Assembly (NCBI GenBank): GCA_028826165.1
Contig: JAPDFW010000028.1
Coordinates: 1-64,000 of the forward strand
Source: Anaeramoeba ignava BMAN
Taxonomy: Eukaryota > Protista > Anaeramoebae
Reading direction: 5' to 3'
Length of the DNA stretch: 64,000 bases
In this document: piece by piece, positions 1 through 64,000 of the stretch
Position numbering within the stretch: the first letter of the stretch is position 1
How the letters are laid out: every line of letters starts with the position of its first letter
The notes under the pieces: model-generated
Seen by the model: only the letters and a program-made list of their open reading frames with translations
Databases searched by the model: none
Told to the model about the DNA's origin: nothing
Position numbers and translations under genes: made by a program

Positions 1-1397
1 TTAAATGTTTTTAAAAGAGCAATATCTGCATCTCTAACTTCTCCCATAACTCCATCTTTTTGTAAAAGAAAATTTGATGTATCTTCTTTATCTTCTTTTT
101 TTTCATTTTGATTTTGATTTTCTTTTTGATTTTGATTTTGATTTTGATTTTGATTTTGATTTTGATTTTCATTTTCATTTTGATTTTGATTTTGATTTTG
201 ATTTTCATTTTTATTTTCATTTTCATTTTCATTTTCATTTTCATTTTCATTTTGATTTTGATTTTCATTTTCATTTTGATTTTCATTTTGATTTTCATTT
301 TGATTTTCATTTTGATTTTCATTTTGATTTTGATTTTGATTTTGATTTTGATTTTGATTTTCATTTTGATTTTGATTTTTGCATTTTCATTTTCATTTTG
401 ATTTTCATTTTCATTTTCATTTTCATTTTGATTTTTGATTTTGATTTTTACTTTGATTTTGATTTGATTTTGATTTTGATTTTCATTTTGATTTCTTGAT
501 TTTGATTTTCATTTTCATTTTCATTTTCATTTTGATTTTCATTTTGATTTTGATTTTCATTTTGATTTTCATTTTCATTTTGATTTTGATTTTGATTTTG
601 ATTTTGATTTTGATTTTGATTTTGATTTTCATTTTTATTTTCATTTTCATTTTGATTTTGATTTTCATTTTCATTTTCATTTTCATTTTCATTTTGATTT
701 TGATTTTGATTTTGATTTTGAATTACATTTTGATTTTCATTTTCATTTTCATTTTCATTTTCATTTTCATTTTCATTTTCATTTTCATTTTCATTTTGAT
801 TTTGATTTCCATTTTCATTTTCATTTTCATTTTCATTTTCATTTTCATTTTCATTTTCATTTTCATTTTCATTTGATTCAATTTGAATATCAACAAAATC
901 ATCTTCTAAATCTTTCAATTTATAATTAACTTCTTGAGATTTTATTGGTTTTTGATTCGTTTGAAAAAATGATTTAAAAAAAGAAAAAGAAAAATCTGAT
1001 TTATTATATCTAACTTCAAATTCTTTTGAAATTGTTGAAGATCTACAAATTGATTTTCCATTAACTTTAAAAACTTCAATAGGAAATCTCATTCTAACTC
1101 TTGCATAACGAGCTTTATTAATTTTGTTTCTTAAATCATTAATTTTTTTTGAATTCTTATTCATTTTTTCATTTTTTGATTTTTCAATTTGTTTTTAGTT
1201 GAAAATAAAATTAATTTTAATGGATAAGATTCACATAAAATATTTTCTTGATTATCTAATAATTCAAATGAATAATCTTTTGACCATAATTTCTCTGTTC
1301 TTTTTTGTATTTTTTTAAGATTTGGTGTAATTTTTCTGTTTATTGAACCAATATTTTGAGCAAAATATAAAAATAAATTTTTTAATTTATTTTCCAT
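1..1397 (-). CDS. MTMR14: Myotubularin-related protein 14 (MTMR14/Jumpy)-like phosphoinositide phosphatase, N-terminal part; runs off the window start
   Basis: ORFs 1161-1397 and 448-1164 give KKIQKRTEKLWSKDYSFELLDNQENILCESYPLKLILF and ARYARVRMRFPIEVFKVNGKSICRSSTIS, matching the recalled MTMR14 N-terminus (RCLELFGRDYCF...ICGHYP; ARCRGRFVCPVI...ICRSATL). After a ~750-nt N/E/Q insertion, 1-100 reads GEVRDADIALLKTF (cf. DKVRGYDIKLLRYL). Frameshifts near 1165 and within the low-complexity tract. Confidence 0.8.
105..875. repeat. Coding hexamer microsatellite (ATTTTG/ATTTTC)n encoding a poly-NQ/NE tract
   Basis: Direct reading; it explains the spurious KIKIK/FDFDF/ILILI ORFs. Confidence 0.95.
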
Positions 1398-1435
1398 TTT
1401 AAAAAAATGAAAAATGAAAAAATTATTTTTTAATT

Positions 1436-4400
1436 TTATTTCTTTTCTAAATTATTTATATTTTTAATAACTTTCTCTAATTCTTTAAAGATAATTTCTG
1501 TTTTTCCTTTGTTAATAAGTGAAAATTTATAAATTTCTTTAAAAGAATCATTTAATTTCTTAAATTTTTGTGAAGATGATAAAAAATTTATAATTTTTTG
1601 AAGGAAAGAATGTAAATATGATTCTAATTTTGAAAACATTTGATTTTTGGTTAAATTTTGAAGTAATTCTTGATTTAAAGGAAAACAACTTTGAATATCC
1701 AAAAAATTTTTAAATCCAATAATAAATTTTTTCAATTTAATATTTTCATGACAAATTTCAGCATATTTTAAATATAATTTTGCTAAATAAATTCTAATTT
1801 CAATAAAATCATTCAAGAATTTTTGATGAGAAAAAAATTTGATTGCAATTTCAAAATGAGAAATAATTTCATTCAATCTTTTCAAAGTAATTTTTTCCTT
1901 TTGATTTTCAACTTCCATTTCAAAAAGTAATGATTCCAATTTGATAATTGGATTTACAAATCATTTCCGAATGATTAAGAGAATTAAAAATATCTAATGA
2001 TGATTTAAATATCTTCAAAATTGTATGTTTTGATCTATTAGAAGATGAATTCAATCTTGTTGCTTGAATAAATAAAGCTTTTCCCAAAAGTAAATTGACA
2101 TCAAATTCAAGACTAATTTTGATTTTTTCATTTGAAATGATTTTCTTTTTGCATCAAGAAAATATTTGATTGCATTTGCAAAATAGAATCTTCAGAATTT
2201 GAGTACTCATTCTTGTAAAGTTGTCCTTCTTTGATTGCTTCTGAAAGCATCATTCTTGCAAAATTGAATTCAATCACAATGATATTCATTTTATTTCCAA
2301 CAATTTTTGCTGATTTCAATGCGTTTTCATAAAATCTAATAGCCATCGTTATTCTTTCCGATTGATTATAAATTGTCGCAACTTCATTATAAATTTCAGA
2401 AAGTTTTTGGTGTATTTGTTGATATTTTTCTTGTTCTGAATTTAATCCAATATTGCTTGCTTCCAATTTAATAAGTGCATTTTTTTGACTGTTTTTGATT
2501 GAATTGAAATCATTTGCAAAAGATGTTTCCATTGTAATTGATGCACGAAGAAAAATTCGTATTGCTATAAATAATATATCCAATTTATCTGTTGGAATTT
2601 GTGGGAAAAATGTTTTTAAAAATGGATGACAATTTTTATGAATATTTTCTATTTCTTTTGTATAACTGTTGAAAAGCTTTTTTTTATCAATAATTTTGGA
2701 AATTTCATAATAAACACTTCCAAGTTCAACAAGCAAAGATGAAAATAAACTTTCAAATTCTTCCAATATTTTGTTATTTTTTCCTATTCCAAAATCTTCA
2801 AAGCATTTTATTGATAAATTAATCCAATGAATAATTTCAGGAATGTATTTATGATCTTCTTTGATTGTCATTTCTGTGATTTTTTGATACATTTTAAACA
2901 AATCTTTTTGATGTTCTATGATTAATTTTTGGATATCTTGTTGATTTTCTTTAAAATCATTAAAATGAGATTTTAAAATGTTTACTGCTTTTTGGATATT
3001 TTGAGCAGCCATTTCAAATGATTTTTTCTTATGGTTTTGGAAATCATTATTTTGGATATTTTCAATATTTTCAACTTTTTCAATATTTTGATTATTTTGA
3101 TTATTTTGAATATTTTGAATTTTCTTCTTTTTCCCTTTTTTTTGTTGTTGTTGTTGTTGTTTTTGTTTTTGCTTTTGCTTTTTGTTTTTATTCTTTTTAT
3201 TCTTTCTTTTTTTTAAATTGTTCTTGTTTTTTAATATTTTTTTATCCTTTGAATGTGATTCTATATTTTCAATTTGAGGCTTCTCATTTATATCTAATTT
3301 ATCGTTATTAATTGGATCTTCTTTAGTTTCATGATAAAATTCATATAAATAAGCATCTCTTAAATGTTTATGAACATAAGCAGACAAAAGAGGGAAATTT
3401 TTTTCATCAATCATTTCCAAAAATTTACTTAGTAATGTTTGAGCCTTTTTAATTGATTCTTTTTCTCCTGTTTTCAAAAGATGAATACCAACTCTATGAC
3501 AAAGTAATGCAACAGGAAAAAATTTTTCTGTTAAATCACCAATTTTAGAAATATCAAATAATTTTTCATCAAAATCTGTTTCAATTATTTTAAGAGTGTT
3601 TTTTGAGGCATTTTTCTTTAACAAATAAGTGCCAATATCTTTAGTTAAATTCGTTTTCAAAAACGAAAAAATTTGTCGTGAAGTTTCTTGCAAAAAACCA
3701 GTGATATTGTTGTAAAAAGAAGATTGCAAGTTGTTTTTCTTTGTTGGATCATTATCATCCAAATCTGAATACATTGCTTGAATAATTTCCTCAGTTTTAA
3801 CAAATTCGTAATTAAGAATAAACCCATTTTTATGTTTGCAAACTAAACTTTCAGGAATATTTGATAAAACATTATTCCAATAATATTCCAAACAAGTATT
3901 AAATGAAGGTTTATCTGCTACATCCTTAAGATAAAGAGTAACAATTGGATGTGAATTGTCGAAATTGAAAAGCATCATATCACTTCCCAATGTAATGTTT
4001 AAATTATCAAATTTCCATTTGCAAATTCTTGGGAAAGTTGTTGGTAAATTTGCTTTTGATGAAAATGATGTTTTTGTAATTGAATTTTGCATTTCTTGAT
4101 TTTTATAATATTGTTGATGTTGAAGTAAATAATAACTGATCAACGAATCCTCATCTATTGGTTTTGATAAAAAATTCTGAGGTTTTTGCGGTTGAAGATC
4201 ATTTGGAGAAAGTGAATAATAAATGAATTTAGAATATCGATTTTGTTTAATTTCTTTTTCTTGAAGAATATTTGATAAAATGTTATTTTTCAAATTTAAT
4301 TGGCCTAAATTAAAAGAATCATTTTGCATTGAATTTGGATTAATTTTTTCTCTAATCAATTGTTTTATTTCCGGAATTTGATTTTGTTTTGAAATTTGTG

Positions 4401-5431
4401 AGAAATGAGAAGGTAATTCTATATCATCAAGAAGAATAGTATTTCCAACTTTATTCATTAAAAACATTGAATCTTTTTTTTGGAAAGGAATTGTTAATAA
4501 TCTAATCATTGTTTCATGAGTTGAAATAAAATCAGTGTCTTTAAGATCATCAGTTAAATCCAACAAATCTTTAAGATTCAATAAAGTAAGTTTTTGTGAT
4601 TTAAATTCTGGGGATTGAATCTTTTATTTTTAAATTAAATAAAAATAATTTAATTAATTTAAATTTCAAACTATAAAATTATTAATTTACTCGATAATCG
4701 TATTGAAGCCAATTTATTGGTGGTTTGTTTATGTTTGTATTTTGAGGTAATTGAATAAAATTTAAGCTTCCAAATGTATCTCTTAAAATTTTTATTGTAT
4801 TTTTAATTTGATTTTTTTCGTTTATTTTTTGATTTTGTAATTTTATATCTTCAAGGTTTGAATTATATATTTTTGCAATTTGATTTTTTGGTATTTCAAT
4901 TAAGGATAATTGTTTCTTTTTCTTTTGATTTTCATTTTCAATTTGAAATTGATTTTTATTTTTATTTTCAATTTGAAATTGATTTTCATTTTGATTTTGA
5001 TTTTGATTTTGATTTTGATTTTCAATTTGATTTTGATTTTCATTTTCATTTTCAATTTGATTTTCAATTTGATTTTCAATTTGATTTAAAGTTAAAATTT
5101 CATTTTGATTTTCAATTTGATTTTCAATTTGATTTAAAGTTAAAATTTCATTTTGATTTTTATTTTGATTTTTATTTTGATTTTGAATTTGATTTTGATT
5201 TTGATTTTGATTTTGATTTTGATTTTGATTTTGATTTTGATTTTGATTTTGATTTTGAATTTGATTTTGAATTTGATTTTGAATTTGATTTTGATTTTGA
5301 TTTTGATTTTGATTTTGATTTTGATTTTGATTTTGATTTTGATCAGGTAAAAAAAGAAACCTTGAATTATCTGCTAAAATTTTATTATCAATTAAAAGTT
5401 TTGTAAAATCAAGTGTTGCAATTGTTTTCAT
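1436..5431 (-). CDS. EDRF1: Erythroid differentiation-related factor 1 (EDRF1)-like protein; intron 4621-4690; apparent frameshifts near 1935-2175
   Basis: Motifs NINKPPINWL, DFISTHETMIRLLTIPF...MNKVGNTILLD and WKFDNLNITLGSDMMLF...CLEYYWNNVLSNIPESLVCKHKNGFILNYEFVKTEEI match recalled EDRF1 blocks. A phase-0 GT(4690)..AG(4621) intron joins DYR to IQSPEFKSQKLTLLNLKD. C-terminus is helical/TPR-like. Confidence 0.8.
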
Positions 5432-5500
5432 TTATTAAAAAAAAATTTCTTTTTATTTTTTGAAATGAAAAAAAATGAAAAAAAATGAAAAATGAAAAAA

Positions 5501-8500
5501 TTAATTTTTTAAATCTTTTAAAATTAAATCAATAATTGAATTTTGATTTAATTGAAAATAATCTTTTAAATCATAAAATTCTTCTAAAATAATTTCTTTT
5601 TCTTTTTCTTTTTCAATGTTATTAAATTTATCATGATAAAGAAAATAAATAAATTGATTAATTGTTTCAAATGATTTTCTTGAATAATCATGAACTTGAT
5701 TTGATGAATCTTGAATATTTAATTCAAACATTCCTTTAAATAATTCACTTCTAATTATTAATATTAATTTATGAATTTTAATTTCTTTTTCTTCAACAAT
5801 AATTTTAAAATCTTTGGTTTCATTTTCTTTATATAATTTTGATAAATCATTTATTATTCCTTTTCTTCCTTTTTTAATTTCAATCCAATTTGGTTCAATT
5901 CCAATTTCTTTAATAAACTTTTGAATAATTTCTTTTTCATTTTCATTTTCATTTTCATTTTCATTTTCATTTTCATTTTCTTTTTCTTTTTCATTTTCAT
6001 TTTCTTTTTCATTTTCATTTTCATTTTCATTTTCAATTTCATTTTCTTTTTCATTTTCTTTTTCATTTTGTTTTGAATTAAATTTTTCAATAAATTTATC
6101 AAAATTATAAAATCCAGTATAAATAAAATTTAAAATAATTTCAATTTCTTTTTTTGGTTTTTGATAACAATTATTAATAAATTTTTGTAAAATCAATTCA
6201 TTATTATCAAATCTTGTTAATAATATTAATTTATGAACTTTAAATTTAAATAAATCATTTGATTGAATTATTAAATCTGAAAATTGATTATTTGATTTCA
6301 ATAAATTATTCATATCTTCATTAATTGAATAAATTTGTGAAAATAATTGAATAAATTGTTTTGTGATTTGTTTTTGTTTCAAATTATCAATATTCATATC
6401 ATTCATTAATAAAAAATTGATTATATTTTCATTTTGTTTTTTAATTGATATTGAAAGAATTGTTTCATCTTGATTTGTTTTTGAATTAATATCAGCACCT
6501 TTGGAAATTAAATATTTAACAATTTGAATTGAATTGAATTTGCAAACTAAATGTAAAGCTGTTTCATTTTGATTATTTTTTGCATTAATATCAATTCCTT
6601 TGGAAATTAAATATTCAATAACTTTTAATGAAGGATTATTTTGGCAAGCATAATGTAAAGCAGTTTCATTTCGATTTGTTTTTGAATTAATATCAATTCC
6701 TGATTCAATAAGAAATTTGATAATTTGAAAAGAATTGAATTGACAAGCAAAATGTAAAGCTGTTTCATTTTGATTATTTTTGATATTAATATCAGCACCT
6801 TTGGAAACTAAATATTTAACATTTTGAATTGAATTTAATCTGGAAATTAAATTTAAAGCTGTTTCATTTTGATTTGTTTTTGCATTTATATCAATTCCTT
6901 TTTCAATTAAATATTCAATAATTTCAAGTGATGAATTATTTTGACAAGCAAAATGTAAAACTGTTTCGTTTCGATTTGTTTTTTCATTTATATCAACACC
7001 TTTGGAAATTAAATATTCAATAACTCTAAGTGGAGGATTATTTTGGCAAACAAAATGTAAAACATTTTTGTTTTGATTTGTTTTTGCATTAATATCAATT
7101 CCTTTTTCAACTAAATATTGTATAACTTCAAGCGGTGAATTATATTGGCAAGCATTATGTAAGAGTGTTTGATTTGAATTTGTTTTTGCGTTAATATCAG
7201 AACCTTTTTCAATTAAATATTGAATAACTTCGAATGGAGAATGATTTCTCGAGGAATAAAGCAAAGCTGTTTGATTTTGATTATTTTTTGCATTAATATC
7301 AATTCCTTTGGAAATTAAATATTGAATAATTTCAAATGATGAATTATATTCACAAACGATGTGTAAAGCTGTTTGATTTCTATTTGTTTTTTCATTTATA
7401 TCAATTCCTTTGGAAATTAAATATTCAATAATTTCAAGTGAATTGCTTCGACAAGCATAATGTAGAACTGTTTCATTTTGATTCGTTTTTGCATTAATAT
7501 CAATTCCTTTGGAAACTAAATATTCAATAAGTTTAAGTGATGAATAATTTAGACAAACTAAATGTAGAACTGTTTCATCTTGATCTGTTTTTGCATTAAT
7601 ATCAGCACCTTTGGAAATCAAATATTCAATAATTTCAAGTGATGAATTATTTCTACAGGCTGAATGTAAAACTGTTTTACCATAATTTGTTTTTGCATTA
7701 ATATCAGCACCTTTGGAAATCAAATATTCAATAATTTCAATTGTTGGGTTATTTTGGCAAGTTAAATATAAAGCTGTTTCATTTTGATCTGTTTTTGCAT
7801 TAATATCAATTCCTTTGGAAATTAAATATTCAATAATTTCAAGTGATGGATTATTTCTACAAGCTGAATGTAAAATTGTTTCACTATAATCTGCTTTTGC
7901 ATTAATATCAATTCCTTTTTCAACAAGATATTTGATAACTTGAATTGTATTATTTTGATTCTCAAAAAAATAATGTAAAATTGTTTCATTATAATCTGCT
8001 TTTGAATTGATATGAATGCCTTTAGAAACCAAATATTCAATAACTTCAAGTGATGGATTGTTTTGGCAAGCATAATGTAAAACTGTTTCATTCCATTTGG
8101 TTTTTTCATGAATATCAACACCTTTGGAAATTAAATATTCAATAATTTCAATTGTTGGATTATTTTCACAAACCAAATGAATAAGTGTTTGATTCCATTT
8201 GGTTTTTTCATTAATATCAATTCCTTTGGAAATTAAATATTTAATAACTTTGAATGATGGATTATTTTGACAAGCTAATTGTAAAGTTGTTTCATTAGCT
8301 CTTGTAATTGCATTTATATCAAGACCTTTGGAAATTAAATATTCAATAACTTTAAGTGTGTTTTCTTGGCATGCATAATGTAAAATTGTTTCATTCTCAC
8401 TTGTAATTGCATTTATATCAATTCCTTTGGAAATTAAATATTCAATAACTTCAAGTGAATTCTTTTTACATGCAGAATGTAAAATTGTTTCATTCCATAT

Positions 8501-9430
8501 TGTTTTTGAATTAATATTAATTCCTTTAGATATTAAATATTCAATAACTTCAATTGAATTGTTATAACAAGCATAATGTAATATTGTTTCATTCCATTTG
8601 GTTTTTGAATTAATATTAATTCCTTTAGATATTAAATATTCAATAACTTCAAGTGAATTGCTTTTACATGCAGAATGTAAAATTGTTTTATGTTGATTTG
8701 TTTTTGAATTAATATTAATTCCTTTGGAAATTAAATATTCAATAACTTGAATTGAATTGCTTTTAGATGCATAATGTAATACTGTTTTATTTTGTTTTGT
8801 TTTTTCATTTATATTATTAATTCCTTTGGAAATTAAATATTCAATAACTTCAATTGAATTATTTTGACATGCAAAATGTAAAACTGTTTTATTTTCATTT
8901 GCTTTTTCATTTATATTATTATTTCCTTTAGAAAGTAAATATTCAATAATTTTAATTGAATTATATTCACATGCATAATGTAATATTGTTTTATTTCTGT
9001 TTGTCTTTTCATTTATATTATTAATTTTATTGGAAATTAAATATTCAATAATTTCAATTAATTCTTTTTCATTTTTTAAATATTTTATTAAATAATGAAT
9101 AATTGTTTTTCCTTTTTTATCTTTTGAATTAATATCAATTCCTTTTGTAATTAATAATTTAATTATTTCAATTTTTGATTGATTTATAATTGAAATTTGT
9201 AATAAATTTCTTCCTTTTTTATCTTTAAAATTAATATCATTATCATTATCATCATTATTAAATAATTTTGTTATTAAATATTCAATTATTTCTTTGGAAA
9301 CTTTTTGTTTTATTGAATATTTTATTATTTTCTTTTTATTTTTTTCTTCATTAATAATTTCTTTTATTATTTCTTTAATTTTTTCAATTTCATTTTCTTT
9401 TATAATTTTATAAATTTTATTTTTATTCAT
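5501..9430 (-). CDS. Intronless ankyrin-repeat (about 28 repeats) + tandem BTB/POZ protein, copy 1 (1309 aa)
   Basis: 33-34-aa repeats KTxxNETxLHxACxxNxxxEIIEYLISKGIDIN. BTB motifs FSDLII..FKVHKLILLTR and KDFKII..IKIHKLILIIRSELFKGMF. Confidence 0.95.
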   Translation of the reverse strand: MNKNKIYKIIKENEIEKIKEIIKEIINEEKNKKKIIKYSIKQKVSKEIIEYLITKLFNNDDNDNDINFKDKKGRNLLQISIINQSKIEIIKLLITKGIDINSKDKKGKTIIHYLIKYLKNEKELIEIIEYLISNKINNINEKTNRNKTILHYACEYNSIKIIEYLLSKGNNNINEKANENKTVLHFACQNNSIEVIEYLISKGINNINEKTKQNKTVLHYASKSNSIQVIEYLISKGININSKTNQHKTILHSACKSNSLEVIEYLISKGININSKTKWNETILHYACYNNSIEVIEYLISKGININSKTIWNETILHSACKKNSLEVIEYLISKGIDINAITSENETILHYACQENTLKVIEYLISKGLDINAITRANETTLQLACQNNPSFKVIKYLISKGIDINEKTKWNQTLIHLVCENNPTIEIIEYLISKGVDIHEKTKWNETVLHYACQNNPSLEVIEYLVSKGIHINSKADYNETILHYFFENQNNTIQVIKYLVEKGIDINAKADYSETILHSACRNNPSLEIIEYLISKGIDINAKTDQNETALYLTCQNNPTIEIIEYLISKGADINAKTNYGKTVLHSACRNNSSLEIIEYLISKGADINAKTDQDETVLHLVCLNYSSLKLIEYLVSKGIDINAKTNQNETVLHYACRSNSLEIIEYLISKGIDINEKTNRNQTALHIVCEYNSSFEIIQYLISKGIDINAKNNQNQTALLYSSRNHSPFEVIQYLIEKGSDINAKTNSNQTLLHNACQYNSPLEVIQYLVEKGIDINAKTNQNKNVLHFVCQNNPPLRVIEYLISKGVDINEKTNRNETVLHFACQNNSSLEIIEYLIEKGIDINAKTNQNETALNLISRLNSIQNVKYLVSKGADINIKNNQNETALHFACQFNSFQIIKFLIESGIDINSKTNRNETALHYACQNNPSLKVIEYLISKGIDINAKNNQNETALHLVCKFNSIQIVKYLISKGADINSKTNQDETILSISIKKQNENIINFLLMNDMNIDNLKQKQITKQFIQLFSQIYSINEDMNNLLKSNNQFSDLIIQSNDLFKFKVHKLILLTRFDNNELILQKFINNCYQKPKKEIEIILNFIYTGFYNFDKFIEKFNSKQNEKENEKENEIENENENENEKENENEKEKENENENENENENENEKEIIQKFIKEIGIEPNWIEIKKGRKGIINDLSKLYKENETKDFKIIVEEKEIKIHKLILIIRSELFKGMFELNIQDSSNQVHDYSRKSFETINQFIYFLYHDKFNNIEKEKEKEIILEEFYDLKDYFQLNQNSIIDLILKDLKN

Positions 9431-9494
9431 TTTATTTTTTTTTATTTTTATTTTTTGAAATGAAAAAAAATGAAAAAAAATGAAAAATGAAAAA

Positions 9495-12400
9495 TTAATT
9501 TTTTAAATCTTTTAAAATTAAATCAATAATTGAATTTTGATTTAATTGAAAATAATCTTTTAAATCATAAAATTCTTCTAAAATAATTTCTTTTTCTTTT
9601 TCAATATTATTAAATTTATCATGATAAAGAAAATAAATAAATTGATTAATTGTTTCAAATGATTTTCTTGAATAATCATGAACTTGATTTGATGAATCTT
9701 GAATATTTAATTCAAACATTCCTTTAAATAATTCACTTCTTAATTATTAATATTAATTTATGAATTTTAATTTCTTTTTCTTCAACAATAATTTTAAAAT
9801 CTTTGGTTTCATTTTCTTTATATAATTTTGATAAATCATTTATTATTCCTTTTCTTCCTTTTTTAATTTCAATCCAATTTGGTTCAATTCCAATTTCTTT
9901 AATAAACTTTTGAATAATTTCTTTTTCATTTTCATTTTCATTTTCATTTTCATTTTCATTTTCTTTTTCAATTTCATTTTCTTTTTCATTTTCTTTTTCA
10001 TTTTGTTTTGAATTAAATTTTTCAATAAATTTATCAAAATTATAAAATCCAGTATAAATAAAATTTAAAATAATTTCAATTTCTTTTTTTGGTTTTTGAT
10101 AACAATTATTAATAAATTTTTGTAAAATCAATTCATTATTATCAAATCTTGTTAATAATATTAATTTATGAACTTTAAATTTAAATAAATCATTTGATTG
10201 AATTATTAAATCTGAAAATTGATTATTTGATTTTAATAAATTATTCATATCTTCATTAATTGAATAAATTTGTGAAAATAATTCAATAAATTGTTTTGTG
10301 ATTTGTTTTTTTTTTAAATTATCAATATTCATATCATTCATTAATAAAAAATTGATTATATTTTCATTTTGTTTTTTAATTGATATTGAAAGAATTGTTT
10401 CATCTTGATTTGTTTTTGAATTAATATCAGCACCTTTGGAAATTAAATATTTAACAATTTGAATTGAATTGAATTTGCAAACTAAATGTAAAGCTGTTTC
10501 ATTTTGATTATTTTTTGCATTAATATCAATTCCTTTGGAAATTAAATATTCAATAACTTTTAATGAAGGATTATTTTGACAAGCAATATGTAAAGCAGTT
10601 TCATTTTGATTTGTTTTTGAATTAATATCAATTCCTGATTCAATAAGAAATTTGATAATTTGAAAAGAATTGAATTGACAAGCAAAATGTAAAGCAGTTT
10701 TATTTTGATTATTTTTGATATTAATATCAGCACCTTTGGAAACTAAATATTTAACATTTTGAATTGAATTTAATCTGGAAATTAAATGTAAAGCTGTTTC
10801 ATTTTGATTTGTTTTTGCATTTATATCAATTCCTTTTTCAATTAAATATTCAATAATTTCAAGTGATGAATTATTTTGACAAGCAAAATGTAAAACTGTT
10901 TCGTTTCGATTTGTTTTTTCATTTATATCAACACCTTTGGAAATTAAATATTCAATAATTCTAAGTGGAGGATTATTTTGGCAAACAAAATGTAAAACAT
11001 TTTTGTTTTGATTTGTTTTTGCATTAATATCAATTCCTTTTTCAATTAAATATTGTATAACTTCAAGCGGTGAATTATATTGGCAAGCATTATGTAAGAG
11101 TGTTTGATTTGAATTTGTTTTTGCGTTAATATCAGAACCTTTTTCAATTAAATATTGAATAATTTCAAATGGTTTATTTCTGCAAGCAAAATGTAAAGCA
11201 GTTTCATTTTGATTTGTTTTTTCATTTATATCAATTCCTTTGGATATTAAATATTCAATAATTTCAAATGATGGGCTATTTTGGCAAGCTAAATGTAAAA
11301 CTGTTTCATTGTAATTCGTTTTTTCATTTATATCAATTCCTTTGGAAATTAAATATTCAATAACTTCAAGTGAATTATATTGGCAAGCATAATGTAGAAC
11401 TGTTTCATTTCCATTTGTTTTTGAATTAATATCAACACCTTTAGAAACTAAATATTCAATTATTTCAAGTGATGAATTATATCTACAAGCTGTATGTAAA
11501 ACTGTTTCGTTTTGATTTGTTTTTGAATTAATATCAGCACCTTTAGAAACTAAATATTCAATAACTTCAATTGTTGGATTATTTCGACAAGCTGTATGTA
11601 AAACTGTTTCATTATAATTCGTTTTTGAATGAATATCAGCACCTTTAGATATTAAATATTCATTAACTTCAAGTGAGCTGGATTCACAAGTTAAAAGTAA
11701 AGGTGTTTCATTATAATTTGTTTTTGCATTAATATCAATTCCTTTGGAAATTAAATATTCAATAATTTCAAGTGATGGATTGCTTCTACAAATTGAATGT
11801 AAAATTGTTTCATTTTGATCTGTTTTTGCATTAATATCAATTCCTTTTTCAACAAGATATTTGATAACTTGAATTGTATTATTTTGATTCTCAAAAACAT
11901 AATGTAAAATTGTTTCATTATAATCTGTTTCTGAATTAATATAAATGCCTTTGGAAATCAAATATTCAATAACTTCAAGTGATGGATTGTATTGGCAAGC
12001 AATATGTAAAACTGTTTCATTCCATTTGGTTTTTTCATGAATATCAACACCTTTGGAAATTAAATATTCAATAATTTCAATTGTTGGATTATTTTCACAA
12101 ACCAAATGAATAAGTGTTTGATTCCATTTATTTTTTTCATAAATATCAATTCCTTTGGAAATTAAATATTCAATAACTTTGAATGATGGATTATTTTGAC
12201 AAGCTAATTGTAAAGTTGTTTCATTATCATTTGTAATTGCATGAATATCAAGACCTTTGGAAATTAAATATTCAATAACTTTAAGTGAGTTTTTTTGGCA
12301 TGCATAATGTAAAATTGTTTGATTCCATTTATTTTTTTCATGAATATTAATTCCTTTGGAAATTAAATATTCAATAACTTCAAGTGAATTCTTTTTACAT

Positions 12401-13353
12401 GCAGAATGTAAAATTGTTTCATTCCATATTGTTTTTGAATTAATATCAAGATTTTTGGAAATTAAATATTCAATAACTTCAATTGAATTGTTATAACAAG
12501 CATAATGTAATATTGTTTCATTCCATTTGGTTTTTGAATTAATATTAATTCCTTTAGATATTAAATATTCAATAACTTCAATTGAATTGCTTTTACATGC
12601 AGAATGTAAAATTGTTTTATATTGATTTGCTTTTGAATTAATATTAATTCCTTTGGAAATTAAATATTCAATAACTTGAATTGAATTGCTTTTAGATGCA
12701 TAATGTAATACTGTTTTATTTTGTTTTGTTTTTTCATTTATATTATTAATTCCTTTGGAAATTAAATATTCGATAACTTCGATTGAATTATTTTGACATG
12801 CAAAATGTAAAACTGTTTTATTTTCATTTGTTTTTTCATTTATATTATTATTTCCTTTAGAAAGTAAATATTCAATAATTTTAATTGAATTATATTCACA
12901 TGCATAATGTAATATTGTTTTATTTCTGTTTGTCTTTTCATTTATATTATTAATTTTATTGGAAATTAAATATTCAATAATTTCAATTAATTCTTTTTCA
13001 TTTTTTAAATATTTTATTAAATAATGAATAATTGTTTTTCCTTTTTTATCTTTTGAATTAATATCAATTCCTTTTGTAATTAATAATTTAATTATTTCAA
13101 TTTTTGATTGATTTATAATTGAAATTTGTAATAAATTTCTTCCTTTTTTATCTTTAAAATTAATATCATTATCATCATTATTAAATAATTTTGTTATTAA
13201 ATATTCAATTATTTCTTTGGAAACTTTTTGTTTTATTGAATATTTTATTATTTTCTTTTTATCTTTTTCTTCATTAATAATTTCTTTTATAATTTCTTTA
13301 ATTTTTTCAATTTCATTTTCTTTTATAATTTTATAAATTTTATTTTTATTCAT
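9495..13353 (-). CDS. Intronless ankyrin-repeat + tandem BTB protein, copy 2 (tandem duplicate); 1-nt insertion near 9741 splits the last BTB
   Basis: Near-identical to copy 1 at both ends. Copy 1 ATT AGA AGT GAA reads ATT AAG AAG TGA here; ORF 9495-9719 supplies the remaining C-terminus. Confidence 0.92.
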
Positions 13354-13448
13354 TTTATTTATTTTTATTTTATTTTTTGAAATGAAAAAAAATGAAAAAA
13401 AATTTTTTAATTTTTCATTTTTTCATTTTTTCTGAATAAGTTTTTTCC
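13354..13448. promoter_or_regulatory. Compact bidirectional promoter with Inr-like TTTTCATTTT elements on both strands
   Basis: 95 bp between divergent ATGs, with AAATGAAAA repeats on the left and TTTTCATTTT repeats on the right. The same motif precedes most start codons in the window. Confidence 0.6.
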
Positions 13449-14243
13449 ATGTCATTAATTTCTTTAATAAATAAACAATCTTTTTCTCTTTCAAAATCAT
13501 TTAATTCTTCATTATTTCAAAATAAAAATACATTTAATTTTATTTTTGTAAGAAAAAAAAATTTAAATTAAAAAAAAATTTTTTCGAAATTAAAAAAAAT
13601 TAAAAAATCAAAAAAGAAAAAAATACCTAAATTTAGATTATTTAGTCAAAACATAACAAATGATTCAAAAGAAAATGAATCAAATGATTCAAAAGAAAAA
13701 GAATCAAATGATTCAAAAGAAAAAGAATCAAATGATTTAAAAGAAAATATTGAAAAATTAAAAGAAGAAAAAGAAAAGTTATCAAAAGAATTAACAGAAA
13801 CAAAAAACAATTATTTAAGAAGTATTGCAGATATGGATAATTTCAGAAAACAAACAGAAAACCAAATCAATTTAATAAAACAATATTCAATTCAAAATTT
13901 CGCAATTAAAATTTTTGAAGTTGCTGATAATTTGGATCGAACGTTAGAAAATTTTCCAGAAGAAAAAGTGAAAGAAATTTCTGAAAAAACACAAGAATTT
14001 AAAGTGTTATTTGATGGGGTTGAAATGACAAGAAAAGAACTAACAAAAGTATTTGAAAAATTCAATATTTTTAAAATTCCAACGAAAAAAGGTGATTTAT
14101 TTGACCCAATTATTCATAACGCAGTATTTCAAGTTTCAGATGATAATTTACAACCAGGAACAATAGCAATTATTATTAAATCAGGATATAAACTTAGAGA
14201 AAGAGTTATTAGAGCAACTGATGTTGGAGTAGTTAAAAAATAA
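13449..14243 (+). CDS. grpE: GrpE/Mge1 nucleotide-exchange factor with N-terminal organellar targeting peptide; exons 13449-13547 and 13617-14243
   Basis: YLRSIADMDNFRKQT, FAIKIFEVADNLDR, FDPIIHNAV, GYKLRERVIRATDVGV. The phase-0 intron gives MSLISLINKQSFSLSKSFNSSLFQNKNTFNFIF|KKIPKFRLFSQ. Confidence 0.93.
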
Positions 14244-14330
14244 ATAGAAAAAATTAAAAAGATTATTTTTTTTTTTAAAATTTTTTCAATTCATTTTTTT
14301 CATTTTCATTTTCATTTTCTTTTTAAAAAA

Positions 14331-15863
14331 ATGGAAAAAGAATTTTCAAATACAAATAAATTAGTTACAAATTTAAAACAATTATTAGACTCAAAATATT
14401 TATCAGATTTTGTTATTTTTATACATGAAAATACAATTGAAAATAAAAAAACTCAATTTAATTGTCACAAATCAATACTTTCAATTAGAAGTGAATATTT
14501 TAAAGGACTTTTAGAATCAAAAATGAAAGAATCACAAACAGGAATAGCAAATTTTTATGGAATCACACCAAATTTTTTTGAAGATATTTTGAATTATATT
14601 TACACTGGAAAAATTACTTTAAATCAAGAAAATACAATTTCAATCATGATTTTTGCTTCTAAATATTTATTTCCAGAATTGACTAAATATTGTGAAGAAT
14701 ATCTTATTGAAAAAGTCTCTATTGATACCGTTGCTTCTATTTTGGATATTGCTTTCCAATATAAAATCTTGAATCTTCATGATTTTTGTCTTAAATTCGC
14801 AATTTCAAATTTTTATCAATTAGTTCAATCAGGATATTTTTATCAATTATCTGGTTATCACTTGCAAAAAATACTTGAAAATGATGAGCTGATATTTGAT
14901 AGTGAAATTGATTTGTTCCATAATTTGATCAAATGGGGAAATCATAATATTAAATTGTATGGAGATGGAGATAATCTTGAAAAAAAAGAAACACATTCAA
15001 AACTTAAATCATTTGTTAAATTATTTAAAAAGATTCGTTTTTGTGATTTTGATATTAAGGATATTGAAAAAATAAGTAGTTTAAATATCATCAACAAGAA
15101 AATGATGAGTGATATTGATTTGTATTTCAAAATTCGAGAAAAATTAAATAATGATAGAAATATTGGGAAGAAAGAAAGAATTGAATATCAAAAGCAACAT
15201 GAAGAACTTACGAAAAGAGCTCAAGATAAAAAATGGAAAATATTTTGTTCAAGATCAAGACTTAAATATAAAGACACATTGATTACACCTGAATATTTAT
15301 CATGTTTCAAGAAATGGATAGGAAATGAAGTTTTCTTAAGTAATCTTGTTTTAGGTTATTCTGCGCAAAGAGATGGATTTTCATCTTTTAAATTCCATCA
15401 AAAATGTGATAATAAAGGAGAAACTATTGTGATTATTAAAACAAAGAAAGGTTTTATTTTTGGTGGTTATACAAAAGTTGGATTTTCAACTAATAAAAAA
15501 TTATGGATTAATGATTATGTAGATTACAGTTCAATTGAAGATCCAAATGCTTTTTTATTTCAATTAGCAAATATTAATGGATCATCTTTTTGGAAATTTC
15601 CTATTCAAATTGATAAATTTCAATTTGCTGTTTATTATAATCCTAATTTAGGACCTTCTTTTGGAAATATTTCTAAAAGAGATTTTCAAGTTGAAAAAGA
15701 TATGAAAACTGGATGGTGTCATTTTGGAATTAATTATCAAGTTCCAAAAGATTTAGGTATTGATTTAGATATTGATTTAGATGGAAATTTTAATTATTTT
15801 TTAGCAGGTGAAATACATTTTAAAATTGAAGAAGTGCAAGTATTTTATTTAAAAGATAATTAA
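14331..15863 (+). CDS. BTB/POZ-BACK-TLDc domain protein (510 aa)
   Basis: BTB SDFVI..FNCHKSILSIRSEYFKGL; BACK SEIDLFHNLIKW; TLDc YSAQRDGFSSFKFHQKCDNKGETIVIIKT..IFGGYT..DPNAFLF..GPSFG..IEEVQVF. Confidence 0.93.
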   Translation: MEKEFSNTNKLVTNLKQLLDSKYLSDFVIFIHENTIENKKTQFNCHKSILSIRSEYFKGLLESKMKESQTGIANFYGITPNFFEDILNYIYTGKITLNQENTISIMIFASKYLFPELTKYCEEYLIEKVSIDTVASILDIAFQYKILNLHDFCLKFAISNFYQLVQSGYFYQLSGYHLQKILENDELIFDSEIDLFHNLIKWGNHNIKLYGDGDNLEKKETHSKLKSFVKLFKKIRFCDFDIKDIEKISSLNIINKKMMSDIDLYFKIREKLNNDRNIGKKERIEYQKQHEELTKRAQDKKWKIFCSRSRLKYKDTLITPEYLSCFKKWIGNEVFLSNLVLGYSAQRDGFSSFKFHQKCDNKGETIVIIKTKKGFIFGGYTKVGFSTNKKLWINDYVDYSSIEDPNAFLFQLANINGSSFWKFPIQIDKFQFAVYYNPNLGPSFGNISKRDFQVEKDMKTGWCHFGINYQVPKDLGIDLDIDLDGNFNYFLAGEIHFKIEEVQVFYLKDN

Positions 15864-15871
15864 ATCCAAAA

Positions 15872-15872
15872 C

Positions 15873-15928
<56 letters not shown>

Positions 15929-15985
15929 AAAAAAAAGAAAGAAAGAAAGAAAGAAAGAAAGAATGAATGAATGAATGAATGAAAT
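15872..15985. repeat. (AAAG)n followed by (GAAT)n microsatellite
   Basis: Direct reading, just 3' of the BTB-TLDc stop codon. Confidence 0.95.
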
Positions 15986-16400
15986 AATTAATTCAAAAGA
16001 ATAATCAAAATATGAAATAATCAATTTAATCCAAAAGAATAATCAAAATATGAAATAATTAATTTAATCCAAAACATGAAAGAATGAATTTATTAATTTA
16101 ATTCAAAAGAATAATCAAAATATGAAATAACTAATTTAATCCAAAAGAATAATCAAAATATGAAATAATCAATTCAAAAGAATAATCAAAAAATTCAATT
16201 TAATTCAAAACATGAAAGAATGAAATACTAATTCAAAGAATAATCAAAATATGAAATGAATGAATTCAAAACATGAAAGAATGAATTTATTAATTTAATT
16301 CAAAAGAATAATTTTGAAATAATTTTTTAATCCAAAAGAATAATTAATTTAATCCAAATCATGAAAGAATGAAATAACCAATTTAATCCAAAATAAGAAA
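15985..16400. repeat. Degenerate ~35-40-bp tandem repeat (CAAAAGAATAATCAAAATATGAAATAA... with ACATGAAAGAATGAA variants)
   Basis: Direct reading. Confidence 0.8.
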
Positions 16401-16546
16401 AGAAATACTCAAAGAAAATAATGAATGAAAATGTTTGTTTTTGTTTTTGTTTTTGTTTTTTTTATTCTCAAATTCAATTAAAATTTTTTTCATTTTTCAT
16501 TTTTTCATTTTTCATTTTTCATTTTTCATTTTTCATTTTTTATAAA

Positions 16547-16940
16547 ATGTTATTTCAAATTTTATTTACAAATTTTAAAGGATTTGTTATTTATGAAAAA
16601 AATTATGATCCAAATGAACTTGAAAATTTAAAATGGAATAAATTACTTTATGAAACAACTCAACCTTTTTGGGAAAATTTAAAAGAAGGAAATGAAGAAG
16701 TTTTTCAATTTAATGATAAAGTTACTATTTTAATGAAAGTTGGAAATGTTTTAATATTTTTAACAGGAAAAGAAGATTATACTGAAATATTTTGTAGTTT
16801 CTTTTTTAAAAATCAAAATCAAAATCAAAAAGAAAATTTTAAATTTTAATTTTGAATATTTTATTGAATAGATTAAAAGAATTTTAGGAACAGGAATTTC
16901 TAAAGAAAAAATTATTGAATTTTATGATGATTTAAATTAA
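16547..16940 (+). pseudogene. TSPOON/LOLITA-like longin small subunit of the TSET/TPLATE complex; apparently truncated or missing an exon
   Basis: MLFQILFTNFKGFVIYE..LKWNKLL..VGNVLIFLTGKEDYTEI aligns to recalled plant LOLITA (MILAVLFANSVGNVLIE..LHWRSFL..LGDVSIFLVGKDEYDEL). Donor at 16794 is phase 1. The next piece, 16872-16940 (IKRILGTGISKEKIIEFYDDLN*), is phase-incompatible and short. Confidence 0.65.
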
Positions 16941-17409
16941 AAAAAAAAATTTTTAGGAACAGGAATTTTTTATTATTTTAAAAAATAAAAAAAAATTAAT
17001 TGATTAATATCAAAGAAATTTAAAAATTCCAAAAATTGTTTTTCTGAAAAATAAAAAAGTGGAACAAAATAATAAAAATAAAAAAAAAAATTCATTTATT
17101 TTTATTAACTTATAAAAATGAGAAAAATATCATTTTTTTCAATATTTTCTAAAAAAAATAAAAAGGGATATTATGTTCGAAGATATGAAGACGTCCCTGA
17201 AAATATGATCTAAAAATTTGCAAAAATTGTTTTTCAGAAAATAAAAAAAATAAAATAAAATTCTCTATTATATCTTCTCCCTCATCTCAATCTAAAAAAA
17301 GTGGAACAAAATAATAAAAATAAAAAAATTCTTTTTTAAATTTAAAGCAGCATCCTAAAAGAGTCATTAACTTATAAAAATGAGAAAAAAATATCATTTT
17401 TTTTTCAAT

Positions 17410-17570
17410 ATTTTCTAAAACACGAAGATCCACTTCATGTTCTTTCTGCGGATATTATGTTCGAAGATATGAAGACGTCCCTGAAAATATGATTCTTCTT
17501 GATAATAAATCAACTAAAAATGCCAGAATTATTTGCAAATAATGCTATGAAATCTCAGAAAATAAAATAA
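17410..17570 (+). pseudogene. Degenerate zinc-finger (FYVE-like) coding fragment with an in-frame stop; partly duplicated at ~17105-17210
   Basis: Translates SKTRRSTSCSFCGYYVRRYEDVPENMILLDNKSTKNARIICK*CYEISENK, i.e. two CxxC pairs with the second interrupted by TAA. Confidence 0.4.
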
Positions 17571-17680
17571 AATAAAATAAAATTCCCTATTATATCTTCT
17601 CCCTCATCTCCATCTAAAAAAAGTGGAACAAAATAATAAAAATAATAAAATTATTTTTTAAATTTAAATTTAAATCAAAT

Positions 17681-17905
17681 TTAATTAAAATATAAACAAC
17701 CTTCAATACTATCTTTTTTAGCTCCAGTTACTGATTTCAAAGTATTAATTTGATTATTTTTTCTTAAAAGTGCAAGAAAAGCAAAAATAAGAGCTTCTTT
17801 ATAATCAATAATTTCTTTTGAAGGAATAACAAAAAAAATTAAAAAAGGAGAATAAGAATAATTTTCAATTTCTTCGGTTATTCTTATTGCTAGATAATCA
17901 AGGAA
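17681..17905 (-). pseudogene. anmK: C-terminal fragment of a bacterial-type anhydro-N-acetylmuramic acid kinase
   Basis: ATG-less open frame [84 protein letters not shown]...IN.L.SVTGA....G is the AnmK C-terminal signature, here in its Bacteroidota-like form. Confidence 0.75.
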
Positions 17906-17939
17906 TTAAAAAAAAAAAACTTTCTATTTATTCAATCCG

Positions 17940-18780
17940 AAATTTATCTCATTCAAAATAGCATATTTTGAAAGTTATCATGGAAAAAATCTTTAAAATA
18001 GATATTTGGAATGAATATCTTCAATTTAATTAATTAATTAAATACTTTACCCTATATCATGGGAAAAAATCTTTGAGATAAATATTTGGAATGAATATCT
18101 TAAATTTAATTAATTAAATTGAATTTGAAATCCAAATAAAATATCTGACACCCTATCATGGAAAAAATCTTTAAAATAAATATTTGGAATTAATATCTTA
18201 AATTATTTAATTAATTAAATTGAAATCAAAATAATTTATTTTGAAACATACCATGGAAAAAATCTTTAAGATAAATATTTGGAAATAAAATCTTCAATTA
18301 TTTAATTAATTAAATTGAAATCAAAATAATTTATTTTGAAACATACCATGGAAAAAATCTTTAAGATAAATATTTGGAAATAATATCTTCAATTAATTAA
18401 ATTGAAATCAAAATAACTTCTTTATCTCCTATCATGGAAAAAATATTTAAAATAAATATTTGGAAATAATATCTTAAATTATTTAATTAATTAAGTTGAA
18501 ATCAAAATCACTTCTTTGAAAGCTATCACGGGAAAAAATCTTTGAGATAAATATTTGGAAATAATATCTTAAATTATTTAATTAATTAAATTGAAATCAA
18601 AATAATTTATTTTGAAACATACCATGGAAAAAATCTTTGAGATAAATATTTGGAAATAAAATCTCTAATCAATTTATCTCATTCAAAATATCATATTTTG
18701 AAACATACCATGGAAAAAATCTTTGAGATAAATATTTGGAAAGAATATCTTAAATTAATTTAATTAAATTGAAATCAAAA
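17940..18780. repeat. Nine-unit tandem array of 79-99 bp with conserved core CATGGAAAAAATCTTTRARATAAATATTTGGAA
   Basis: Core starts at about 17979, 18058, 18157, 18252, 18347, 18433, 18527, 18623 and 18709. Confidence 0.9.
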
Positions 18781-19204
18781 AATATTGAGAAAAAAAATTC
18801 AAATAAACTCAACATTTCTAAAATCAATTCTTTTCTAAATTCATTCTTCAATAATATTTAGAATCAATAAATATCTCCAAAAATACATTGGAAAAAAATT
18901 TCTCTGCAAAAATGGGGGATCTTATTTAAATATTTCACCAAAATTAGAAAAAAAAAATACTGAAATTCAAAGAAAAATTCAAAGAAAAAATTTCAAAATT
19001 AAAAAAAAGAAAAAGGTTCGATAAAAAAAGAAATCAATTTTGGCAAATAAAAAACTCATAAAAAATTTTGGTTTTTATTATAAAAAAAAAAGTAAAAAAA
19101 TGAAAAAAATGAAAAAAATGAAAATGAAATTTTGATCAAAAATTTTTTTTTTTAATTTTTTTCATTTTTTTACTTTTAAAAATCAAAAGAAGAAAAAAAG
19201 AATA

Positions 19205-20545
19205 ATGATTTCCAGACTTTTTCTAATTGTTTTTTGTGCCTCTCTTTTAGGTTTAGTTTATTCAATTGATTTACAAGAAGCAAAAACACTTTTTAAAGAT
19301 TTTCAGAATAAATTTGAAAAAATTTATGAAACTGAAGAAGAAAATGAATATAGATTTCAAGTGTTTCAAGAAAATCTTGAAATAGCAAAGAATAAAAATG
19401 CAAAACAAGAATTAACTCATTTTGGAATTACAAAATTTAGTGATTTAACTTCAGGTAATTTTGATATTATGAAAAAATTAATAAAATAATAAAATAAAAT
19501 AATTAAATAATAAAAATTATATAAAAAATTGATTATGATTCTCTTGTTTTTTTTTTGAAATGAAACAATTACGAATTTTTTTTTTTAATCATTTTTTTTT
19601 GCCTTTTTGGTTCATTTTGACAAAATTCTCATTTTTTTTTTTCAATTTAAAAAGAGGAATTCAAAAGTATAATTTTAAGTGAATTTCAACCAATTTATGG
19701 ACAAAATGCTAGAAAATATGAGAAAAAAGATGAATTAAGAGCACTTCCCGATTCCTTTGATTGGAGAGAAAAAGGGGCAGTAACAGTTGTAAAAGATCAA
19801 GGAGATTGTGGATCATGTTGGGCATTTTCAGCCGTTGGAGCGATTGAAGGTGTTTGGAAACTTTCAGGACATGATCTTGTTAGTTTATCAACTCAACAAC
19901 TAATTGATTGTGATAAAAATGATTCTGGTTGTGATGGTGGTTGGATGTTAACTGCTTTTGATTATGTTATTGCTAACGGTCTTGAAACTGATGTTGATTA
20001 TCCTTATTATGCTTATAAAAGAACTTGTGTTTATGATCAAAAAAAAGTTCTTGCTCATATTTCAAATTATACAACTGTTGCCCAAGATGAAACTGTTATT
20101 GCCCAGTATTTAATGGATCATAATCCACTTTCTGCTGCTCTTGATGCTACTGGTTTGTTTTTTTTTAAAAAAAAAAAGCAAAAAAAAAAATTCGGAACTT
20201 TTTATTTGCTTTTTTTTTTTTTTCTTTTTAGATCTTCAATTATATGATGGTGGAATTCTTTTCCCAGATCAATGCAATTCTGGTGAGTATTATTTGAATC
20301 ATGGTATTTTATTAGTTGGTTTTGGAACTTCTGGTCGAGTTACTTATTGGATTTGCAAAAATAGGTTTGTTTATTTATTATTATTATTAATTTTAATTTT
20401 AATATTAATATTAATATTTATTTTTATTATTTTTCCAAATTAAAGTTGGGGAACTGGTTGGGGAATTCAAAATGGATATTTCTTAATTGTTCGAGGAATT
20501 AATGCATGTGGAATTTCTGATGCTGTTTCTTCTCCAATTTATTGA
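19205..20545 (+). CDS. Papain-family (C1A) cysteine protease, cathepsin L/F-like; exons 19205-19454, 19655-20152, 20232-20364, 20446-20545
   Basis: Signal peptide; I29 prodomain (EENEYRFQVFQEN, FGITKFSDLT); LPDSFDWREKGAVT; QGDCGSCWAF; LNHGILLVG; WICKNSWG. All introns are GT-AG and phase-compatible. Confidence 0.96.
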
Positions 20546-20790
20546 TTTTGATTTTGATTTGAATTGATTTTGATTTTGATTTGATTTGAATTGATTTTGA
20601 TTTTGATTTGATTTGAATTGATTTTGATTTGAATTGATTTGAATTGATTTGAATTGATTTTGATTTTGATTTGAATTGATTTTGATTTTGATTTGAATTG
20701 ATTTTGATTTGAATTGATTTTGATTTTGATTTGATTTGAATTGATTTTGATTTGATTTTGATTTGAATTGATTTGAATTGATTTTGATTT
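20545..20790. repeat. (GATTTT/GAATT/GATTT)n simple repeat 3' of the cathepsin gene
   Basis: Direct reading. Confidence 0.9.
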
Positions 20791-20909
20791 AAAAAGTGGA
20801 ACAAAATTTCTTTTAATTTTCCTTTTAATTTTTCAAATCAAAAGAAAAAAAAACAAAAAAAACTTTTTTCATTTTTTTTCATTTTTCTTTTTTATTTTTT
20901 CTTTTTAAA

Positions 20910-22450
20910 ATGTCACATTCAGATTATGATTTTTGTTTTAAAATTGTTATTGTTGGTGATCCTCGTAATTTTATATAAAAAAAAAATTAAATCAAAACAA
21001 CAAAATAAAATTTAATTAAAAAAAAAAAAGATTGTGGAAAAAGTTGCATTTTAATTAGATATACAGAAGATAAATTTACTGATGGTTCTTAATAATTTTA
21101 TAAAAAAAAGAATAAACAAAAAAATTTTCAAAATAACTAACTAATCAATTCTATTAAATTTAAAATACATTTTTTGATCTAAAAATTTTTCTTTTTAAAA
21201 TTTTCAAATTTTTTTCATAATTTTTTTCGTCAACAAAAGATTATGAAACTACTTTAAGTGTTGGAATTGGAACGAGAATGATTAAAGTTGATAATTTCCA
21301 ACTTAAATTAGATATTTGGGATACAGTAAAAAATTTATAAGAAAGATCAAAACAAAATATTTTTTTTTTGGATTGTTTTATAAAAATATTTTTCTCAATT
21401 TTTATTAAAATTAGGCAGGACAAGATACATTTAAAGCACTTACAAAATCATATTTTAGAGGAGCTGCAGGAGCTTTTGTTGTTTATGATATTACTCGGTA
21501 ATTGAATATTTTTTTTCCGAATTTGATTTTAAATTTAATTTTAAATTTGATTTTTAATTTGATTTTTAAATTTAATTTTTGGATTGAATTTAAATTTGAT
21601 TTTAAATTTAATTTTTAATTTGATTTTAAATTTGATTTTTAAATTTAATTTTAAATTTCTTTTTAAATTTCTTTCTAAATTTGATTTTAAATTTAATTTT
21701 TAATTTGATTTTAAATTTGATTTTAAATTTAATTTTTGAATTTGATTTTTTAAATTTGATTTTAAATTTGATTTTAAATTTAATTTTAAATTTGATTTTA
21801 AATTTAATTTTAGATTTGATTTTAAATTTGATTTTTTGGATTGATTTTTAAATTTAATTTTAAATTTAATTTTAAATTTAATTTTAAATTTAATTTTAAA
21901 TTTGATTTTTAATTTAATTTTAAATTTGATTTTAAATTTGATTTTTAATTTAATTTTTAATTTGATTTTTTTTATAGAAAAGATACATTTGAAACAGCAA
22001 AAGTTTGGATGAATGATTTAAGAGATGAAGTTCCAGGAATTCCAATCATTTTAATTGGAAATAAATATGATTTAGCTCATAGAAGACAAGTTACTTCTGA
22101 ACAAGCTGAAGGATTTGCAAATGAAAATAAAATTTTATTTCAAGAAACTTCAGCTAAAGAAGGAATTGGAATTGAAGATGTAAACAATTTATTTTAAACT
22201 AAATCACAAAAAATAATTTTTTTCCCTTCATTTTTATTCTTATTAGGCTTTTAGAGGTCTTTCTAAAAAAATCCTTATTCAAGCACAAAAAGGAGAAGTA
22301 AAAATTAAATTATTTTTTTTGTTCCACTTTTTTTTAATATTTTTTTTTTCTTTTTTTTAGAATAAAGAAGTAATAAGTGGAAAAAAATCAAGTCCAAATA
22401 TTCAAATTAGTAGTGATTTTGAAGAACAAAAGAAAAACAAATGTTGTTGA
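20910..22450 (+). CDS. Rab-family small GTPase (divergent, Rab2/4/14-like); exons 20910-20964, 21031-21084, 21240-21325, 21415-21497, 21978-22179, 22247-22297, 22361-22450
   Basis: Spliced protein contains GDPHCGKS, IWDTAGQ, SYFRGAAGAFVVYDITR, GNKYD, ETSAK and the C-terminal prenylation motif CC*. Confidence 0.93.
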
Positions 22451-22559
22451 AATCTTTTGAAAAGAATTGAATTTTGAATTTTTTTTATTAAAGAAATAAT
22501 TTTTGATTTATTCCTTTTTTCTCCTTAAATAAAAAATCAAAATTTTCAAAATATTTTTA

Positions 22560-23125
22560 GAATCTTATTTAATATTAAATTTAGAAAAATAATTTATTAT
22601 TATTAATTAAATTTATTTATAAAAAAGTGGAATAAAATTTTAATTAAATTTTTTTAATTGTTTTTTAATTTAATTATTTTAAATAAAAAATTAAATATAA
22701 TTAATTTATTAATAATAAATAAATATTATTTAATATTATATTTTAAAAAATAATTTATTATTATTAATTAAATTTATTTATAAAAAAGTGGAATAAAATT
22801 TTAATTAAATTTTTTTAATTGTTTTTTAATTTAATTATTTTAAATAAAAAATTGAATATAATTAATTTATTAATAATAAATAAATATTATTTAATATTAA
22901 ATTTTAAAAAATAATTTATTATTATTAATTAAATTTATTTATAAAAAAGTGGAATAAATTTTTAATTAAATTTTTTTAATTGTTTTTTGATTTAATGATT
23001 TTAAATAAAATATTGAATATAATTAATTTATTAATAATAAATAAATCTTATTTAATATTATATTTTAAAAAATAATTTATTATTATTAATTAAATTTATT
23101 TATAAAAAAGTGGAATAAAATTTTA
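22560..23125. repeat. AT-rich satellite, ~160-bp monomer containing AAAAAGTGGAATAAA (left arm)
   Basis: GTGGAATA recurs at 22627, 22788, 22949 and 23110 (period 161). Confidence 0.93.
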
Positions 23126-25510
23126 GGCTTGGTTTTGATTCTTGCCAAGTGGCATATTGAGCTTATTGGCTTATCGAGCCAAAAGCAAAAAAAAAATAAT
23201 TGAAACTCAATTAGATCAAAAAAAATACCCCCTATTTTTGCCAATTTTGGCAATAAGATTTAGAATCTGATCAATAAAAATTAAAATCCCTAATTTGCCA
23301 ATTAAGAACTTTTTTATTTACGATTTCCTTTTGTCAAAATTCGCATTTGGCAAAAAAAAGTTGAAAAAAATCAGAAAAAAAAAATTTTTTTTGGCTCAGA
23401 AAGCCAAAATTCATTTAAAGAAGAAATTCCTTTAAAACCATTTATCTCCATTCTTAGGACATGTTACTTTATTGTGTCCAGGTTTTCCACATTGAGAACA
23501 ACAATATTTTTTTTCAGAGTTTTTATGTCTTTTTTTTTCGAATCCATTTTCATGTTCAGAAACTCTTTCTTCTGATAAATCAAAATCTTCTTCAGAACTC
23601 CAATCAGAAAAAGAAGAATGTCTATATAGCTTTCTTTTGGGTTTTGGCTTCTTTATTTCTGGTCCTCCTTCATCCATCTGAATAATTTTAGTCAAATCAT
23701 TATCTTCTTCATCCATAAAGTGTTCAGAGTTATGTAGAATTGGATTTTCAATAAATGGAATATTTTCATTATTTTGATTTGGATCAATCTCCTCTTCATA
23801 TTCACTGACATAATTCTCTATTTCTTCTTGTATTATTTGATTTTCCTCTTGTTCTTCTAAAATTTGAGAAGATTGTCTCTTCTTCTTATCTTGACTGTTT
23901 TTCCTTCCTTGTTTCTTTCTTACTTGAGAACTTAATCTTAATTCATCCTTTTTTTCTTCATCCTCTTTCCTATATTTCTGAACTTTCTCCCACCATTTTG
24001 TTGTTTCTTCATTATCTGTTGGAATCTCTCTTGATGTCCAGTTCTCTCTTTGAAATTGAATTTTTTTTCTTATCAATTCTTCTTCAGATTTTAATAATTC
24101 AACCATTTGTATCAATTTGGGTTTTTCATGTCCAATTCTTCTGTTTAATCTTTTTATGATATCCTTCTAATGGCCCATTTGTTCTTTGGCTTAAATCTGG
24201 AAAACTTGAGATATTCCATATTTGAGGTGAATATTTTCTCATCCATATTTTTTGAAAATATTTAAAAAATTCTTCACAACCTTTAAAATGAACTTTTATT
24301 TTCTTCAATTTCTCTTCAATCATATTTAATGGAATATAAGTTAATTCCTCTAGTGATTCAACTAATTCCTTTTTTTGATTTTCATCTAATTCTGAACACA
24401 ATTTATTCACCTTTTTCCTTATTGCATTTTTCCAGTGAAAAACAACCTATCAACTGTGCTTCTGGAAGAACTTTCTTGATTGCATTCTGAAGAGAAACTT
24501 CAAAGTCACAAGTGACATATTTAAATTTCCATTTGGAATTGAGGAAGTATCTAAAGATGTTTTCAAAGATAAATGTATACATGTCCTGCTTAGAAGAAGT
24601 TGAAATTGCATAAACTGCTGGAACGTAAATTCTACTTGAATGATCAAAACACATAATTGTAATTAATTGAGTAAAGGGTTTGGCTGCACTTAAAAAAGTG
24701 CCATCAATAAATATCTGATTGGCCTGGAAACAAAGAACTAGCTACACTATCTGAAAACCAACAAACAGCCATTTCTTTTTTGTCTTGAATCAATACTTCA
24801 GAGGAGAATCTCCAAAATTTTTTTTCATTTTTTGTTTGTGAATAAGGAGATTCAGAAAGGATTCTTATTAATTCAAAAGGAAATCTTGCTTTTCTAATTG
24901 TTGAAATAGTCTGCAAAACATGATGAGCAGGTGGTATTTCAAAATGATCATCTTCCCCAATTTCAGAATTGATTCTTTCAACAGCTAATTGGTAGATCTC
25001 CATAGAAGTCTTTCCTAATTCAGATGCCATTTGATTAATAAATTCCCAGAATCTTTTGGATAATGATTCATTTCCTTGAATTTGCTTTTCACATTCTTCT
25101 GAATGAGGACGATTTAAACGGTATTGATTGTTGAATCTGATCAATGTTGCACCACAATTAGGAGTCATACACCGATAATACTTCTTCCCTGTCTCTTCAA
25201 CAAAACTTTTTAATCGAAAAATTCTTGAATTGAAAATAAGTTTCGAATTCATCAAAAAAGAAAAAAAAAATTGAAAAAAAAAAGTCAAAAAAAAAATGAG
25301 AATGAAAAATAAAAATTTTTTTTCTTTTTCTTAAATATTTTTTTTTTCGCAAGATCCGTGATTGGGGAGAGATCTTTTTGTTTTTGGTTTTTATTAAGAA
25401 AAATAAAGTTTTTCAATTTGATTTCAATTTAAAAATATGTTTATTTTGTTTTATTAGCTCGATAAGCCAATAAGCTCAATATGCCACTTGGCAAGAATCA
25501 AAACCAAGCC
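23126..25510 (-). mobile_element. Mutator-like (MULE) DNA transposon, 2385 bp, with 54-bp perfect TIRs and 8-bp TSD AAATTTTA
   Basis: TIR GGCTTGGTTTTGATTCTTGCCAAGTGGCATATTGAGCTTATTGGCTTATCGAGC at 23126-23179 and its exact reverse complement at 25457-25510. TSD at 23118-23125 and 25511-25518. Removing the element restores the satellite monomer. Confidence 0.95.
23432..25252 (-). CDS. MULE transposase (FLYWCH-like N-terminus, DDE domain, C-terminal CCHC knuckle) with three 1-nt frameshifts
   Basis: YYRCMTPNCGATL..HSEEC; IFIDGTF; VTCDFEVSLQNAI; GCFFHWKNAI (after frame repair); RTNGPLEGYH; CSQCGKPGHNKVTCP. Shifts near 24730, 24440 and 24140. Confidence 0.9.
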
Positions 25511-26510
25511 AAATTTTAATTAAATTTTTTTAATTATTTTTTGATTTAATGATTTTAAATAAAATATTGAATATAATTAATTTATTAATAATAAATAAAT
25601 CTTATTTAATATTATATTTTAAGAAATAATTTATTATTATTAATTAAATTTATTTATAAAAAAGTGGAATAAATTTTTAATTAAATTTTTTTAATTGTTT
25701 TTTGATTTAATGATTTTAAATAAAATATTGAATATAATTAATTTATTAATAATAAATAAATATTATTTAATATTAAATTTTAAAAAATAATTTATTATTA
25801 TTAATTAAATTTATTTATAAAAAGTGGAATAAAATTTTAATTAAATTTTTAATTGTTTTTAATTTAATTATTTTAAATAAAAATTGAATATAATTAATTT
25901 ATTAATAATAAATAAATATTATTTAATATTAAAATTTAGAAAATAATTTATTATTATTAATTAAATTTATTTATAAAAAGTGGAATAAATTTTTAATTAA
26001 ATTTTTTAATTGTTTTTTGATTTAATGATTTTAAATAAAATATTAAATATAATTAATTTATTAATAATAAATAAATATTATTTAATATTAAATTTTAAAA
26101 ATAATTTATTATTATTAATTAAATTTATTTATAAAAAAGTGGAATAAAATTTTAATTAAATTTTTTTAATTGTTTTTTAATTTAATTATTTTAAATAAAA
26201 AATTGAATATAATTAATTTATTAATAATAAATAAATATTATTTAATATTAAATTTTAAAAATAATTTATTATTATTAATTAAATTTATTTATAAAAAGTG
26301 GAATAAATTTTTAATTAAATTTTTTAATTGTTTTTGATTTAATTATTTTAAATAAAAAATTGAATATAATTAATTTATTAATAATAAATAAATCTTATTT
26401 AATATTATATTTTAAGAAATAATTTATTATTATTAATTAAATTTATTTATAAAAAAGTGGAATAAAATTTTAATTAAATTTTTTTAATTATTTTTTGATT
26501 TAATGATTTA
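25511..26510. repeat. Same ~160-bp satellite (right arm, about 6 monomers)
   Basis: GTGGAATA at about 25664, 25824, 25980, 26139, 26298 and 26457. Confidence 0.93.
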
Positions 26511-26643
26511 TATATATTAAAAAAATGAGAAAAACAACTTAAGATAAAAAAAAAAGAAAAAAAATTTTTTTTAATTTTTTTAATTTTCATTTTTTTTCAT
26601 CTCTTTTTATTAAAAAAAAAACAAAATTAAAATTTTAAACAAA

Positions 26644-29147
26644 ATGGAAGTTGAATTAAACGAAAACGAAAGATGGGAAGATTTAGATCATGTTCTTCTT
26701 AGAACAAGTCCACTTGCAGGAATGGGATTTACAGGAGAAATTCAAGTAAAAAAAAAAGCAAAAAAAAAATCAAATAAAAAAAGCAAAAAAAATCAATTAA
26801 AAAAATCAAATTAAAAAATCAATTAAAAAATCAATTTAAAAAATCAATTTAAAAAATCAATTTAAAAAATCAATTTAAAAAATCAATTTAAAAAAATCAA
26901 TTAAAAAATCATATTAAAATTTTTTCAAAAAAAAGGGAAAAGAGAATTTATTCAACACCACAAAAATTCTTGTTCTTGGAGCTGGTGGTTTAGGTTGTGA
27001 GATGCTTAAAGATCTTGCTCTTTCCGGTTTTAGAGATATTCATGTCATTGATTTGGATACAATTGATTTATCAAATCTTAATAGACAATTTTTATTTCAA
27101 CAACAAGATATTGGTAAACCAAAAGCTGAAGTTGCTTCTCGTTTTATTATGGAAAGAGTTCCTGGTTGCAAAGTTACTCCGTATTTATATAATTTTAGAA
27201 AATGATTTTTCAAATTAAAATTAAAATTAAAATTAAAAATAAAAATTAAAATTAAAATTAAAATCAAAATTAAAAATTCATTTATAAAATCAAAATTAAA
27301 ATTAAAATTAAAATTCATTTATAAAATTAAAATTAAAATTAAATTCAAATTAAAATTCAAAATTAAAATTAAAATTAAAATTAAAATAAAAATAAAATTA
27401 AAACTAAAATTAAAATTAAAATTAAAATTAAAATTAAAATTAAAATTAAAATCAAAATTAAAATTAAAATTAAAATTAAAATTAAAATCAAAATTAAAAT
27501 TAAAATTAAAATTCATTTATAAAATTAAAATTAAAATCAAAATTAAAAATTAAAAATTAAAATTAAAATTCAAATTAAAGACATCATTGTGCCTTAGAAA
27601 CATTTGATCAAGAATTTTATTCACAATTTCAAATTGTAATCAGTGGACTTGATAACATTCCAGCAAGAAGATGGCTTAATTCAATGCTTGTTAATATTGT
27701 TGCTATTGATGATGATGGAAATCCAGATCCAAAAACAATTATTCCATTAATTGATGGAGGATCTGAAGGATTTAAAGGACAAATTCGAGTAATGATTCCA
27801 AGATTTGGGAGTTGTTTTGAATGTCAACTTGATGCCTTTCCTCCTGAAACTAAGTTCCCAATGTGCACAATTAGAAACACTCCTCGAAATCCTGAGCATT
27901 GTATTGAATATGCATATGCTGTTCAATGGCCTAGAGTATTTTTAAATTTTTAATAAAATTAATTTAAAAACATGAAATGAAATTTAATAAATTAATTTAA
28001 AAACATGAAATGAAATTTAATAAATTAATTTAAAAACATGAAATGAAATTTAATAAATTAATTTAAAAATATGAAATGAAATTTAATAAATTAATTTAAT
28101 AACATGAAATGAAATTTAATTAATTTAATTTAAAAACATGAAATGAAATTTAATAAATTTAATTTAATAAATTAATTTAAAAATATGAAATGAAATTTAA
28201 TAAATTTAATTTAAAAACATGAAATGAAATTTAATAAATTTAATTTAAAAATATGAAATGAAATTTAATAAATTTAATTTAAAAACATGAAATGAAATTT
28301 AATAAATTTAATGAAATTTAATAATTTTATTATTAATTAATTAGGATCATGAAAATGTTAAAGCTGATGGAGATAATCCAGCCCATATCCAAGAAATTTA
28401 TGAAAACGCACTTGAACGTGCAAAATCTTTTAATATTGAAGGAGTTACTTATATGAAAACACAAGGAATGGTTAAGAATATTATTCCAGCAATTGCTTCA
28501 ACAAATGCAATTATTGCAGGTAATTATTTATATTTATATTCCAAATATTTATATTTATATTTATATTTATATTTATATTTATATTTATATTTATATTTAT
28601 ATTTATATTTATTTTTATATTTATATTTATATTTATATTTATTTTATTTAAAAAGCTGGTTGTGTTAATGAGGCTTTCAAATTAATCACTCAAGCATCAA
28701 ATTATTTAAATAATTTCACAATTTATAATGGTGTTGAACTTTATACTTACACTTTTGAATATGAAAAAAAACCTGATTGTCTTGTTTGTGGAACATCTTC
28801 TGTCAAATATACAGGTTCAAAAGATATGCTTCTAAAAGATTTTATTGAATTTTTAAAAAGTGATAAGAACTTGTAATTGAAAAACAAAAATTTTTTCATT
28901 TACTTGACATTTTTAAATTTTTTAATTTTTTTAAATTTTTTAACTGGAAAAAAAAAAAAATTTTAATAGCAAATTAGTTCATCCAAGTATTCGTAAATTC
29001 AGAGAAATGATTTATATGAAAAACAATCCAGATACTTTTGCAAACTTAGAAAAAAAAATGGGAGAATTATTCGAAAATGGAGATGAACTCACTTTAACAG
29101 ATAAAGCAATTCCTTCAGTTTTGAGATTAAAAGTTTTTTTTAATTAA
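26644..29147 (+). CDS. UBA3: NEDD8-activating enzyme E1 catalytic subunit; exons 26644-26745, 26936-27180, 27581-27935, 28345-28519, 28656-28872, 28970-29147
   Basis: [12 protein letters not shown]; [14 protein letters not shown]; [12 protein letters not shown]; [10 protein letters not shown]; catalytic [18 protein letters not shown]; [15 protein letters not shown]. Confidence 0.95.
27955..28320. repeat. ~31-32-bp intronic tandem repeat (AAAACATGAAATGAAATTTAATAAATTAATTT)
   Basis: About 11 copies inside Uba3 intron 3. Confidence 0.9.
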
Positions 29148-29352
29148 TAAGAAAAAAAGAAAAGAACCATTTTCCAATTAGCAAAAAACACAAAAAACAA
29201 AAAACAAAAACAACTAAATTTCTTTTTTTTGAATTCTTTTTTTCTTTTTCATTTTCTTTTTTTTTTTTTTTCAAATCCACATTTTTTTTTTGCTTTCCTT
29301 AATTCAAAAAAATCAATTCTTCTTTTCCAATAAAAAAAAAAAGAAATTTAAA

Positions 29353-32300
29353 TTAAATAATTTTATTATTTAAAAACCATTTCAACCAAGAATTCTCATT
29401 TAATTGATAAAAATCAATTAAAAATAATAAATCTTCTTTTAATTGAAAAACATTTTCAGGAATTTCATCTGTATAAAAAAATTGAATCAAAGCTTGCATT
29501 GATTCAAAACTTCTTTCAGAATAATCAGTAACAATATTACTATTATCTTGAACTGAAAGAAACATTCCTCTAAAAACTTCGCTTCTTGCACATAAAATTA
29601 TTTTATGAACAGAAATATTTTTTTGATTTGAAATGATTGTAAAATCTTTTTCTTCTTTTTGATAAAGTTTTTTGAAATCTTCAATTATTCCATTTCTTGC
29701 TCTTTTGATATTTTGAGCTCCAATCAAAATTAATAAATTATTCATTTCTGTCAATTCTGGTTCATTTTGAGGATAAAATCCCAAATAAATTAATTTTCGA
29801 AAATTCAAGATGGATTCAATTTTTTTATTTGCAAATGTTTTTAAAACGAAATTAAGTGATTTTTCTTCTCCAATTCTTGAGATTAAAATTGTTTTATGAA
29901 ATCCAACTTTTTCTCCATTTGAACATGTTATAAAAAAATCATATAATTCATCCAATTCCATAAGTTTTTGCATATCTTCAAAAAAACTTAAATAACATTT
30001 AATTTGTTGCTTTTTTCTTGATGATTGTTCAAGAAGATCAACTGGAATCTGATTTTTATTTTCAAATTTTAAATTTAAATTCAAATTTTAAATTCAAAAT
30101 TATTTTATATTTTTTTTACTTTCTAAAAATTTGATTAAAAATTTATTGTTAAATTTTTTCTTCTTTCTTGTTTTTTTCTTTGGAATTTACTTTCTTTTAT
30201 TAAATCAAAAATAATTCAAATTTTTTCAATCTTTTTGGAATGAAAAATATTTACTTGCTAATTAATTTAAAATGAAAATTTTTGTAAAAAAAAACACAAA
30301 GAATTTAAAATTAAATTTACAAACTAAAATAATTCATTTTAATTTTCTTCTTTTTTTTTAAATGATATATTTTTTTTTCTTCTACATCTTCTTCTTCAAA
30401 ATTTTGACTATAATCAATTAAAACACGAATAACTTTGAAACTTCGATTTCTTTCACATGAAACTCTTAAAGGGAGTTTTTCCCTAATTTAGGAAAAATGA
30501 AAAAATAAAAACAATAAAAATAATGGTTTTTTCTATTTTTTTAAAATAATTTTTTACATCCTATTTTAATTCATTTCAAATTAACCTTTTATTTTATATT
30601 TTTATTCCTAATAAAATTTTTTTTAAAAAAAAACTAACTGCCTAAAAAATAATAGAAAATTTAAAATTAATTCGTTTTTTTTTTTTAATAAAATTCTTAA
30701 TGAAAATTTTCATTTTGTTTTTTTTTTACATCTTTTGCAGATATTTCTGCTCCCATTAAAATTAAACTTTTAATTGAATTTTGATCAGCTGAATTCCCAC
30801 AACCAAAATGAAGAGCGGTTACATCCTTAAAATAATAAATTTCTATTTAAAAAAGAAATTAAAATGAAATTTGAAAAATTTACATTCTAAAATTTTTATT
30901 TAAAAACAAAAATAATAATTTATTAAAAACTTCAATATTTTTTCTTTAATTTACTTCCTATAACAATTTATAATTTTAATTTATAATTTTAATTCAAAAT
31001 TAAATTTTTTTATTTACTCCCTTTTAATCAATAAAAAAATTATTTATTTATTAAAAAAAATAAATAAAATGAATAAATTTTGATTAAAAATGTTTTTTAT
31101 ACTGTTTTTTCTCTAACATTTGCTCCTGATTTTACAAGTAATTCAATTACTTTTGCAGATGGTTGAGAAATACAAAGTAAATGTAATGGAGTGAATTTCT
31201 TGAGAAATTAAATTAAATTAAATTAAATTACAAAACTTTTCAAATTAACAATAAAAAATTTATTTACAACCAACTTATAATTTTTTTGAGAATAATTTAA
31301 TAAAATTTTGAATAAAATTTTCTTATTAAAAAAAAATACTCCCTTTTTGATTTATTTAAAAAAAGACCATAAGTTTTCTATTTAATTTTCTTTTGGAAAA
31401 AAAAATTTACTCCCTTTGAAAAAAAATTATTAAAATAAAATTCATTTTGTTTTATTAAGATTAGTTTTACAGTTTTTTCATTAACATCAGCACCTGCTTT
31501 AATTAGTAATTGAATTACTTTATATCTAGGATTATGTTGACATGCTAAATGAAGGGCTGTTTTGCCCTGAAAAAAAAAAAAGAAAAATGAATTATTTTTT
31601 TTAAATCAATCATATTTTTTTCTTTTTTTTTGAAAAAATTACAAACTATTTTATAAAAAAAGAGAAATTAATTCTGAATCAAAATGCTTATTTAATTTCT
31701 ATTTTATGAATTACTTTCTACTTTTTTTCATTCAATAATAAATAATTTCATTAATCAAAAAAATTTTTTTTAGCAATTGATTATTTTATTTTTAAGAAGA
31801 AATTTACATCTTTTTGAAGAACATTAATTTTTGATTCAATTAAAAATTTTATTACATCACTTTTATTTTTATGTTGGCAAGCAAGATGTAAACAATTTTT
31901 TCCCTGTATATAATTATAAAATTTGGAACGGAATAAATTGAATAAAAAAATTGAGAGATTTTTTTGAAATTAAAAAATTACTAACTAAATTAATTTTTAA
32001 TAAAAAAAATAAATTAAATAAATAAATAAAAATTACATTCTAAAAAATTTATATAAAAATTTAGAATCAAAAAAATTAAAGTCTATAATTTAAATTGATG
32101 AGATATTTACATCTTGATGATGAATATCTGCACCTTTTGAAATTAATAACTTAATAATTTGTAAATTTCCTTGAAAGGTACATGCATGAAGTAATAAAGT
32201 TCTTTTCTTTTTAAATTTTTTTCATTTAAATTTTTTAATTTTTAATTTTTAAATTTTTTTAATTTAATTTTTAATATAAACTTCTTCATTTGATGTGTTT

Positions 32301-32374
32301 ATATTTTGAGAATTTAATTTTTTTTGAAGATATTTTAATTTTTTATTTGTAATTGCAGTAAATAATTTTGACAT
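29353..32374 (-). CDS. Ankyrin-repeat + tandem BTB protein with a 24-exon model including 16 micro-exons
   Basis: Large exons: 32282-32374; ankyrin exons 32111-32206, 31808-31903, 31471-31566, 31103-31198, 30730-30825 (96 nt each) and 30386-30482 (97 nt, one extra base); terminal BTB-BTB exon 29353-30048. All junctions are phase-0 GT-AG. The ORF track shows only the last exon. Confidence 0.9.
30120..32039 (-). other. Sixteen predicted single-codon micro-exons (AG|NNN|GT)
   Basis: 32037-39 AAT, 31982-84 TTA; 31715-17 AAA, 31643-45 TTT; 31411-13 GGA, 31340-42 GGA, 31271-73 TTG (or 6-nt TTGGTT, 31268-73); 31018-20 GGA, 30955-57 GAA, 30884-86 AAT; 30639-41 GCA, 30558-60 GAT; 30321-23 TTT, 30255-57 CAA, 30191-93 AAA, 30120-22 AAA. 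Including them restores the ankyrin D-x-x-G-x-T-P/A spacing in four of the six linkers. Confidence 0.85.
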
Positions 32375-32657
32375 TTAAAAAAAGAATGAAAAATGAAAAA
32401 TGAAAAATTTTTTTTTATAAAAATTACTAATTATTTTATTATTAAAAAAAAACAAAAAAAATAAAAAAATTTTTTTTCATTTTTTTTTCATTTTAATTTT
32501 CTTTTAATTTCCTTTTAATTTCCTTTTAAATTTCCTTTTCCAAAATCAAAAAAAAAAAAAAGTCCTAAATTTAAAAAAGCAAAATAAAAATTAAAATTTA
32601 GATTTAGATTTAGAATTAGATTCTCAATTTAAAATTAGAATTAAAATTAAAATTAAA

Positions 32658-35533
32658 ATGAATAATGAAAATGAAAATGAAAATCAAAATGAAAATCAAA
32701 ATTTAAATGAAAAAAAAGAAAGAATTAAAAAACAAATGGAATATTATTTTGAACCAGAAAATATTATTCAAGATAAATATTTATTATCAATTTGTGATGA
32801 AGAACTTTGGGTTAATTTAAAAATAGTTGCAAATTTTAGAAGAATGAAAGCAATAACAAATGATATTGAATTAATAAAAGAATCATTAAAAACATCAAAT
32901 AAAATTGAAATTTCAGAAGATGGAATTCAAATTCGTTCAAAACTCCCTAAATCTGAAATGAAAACTATTATTATAAGTGGATTTTCAAAAAATCCAGAAA
33001 TTGAGGTTAATAATATAATCTAAATTAAATAATATAAATTAAATAATATTAATTAAATAATATAAATTAATAATATTAATTTAATAATATAAATTAAATA
33101 ATATAAATTTAATAATATAAATTAAATAATATTAATTAAATAATATTAATTTAAATAATATAAATATATATAATATAAATCTAAATAATATAAATTAAAT
33201 AATATAAAATTTAATATTAATATATATAATATAAATTAAATAATATAAATTAAAAATAATATAAATTTAATAATATTAATATATATAATATAAATCTAAA
33301 ATAATATAAATTAAATAATATAAATCTAAATAATATGTAAATTAAATAATATAAATTAAATAATATAAATCTAAATAATATAAATTAAATAATATAAATT
33401 AAATAATATTAATTAAATAATATAAATTAAAATAATATAATAAATAAATTAAATAATATAAATTAAATAAATATAAATTAAATAATATAAATCTAAATAA
33501 TATAAATTAAATAATATAAATTAAATAATATAAATTAAATAATATAAAATCTTAATAATATTAATTTTAAATAATATAAATTTAAACAATATAAAAATAA
33601 ATTAAAATAAATAATAAATTAAATAATATTAATTAAATAATCTAAATTAAATAATCACAAATAAACTAAATAATATAAATAAATAATTAAATAATATAAA
33701 TCTAAATAATATAAACTAAATAATATAAACTAAATAATATAAATCTAAATAATATTAATTAAATAATCATTAAATTAAATAATATAAATATAGATAATAT
33801 AAATTAAATAATATTAAAATTAAATAATATAAATCTAAATAATAGAAATTAAAAAATAATTAAATTAATAATATAAATTAAATAATATAAATTAAATAAT
33901 ATAAATTAAATAATTAATTAAAATAATATTAATTAAATAAATAAATTAAATAATATAAATTAAATAATATAAATTTTAAATAATATTAATTAAATAATAT
34001 AAATTAAATAATATAAATTTAAATAATATTAATTAAATAATATAAATTAAATAATATTAATTAAATAATTCATTAATTAAATAATATAAATTAAATAAAT
34101 AAATTAAAATAATATTAATTAAATATTATAAATTTAAATAATATAAATTAAATAATATAAATTAAATAATATTAATTAAATAATATTAATTAAATAATAT
34201 AAATTTAAATAATATAAATTAAATAATATAAATTTAAATAATATAAATTAAATAATATAAATTAAATAATATAAATTAATAATATAAATTTAAACAATAT
34301 AAATTCAAATAATAGAAATTTCAAGAATTTTTGAACAGTAATAAAATTAGTTTTAAAAATATTTCTCTTCAAGATGATACTTTTTTTCTTGAAATGAACT
34401 CAACAGATGAAGCAGAAAAATATTTAAATCAAATTAAAGAATTAAAATATCAAGAAGAACAATTATTTGTTGATTTTAGTAATGAAATCGAGAAAGATAC
34501 TTTTGAGTAAGAAAAAAAATAAAAGAAAAAACAATTTTTTTCTTATTCAATAAAAAATTTTTTAAATAATAGATATGTTTTAGAACAAAGAATGAAACAA
34601 AATCAATATCAATTTCAATATCAATTTAATGATCCAAATCAATTTCAATATCAATTTAATGATCCAAATCAATTTCAATATCAATTTAATGATCCAAATC
34701 AATTTCAATATCAATTTAATGATCCAAATCAATATCAATTTCAATATCAATTTAATGATCCAAATCAATTTCAATTTCAATATCAATTTAATGATCCAAA
34801 TCAATTTCAATTTAATGATCCAAATCAATATCAATTTCAATATCAATTTAATGATCCAAATAATATTCCCCCTTTTAATCAATTCAATCTCAATTATACA
34901 TCTTATCAACCACAATATAATCAGAATAATTTCATAGATCAACAACAACAAAACAATTATTATCAAAAACCATATAGAGGAAAGAATTATGGAGAAAGAG
35001 GATTTAATCAAAATCAAAATCAAAATAAATATTCAAATCAATATTCAAATCAATATTCAAATCAATATTCAAATCAATATTCAAATCAATATTCAAATCA
35101 AAATCAATATTCAAATCAATATTCAAATCAATATTCAAATCAAAATCAATATTCAAATCAAAATCAATATCAAAATCATCAAATATATAATTGGGAATCA
35201 AGACAATACCAAAATGATAATTATCAAAACAAAAGAAATTATAGAGAAAATTATTCAAATCAATTCTCTTTAGGAATTTCTAATTTTCCTCCTTTAAATT
35301 CACAAGATGCAGAATATACTGAAGATTTTTATCAATATTCAGAAGAAAAAATGATTTCAATTCTTAAAGAAATGCTTTCAAAAACAAAAATAATTGAACC
35401 ACCTCAACAACTTCAAAATCTTTTGGATACAAAACAAGAACAAAACAATATAAATTTTCAAATTCATAAACTCTTCTCTTTAGAAATGAACCTTCCTTCT
35501 TTATTACAAAAAAAAGAAAAAATTAAAAACTAA
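32658..35533 (+). CDS. La-motif RNA-binding protein (LARP4-like); exons 32658-33005, 34316-34506, 34573-35533
   Basis: La motif IKKQMEYYF..IIQDKYL....WVNLKIVANFRRMK followed by an RRM-like segment; Q/N/Y/F-rich repeats; C-terminal SNFPPL and YSEEKMISIL. Confidence 0.82.
33010..34310. repeat. ~14-bp intronic satellite (TATAAATTAAATAA)n, about 1.3 kb
   Basis: Fills intron 1 (33006-34315) of the La-motif gene. Confidence 0.92.
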
Positions 35534-36010
35534 AATTAAAATTAAAATTAAAATTAAAATTAAAATTAAAAATCAAAATTAAAATTAAAATTAAAATTAA
35601 AATTAAAATCAAAATTAAAATCAAAATTAAAAATTAAAATTAAAATTAAATTAAAATTAAAATTAAAATTAAAATCAAAATTAAAATTAAAATTAAAATT
35701 AAAATTAAAATTAAAATCAAAATTAAAATTAAAATTAAAATCAAAATTAAAATTAAAATTAAAATTAAAATTAAAATTAAAATTAAAATTAAAATCAAAA
35801 TTAAAATTAAAATTAAAATTAAAATCAAAATTCAAAATTAAAATTATAATTAAAATTAAAATTAAAATTAAAATTAAATTCAAAATCAAAATCAAAATTA
35901 AAATTAAAATTAAAATTAAATTCAAAATTAAAAATTAAAAATTAAAATTAAAATTAAAATTAAAATTAAAATTAAAATTAAAATTAAAATTAAATTTAAA
36001 ATCAAAATTA
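35530..36010. repeat. (AAAATT)n hexamer tract between convergent genes
   Basis: Direct reading. Confidence 0.95.
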
Positions 36011-36104
36011 AATATTTTTGAAAAATGTTTTTGAAAATGTTTTTTGTGTTTTATTCTGTTTTAAAAAATAATAATTTTTTTTTTCTTTTTTGAATTGAAT
36101 TGAA

Positions 36105-39100
36105 TTAAATTTTTCTTCCAAAAAGTTGACTAATTTTTTGACTAATTGCTGAAAAACATAATTTCTTATCATAAGTTGATTCAAATCTAACTGAAATATT
36201 TTTTCCTTCTTTTAAACCAAAAATTAAAGTAAATTCATCAAAATCATCAGCAAAAATTTTAAGATTTATCCATTTTTCAATCATTTTTGTTTTAAAAATT
36301 AAATTACGAATTTCCAAATTCTTTTTTTTCAATTTAACAATTCCATTAAATAATTTTCTATTAAAAATAACTTGAACTTGAAAAACTATTGGAGATTTTT
36401 TCCAAAGAATTTTTGCTTTTTCTTGAATCTTTTCCATTAATTGAGATTCCTTTTGTTGTTTAATTTTATCAATTTCATCAGATTCAGATAAACTACTTTT
36501 ATAAATTTGTAAAGATTTTTGAGAATTTGAATCAAAAAGTGTTTTTTTAGGTTCATTTCTATCAAAAAATTTAGCATATTGTTTAAAACTTGGTAATGAA
36601 TTGATAAAATCAAGAAAATAATCTGGATTGGATTCAATTTTTTCAATTTGGAAATTATAAGGTTTGTTAATAAATATTTTCTCTTTCTTAAATTGATCTT
36701 GACATAAAAACTTGAAAATAAACAAAGATCGATAAACTAATTCAGAAACAATTTCATTTTTAGTTGCAAAATAAATTTCACTTTCAGGATTTTCTCCTGA
36801 AAATTGAATCTTGATAATTTGATGAGTTGAAGAATCCAAATAAAAATCAATCACATTATCATTCCAAGAAATATAAGTGGGTTGAAAATTAGTTGAAATT
36901 ATTGATAATTGATTTCGATCAATTTTTAATAAAACTGGGATGTATTTCTCATCTTTTGTCAATGTATCCAAATTGAAAATGGCATTATTATTGACCCAAA
37001 ACTTGAAAATAAGTGCATTAATTTCTTCAATTTCATCAAGAATTGATGAAGAAATTCTATTATTTCGAATTTTGGAAGGAGAATAATATTGAAGCATCAT
37101 AAATGTTTTCCATAATATAATATTATCTTTAAGTTGTGGAACTTTGAAGGTGATTTTCTCATTTGTTTCTGTAAATTCCAATACAAAATCAAATTTTCCT
37201 TTTCCTCGATGTAAATTCACTTTGCTTTGTGATGAATAAGCACTTTCAATTATTGAAACTGATGTATCATTTTTGATAACTTTGAATTTTGTTTCCATCA
37301 TGATAAATTGTGCTGAAATTTCTTCGTTTTTCTTTTCGTTTGTTATGATAATATTAAACTTGGCAGATCCTTGTGAGAAATTTTTCTGAATTTGATTAAT
37401 TTCATTGGAAATTTTCTTCGAATCCAAAATGGAAAAATCAAGTTGGATATTTTCTTTTGATTGATCATATCCTGTTAAACTTGTATATTTTTCATGTTCA
37501 AAATAAATTGGTTTTTGAACAGTTTGTTCAATTAAATTATTTTCATTTGAAATGAAATCAGGCGATGGAGTTTCTGTTTGGATTTCTTTCTTTGCGAAAT
37601 TGGGTTTTTCAGTTTGAATTGGTGATAATGATCTGTTAAGTTTTGGAGGCTTTGGTGTTTCAAGTTCAAATGTGTCTCTTGATAATAATGCGTATCTGAG
37701 TTTTTGTTTTTGTATTAAATTTGTTGCTTTGCTAAAATCATTTGGATTTTCAAATTTGAAAATAATATCTCCGTTAAATTCTGATTTAATTTTGATTAGT
37801 AAATATTCATCCATAGTTTGAATTTTTAAATTTTCATCTTTAAAACTAATATTTGGTCTTTTTGTTGATGATTCAATCTCAATATTTTTATCTGTAATTC
37901 CAATTGTTGCTTTTTCAATCAAATTTCTTTCATTATTAACTATACTAACTTCAAATTTTTGTGAAACAAAGAATTGATTTTCTGTTTCTTCGTTTGTTTT
38001 CATTTCTTCGTTTGATTCTTGGGATTCATTTTCTTGAGGGAATTGATATTCTTTTCTTTTCTTGTATTCAAGAAGAAATATTCTTTGCATTGTTGCTGTT
38101 TCAAATCCAAAAACGAAATGTTTTTTGTTGTTGAAAATCAATCTGCAAATGAGATCATGATAAGTTAAAAAGAGATTTGAATTGAAAATGTTTCTTGAAA
38201 TGGAAGAATTTGAAAATTGGAAATTAATTGTTTTTCCATAAAATTGAATTGTTCCAACAGCAATTTTGTCCATTTGCAAAGAATAAAATTGAGCTTTGAA
38301 AAAATGAGAATGAGAATCAAATCGAGATTCCAATGATTGATATTTTGATTTCAAAAGGTTGTAAATATTTTTGAATTGATCACGTTTGTTTTGATTCTTG
38401 AATTTTAATGAAAGGGTAATTTGAGAGGAAGCATCAGGAATTTTGATCATAGTAGGATATTGGGGATTAATTAATGAGAAATCAAAATTGGAATAAGAAT
38501 CAGAATAAGAATCAGAATCTGTTTCAATATATAAAGTATCATTTTTGAGATGAATAATAGCTGGAATGAATTCGCTATTTTGTGTTTCAATTTCACATTT
38601 AAAATGATCTAATTTAAATGGTTGATGAATAATAGATTCTTGATTTGGAGGAGGAGTTGTCAAATTTGGAGTATTTGTTGGTGTTGGTGTTTTTGTTGGA
38701 AGTGATAATGAAATTCCACTTTTCACTTTGTTTTGATATTCATTATAATATTCATTAATACATCCAATTATTAAATCTCTTGCACTTGAATTTTCACAAT
38801 TCAGATAAACTATATTTTGAATTTCTGTTTTTCCAAATTCAATTTTGATGTTTTTCTCATTTGTTGATTCAGGATTAACTTGGAAAACTTGGTTAAAATG
38901 AATGAAAAAAGGAGAAGTATTCACAGTTTCAAAAAGGATACATAATCGATCGAATTCTAATTGAAGAATAACTGATTTAATATTTGATTCTTTATCAATA
39001 ACCTTGACATTTTGGAATAGGACTTCTCCATCACTGAATAATTTCTTGATTAATAATTTTCTTTCTTTTTCTTTTTCCAAAATTTCTCCTCCAAATTTTG

Positions 39101-40001
39101 TGAATATTTGAACAAATGAATCTGGATTTTGATAAGTTTGAAACAACATGAATGTTTTATAAATAATGTAACGATCAATATAACTTTCACATTTTAATAA
39201 AATTGGAGTTTTATCTTGAATTTGGAATAAAAATTCATTTTCTTTTTCAGTATTTAAAAGTATTTGAAATTGTTGATTAACAAGATATTTTTGTGCAAAA
39301 AATGGTTCATCAAAAATCAATATTTGGATTGTTTGTCTATCAAAATATAAAATGGCATCAATTTCTTGTTCTTCATTTTCTGATAAATTTGTTGGAGAAG
39401 AATAAATCACTTTCACTGGAAATTTAACGTTTCCTTTAACAAAATAATCTGCAATTAAAGATGAACAAATTTCATATTGTTTTTGTTTTAAAGGAACAAA
39501 TTCATTAATTTCATTTAAATTTGAATTTAAATTTGAATCCAAATCTTTTTTCCAATTTTCATTTTCATTTTCATTTAAAGAAAGGAATAAATTTTCTTGA
39601 AATTTTAAATTCTTTTTCTTTTGATAAAGTTTTTTTAATTCAAAAAGTAATTTTATAAGTGGTTCTTTTTCTGTTTGATTTATTATTTGAATTGGTTTAA
39701 ATGCAAATTCTTTTGAAACTCCATATTTAATACAAGAATTAATGAATGATTGATAATTTTTTTTAGGGGATCTAAAATATAAATTTAAATATAAATTTAA
39801 AAAAGAAAAATTTTTTAAATTGAAAAAAATTTTTTTTTACTCAAAAATTTCTTTAATTGAATTTGGTTCAATTTTATTTATTAATTCGCATAAATTTTGT
39901 GATAATTTTGTATCATTTATTGAAAAATTAAGTATATTTTGAGTAATTGATTGAAACCATTGAGAAAGACTATAAATTTTAAATGTTAAATTTTTATTCA
40001 T
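36105..40001 (-). CDS. Large (~1275 aa) protein with an N-terminal calponin-homology-like domain and several probable PH-like modules; intron 39772-39840
   Basis: QWFQSIT..NLCELINKIEPNSI..NYQSFINSCIKYGVSKEFAFKP..LLFEL fits a CH domain. The splice joins in frame to ORF 36105-39542. Repeated beta-rich blocks ending in an amphipathic helix (e.g. LKFKNQNKRDQFKNIYN) suggest PH-like folds. Confidence 0.7.
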
Positions 40002-40079
40002 TTTGAAATGAAAAATGAAAAAATGAAAAACAAAAACAAAAAATTTTTTATTTAAATTATTCATTTTATTTAAAATATT

Positions 40080-43000
40080 ACTAATAATTATTTTTCTTTT
40101 TAATTAATTTTATATTAAAATTTAAATAATAAAATAATAATAAATTTACTTATAATTCTTTTTAAAATTAATAAATTAAATAAATTATTAAATTAATAAA
40201 AAAAATTAAAAATAATTAAAAATTAAATAAAAATTAATAAAATATTTTAATTAATTTTATATTAAAATTTAAATAATAAAATAAAAAATTAATTTATTTA
40301 TAATTCTTTTTAAAAATTAATAAAAATAAAATAAAATATAAAAATTAAATTTAATTTAAAATAATTAAAATTAATAAATTAAAAAAAATAAAAATTTAAA
40401 AAAAAAAAATAAAAAAATATATTTTAATTAATTTTATATTAAAAATCTAAATAATAATTTAATAATTATTTACTTATAATTCTTTTTAAAATTAATAAAT
40501 TAAATAAAATATTAAATTAAATTAATTTAAAATAATTAAAAATTAAATAAAAATTAATAAAATATTTTAATTAATTTTATATTAAAATCTAAATAATAAA
40601 TTAATAATAATTTATTTATAATTCTTTTTAAAATTAATAAATTAAATAAAAATTAAAATTATTAAATTAAATTAAAAATTAAAAAAATTAAAAATTATTT
40701 TAAAAATTAATAAAAAATATAATTTTTTATTTTTAATTTTTTAAAATTAAAAATAAATAAAAATTAATAAAATAAAAAATCTAAATAATAAATTAATAAT
40801 AATTAAAATTAATTAATAATTTTTTAAATTTTAATAAATTAAATAAATTATTAAATTAAATTAAATTTAAAAAATAATTAAAAAAATAATTGAATAAAAA
40901 TTAATAAAATATTTTAATTAATTTTATATTAAAATCTAAATAATAAATTAATAATAATTTACTTATAATTCTTTTTAAAAATTAATAAATAAAAATAAAT
41001 TAATTAAATTAAATTAAATAAAAAAATTAAAAATTAAATAAAAATTAATAAAATTATTTTAATTAAAAATTTAAATAAAAATTAATAAAATATTTTTTTA
41101 TAATTCTTTTTAAAATTAATAAATTAAAATAAATTATTAAATTAAATTAAATTAAAATAATTAAAAATTAAATAAAAATTAATAAAATATTTTAATTAAT
41201 TTTATATTAATATCTAAATAATAAATTAATAATAATTTATTTATAATTCTTTTTAAAATTAATAAATAAAATAAATTATTAAATTAAATTAAATTAAAAA
41301 TAATTAAAAATTAAATAAAAATTAATAAAATATTTTAATTAATTTTTATATTAAAATTTAAATAATAAATTAATAATAATTTACTTATAATTCTTTTTAA
41401 AATTAATAAATTAAAATAAATTATTAAATTAAATTAATTTAAAATAATTAAAAATTAAATAAAAATTAATAAAATATTTTAATTAATTTTATATTAATAT
41501 CTAAATAATAAATTAATAATAATTTATTTATAATTTTTTTAAAATTAAAAATTAATTAAATTAAAATTAAAAAAATTAAAAATTAATTAAAAATTTTAAA
41601 ATAAATTAATTTAAAATAAATAATAATTAAAATTAAATAAATTCTTTTTAAAAATAAAATTAAATTTTAATTAAATTAAATATTAAAAAATTAAAAATAA
41701 ATAAAAATTAATAAAATATTTTAATTTATAATTCTTTTTAAAATAATAAATAAAAAAATTTTCTTTTTAAAATTAATAAATTAAAATAAATTATTAAATT
41801 AAAATAATTAAAAATTAAAAATTAAAAAAATTAATAAAATATTTTAATTAATTTTATATTAAAATTTAAATAATAAATTAATAATAATTTACTTATAATT
41901 CTTTTTTAAAATTAATAAATTAAATAAATTATTAAATTAAATTAAATTTAAAATAATTAAAAATTAAATAAAAATTAATAAAATATTTTAATTAATTTTA
42001 TATTAAAAATTAAAAATAATAAATTAATAATAATTTACTTATAATTCTTTTTAAAAAATTAATAAAAATAAATTATAAAAATAAATTAATTTAAAATAAT
42101 TAAAAATTAAATAAAAAATTAATAAAATATTTTAAATTAATTTTATATTAAAAAATTTAAAATAATAAATTAATAATAATTTATTTTATAATTTTTTAAA
42201 ATTAATAAATTAAAATAAATTATTAAATTAAATTAATTAAAATAATTAAAAATTAAATAAAAATTAATAAAATATTTTAATTAATTTTATATTAAAATTT
42301 AAATAATAAATTAATAATAATTTACTTATAATTCTTTTTAAAAATAATAAATTAAAAATAAATTATTAAATTAAATTAATTTAAAATAATTAAAAATTAA
42401 ATTAAAAATTAATAAAATATTTTAATTAATTTTATATTAAAATCTAAATAATAAATTAATAATAATTTACTTATAATTCTTTTTAAAATTAATTAATTAA
42501 ATAAAAATTAATAAAAATAAATTAAATTAAAATAATTAAAAATTAAATAAAAATTAATAAAATATTTTAATTAATTTTATATTAAAAATTAAATAATAAA
42601 ATTAATAATTTATTTATAATTTTTTTAAATTAATAAATAAAATAAATTATTAAATTAAATTAATTTAAAATAATTAAAAAATTAAATAAAAAATTAATAA
42701 AATATTTTAATTAATTTTATATTAAAATTTAAATAATAAATTAATAATAATTTACTTATAATTCTTTTTAAAATTAATAAATAAAATAAAATTATTAAAA
42801 ATTAAATTAAATTTAAAATAATTAAAAATTAAATAAAAATTAATAAAATATTTTAATTAATTTTATATTAAAATTAAATAAAAATTAATAAAATATTTTT
42901 ATTAATTTAATAATAAAAATAATAATAATTTACTTATAATTCTTTTTAAAATTAATAAATTAAATAAATTATTAAATTAAATTAATTTAAAATAATTAAA

Positions 43001-43250
43001 AATTAAATAAAAATTAATAAAATATTTTAATTAATTTTATATTAAAATCTAAATAATAAAATAATAATAATTTATTTATAATTCTTTTTAAAATTAATAA
43101 ATTAAATAAATTATTAAATTAAATTAATTTAAAATAATTAAAAAATTAAATAAAAAATTAATAAAATATTTTAATTAATTTTATATTAAAATCTAAATAA
43201 TAATTTAATAATTATTTACTTATAATTCTTTTTAAAATTAAATTAAAAAA
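40080..43250. repeat. ~143-bp-monomer AT satellite, about 3.2 kb, essentially G-free on the + strand
   Basis: TTACTTATAATTCTTTTTAAAATTAATAAA recurs at ~143-bp spacing (e.g. about 41242, 41385, 41529; 42327, 42470; 42935, 43077, 43220). Confidence 0.92.
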
Positions 43251-43363
43251 TAAATTATAAAAATAGAATTGTTTGAATTTGTGGTTTTTAATCTTCTTCA
43301 AATCTCAAAATTATTTGAAAAATTCTTAAAAAAAGAAAAAAGAAAAAATAATTAATTTATTGA

Positions 43364-46300
43364 TTAATTTTCATCATCTTCATCATCTTCACTTTCCATT
43401 TCATTAACACTTGCAATTTCCTTTTCCATAATTCCAATTTTTTGAAGAGAAATTTTAGCCCAATCCTCTTTTCCCTTTTTCACAAGATTTCTATGAATAA
43501 TTCTTTCTGATGCGAGATCTTTTTCAACTTGACTAATATAAACATCAAGTTCAAGTGCTCCTGATTGAACTAATTCTTGTAGTTTTTGGAGTTTTTCTTG
43601 AGCAAACGCTTTTTTCTTTGTTAAAAAAGCAGGAATTGGTTTATTTTCTGTTTGAAGAATTTTGATAATTCGATCACAATCTGCAATAACCCATTCTAAA
43701 ACATCATTTGAAATGATATTTTCAAGTAAATCTGGATGACCGTAATTTGGATTATTATCAACTTCAGGAATTCCTATTTTTTTTTCTTGAGGAACTTGAA
43801 CTGGTGAATTTTGAATTGGTTTTTGATTTGTTTTTTGAACTTGAACTGGCGAATTTTGAATTGGTTTTTGATTTGTTTTTTGAACTTGATTAGGTGAATT
43901 TTGAATTGGTTTTTGATTTGTTTTTTGAACTTGAACTGGTGAATTTTGAATTGGTTTTTGATTTGTTTTTTGAACTTGATTAGGTGAATTTTGAGGTGAT
44001 TTTTGAGGTGATTTTTGATTTGTTTGTTTTTTTTCTTCCATTGCACTATTTGGATTTGAAAGATCATATCCATCAATAACTACATGTTTAATTGGATGTG
44101 CAATGATTTCTTTAGCTTCAAGTGGTTCTCTTAATCTAACTTGAGCATCAACTGAAATTCCTAAATCTTTTCTTTTTACTTGAAACTAAAAAAAAAAATC
44201 AATTTAAAAATTTTTGGATCATTTTTTTTTAAATTTAATTTTCTTTTGAAAAAATTTTTCTCACACTAAAAGTTCCTGAAATTTCACATTTTCTTGAAAA
44301 ATTTTGTAATGGAATATCTGCTCTTCCGATTGGATCTTTGCTACTAAAAATCATTCCTTTTTTTTTATAAAGATGAACAGAAACATATTTTCTATCAACA
44401 AAACGATCAAATGATTTTTTTCTTGCAATTTGAAATTTATGAGTCAATCCAATTTGAATTTTTTCTTCGGCTTTAAAATTTCCAGATTTTAAAGTTTGCG
44501 GTTCATTTTTTGGATAAAGAAGTTCTAATTCAATGAAAACTTGGTCTTTAGAAGATCTAATTTAATAAAGAAGAATATATTTTTAAATAAATTTTTTTTT
44601 TAAATCTAATTTTCTTGAATAAATTTTTTTTTTTTTTACTTCAATCCATTAATTTGTGAAATTTCAATCTCCATTTCTGTTGCAGCAATTTGAGGGAAGT
44701 TTTTCTCCTCTAAAATTTCATAAGACTCAAAATGGAATTTTGGTGGAGGTAAATTCATTTTAGCCAATCCTTGAATAAATTCGAGATTTGAATTCAATTC
44801 CTTCTTTTTTCTTTCAATATCCATTTTATTCAAATTTCCACTTTCAATTTTCTTTTGTTGCTGATCTATTATTTCCATTTCACTTTGAATAAGTTTTTCT
44901 AACGATTCAAAAACTTGTTTAAATTGTTCAGTATTTGATTTTGAAAAATTGAAAATTTGTTGATTTTGATCCACAATATTTTTGATTTGATTCAAAGTTA
45001 GTTTATTAAGAGCAGGTTGAGTTGTTTGGGTTGTTTGGTAAATCCTTGAAACAGGCGGAGGAAGCGCAGAAATTGCGAACTTCTCTCCTTTAAGTGTTCT
45101 TGCTTTGATTTCCTTAAGTTTTTTAAAGTTTACTTTCAAAATATTGATTATTTGCTTTTGATCTGTGTTTTTCAAAGATGTGATTTCTTTCACATACTCA
45201 TCAATTCTTGTTTGGATGTGTTTTATTGATGCAACTGATTTATCCTTTGCTACTTTTTGGATTTTTACAGGTGATGCTTGTGGATCAAGTATTTGTTTTA
45301 CTTGATTTTCCAATGTTTTTGCTTTTTTGAGATATTGAATTGCCATTTTATTATTATTTGCATCTCTATAACGAATTGCTTCACTTTTTGCATCTTTAAT
45401 TTCTTGAATTAATTTGTCAACAATTTTCTGTTGTTCTGGTTTTAATTTTTGTTGTTTCTCTTGCAGTTCATGTTGTTTTTCAATTTTTTGTTGTTGTAAT
45501 TTTTGCTGTTCAATTTTTTCCTGTTGCAATTTTTGTTGTTCTAATTGTTGATGATGATGCCTTGTTTTTGCCTGTTCAGCTTTTGAAGGTGTTCGTGAAA
45601 TATCTTTTTTTGTTGTTAGTTGTTGATCCATTTGTTTTTTCTTTTTGTTTTCTATTTCTTTTTTCTTTTTGTTTTCCAATTGTTTTTGTAATTCCAAATG
45701 TTTTTGCAATTCCCATTCTTTTTGTTTTTCGATTTCTTTTTGATTTTCTTTTTGATTTTCTTTTTGATTTTCTTTTTGATTTTCTTTTTGATTTTCTTTT
45801 TTATTTTCTTTTTGATTTCTTTTTTGATTTTCTTTTTCTAATTCCTTTTCTAATTGTTTTTCTAAATCTTTTTCCAAATCTTTTCCCTTTCCTGATTTAT
45901 TTTTTTGATTTTCCAATTCTAATTGTTTTTCAAATTCTTTTTCTTGTTCCAAAAATTCCTTTTCAAAATCAATTTCTTCTTTTGATTTTTGATTTGATTT
46001 TTGATTTGATTTTGAGTTGATTTTGGAGTTGATTTTGGAGTTGATTTTTGTGATTTTGATTTTTCTTTTGGTTGTTCAATTAATTTTTCAATTGATTTTT
46101 CTTTTGATTTTTCTTTTGATTTTTCTTTTGATTTTTGCTTTTCATTTCCTTTATTTTCTGCTTCAATTTCTCCCATTAACATACTTAATTCTGCATTTAA
46201 ATTTGGATCATTAAGATCTTCTTCTGTAAATTGAAGTATTTGTTCTTTTGGTTGTTTTCTATTTGATTGTGTTTTTTTTGTTGGTTTTTTTTTCTCTTCT

Positions 46301-46551
46301 TTTTGTAAGCTTTCAAACTCAGCTAATAAACTAGGATCATTTAAATCATCTATTCCTGTATTTTTTCCATTTCCAAAACCAAAATCATTTTTATTAAATT
46401 CTGCCATCATTTTTTTTAATTCAGAATCATTATCTAAATCTTCTTCAAATTTTGTTGTATCAAATAAATCATTTTTATTCTTTGTGTTTTTTGTGTTTTT
46501 TTTTGAATCGTTTTTTTTTGAATTATTTTTTTTCTTGTTTCTTCCAAACAT
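43364..46551 (-). CDS. CC2D1/Lgd-like protein (DM14-like helices + C2 domain), putative ESCRT-III regulator; introns 44557-44639 and 44186-44264; frameshift near 45960-45990
   Basis: EDLNDPNLNAEL; AKSEAIRYRDANNNKMAIQYLKKAKTLE (DM14-like); LPPPKFHFE..FPQIAATEMEIEI..C2..VDAQVRLREPL; C-terminal helical block like that of CC2D1A. Confidence 0.75.
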
Positions 46552-46959
46552 TTTTAAAAAAAAAAAAATGAATTTCAAAAATTTTTTTTTTAAAATTTAA
46601 AATAATTTTTCCTCTTCCTTTAAAAATCAAAATCAAAATCAAAATAAAAAAAATCAAAATCAAAATCAAAATCAAAATAAAAATAAAAATCAAAATCAAA
46701 ATCAAAATCAAAATCCAAAATATAAATCAAAATCAAAATCAAAATCAAAATCAAAATGAAAATCAAAATAATCAAAATCCAAAATATAAATCAAAATCAA
46801 AATCCAAAATCAAAATCAAAATCAAAATATAAATCAAAATATAAATCAAAATGAAAATCAAAATAATCAAAATCAAAATATAAATAAAAATCAAAATATA
46901 AATTAAAATAAATTTCCTTTTTTTATTTATTTGAATAATTTTTTCATTCATTCAAATAA

Positions 46960-48665
46960 TCAAACATTTAAAGATTGTATCAAAGGAATAGTTTCATTTT
47001 CATCAACTGTTTCATTTTCAAAAGATTCAGTTTTAACCAAACTAATTTGGGATTGATTTTCATGATATTTTTTGCAAAACATAGAAAAAACACATCTTCT
47101 AATTTTTTGATCCAGAAAAATATAAATAAGAAAATCCCAAATTCCTTGACTAATCATAGTAGCAGCTTGTAAAATATCAAGAGAAATAGGATTTGAATTG
47201 TTTGAAAATTCTATTCCTCTTTTTATAGTTGAAGGAATATAAGAAAGTATGTATATTATTGGTACAAGTGTCATCCTTGTTTGAATTTTGATTTTTTCTT
47301 TTTCTCTTTGTTTATTTCTTGTTGAATACATTTCTGATATTGTTTTATCAAATCGATTAATTGCTACTATTATTAAAACAAAGAATACTAATACTGAAAT
47401 TAAACAAACCCATACAACTATATAAAATCCAACTTGAACTTGATATGGTTCAACATAACACCTTTTTTTTCAATATTAAAATTCATTTATAAAATTAAAA
47501 TTAAAATTAAAATTAAAATTAAAATTAAAATCAAAATTAAAATTAAAATTAAAATTAAAATTAAAATTAAAATTATAATCAATATTATAATTAAAATTAA
47601 AATCAAATCCAAAAATTAAAATTAAAATTAAAATTAAAATTAAAATTAAAATCAATATTAAAATTAAAATCAAATCCAAAAATTAAAATTAAAATTAAAA
47701 TCAATATTAAAATTAAAATTAAAATTAATATTAATATCAAAATTAAAATTAAAATTAAAATTAAAATCAAAATTAAAATTATAATTAAAATTAAAATTAA
47801 AATTAAAATCAAAATTAAAATTAATATTGAAATTAAAATCAAAAATTAAAATCAAAAATTAAAATTAAAATTCAAAATTAAAATTAAAATTAAAATTAAA
47901 ATTAAAATTAAAATTAAAATTAAAATTAAAATTAAAATTAAAATTAAAATTAAAATTAAAATCAATATTAAAATTAAAATTAAAATTAAAATTAAAATTA
48001 AAATTAAAATTAAAATTAAAATTAAAATTAAAATTAAAATTAAAATTAAAATTAATATTAAAATTAAAATTAAAATTAAAATTAAAATTAAAATTAAAAT
48101 CTAAATTATAATTAAAATTAAAATTTAAAATTAAAATTAAAATTATAATCAAAATTAAAATTAAAATTATAATTAAAATCAAAATTAAAATTAAAATTAA
48201 TATTAAAATCAATATTTAAAATTAAATGAGAAGAACAAACCAAGCAGAATCATTTCTTTTTGTATCAGTAAAAGGAATTAACAAAGCAACAAAAATAATT
48301 AAAAAAGGAATAGTTCCAAAAAGAAAATATTTCAATAACTTTTCAATATTAGAATTTGAAACTTTACTAGAAACTTTTAAATAAATAAAAACAGAAACAG
48401 CCAATTTCCAAATAGGAAGAGTTACAAAAAAAAAGGCAAGCCAAACAGCTTGAAATTTGCATAAAAAATCAATATAACTGCCACAAAAAAGGAAACCAAT
48501 TGCAAAAGCTAAATCATAATAAGCTAAAATTAATATCATTTTTAAAAATAATGTTTGTAATTCTCGAAATCGATAATAACTAATTATTATTATTAAGGAA
48601 CAAATTGTTGCTAAAATTGCTGCTAAAATTGGTGGAAGTGTTTGTGCAAGTGATTGATGAATCAT
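46960..48665 (-). CDS. 7-TM G-protein-coupled receptor of the cAMP-receptor-like/GCR1 type; exons 48241-48665 and 46960-47461
   Basis: Hydrophobic helices; FLKMILILAYYD; LCKFQA; spliced W|CYV; PIIYILSYIPSTIKR; SQGIWDFLIY. Confidence 0.85.
47480..48220. repeat. (AAAATT)n hexamer expansion inside the GPCR intron
   Basis: Direct reading. Confidence 0.93.
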
Positions 48666-48739
48666 TTTTATTTTAATTTTTATTTTAATTTTTATTTTAA
48701 AAAATTAATTAAAGATAAAGCAAAAAAAAAATGAAAAAA

Positions 48740-49635
48740 AAAAATTTTAATTTCTTTTTAATTTATTTTCAATTTCTTTTTAATTTCTTTTCAATTTTTA
48801 ATTTTAAATTCAATTCTTTTATTTGCTTTTTAAAAATAAATATTTGTTCCACTTTTTAATTTTAAATTCAATTCTTTTATTTGCTTTTCAATTTTATTTG
48901 CTTTTTAATTTATTTCTAAAAATAAATATTTGTTCCACTTTTTAATTTTTAAATTCAATTCTTTTATTTGCTTTTCAATTTTATTTTATTTTCAATTTTT
49001 ATTTCAATTCTTTTATTTGCTTTTCAATTTTAATTTCTTTTTAATTTCTTTTCAATTTTAATTTCTTTTTAATTTCTTTTCAATTTCTATTTTTAAATTC
49101 AATTCTTTTATTTGCTTTTCAATTTTAATTTCTTTTTAATTTCTTTTTAAAAAATAAATATTTGTTCCACTTTTTAATTTTAAATCCAATTCTTTTATTT
49201 GCTTTTCAATTTTAATTTCTTTTTAATTTATTTTTAATTTCTTTTTAATTTCTTTTCAATTTCTTTTCAATTTTTAAATTCAATTCTTTTATTTGCTTTT
49301 CAATTTAATTTTAATTTCTTTTTAATTTATTTTTAAAAAATAAATATTTGTTCCACTTTTTAATTTTAAATCCAATTCTTTTATTTGCTTTTCAATTTTA
49401 ATTTCTTTTTAATTTATTTTTAAAAAATAAATATTTGTTCCACTTTTTAATTTTAAATTCAATTCTTTTATTTGCTTTTCAATTTTAATTTCTTTTTAAT
49501 TTATTTTTAAATTCAATTCTTTTATTTGTTTTTCAATTTATTTTTAATTTCTTTTTAAAAATAAATATTTGTTCCACTTTTTAATTTTTAAATTCAATTC
49601 TTTTATTTGCTTTTCAATTTTAATTTCTTTTAATT
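48740..49635. repeat. Irregular T-rich tandem repeat with modules AAAAATAAATATTTGTTCCACTTTTT and CAATTCTTTTATTTGCTTTT
   Basis: GTTCCAC module at about 48846, 48932, 49164, 49350, 49437 and 49571. Confidence 0.88.
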
Positions 49636-49654
49636 TTTAAAAAAAATCAAAAAT

Positions 49655-52600
49655 CTAAATATGATCAATTCTTGAGTTCGTTTTAATTGCTGAAATCCAA
49701 CTTAACATTTCTTCTTTACTTTGTGCTACACAATAATATGTTCTTTCTTTCGTTTCAATTTCAAATCCCCATTTTTTATTTAATGATCTATTTTCTCGAA
49801 CTTTATTATAAAGAATTGGAATTTCTCCTTTAAATTTTTTTGATTTTGAATTTTCAAAATATTCCAATTTATGACATCCTAATTTAAACCATCTTTTCTT
49901 CCAATTTTTATGTCCAAAACCCTAATAAAATTAATTTTAAATTGATTTTAAATTGATTTTGATTTTAAATTGATTTTGATTTTAAATTGATTTTGATTTT
50001 AAATTGATTTTAAATTAATTTGATTAAATTGATTTTGATTTTAAATTGATTAAATTGATTTTGAGATTAAATTGATTAAATTAATTTTGATTTTAAATTG
50101 ATTTTAAATTGATTTTAAATTGATTTTAAATTGATTAAATTGATTTTGATTTTGATTTTAAATTAATTTTGATTTTAATTTGATTAAATTGATTTTGATT
50201 TTAAATTGATTAAATTGATTTTAAATTGATTAAATTGATTAAATTGATTTTGATTTTAATTTGATTAAATTGATTTTGATTTTAAATTGATTAAATTGAT
50301 TAAATTGATTAAATTGATTTTGAGATTAAATTGATTTTGATTTTAAATTGATTTTGATATTAAATTGATTTTGATATTAAATTAATTTGATTAAATTGAT
50401 TTGATTAAATTGATTTTGATTTTAATTTGATTTTAAATTGATTTTAAATTGATTTTGATTTTAAATTGATTAAATTGATTTTGATTTTAATTTGATTTTA
50501 ATTTGATTAAATTGATTTTGATTTTAAATTGATTAAATTGATTTTGATTTTAATTTGATTTTAATTTGATTAAATTGATTTTGATTTTAAATTGATTTAC
50601 TTGTTTGATTAAAAATCCTTCTTTCATAACTAATGACTTTTTTTTTGGATAAACTAATTGTAAAAAATGTATCTTGCCTGTTGTATCACCACAAACAACA
50701 TGATAACCACACCAAGATAAAGAAGGAATATAACTAAAAACATAAAAATAAAATTTAATATAAAAATTGAAAAAAAGTGGAACAAAAAAAAATTTTTTTT
50801 TTACCTATCAAATACCATACAAGCTAAACATGTTCCTTCAAGAAAATCCCATAATCGAATACTAAAATCATGAGATGAAGAAATACATAAATTATTTGTA
50901 AATTTCGAATTTTCATAAATATCAACAGCAACATCTTCTACACAATGAGTATGCCCATTTAAAATATGAATTTGTGAACCTGTTTGAACATCCCAAACTC
51001 TTAATGAAAAATCAGAAGATCCTGAAATCAAATATTTTCCATCTCGAGAAAACTTACAACAAGTAACCCAATCTGTGTGACCTTTTAAAACATGATATTC
51101 TTGAAATTCCTTGACTTTCCATAATCGAACAGTTGAGTCCCAAGAACATGAAGCAATAAATTGAGAATCTGGACTTACTGAAAGTCCTACAATAAAATTG
51201 GAATGCCCTGTCAATAACCCTACTCTTTTTTTATTTTCTAAATCCCAAACAGAAATTGCTTTATCTAATCCTCCACTCACTGCAAATTTCATATTTTTAC
51301 TTAAAGCACAACATTCACCTAATAAATAATTTTCGAAAGGTGAAAAAAAAAAATGAGAACAAAAATTGGAACTTTTTTTTTTTCCTTAAGATATTATAAT
51401 GTAATTCTCAAGAAAGAAATATCGAAAGAACAAAGGAAAAAAAGATTTTGTTTTTTGTTTTTAATTACCAGGATCTTTATGAGCATTCCAACCAACAGTT
51501 TTGTTCGGAGATTCTAAATTCCAATATCTTAATGTTCTATCATCACTTATTGATAAAATTTTCTTTGAATCAGAGCTGAAATCAAGCGACTTAACATCCA
51601 AAATATGGCCTGATAATTTTTTAAGAGGCTTTCCTGGATAGTTTAAATCCCAAACCATAATATTATATTGAGACCATGTTGTTGCAACTTTTTTTGAATC
51701 TGCGGAAATACTCACAGATTCTATCCATTGAGAACTTGGATAAACAACTTTTAAAGGAGATTGAAAAATTTGGTCATCACTTAGTGATTGAATTGTATGA
51801 ATACTAGTTAATCTAAGTGCTTCAAATGGTATTTCTGAAGAAGTATTAAGAGGATTGTTTTGATTTGATTTTTCTTCATCCTTTTGGTTTAAATCTTGTG
51901 GATTTTTGTGATTTATTTTCTCTTTTTTCACTTTTGGTTTTTGTGAAGTTTCAACCTCTAATTCTTGTGATTTTCTTTTTACTTCGCTTTCTTGATTGAT
52001 TCCAACTTGTTTTTTATTCTTTTCAATTTCTTCCAAATCTGATTCATTTTCATTTGGAATTGAAGATAAAGAATTTGTTTTTTTCACTGATTGATTTGCA
52101 GTTTCTGAATTATATCTTTCATTTCTTTGTGTTCTTCTGAGAAATTTATTTGGAGATAGCGTTGTTGGATTAATACCAATTACTCGAAGTGAGGATGTAA
52201 TTTTCATAAAAGGAATTGGTTGTTGAATCACTTTCATTGCATTATCTTCAATAACAAGTGTTGATTTCAAAGAACAAAACCAAAAGCAAGATTTCGGTTT
52301 TTTTGCTTGATTAAGAATTTGAGCAAGTTTTTCGCTCAAGTTACTATCATCAAAACGAATAATAATTTGCTGTGATAGTTGAGTTGGTGTGGAATCATAA
52401 ATCAGAGAATATGAGGCTCTTTCTAATATTTCCAGAAAATATTTCGCATCTCTTTCATGTGTTTCTGAAAGTAAATCTAAGTCTCTCTGCAAATATACAA
52501 CATCAGTCTTTTTTATTTTGTAAATAATCCAATGATAATCCAAAACTAAATTCAATAAATCCTGTTTTTTATGTGAAAGATATAAATGAATTGGCAGATA

Positions 52601-55017
52601 TTTCACTTCATAAAATGATTTGGATTCGATTTGGAGTGCAAAATTTGTCAATGCAGAATCAGATATTTTGGTATGTCCTTCAGTTTTATTAATTTGGAAA
52701 AGTCCGCTTTTTTCAGAATGAAAAAATGTTAAAAATCTTGGATGAGAAAAACTGATTTTTTCTTGATTATCGATTTTTAAAAAGAAATTGAAAATAGGAT
52801 TTTCTTCAATATTGAAAAAATCTTTTGGATAAGTTGCAAAACAATGTCCAAGCGAAAGTAATGAAATATCACTTTCAATAAGTGGTTCAAATGAGATCAT
52901 AAGTGTTTGAAGGAATGGATAAATATAAATATGATAAAACAAAAGACCATCTTTTGTTGTTTTGTAATTTTTGAAAAGAATTGATTCTTCAAAAGAGAAT
53001 CTTGACATAGAAAGTGCTTTTTTTCTCAATGATTTGTAGTAATTTTGCATTTGTTCTGTTGGAAATTCGTTTTCAGGAGAATAAATTTGAATTAAAAACC
53101 AATAAAGAAAATTTTCCAAATTATTTGGAATATTTTCTAATTGTGATATTTCTGAGATGATTCCATATTTAATACTTTTCATGATTATATCACAATAAAT
53201 AAAATCTCCTTGAGTTTTTTCAATTAATAATCGATTGAAGTTTTCAAATTGGATTATTTTGGAAAAATTAGGATTTAAAACCAATTTTGATTCTAAATAT
53301 TGAGTAATTTTGAATTGGATAAAATTTGAGAAATCTTCTTGGATTTTTTCAGAGTATTCAAGGTTATCAAGATCTAGAACAAGTATTTCTTGAGGTTTTG
53401 GTTTAAAATAAGTTTGAGCTTCTTCTGTATCATTTCTAATTGAAACAATTATTTTGAGCCAAGGAGGGAATTTGTCAATATTTTGCATAATAACTGTGTA
53501 TAAACTACAACCAAATTTAGATGTTTTAAGAGTTGTAAAAGAGAGATCAAAATCATCAATAACAATGAAAATATTTCCACCAATATCAAGAGGAGAATTG
53601 AAAAGTTTCAGATTATCAACATTATTATTTAATTGATTTTGATTTTTATTATTTTGATTTTCATTATTTTGATTTTTATTATTTTGATTTTGATTTTTGG
53701 ATTTGATTTTGATTTTTTTGATTTTCATTATTTTGATTTTTTTGATTTTGATTTTGATTATTTTCATTATTTTCATTTTGATTATTTTGATTATTTTGAT
53801 TTTGGATTTGATTTTAATTATTTTGATTATTTTGATTTTGGATTTGATTTTGATTATTTTGATTTTGGATTTGATTTTGATTATTTTTATTTTCATTATT
53901 TTCATTTTGATTTTGATTATTTTCATTTGAATTATTTTCATTATTTTCATTTTCATTATTTTGATTTTGATTATTTTCATTTTGATTTTGATTTTTATTA
54001 TTTTCATTATTTTGATTTTGATTTTGATTTTGATTTTCGTTATTTTCATTATTTTTATTATTTTGATTATTTTGAATTTCATTATTTTGATTTTGATTTT
54101 GATTTATATTTTGATTTTCATTATTTTCATCATTTTCATCATTTTCATTTTCATTTTCATTATTTTCATTATTTTCATCATTTTCATCATTTTCATCATT
54201 TTCATCATTTTCATTATTTTCATTTTCATTTTCATTTTCATTTTGATTTATATTTTGATTTATATTTTGATTTTGAATTTCATTTTGATTTTGATTTTCA
54301 TTATTTTCAATAATATCTAATTTTTCATCTAATTTTTCAATCACAATTTCTGAATCACTTTCAATTATAATTTCAGAATCTTCACTTTCAATTAAATCTT
54401 GACTTGAAAAATTATTTTGAAAATTTGATAATTCTATTAAAGGTTCAATTATTCCAAGATTAAATAATTTAATAGGATATCTTTTACAATTTTCCAGAGT
54501 AAGAATCAATGATCCTTCTTCAGTTGAAGCTAAAACATCTTTAAATTTAGGAACTTTTTCCAAAATCATTCGAACCAGAGAATGAATAAATATTCCTGGT
54601 TCAAGAGTATCAATTGATTGTTCAAATTTACAAAAATGATAAGCAATAATATTTTCTGAATTTTTGGAAATGAAATTTTCAAGAATTTTTGTTCTTCCAC
54701 TTCCTGGTTTTCCTGATAAAACTAATATTTTTTCTGTTATATTTGTGTTTGTAATCCAATTTTTCATTGAATTCATAATCCATTCTCTAGTTATTTGTTC
54801 ATTTTCTTGAAATTTTATTCTTGATTCAATTGGAAATGATATTTTTTTTGGATTTTGAATAAATTTAAATGATTTCTATTTTATTTTTTAAATCCAAATA
54901 AAATTTTAATAAAAAATTTTAATAAAAAACGATTAATTTTTTTTTTATTTGTCAATTTACCATTGAAATTCTTTTTTCTAAATGTTTAAATTGATCTTCT
55001 TCGAAATTTTCAATCAT
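49655..55017 (-). CDS. STAND/NACHT-like NTPase + helical domain + WD40 repeats + C-terminal PH domain; exons 54961-55017, 51469-54875 (frameshift in the N-rich tract), 50805-51318, 50601-50733, 49655-49921
   Basis: Walker A GKPGSGRT; IIAYHFC; Walker B FIVIDDFD; YEVKYLPIHL..LDYHWIIYK; GH..WD repeats; PH domain VMKEGFLIKQ|GFGHKNWKKRWFKL...EEMLSWISAIK. Splices are phase-compatible. Confidence 0.85.
49930..50598. repeat. Intronic simple repeat built from TTTTAAATTGA/TTAAATTGA/TTTTGA
   Basis: Fills the intron that splits the PH domain. Confidence 0.9.
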
Positions 55018-55170
55018 TTTGTAAAATTTTTTTTTTTCAAATATAAAAAATATAAAAAGGAAATAATTTAAAAAATATAATTAAAAATCGAAAAAAAAAA
55101 TGAAAAATATTTTTTCTTCATTTTTTTTTTCATTTTTTTTTTCCTCTTTTTTTTTTTTATTATTATTTTA

Positions 55171-58100
55171 ATGGAATTAAATGATTTAACAGCAGAATCT
55201 TGGCTTGATAATTTTGATGAATTAGAACGATTTGCTTCTGAAAATCATGCATCTATTCGTGAATATAATCGACTTAAAATGAAAGGGTCAAGTAATGCAG
55301 CACAAAGTTCAAAAATAAGAAAAAACGTAATTCAAAATTCAATTCAAATTTATACCAAAATTTATAATTATATTTATAACTAAATTTATAATTAAATTTA
55401 TAACTAAATTTATAATTATATTTATAATTATATTTATAACTAAATTTATAACCAAATTTATAATTATATTTATAACTAAATTTATAACTAAATTTATAAC
55501 TAAATTTATAACTAAATTTATAATTAAATTTATAACTAAATTTATAATTAAATTTATAATTATATTTATAATTAAATTTATAATTATATTTATAACTAAA
55601 TTTATAATTATATTTATAATTAAATTTATAATTATATTTATAATTAAATTTATAATTATATTTATAATTAAATATATAATTAAAGTTATAACTATATTTA
55701 TAATTATATTTATAACTAAATTTATAATTAAATTTATACTTAAAATATATAATTATATTTATAATTAAATTTATAATTAAATTTATAATTAAAATTTATA
55801 ACTATATTTATAATTATATTTATAATTAAATTTATAATTAAATTTATAATTAAATTTATAATTAAATTTATAATTAAATTAAATTTATAATTAAATTTAT
55901 AATTATATTTATAACTAAATTTATAACTAAATTTATAATTAAATTTATAATTGAATTTATAACTAAATTTATAATTATATTTATAATTAAATTTATAATT
56001 AAATTTATAATTAAATTTATAATTAAATTTATAATTAAATTTATAACTAAATTTATAATTAAATTTATAACTAAATTTATAACTAAATTTATATTTATAT
56101 TTATAATTAAATTTATAACTAAATTTATAATTATATTTATAATTATATTTATAATTAAATTTAATTTAAAATTTTAATATTTTATAATTTAAATTTATTT
56201 TATTTAAATTTTTTATAATTAAATTTATAATTAAATTTATAATTATATTTATAATTAAATTTATAATTATATTTATAATTAAATTTATAATTATATTTAT
56301 AATTAAATTTATAATTATATTTATAATTAAATTTATAATTAAATTTATAATTAAATTTATAATTAAATTTATAATTATATTTATAATTAAATTTATAATT
56401 AAATTTTATACCAAAATTTATAATTATATTTTAAATTTATAATTAAATTTATAATTATATTTATAATTAAATTTATAATTAAATTTATAACTAAATTTAT
56501 AACTAAATTTATAATTAAATTTATAATTAAATTTATAACTAAATTTATAATTAAATTTATAATTAAATTTATAATTAAATTTATAATTATATTTATAATT
56601 AAATTTATAATTAAATTAATAATTAAATTTATAATTATATTTATAATTAAATTTATAATTATATTTATAATTATATTTATAATAAAATTTATAACTAAAT
56701 TTATATTAAATTTATAACTAAATTTATAATTAAATTTATAATTATATTTATAATTAAATTTATAATTATATTTATAATTATATTTATAAGTAAATTTATA
56801 TCAAAATTTATAACAAAATTTATAATTAAATTTATAACTAAATTTATATTTAAATTTATAATTAAATTTATAATTATATTTATAACTAAATTTATAACTA
56901 AATTTATAATTATATTTATAATTAAATTTATAATTAAATTTATAATTAAATTTATATTTAAATTTATAATTAAATTTATAACTAAATTTATAATTAAATT
57001 TATACTTAAATATATAATTATATTTATAATTAAATTTATAATTATATTTATAATTAAAATTTATAATTAAAATTTATAATTAAATTTATAATTAAATTTA
57101 TAACTATATTTATAATTATATTTATAATTAAATTTATAATTAAATTTATAACAAAATTTATAACTAAATTTATAACCAAATTTATAACCAAATTAATAAC
57201 TAAATTAATAACTAAATTAATAACTAAATTTATAATTAAATTTATAATTATATTTATAATTAAATTTATAATTAAATTTATAATTATATTTATAATTAAA
57301 TTTATAATTAAATTTATAATTAAATTTATAATTAAATTTATAATTATATTTATAATTAAATTTATAATTATATTTATAATTAAATTTATAATTAAATTTA
57401 TAATTAAATTTATAATTAAATTTATAATTATATTTATAACTAAATTTATAATTAAATTTATAATTATATTTATAATTAAATTTATAACTATATTTATAAC
57501 TAAATTTATAATTAAATTTATAATTATATTTATAATAAAATTTATAATTATATTTATAATTATATTTATAATTAAATTTATAATTAAATTTATAATTAAA
57601 TTTATAATTATATTTAATTATAAATTTATAATTAAATTTATAATTAAATTTATAATTAAATTTATAATTATATTTATAATTAAATTTATAATTATATTTA
57701 TAATTAAATTTATAACTAAATTTATAACTAAATTTATAATTAAATTTATAATTAAATTTATAATTAAATTTATAACTAAATTTATAATTAAATTTATAAT
57801 TAAATTTATAACTAAATTTATAATTATATTTATAATTATATTTATAATTATATTTATAATTATATTTATAATTAAATTTATAATTATATTTATAATTAAA
57901 TATATAATTAAATTTATATTTATATTTATAATTAAATTTATAACAAAATTTATAATTAAATTTATAATTAAATTTATAACTAAATTTATAATTAAATTTA
58001 AAATTAAATTTATAATTAAATTTATAATTAAATTTATAATTATATTTATAATTAAATTTATAACAAAAATTTATAACTAAATTTATAATTAAATTTATAA

Positions 58101-59356
58101 TTAAATTTATAATTAAATTTATAATTAAATTTATAATTAAATTTATAATTAAATTTATAATTATATTTATAATTAAATTTATAACTAAATTTATAACTAA
58201 ATTTATAACCAAATTTATAATTAAATTTATAATTAAATTTATAACTAAATTTATAACTAAATTTATAATTAAATTTATAATTAAATTTATAATTAAATTT
58301 ATAATTAAATTTATATTTAAATTTATAATTAAATTTATAATTAAATTTATAATTAAATTTATAATTAAATTTATAATTAAATTTATAATTAATTTTTAAT
58401 TAAATTTATAATTAAATTTATAAATAAATTTATAATTAAATTTATAACTAAATTTATAATTAAATTTATAATTAAATTTATAATTAAATTTATAACTAAA
58501 TTTATAACTAAATTTATAATTAAATTTATAATTAAATTTATAATTAAATTTATAATTAAATTTATAATTAAATTTATAATTAAATTTATAATTAAATTTA
58601 TAATTAAATTTATAACTAAATTTATAATTATATTTATAATTAAATTTATAAATAAATTTATAATTAAATTTATATTAAAATTTATATTAAAATTTATAAT
58701 TAAAATTTATATTTAAAATTGAAATTAAAATTGAAATTAAAATTTATATCAAAATTTATATCAAAATTTATATTTAAATTTATATTTAAAATTGAAATCA
58801 AAATGGAAAATAGATAAAAATTATTAAGGAAAAATATGAATCTTTAAAAACATCATTGGAAAAAATGGCACAATCAAGAACAACTTATGGAATAATTGAA
58901 GATGAAATCCGAAGACGAAAAAACAATCTAAATAAAATGAAAATCACAATAGAAAAAATGGATCAAGAATTTTCAAAAGGAGTTCAAGAAAAACACACTC
59001 AAATAGCTTTTGGAGAAGAAACAGAACAAACAAAAAACTTGACAAATGATGAACTTTTACAGATGCAAAAAGATACAATGAACACTCAAGACCAACATTT
59101 GGATCTTCTTTCAAATACAATCAGAAAACAAAAAGAAATTGGATTAGAAATCAATGATGAACTTGATATTCAATCAAAATTATTAGATGACATGACAACT
59201 GATGTTGATAGAGTTGACCATAAATTGGAACATCAAACTGGTAGAATTGGTAAACTAATGAAAAGTACTAGAAATAGATGGATTATGATTTGTGTTTGCA
59301 TTTTGATTGCTCTTGTTATCTTTCTTGGTGTTACTAAAGGTGGAACAAAATTTTGA
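55171..59356 (+). CDS. Qc-SNARE, syntaxin-8/Syp5-like; exons 55171-55326 and 58814-59356
   Basis: N-terminal ESWLDNF..IREYN helix; EIRRRKN; SNARE motif QDQHLDLLSNTIRKQKEIGLEINDELDIQSKLLDD; C-terminal TM. Phase-0 GT-AG intron of 3487 nt. Confidence 0.88.
55350..58780. repeat. 12-bp intronic satellite (TTTATAATTAAA and variants), about 3.4 kb
   Basis: Direct reading; source of the spurious 57217-58212 ORF. Confidence 0.95.
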
Positions 59357-59606
59357 TTTAATTTTCATTTTGATTTATTTTCATTTTCATTTTCATTTTC
59401 ATTTTGATTTTGATTTTCATTTTCATTTTCCAAAAAAAAGAAAGAAATTAAAGAAAGAAAAAGAAAAAGGGAAATTTTTGAAATAAATTTTCTTGATTCA
59501 AAAAAGTGGAAAAAAAAAAAAGATTTTCCTTTTTTGTTTTTCATTTTTTTTTTTTTTCATTTTATTCATTTTTTTGCTTTTCAAAAAAAAAAGCCAATTA
59601 GAATTA

Positions 59607-62600
59607 ATGAAAAAGAAACTTGTTTTAATTTGTTTTTGTTTTTGTTTTTGTTTTTTCTTAATTTCATCTGCTCAAAATCAAGTTATTTTGAAAAATTCCT
59701 TTTATTTGCCAAATGGAATCACAAATCCTGTTTTATCTTTATTTGATGAAATGAATAATGTTGTTTATTTTATTAATATTGGCATGGATCTTAATTTAAA
59801 TCCAAAAAGTGAAATTTATAAATTTAATTCAACAAATCTTGAGTTTCTTGAATCAACTAATTTAGGGAATCGAATAACAACTGGAATTATTGATGAATTA
59901 CATCAAATGATTTATTTTGGAGCAGTTCAACATCAAGATGAAAGCAATTTTCCACAAATCATTCAATTTGATTTACTATCTTTTTCAATCAACAATTGTC
60001 TCAATTTTACTTCATTCCCAAATTTGGAATTCGTTGATTCTCAAGTTGATGTTTTCCATTCAAAAGGCTATTTCATTCTTTCTTGTTTTTTTCTTCATTA
60101 TCCTCATATATTCAAAATTGATTTGCAAAATTTTGAATTTGATTCAAATGCAACCATTTATTCATATTCCAATATTTTAGGATCAGCTATTGATATTTTA
60201 AATCAAAATATTTACATTTTCTCACATAATAAGGAGGTAGTTTCAACTATGGAAATCCAGAAGTTTCATTTGACAAATTTATCAAAAACTGGAACACTTT
60301 TCTTAGATGAACATGCAATAATGTTGGAGAGCATTTATGCAGATATTGATTCTTCAAGAAATCTAATGTATGCTGCAATGGTTTCTACTGCGTCATCTTT
60401 TTTAATTGTGAAAGTAAATTTGGATGATTTCTCAGTAGATGATCATTTAATTCTGCAATCAACTAATTACTGGGGATTTTCTGGAGGAGGAATTGATGAA
60501 TTGAATCAATTAGGTTATTTCATGATTTATGGAAATTGTTCCATTTATCAAATTGATCTATCTACATTTAGATATATTCAAGAATTTAGCTTTTCAAATG
60601 GGTTCAGTGCAGTATCTTTCGATTCACAAACCACTCATGCTTATATTGGATTCTATAATTCAACAACTATTGATTTTGATTTATTAAAATTCGAAGTAGA
60701 TCAATCGCGTTTTGTGCAAAATTTCCAAGATCCTTCAGTAATTTTAATTGATGAACCAAAAGAAATGTCTTATATTGGATTTGGTTCTGGTTTTGGATTA
60801 GTTGCAAGAATTGATATCTCTTCTTTCCAGTTAATAAGCCATTTGACAACTGGTAATTCTTCTGATCAAATTAATTTTGGAGAGATCGATTCTTCAGGTG
60901 GATTTGCTTATTTTTTTATCAATTGTACAACTTCTTCTCAATCAATCCCAAAAATTATGAAAGTTGAATTATCCACTTTTTCAATTTCAGAAAACAAAAT
61001 GATTGATTCAAATGGATCAATCGAAGCAACTTCCTTTGATATCCAGAACCATTTCCTTTATGTTGGATATTTAAATTTTTCTGATCAAAATGGGGCAATT
61101 CTCAAAATCAATTCATCTGACTTAGAAATTTATGGTTATTTTTTCATTTCCGATTTGAGGCAATTCCAAAAATTATTTCTTGATTCTTCAACCAAAATTC
61201 TTTATTCATTTTTGTATGTTAACAATTCAATCGGTTTTTGGCTTGATTTGATTAAAATTGATCTGGAATCTTTTAGTCAAATTTCTCATTTAGATTTAAC
61301 AAATTACTATCCAATTAATGGAACTGTATTTGATTCAATTCATCAATACATTTTTTTTCAATCTCCATATCAAAGGATAAAAACTAAAATTTGTAGAATA
61401 CATTTAATTGAAATGGAAGTATTCGATGATTGTCTTTTAGTTGATCAGGACGAATGGAATTTTCAGCATTCATTTCTTGATTCAACTCAAACTTATGCCT
61501 TTTTTTTACTCAATCATCCTTCAAACATGCACAGTTCTTATTTAATTCAAATTACTGCAAATCCCTTTCAAATACTTAATCAAACCCATTGGGATTATCC
61601 TTTTAATATTTCTGCTCTTGATTTTTCAAAAAATTATCTTTATTCAACAAATTTAGTTGATTTTGGAGGAAATGCTAAGGAAATGGTTTTGTTTTACCAA
61701 ATTTCTCTTCCAAATCCAACTCCAATCCCAAATACTTCAAATCAAAAATCATCTAAATCAATTATTATTATTCTTTCAACAATTATTCCAATTTTAATAA
61801 TAATTTCTTTAATTGTGATTTTCTTAATTTTGAAAAAGAAAATTAAAAAGAAAAAGAAAATTATTGAAAGAAAAGAATCAAAAAAATATCAAAAAATCAA
61901 AAAATCAAGTAAATGTTCTCTTTTCTTTAAACCAATTTTGAAATGGATTGGAAAACCAAATTTTCTTGATTTTGTTGGAGATGATGTTATTTGGAGATCT
62001 CTTACAGTTATTTTACTTTCTACTTTTTTCATTTTTACATTTGGAGTTGCAATTAGATATTTACTTGAATCAACAAAAATTAATGAAGATAAAATTGGGA
62101 TAAAGTAATTTATTTATTAATTATTTAATAATTATTTATTTAATATTTAAAAAACAAAAAATTTAGTTTGAATTTCTTTAAATTTCCAAATGAAACTGAA
62201 CTTTATTATTTCCAAACTTTTAGTACTGAAGTAAATTAATTGATATTTATTTAATTCTTCTTTTATTTTTTTTTTGTAAATAATTTAATTTAATTTATTC
62301 TTTTATTCTTTTATTTTCTTATTTTCTTATTAGTTAAGAGTTTCCAAAAAATATAAAAGTGATGGAGTCAAAAATTGTAAAGTAAATGTAAGTGCATATT
62401 CTTTAGATTCAAGTCGAAAATTATGGAGGAAATGATTTAAGTTTAATGGAAATGAAAGAATATTTAAAAAATGAAATTACAATATCAGGAGATAAAATTC
62501 AATATTCTGATGAAGATGGATTTGTAAAATTTTCAAATCTTTCAATTATTTCAGGAACAAGTCAAACAATTAATTTAACATTTTTTGCTGAATGTGGAAT

Positions 62601-64000
62601 TGAAAGTGAAAATGAATTTAAAAAGAATGGACCTTGTAAATATTATTTATTTTAATTATATTAATTCAATTAAATTTTAAATTAATTTTAAATTAATTTA
62701 GCTCAAAATATTTCATTAAATTCAATTTCTTCAAATACAACAACATCTCAAATTTCTTTTCCATTTTCAATGAAACCCATAAGTAATTCATTAATTTAAT
62801 TCAAAATCAATTTAATTTTCATTCATTTATTAAAAATATTCTTTTATTTCTTCGGTTTAGTTGATAAATTTTATTTTGCAAAAAATGGATCTTTTGATAA
62901 TCAAACATTCAATTTTGGAGAAGAAATTCCACTACTTTTTGGATTTAATTTTGTTGAAATATATTTAAAAAATCAAATTTATTTGAATAATATTTCAATA
63001 TTTCCAATTACAACAAATAGAACTTGGTTTTATCCTGAATATGAATCTTATTGTAAAAAAAAAAAATTAAATTAAATTAAAACAATTAATTCTAATTTAA
63101 ACTTAAATAGTTTTTGTCAATTTAACTTCATCTTCTTCTTATTCAAATGCTTTATTTCCATCAATTCAAATTATCTATTTATTAAGTGGAGCAACTTCAA
63201 CAAAAATGAATTTAACAACTTTTTATGAAGGAAACCAAATCCAAATTTATAATTCTTCACAAAATTCTTATTTAACTGAAAATTATTTTAATTTGAATCT
63301 TGAAACAAATGGTTTGAATTTTAAATTTAAATTTAAATTTAATTTTTTAATTTTAATTTTCAATTTAATTTTCAATTTTAAAAAATAGTTTCCAAAATTG
63401 AAATTAATGAAAATGGATCTTTTATTGTAAAAGAAGGAGAAATATTTTCAAAACCTTGGGAAATTATTGTTAAAGATAATGAAAATAAAACAATTCAAAA
63501 TAAACCTGTTTTTGCAAAAATTTCTAAACAATGTAATTTTGAAATTTCAGAAAATCAATCTCCTATTGAAAATTCAAAAGTTCTTTTAAATCCTATTTCT
63601 TTTACAAATGAATTTGGAATGTAAAACAAATTTTAAAAACACAAAATTAACAAAAAATAAATTTTTAATTCAAATTATTTTTTGGAATTATTTTTTAGAG
63701 CAACTTTTTCAAAATTAAAATTTTCAATTTCAGGATTAACAAAAAATAATTGTTCATTTAAAATTAAATTTATTTCAGATGGAATTTCTATTGAAACTGA
63801 TAATATTCAAGTTAATTCTTCAATGAATAGAATTATTTGGATTGAAGAACATCACCAAACGAAAATAATTAATATTACTAAAGATTTTAAAATAATAAGT
63901 AATGATACTTGGCCTGTTATTCAAGTTCAAAAATGAATTTGGAAAAGGAATTCCAAATAAATTAATTTCTTTAAATTGCTCAGATTTTTACATTTCAACC
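59607..64000 (+). CDS. Large membrane protein: signal peptide, beta-propeller-like ectodomain, two TM segments, then a multi-exon Ig-like region running off the window
   Basis: ATG at 59607 (MKKKLVLICFCFCFCFFLISSA). ~45-50-aa repeats (ID...xxYxG...IxKIDLxxF). TM segments at about 61760-61830 and 61995-62065. GT-AG introns from 62105 onward with exons encoding DEDGFVKFSNLSI and TNEFGIATFSKLKF. Apparent frameshifts near 62410 and 63932. Confidence 0.65.

Follow-up and report, generated by a model that had tools for sequence, protein, structure and literature searches.

In an ankyrin-BTB gene of Anaeramoeba ignava BMAN, located on the minus strand and annotated by NCBI as KAJ5079537.1, the hairpin-tip residues at the repeat boundaries are probably each encoded on an own 3-nt exon, which lies between complete introns and is joined by intron-defined splicing (estimated probability of about 0.8). 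The gene was analyzed within a window of 64,000 nucleotides (contig JAPDFW010000028.1, positions 1 to 64,000). Its exons and candidate micro-exons are, in the order of transcription:

32282..32374, minus strand: exon 1; ATG at 32374, 31 codons, phase-0 end; residues 1-31 of KAJ5079537.1
32207..32281, minus strand: intron 1; 75 nt, ordinary single intron
32111..32206, minus strand: ANK1 exon; 96 nt, 32 codons; Pfam Ank E=1.7e-6, model positions 4-32 of 33
32037..32039, minus strand: candidate micro-exon AAT (N), gap 1; ttttag-AAT-gtaatt
31982..31984, minus strand: candidate micro-exon TTA (L), gap 1; atttag-TTA-gtaatt
31808..31903, minus strand: ANK2 exon; 96 nt; Pfam Ank E=5.5e-6, model positions 2-32 of 33
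31715..31717, minus strand: candidate micro-exon AAA (K), gap 2
31643..31645, minus strand: candidate micro-exon TTT (F), gap 2
31471..31566, minus strand: ANK3 exon; 96 nt; Pfam Ank E=4.7e-9, model positions 2-31 of 33
31411..31413, minus strand: candidate micro-exon GGA (G), gap 3
31340..31342, minus strand: candidate micro-exon GGA (G), gap 3; 5' splice site GTATTT
31271..31273, minus strand: candidate micro-exon TTG (L), gap 3; 5' splice site GTTGTA
31103..31198, minus strand: ANK4 exon; 96 nt; Pfam Ank E=6.8e-5, model positions 3-31 of 33
31018..31020, minus strand: candidate micro-exon GGA (G), gap 4
30955..30957, minus strand: candidate micro-exon GAA (E), gap 4
30884..30886, minus strand: candidate micro-exon AAT (N), gap 4
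30730..30825, minus strand: ANK5 exon; 96 nt, degenerate repeat; Pfam Ank E=0.1, under the curated cut-off; present in KAJ5079537.1
30639..30641, minus strand: candidate micro-exon GCA (A), gap 5; 5' splice site GTTAGT
30558..30560, minus strand: candidate micro-exon GAT (D), gap 5
30386..30482, minus strand: ANK6 exon; 97 nt; omitted by the NCBI model
30321..30323, minus strand: candidate micro-exon TTT (F), gap 6
30255..30257, minus strand: candidate micro-exon CAA (Q), gap 6
30191..30193, minus strand: candidate micro-exon AAA (K), gap 6
30120..30122, minus strand: candidate micro-exon AAA (K), gap 6
29353..30048, minus strand: last exon; 231 codons and stop; BTB/POZ domain, Pfam BTB E=8.1e-18

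The ANK1 to ANK4 exons were assigned to the Ank family (PF00023) with 23.4-36.5 bits (cut-off 21.1), whereas the 28-aa piece of ANK6 gave no Pfam match. The last exon is 100% identical to residues 192-422 of KAJ5079537.1 and its BTB/POZ domain (PF00651) scored 65.1 bits, above the curated cut-off. Exon 1 supplies its own hairpin residues (..NEE) ahead of ANK1.

The six gaps between the ANK1 and the BTB exon are 207, 241, 272, 277, 247 and 337 nt long and contain 2, 2, 3, 3, 2 and 4 AG-NNN-GT islands respectively, resulting in a total number of 16. All islands are 3 nt in length and none encodes a stop. They divide the gaps into 22 sub-introns of 52-90 nt, all of the form GT...AG with the 44 splice dinucleotides intact, and the modal intron of the A. 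ignava genome is 76 nt. The 16 islands therefore have the structure of spliceosomal micro-exons, i.e., internal exons of at most 30 nt with a 3' AG, a 5' GT and intron-sized flanks. Together they comprise only 48 nt of the ~1.4 kb coding sequence. The first-pass annotation had described five ankyrin-core exons of 96 nt and one of 97 nt, gaps of 207-337 nt with 2-4 stop-free islands each, and an island spacing of 52-90 nt, like many ordinary introns of the window; the exon coordinates and the recount agree with this description. The boundary it gives, 30049, falls on the second letter of the final AG, directly before the BTB exon at 30048.

With the overlapping alternative island TTA in gap 5 (30635-30637), the gaps hold 17 AG-N3-GT sites, compared to 1.27 +/- 1.13 in 2000 dinucleotide shuffles. 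The other spacers between 0 and 9 nt were found 0-2 times each in the gaps (AG-N0-GT once), the antisense strand of the gaps contains no AG-N3-GT site, and the motif is ~80 times rarer elsewhere in the window than in the gaps. Chance occurrence in low-complexity DNA rich in AT, for which the general abundance of short motifs in such DNA is the one argument, is refuted by this strand- and spacer-specific excess and can practically be dismissed, as none of the shuffles contained more than 6 sites. A plus-strand cluster at 8.4-12.9 kb (8474, 8672 and 8930, and again 12403, 12601 and 12859) was rejected as the antisense of intron-less ankyrin ORFs.

The ANK exons cover positions 2-32 of the 33 positions of the Pfam Ank model, leaving about two residues missing per junction. 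The N-to-T offset across the linker is 8 in two intron-less paralogues of the same window, in a transcript ORF and in the homologues of A. flamelloides, whereas it is 6 in the exon-only A. ignava models including KAJ5079537.1. Judged from these alignments, the islands would restore the canonical linker spacing, of which the exon-only models fall two residues short per linker. This fits the earlier statement that the repeats lack hairpin residues if the islands are left out. The family is very large (195 matches listed), and the linker offsets of 150 representatives are bimodal, with peaks at 6 (103 linkers) and 8 (142 linkers). For the 21 offset-6 linkers examined in six genes, 16 introns contain exactly 2 islands, 4 contain 3 and one contains 1, while the ordinary short non-linker introns in the same comparison contain none. 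The D/N-to-P spacing of the last linker was found to be 5 residues in six genes, irrespective of whether it is built from 2 or 4 islands. In the present gene these residues are F, Q, K and K, followed by I.

For the analysis of transcripts, independently assembled EukProt ORFs (EP01156) were compared with the genome models of three paralogous genes. The transcript ORFs differ from the models only by residues equal to islands. In the C93 gene the additional K-S corresponds to ttag-AAA-gtaatt and ttag-AGT-gtaaaa, the sole two islands in a gap of 241 nt, and in the C66 gene the additional K-T corresponds to AAA and ACA, the sole two islands in 195 nt. Alternative splice sites extending the adjacent exons cannot yield the extra residues of these two transcripts. 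In the C76/C57 gene the extra residues are D (GAT) and F (TTT), placed in two ANK-ANK linkers with one island each, and an island-free intron of 100 nt, serving as control, adds no residue. Number, order and identity match for 6 of 6 residues at four junctions in the three genes. One of the transcript ORFs used, P0225, is chimeric between two genes, with each junction used falling inside one exactly mapped part. An 'FGL' insertion in the P0225/P0121 alignment was discarded as an artefact, since the N-terminal part of P0225 is from another gene.

Therefore, single and paired 3-nt exons are spliced into mRNA in A. ignava, and the annotation misses them. The transcript support covers single and paired islands; for the runs of three and four in gaps 3, 4 and 6, inclusion in mRNA is predicted. 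For the present gene, no transcript ORF was matched in the EukProt set or in other collections using KAJ5079537.1 or its ankyrin part as query, and a search of sequencing runs yielded no RNA run, the one run returned, of unrecorded kind, containing 28% of the words. Micro-exon splicing is extended to this gene because of the linker spacing, the avoidance of stops and the spectrum of spacer lengths. The proposal that the islands are spliced single-codon exons is thus supported by the six codons found in the paralogue transcripts together with these statistics.

Chains of AG-N3-GT were also searched in the whole genome, as had been suggested in the first-pass annotation. The next spacer after one anchored island was 3 nt long in 286 cases compared to 18 in the control. 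Other lengths were found in 34 (0-2 nt), 5 (4-5 nt), 1 (6 nt) and 2 (7-8 nt) cases; the 0-2-nt spacers are near background and many of these 34 are AGA islands matched twice. TRR triplets account for 3 of the 286, at least two of them being TGG. In six long-chain regions one stop was found in 197 islands, where 21.5 are expected from the intron composition, and the GC content of the triplets is 29% compared to 7% in the intron interiors. Elsewhere in the genome, as many as 35 candidate exons of one codon follow each other in a run, and the 43-Mb genome probably contains a thousand or more 3-nt exons. In these arrays neighbouring introns are up to 86% identical, whereas the codons between them are unrelated. 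Transcripts of a gene with a long array were looked for and none was found.

The spectrum also bears on the third island of gap 3, which can alternatively be read as a 6-nt exon TTGGTT (31268-31273) with the 5' splice site GTAAAT. The 3-nt reading is favoured, since 6-nt spacers are at background genome-wide and the family linkers examined include none with an offset of 10. This ambiguity had been passed over by the first-pass annotation, as had the frameshift in ANK6 described below.

In KAJ5079537.1 the ankyrin exons are joined directly and ANK6 is dropped. If this model were right, each gap would be one long intron, and the islands would be unused sites, decoys or intermediates of recursive splicing. 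The annotators had HISAT2-mapped RNA-seq data at hand; however, exons of 3 nt are beyond short-read aligners, and the codons are retained in the transcripts of three paralogues. Furthermore, the direct join leaves each repeat two residues below the family spacing, zero-length AG-GT sites are not enriched, and nothing would account for the scarcity of stops or for the coding-like make-up of the triplets. The direct join is thus highly improbable and KAJ5079537.1 very probably wrong, in line with the earlier expectation that such exons escape standard gene prediction.

The ANK6 exon carries a surplus base in the region of 30470-30482. In the frame that begins with GGA, a TGA follows after 9 codons, while the ankyrin-like frame (LRVSCERN...EEED) runs from 30469, one base further on. 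ANK6 is present as a single copy, and no second copy for judging the frameshift was found in the assembly. The frameshift is either an assembly indel or a recent decay of the gene copy. In the latter case the structure would be genuine and inherited, and the present copy would be a recently inactivated pseudogene which no longer uses its single-codon exons. Decaying copies are expected in so large a family, and a transcript ORF is missing for this gene in the EukProt set and elsewhere, although the same is true for most family members in the collection. On the other hand, the 44 splice dinucleotides, the 16 sense triplets, the other exons and the 231-codon BTB exon are all intact. In addition, an error of a single base is plausible, as the assembly is based on Nanopore R9.4 reads polished with Pilon (PMC11550330). 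Altogether, inactivation is possible for this copy, with the odds clearly against it.

In the proposed splicing of an active gene, each 96-nt exon would encode Pfam Ank positions 2-32 of one repeat and each 3-nt exon would be flanked by two complete GT...AG introns of the usual genome size, which the major spliceosome would take out in the ordinary way by intron definition. Recognition of the 5' splice sites may depend on their strong intron-side bases (GTAAAT or GTAATT), which would leave the three exon bases free for coding. As no more than 3 nt separate AG from GT, adjacent introns are probably spliced out in succession, with one further codon added to the growing exon per step. The predicted mature protein would read ..HHQD-N-L-GKNCLH.. 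at the first linker and so forth, 16 residues longer than a direct join of the seven ankyrin exons.

Each island is symmetric and could be skipped in frame as a 3-nt phase-0 exon in any subset. Used as cassettes, the islands would thus give isoforms with varied length and residues of the hairpins on the target-binding face of the ankyrin repeats. Their location at variable hairpin positions could point in this direction, and linkers with offsets of 8 and 9 exist in the family. However, the assembled transcripts hold every island of each verified junction, and the canonical spacing returns only with full inclusion, so that use as cassettes appears unlikely.

The 22 sub-introns of the present gene are unrelated in sequence, with pairwise scores equal to those of shuffles; its chains are therefore probably old, and they are probably kept by selection. 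For the genome in general we tentatively consider that a present or recent local propagation of introns could seed copies exactly one codon apart and leave the protein unchanged, with runs of up to 35 codons that might be skipped to vary the binding loops. Hints in this direction are the occurrence of 3-nt and not 6- or 9-nt spacers, the last-linker spacing held at 5 residues with 2 to 4 islands, and the adjacent introns of 86% identity around unrelated codons in the arrays. We rate this scenario as doubtful.

Three-nucleotide exons are otherwise rare, isolated curiosities. In A. ignava a systematic layout of one codon per exon is found at a constant structural position across a large protein family. 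No account of runs of single-codon exons, in Anaeramoeba or elsewhere, was found in the literature searched, in agreement with the first-pass annotation, which knew of none. The known lower limit of exon definition is pushed further down, and a spliceosome is seen to cope with strings of 3-nt exons, so that the sequence and mechanism of splicing at closely spaced sites can be tested directly. The exclusive 3-nt spacing and the near-identical intron arrays point towards a hitherto undescribed way of gaining introns, in a lineage for which recent gains were suspected before. Since the linkers in many public A. ignava protein models are wrong by a few residues each, or spurious segments are included, the annotation needs to be redone with awareness of micro-exons.

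The micro-exons of animals and plants are similar in being tiny internal exons with canonical splice sites, often multiples of 3, which are present in mRNA (here in that of the paralogues) and are missed by aligners and annotation. They occur singly or with no more than two or three in a row, with mixed sizes and usually long flanking introns, and those of animals have dedicated enhancers. They measure 3-30 nt, and in plants as little as 1 nt (PMC8831610, PMC8042270, PMC7392893). In contrast, those of A. ignava are almost exclusively 3 nt long, with 2-4 per linker, minimal introns and a constant structural position in a repeat protein. Three consecutive micro-exons of 3, 18 and 22 bp have been described for human RPS24 (PMC12207440, PMC12686416). 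RPS24 thus shares the consecutive arrangement and one exon of 3 bp. Unlike A. ignava, it is a single locus with mixed sizes in a C-terminal alternative region, and has no systematic one-codon-per-exon layout.

Recursive splicing via ratchet points or RS-exons takes place in long introns of Drosophila and vertebrates. A ratchet point is a zero-length exon of which nothing is left in the mRNA. The chains are similar in that a 3' splice site is followed by a regenerated 5' splice site and a long interval is removed stepwise, and a stepwise, recursive-type processing is most likely for A. ignava. Here, however, 3 nt are kept per step, the intervals are short, and juxtaposed AG-GT sites are not enriched (1 AG-N0-GT compared to 17 AG-N3-GT in the gaps); the paralogue transcripts retain the codons. 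The MEGs of schistosomes consist of tandem symmetric micro-exons of 6-36 nt which account for the greater part of the coding sequence in secreted proteins, and exon skipping has been proposed as a source of protein variation. The tandem symmetric arrangement is shared, whereas the 3-nt exons of A. ignava contribute only loop residues between ordinary 96-nt exons.

To our knowledge, no known introner sets its copies exactly one codon apart. Near-identical copies are absent among the unrelated sub-introns of the present gene and were found only in the arrays elsewhere in the A. ignava genome, which fit recently propagated introns. A recent gain of introns in A. ignava has been inferred independently (PMC10710043).

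Several independent lines of evidence, drawn from sequence comparison, indicate that the micro-exon splicing found in transcripts of paralogues carries over to the ankyrin-BTB gene of the window (NCBI model KAJ5079537.1, 100% protein match). The assembly of A. ignava BMAN comprises 42,843,398 bp in 147 contigs, one of which (C30) contains the window. The following window features were considered:

29353..32374, minus strand: ankyrin-BTB gene made up of a 93-nt exon 1, ankyrin exons ANK1-ANK5 of 96 nt each and ANK6 of 97 nt, and a last exon of 696 nt that encodes the BTB domain
5501-9430 and 9733-13353, minus strand: pair of ankyrin-BTB ORFs in tandem (1309 and 1206 aa), both intron-less
32658-33023, plus strand: ORF MNNENENENQ..., divergent from the ankyrin-BTB gene; its YYFEPENI..DKYL motif recalls a La/LARP-type domain

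The gaps following the six ankyrin exons are 207-337 nt long and contain 2, 2, 3, 3, 2 and 4 non-overlapping AG-NNN-GT islands (candidate 3-nt exons), resulting in a total of 16. The islands split the gap sequence into 22 units with lengths of 52-90 nt; all of them have GT at the 5′ end, most often as GTAAAT or GTAATT, and AG at the 3′ end. Judged by the published introns of A. ignava (mode 76 nt, median 102, mean 300; PMC11550330 supplement), the units have normal intron size, whereas the undivided gaps do not. One island in gap 3 can be read as TTG or TTGGTT and one in gap 5 as GCA or an overlapping TTA. Exon mapping on the minus strand and inspection of the gaps confirmed what the first-pass annotation had described: the exon lengths, the number and spacing of the islands, the lack of stops among them (16 sense triplets) and the nearly G-free gap interiors around them.

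In the six gaps, 17 AG-N3-GT sites were counted compared to 1.27 ± 1.13 in dinucleotide-preserving shuffles (maximum of 6 in 2000 shuffles). Other spacers within 0-9 nt occurred at 0-2 sites each, and the antisense strand had no AG-N3-GT site. In its strong form, the motif is about 80-fold less frequent in the rest of the window, and none of the short ordinary introns of 64-108 nt that lie outside linkers in six mapped genes contains an island. The island pattern exceeds chance.

An apparent second, plus-strand island cluster in the window was rejected, as it is the antisense of the two intron-less ORFs. These belong to the same family, have about 30 repeats each with canonical linkers and may be intron-loss (retrocopy-like) versions retaining residues that relatives encode in micro-exons. 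Two 2-kb stretches (40001-42000 and 56001-58000) have a G+C content below 2% with C over G (GC skew -0.70 and -0.95) and are presumably simple repeats.

In Pfam searches made exon by exon, well-scoring 32-residue exons start at position 2 of the Pfam Ank model and end at 31-32 of 33, so that about two residues are missing per repeat boundary. This agrees with the earlier statement that the repeats lack their hairpin residues if the islands are left out. The linker offset was counted from the conserved N of GAD-x-N up to the T in TPLH. It is 8 in the two intron-less paralogues, the transcript ORF, A. flamelloides homologues and the A. ignava paralogue P0155, and 6 in exon-only A. ignava models, including that of the ankyrin-BTB gene. 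Across 150 family representatives the offsets are bimodal (103 linkers at 6, 142 at 8). Among the linkers of offset 6 in the six mapped genes, 21 in number, 16 have introns with exactly two islands, four with three and one with a single island. With the islands included, the ankyrin-BTB gene has an offset of 8 at linkers 1, 2 and 5 and of 9 at linkers 3 and 4; an offset of 9 is found elsewhere in the family, once in the transcript ORF. The last linker, from D/N to the conserved P, comprises five residues in six genes, whatever the split between islands and exon: K,S+LKR in the C93 gene and K,T+GKK in the C66 gene (both transcript-verified), V+W,K,D,K in P0003 and F,Q,K,K+I in the ankyrin-BTB gene. 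Gap 6 therefore needs all four islands to hold the family spacing.

No transcript-derived protein of the ankyrin-BTB gene was found in protein collections, and a search of sequencing runs identified only one run, of unrecorded kind, that covers part of the gene. For three paralogues, named after their contigs, the genome was compared with ORFs that TransDecoder had predicted in the A. ignava transcriptome of EukProt (EP01156). In the C93 gene, transcript ORF P0223 matches genome model P0137 throughout, apart from an added K-S between ..NYRD and LKRPIDY.., and the 241-nt junction gap contains exactly two islands (ttag-AAA-gtaatt and ttag-AGT-gtaaaa). The C66 transcript has K-T between ..ISD and GKKPEDY.., where the 195-nt gap has exactly an AAA and an ACA island. 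In the C76 gene (duplicate on C57), two ankyrin-to-ankyrin linkers have one added transcript residue each, D and F, and their gaps exactly one island each, GAT and TTT; an adjacent 100-nt intron has neither islands nor added residues. Alternative splice sites extending the flanking exons were rejected as the source, since they would yield other residues. All six island codons, at four junctions, were found in independently assembled transcripts and none of them in the NCBI models, in line with the expectation that standard annotation overlooks one-codon exons. EukProt ORF P0225 is a chimera (residues 1-109 from the C76 gene, 103-369 from the C66 gene) fused at the TPLHYAC word common to both, and every junction used falls within an exactly mapped part. 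The C76 gene copy on C57 is near-identical (loci L050 on C76 and L049 on C57; L034 on C66; proteins P0225 and P0121), and the regions at ~414 kb on C76 and ~614 kb on C57 resemble the two halves of a recent segmental duplication.

The 97-nt ANK6 exon, read from its first codon, runs into a stop beyond the ninth codon; its ankyrin-like frame picks up again one base later. The exon is omitted by the NCBI model, and the search for a second copy in the assembly showed the region to be single copy. Since Nanopore R9.4 reads, polished with Pilon, underlie the assembly (PMC11550330), an assembly indel cannot be told from a real, recent frameshift.

A genome-wide scan for island chains started from one island with an intron-sized gap behind it, and the next short spacer was scored with the reversed pattern as control. 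The next spacer was 3 nt in 286 cases (control 18). Spacers of 0-2 nt were found in 34 cases (control 10), many of which are AGA triplets counted twice, spacers of 4-5 nt in five, of 6 nt in one and of 7-8 nt in two. TRR triplets made up just 3 of the 286 at the second position, at least two of these being TGG. Six long-chain regions contain 197 islands with one stop, compared to 21.5 predicted from intron composition and 6.4 from the triplets' per-position composition; the GC content is 29% in the triplets and 7% in intron interiors. A single-island motif, which recovers 11 of the 16 islands of the ankyrin-BTB gene, was counted at 3,616 sites with a spacer of 3 nt versus 2,290 (2 nt) and 1,321 (4 nt), which suggests that one-codon exons number roughly a thousand or more in the genome. 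Loci with long or numerous chains include:

L041, G000:C137:618500-624000, plus strand: 35 consecutive one-codon islands (GFLRNLFRRNEPRNHS...), the longest chain, with a chain of 7 ahead
L037, G000:C1:407500-416500, minus strand: BTB-BACK/coiled-coil gene with ~33 one-codon islands (GTAAATAATTAAAT...AATAAATAG)
L039 and L040, G000:C1:1056000-1074500, minus strand: numerous chains, their triplets encoding strongly hydrophobic stretches with much Met, Ile and Leu

Adjacent introns average 78% identity in L041, where adjacent triplets are ~31% identical per base. In L037 the introns between islands are ~86% identical, and a simple repeat of the (ATT)n type of ~1 kb breaks the series; no transcript ORF was found for this gene. 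In L039/L040, where the run LMQILMMMIFI occurs twice, single-codon exons seem to spell out membrane-like segments residue by residue. The ankyrin region of the NCBI models P0003 and P0005 contains unusual segments of hydrophobic, low-complexity sequence (for example residues 160-210 of P0003 and after residue 130 of P0005), which look like intron read-through where the predictor failed on micro-exon chains.

The 22 sub-introns of the ankyrin-BTB gene resemble each other no more than shuffled sequences do, which marks the chains as old. Despite this age, 44 of 44 splice dinucleotides, the exact spacing and all sense triplets are intact, which points to selection. The enrichment of the 3-nt spacer but not of 6 nt and longer up to 8 nt, the constant last linker at varying island number and the adjacent array introns of up to 86% identity with unrelated codons argue for a putative process in which new introns are placed exactly one codon from existing ones, leaving the protein unchanged. 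Recent intron gain in A. ignava was inferred independently (PMC10710043). Duplication of codon-plus-intron units probably also happens to some extent, since identical adjacent triplets are in modest excess in the arrays (17 of 169, 9.4 expected); the ankyrin-BTB gene has GGA-GGA and AAA-AAA.

Isolated 3-nt exons, as already noted, a few adjacent micro-exons and 1-nt exons are on record (PMC8831610, PMC8042270, PMC7392893). Adjacent ones were described in a rice transcript (5 and 12 nt) and in human RPS24 (3, 18 and 22 bp; PMC12207440, PMC12686416). In the full-text literature search no description of systematic single-codon exon runs was found, consistent with the earlier assessment, and micro-exons are not mentioned in the Anaeramoeba genome and intein papers or in literature pairing Anaeramoeba with exon. 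The islands are classed as spliceosomal micro-exons whose organisation, systematic and codon by codon, is new.

Every island has complete splice signals on both sides at intron-typical distances and would be recognised by intron definition. The strength of the 5′ splice sites lies on their intron side, whose three neighbouring exon bases have no splice consensus (G at the last exon position in only 18% in the six long-chain regions), which would leave them free to code. Because AG and GT are only 3 nt apart, simultaneous engagement of both flanking introns is unlikely. The introns probably leave one by one, each removal exposing the next 5′ splice site and adding one codon to the growing exon. 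This stepwise removal would resemble recursive splicing, with the difference that the A. ignava islands keep three bases per step.
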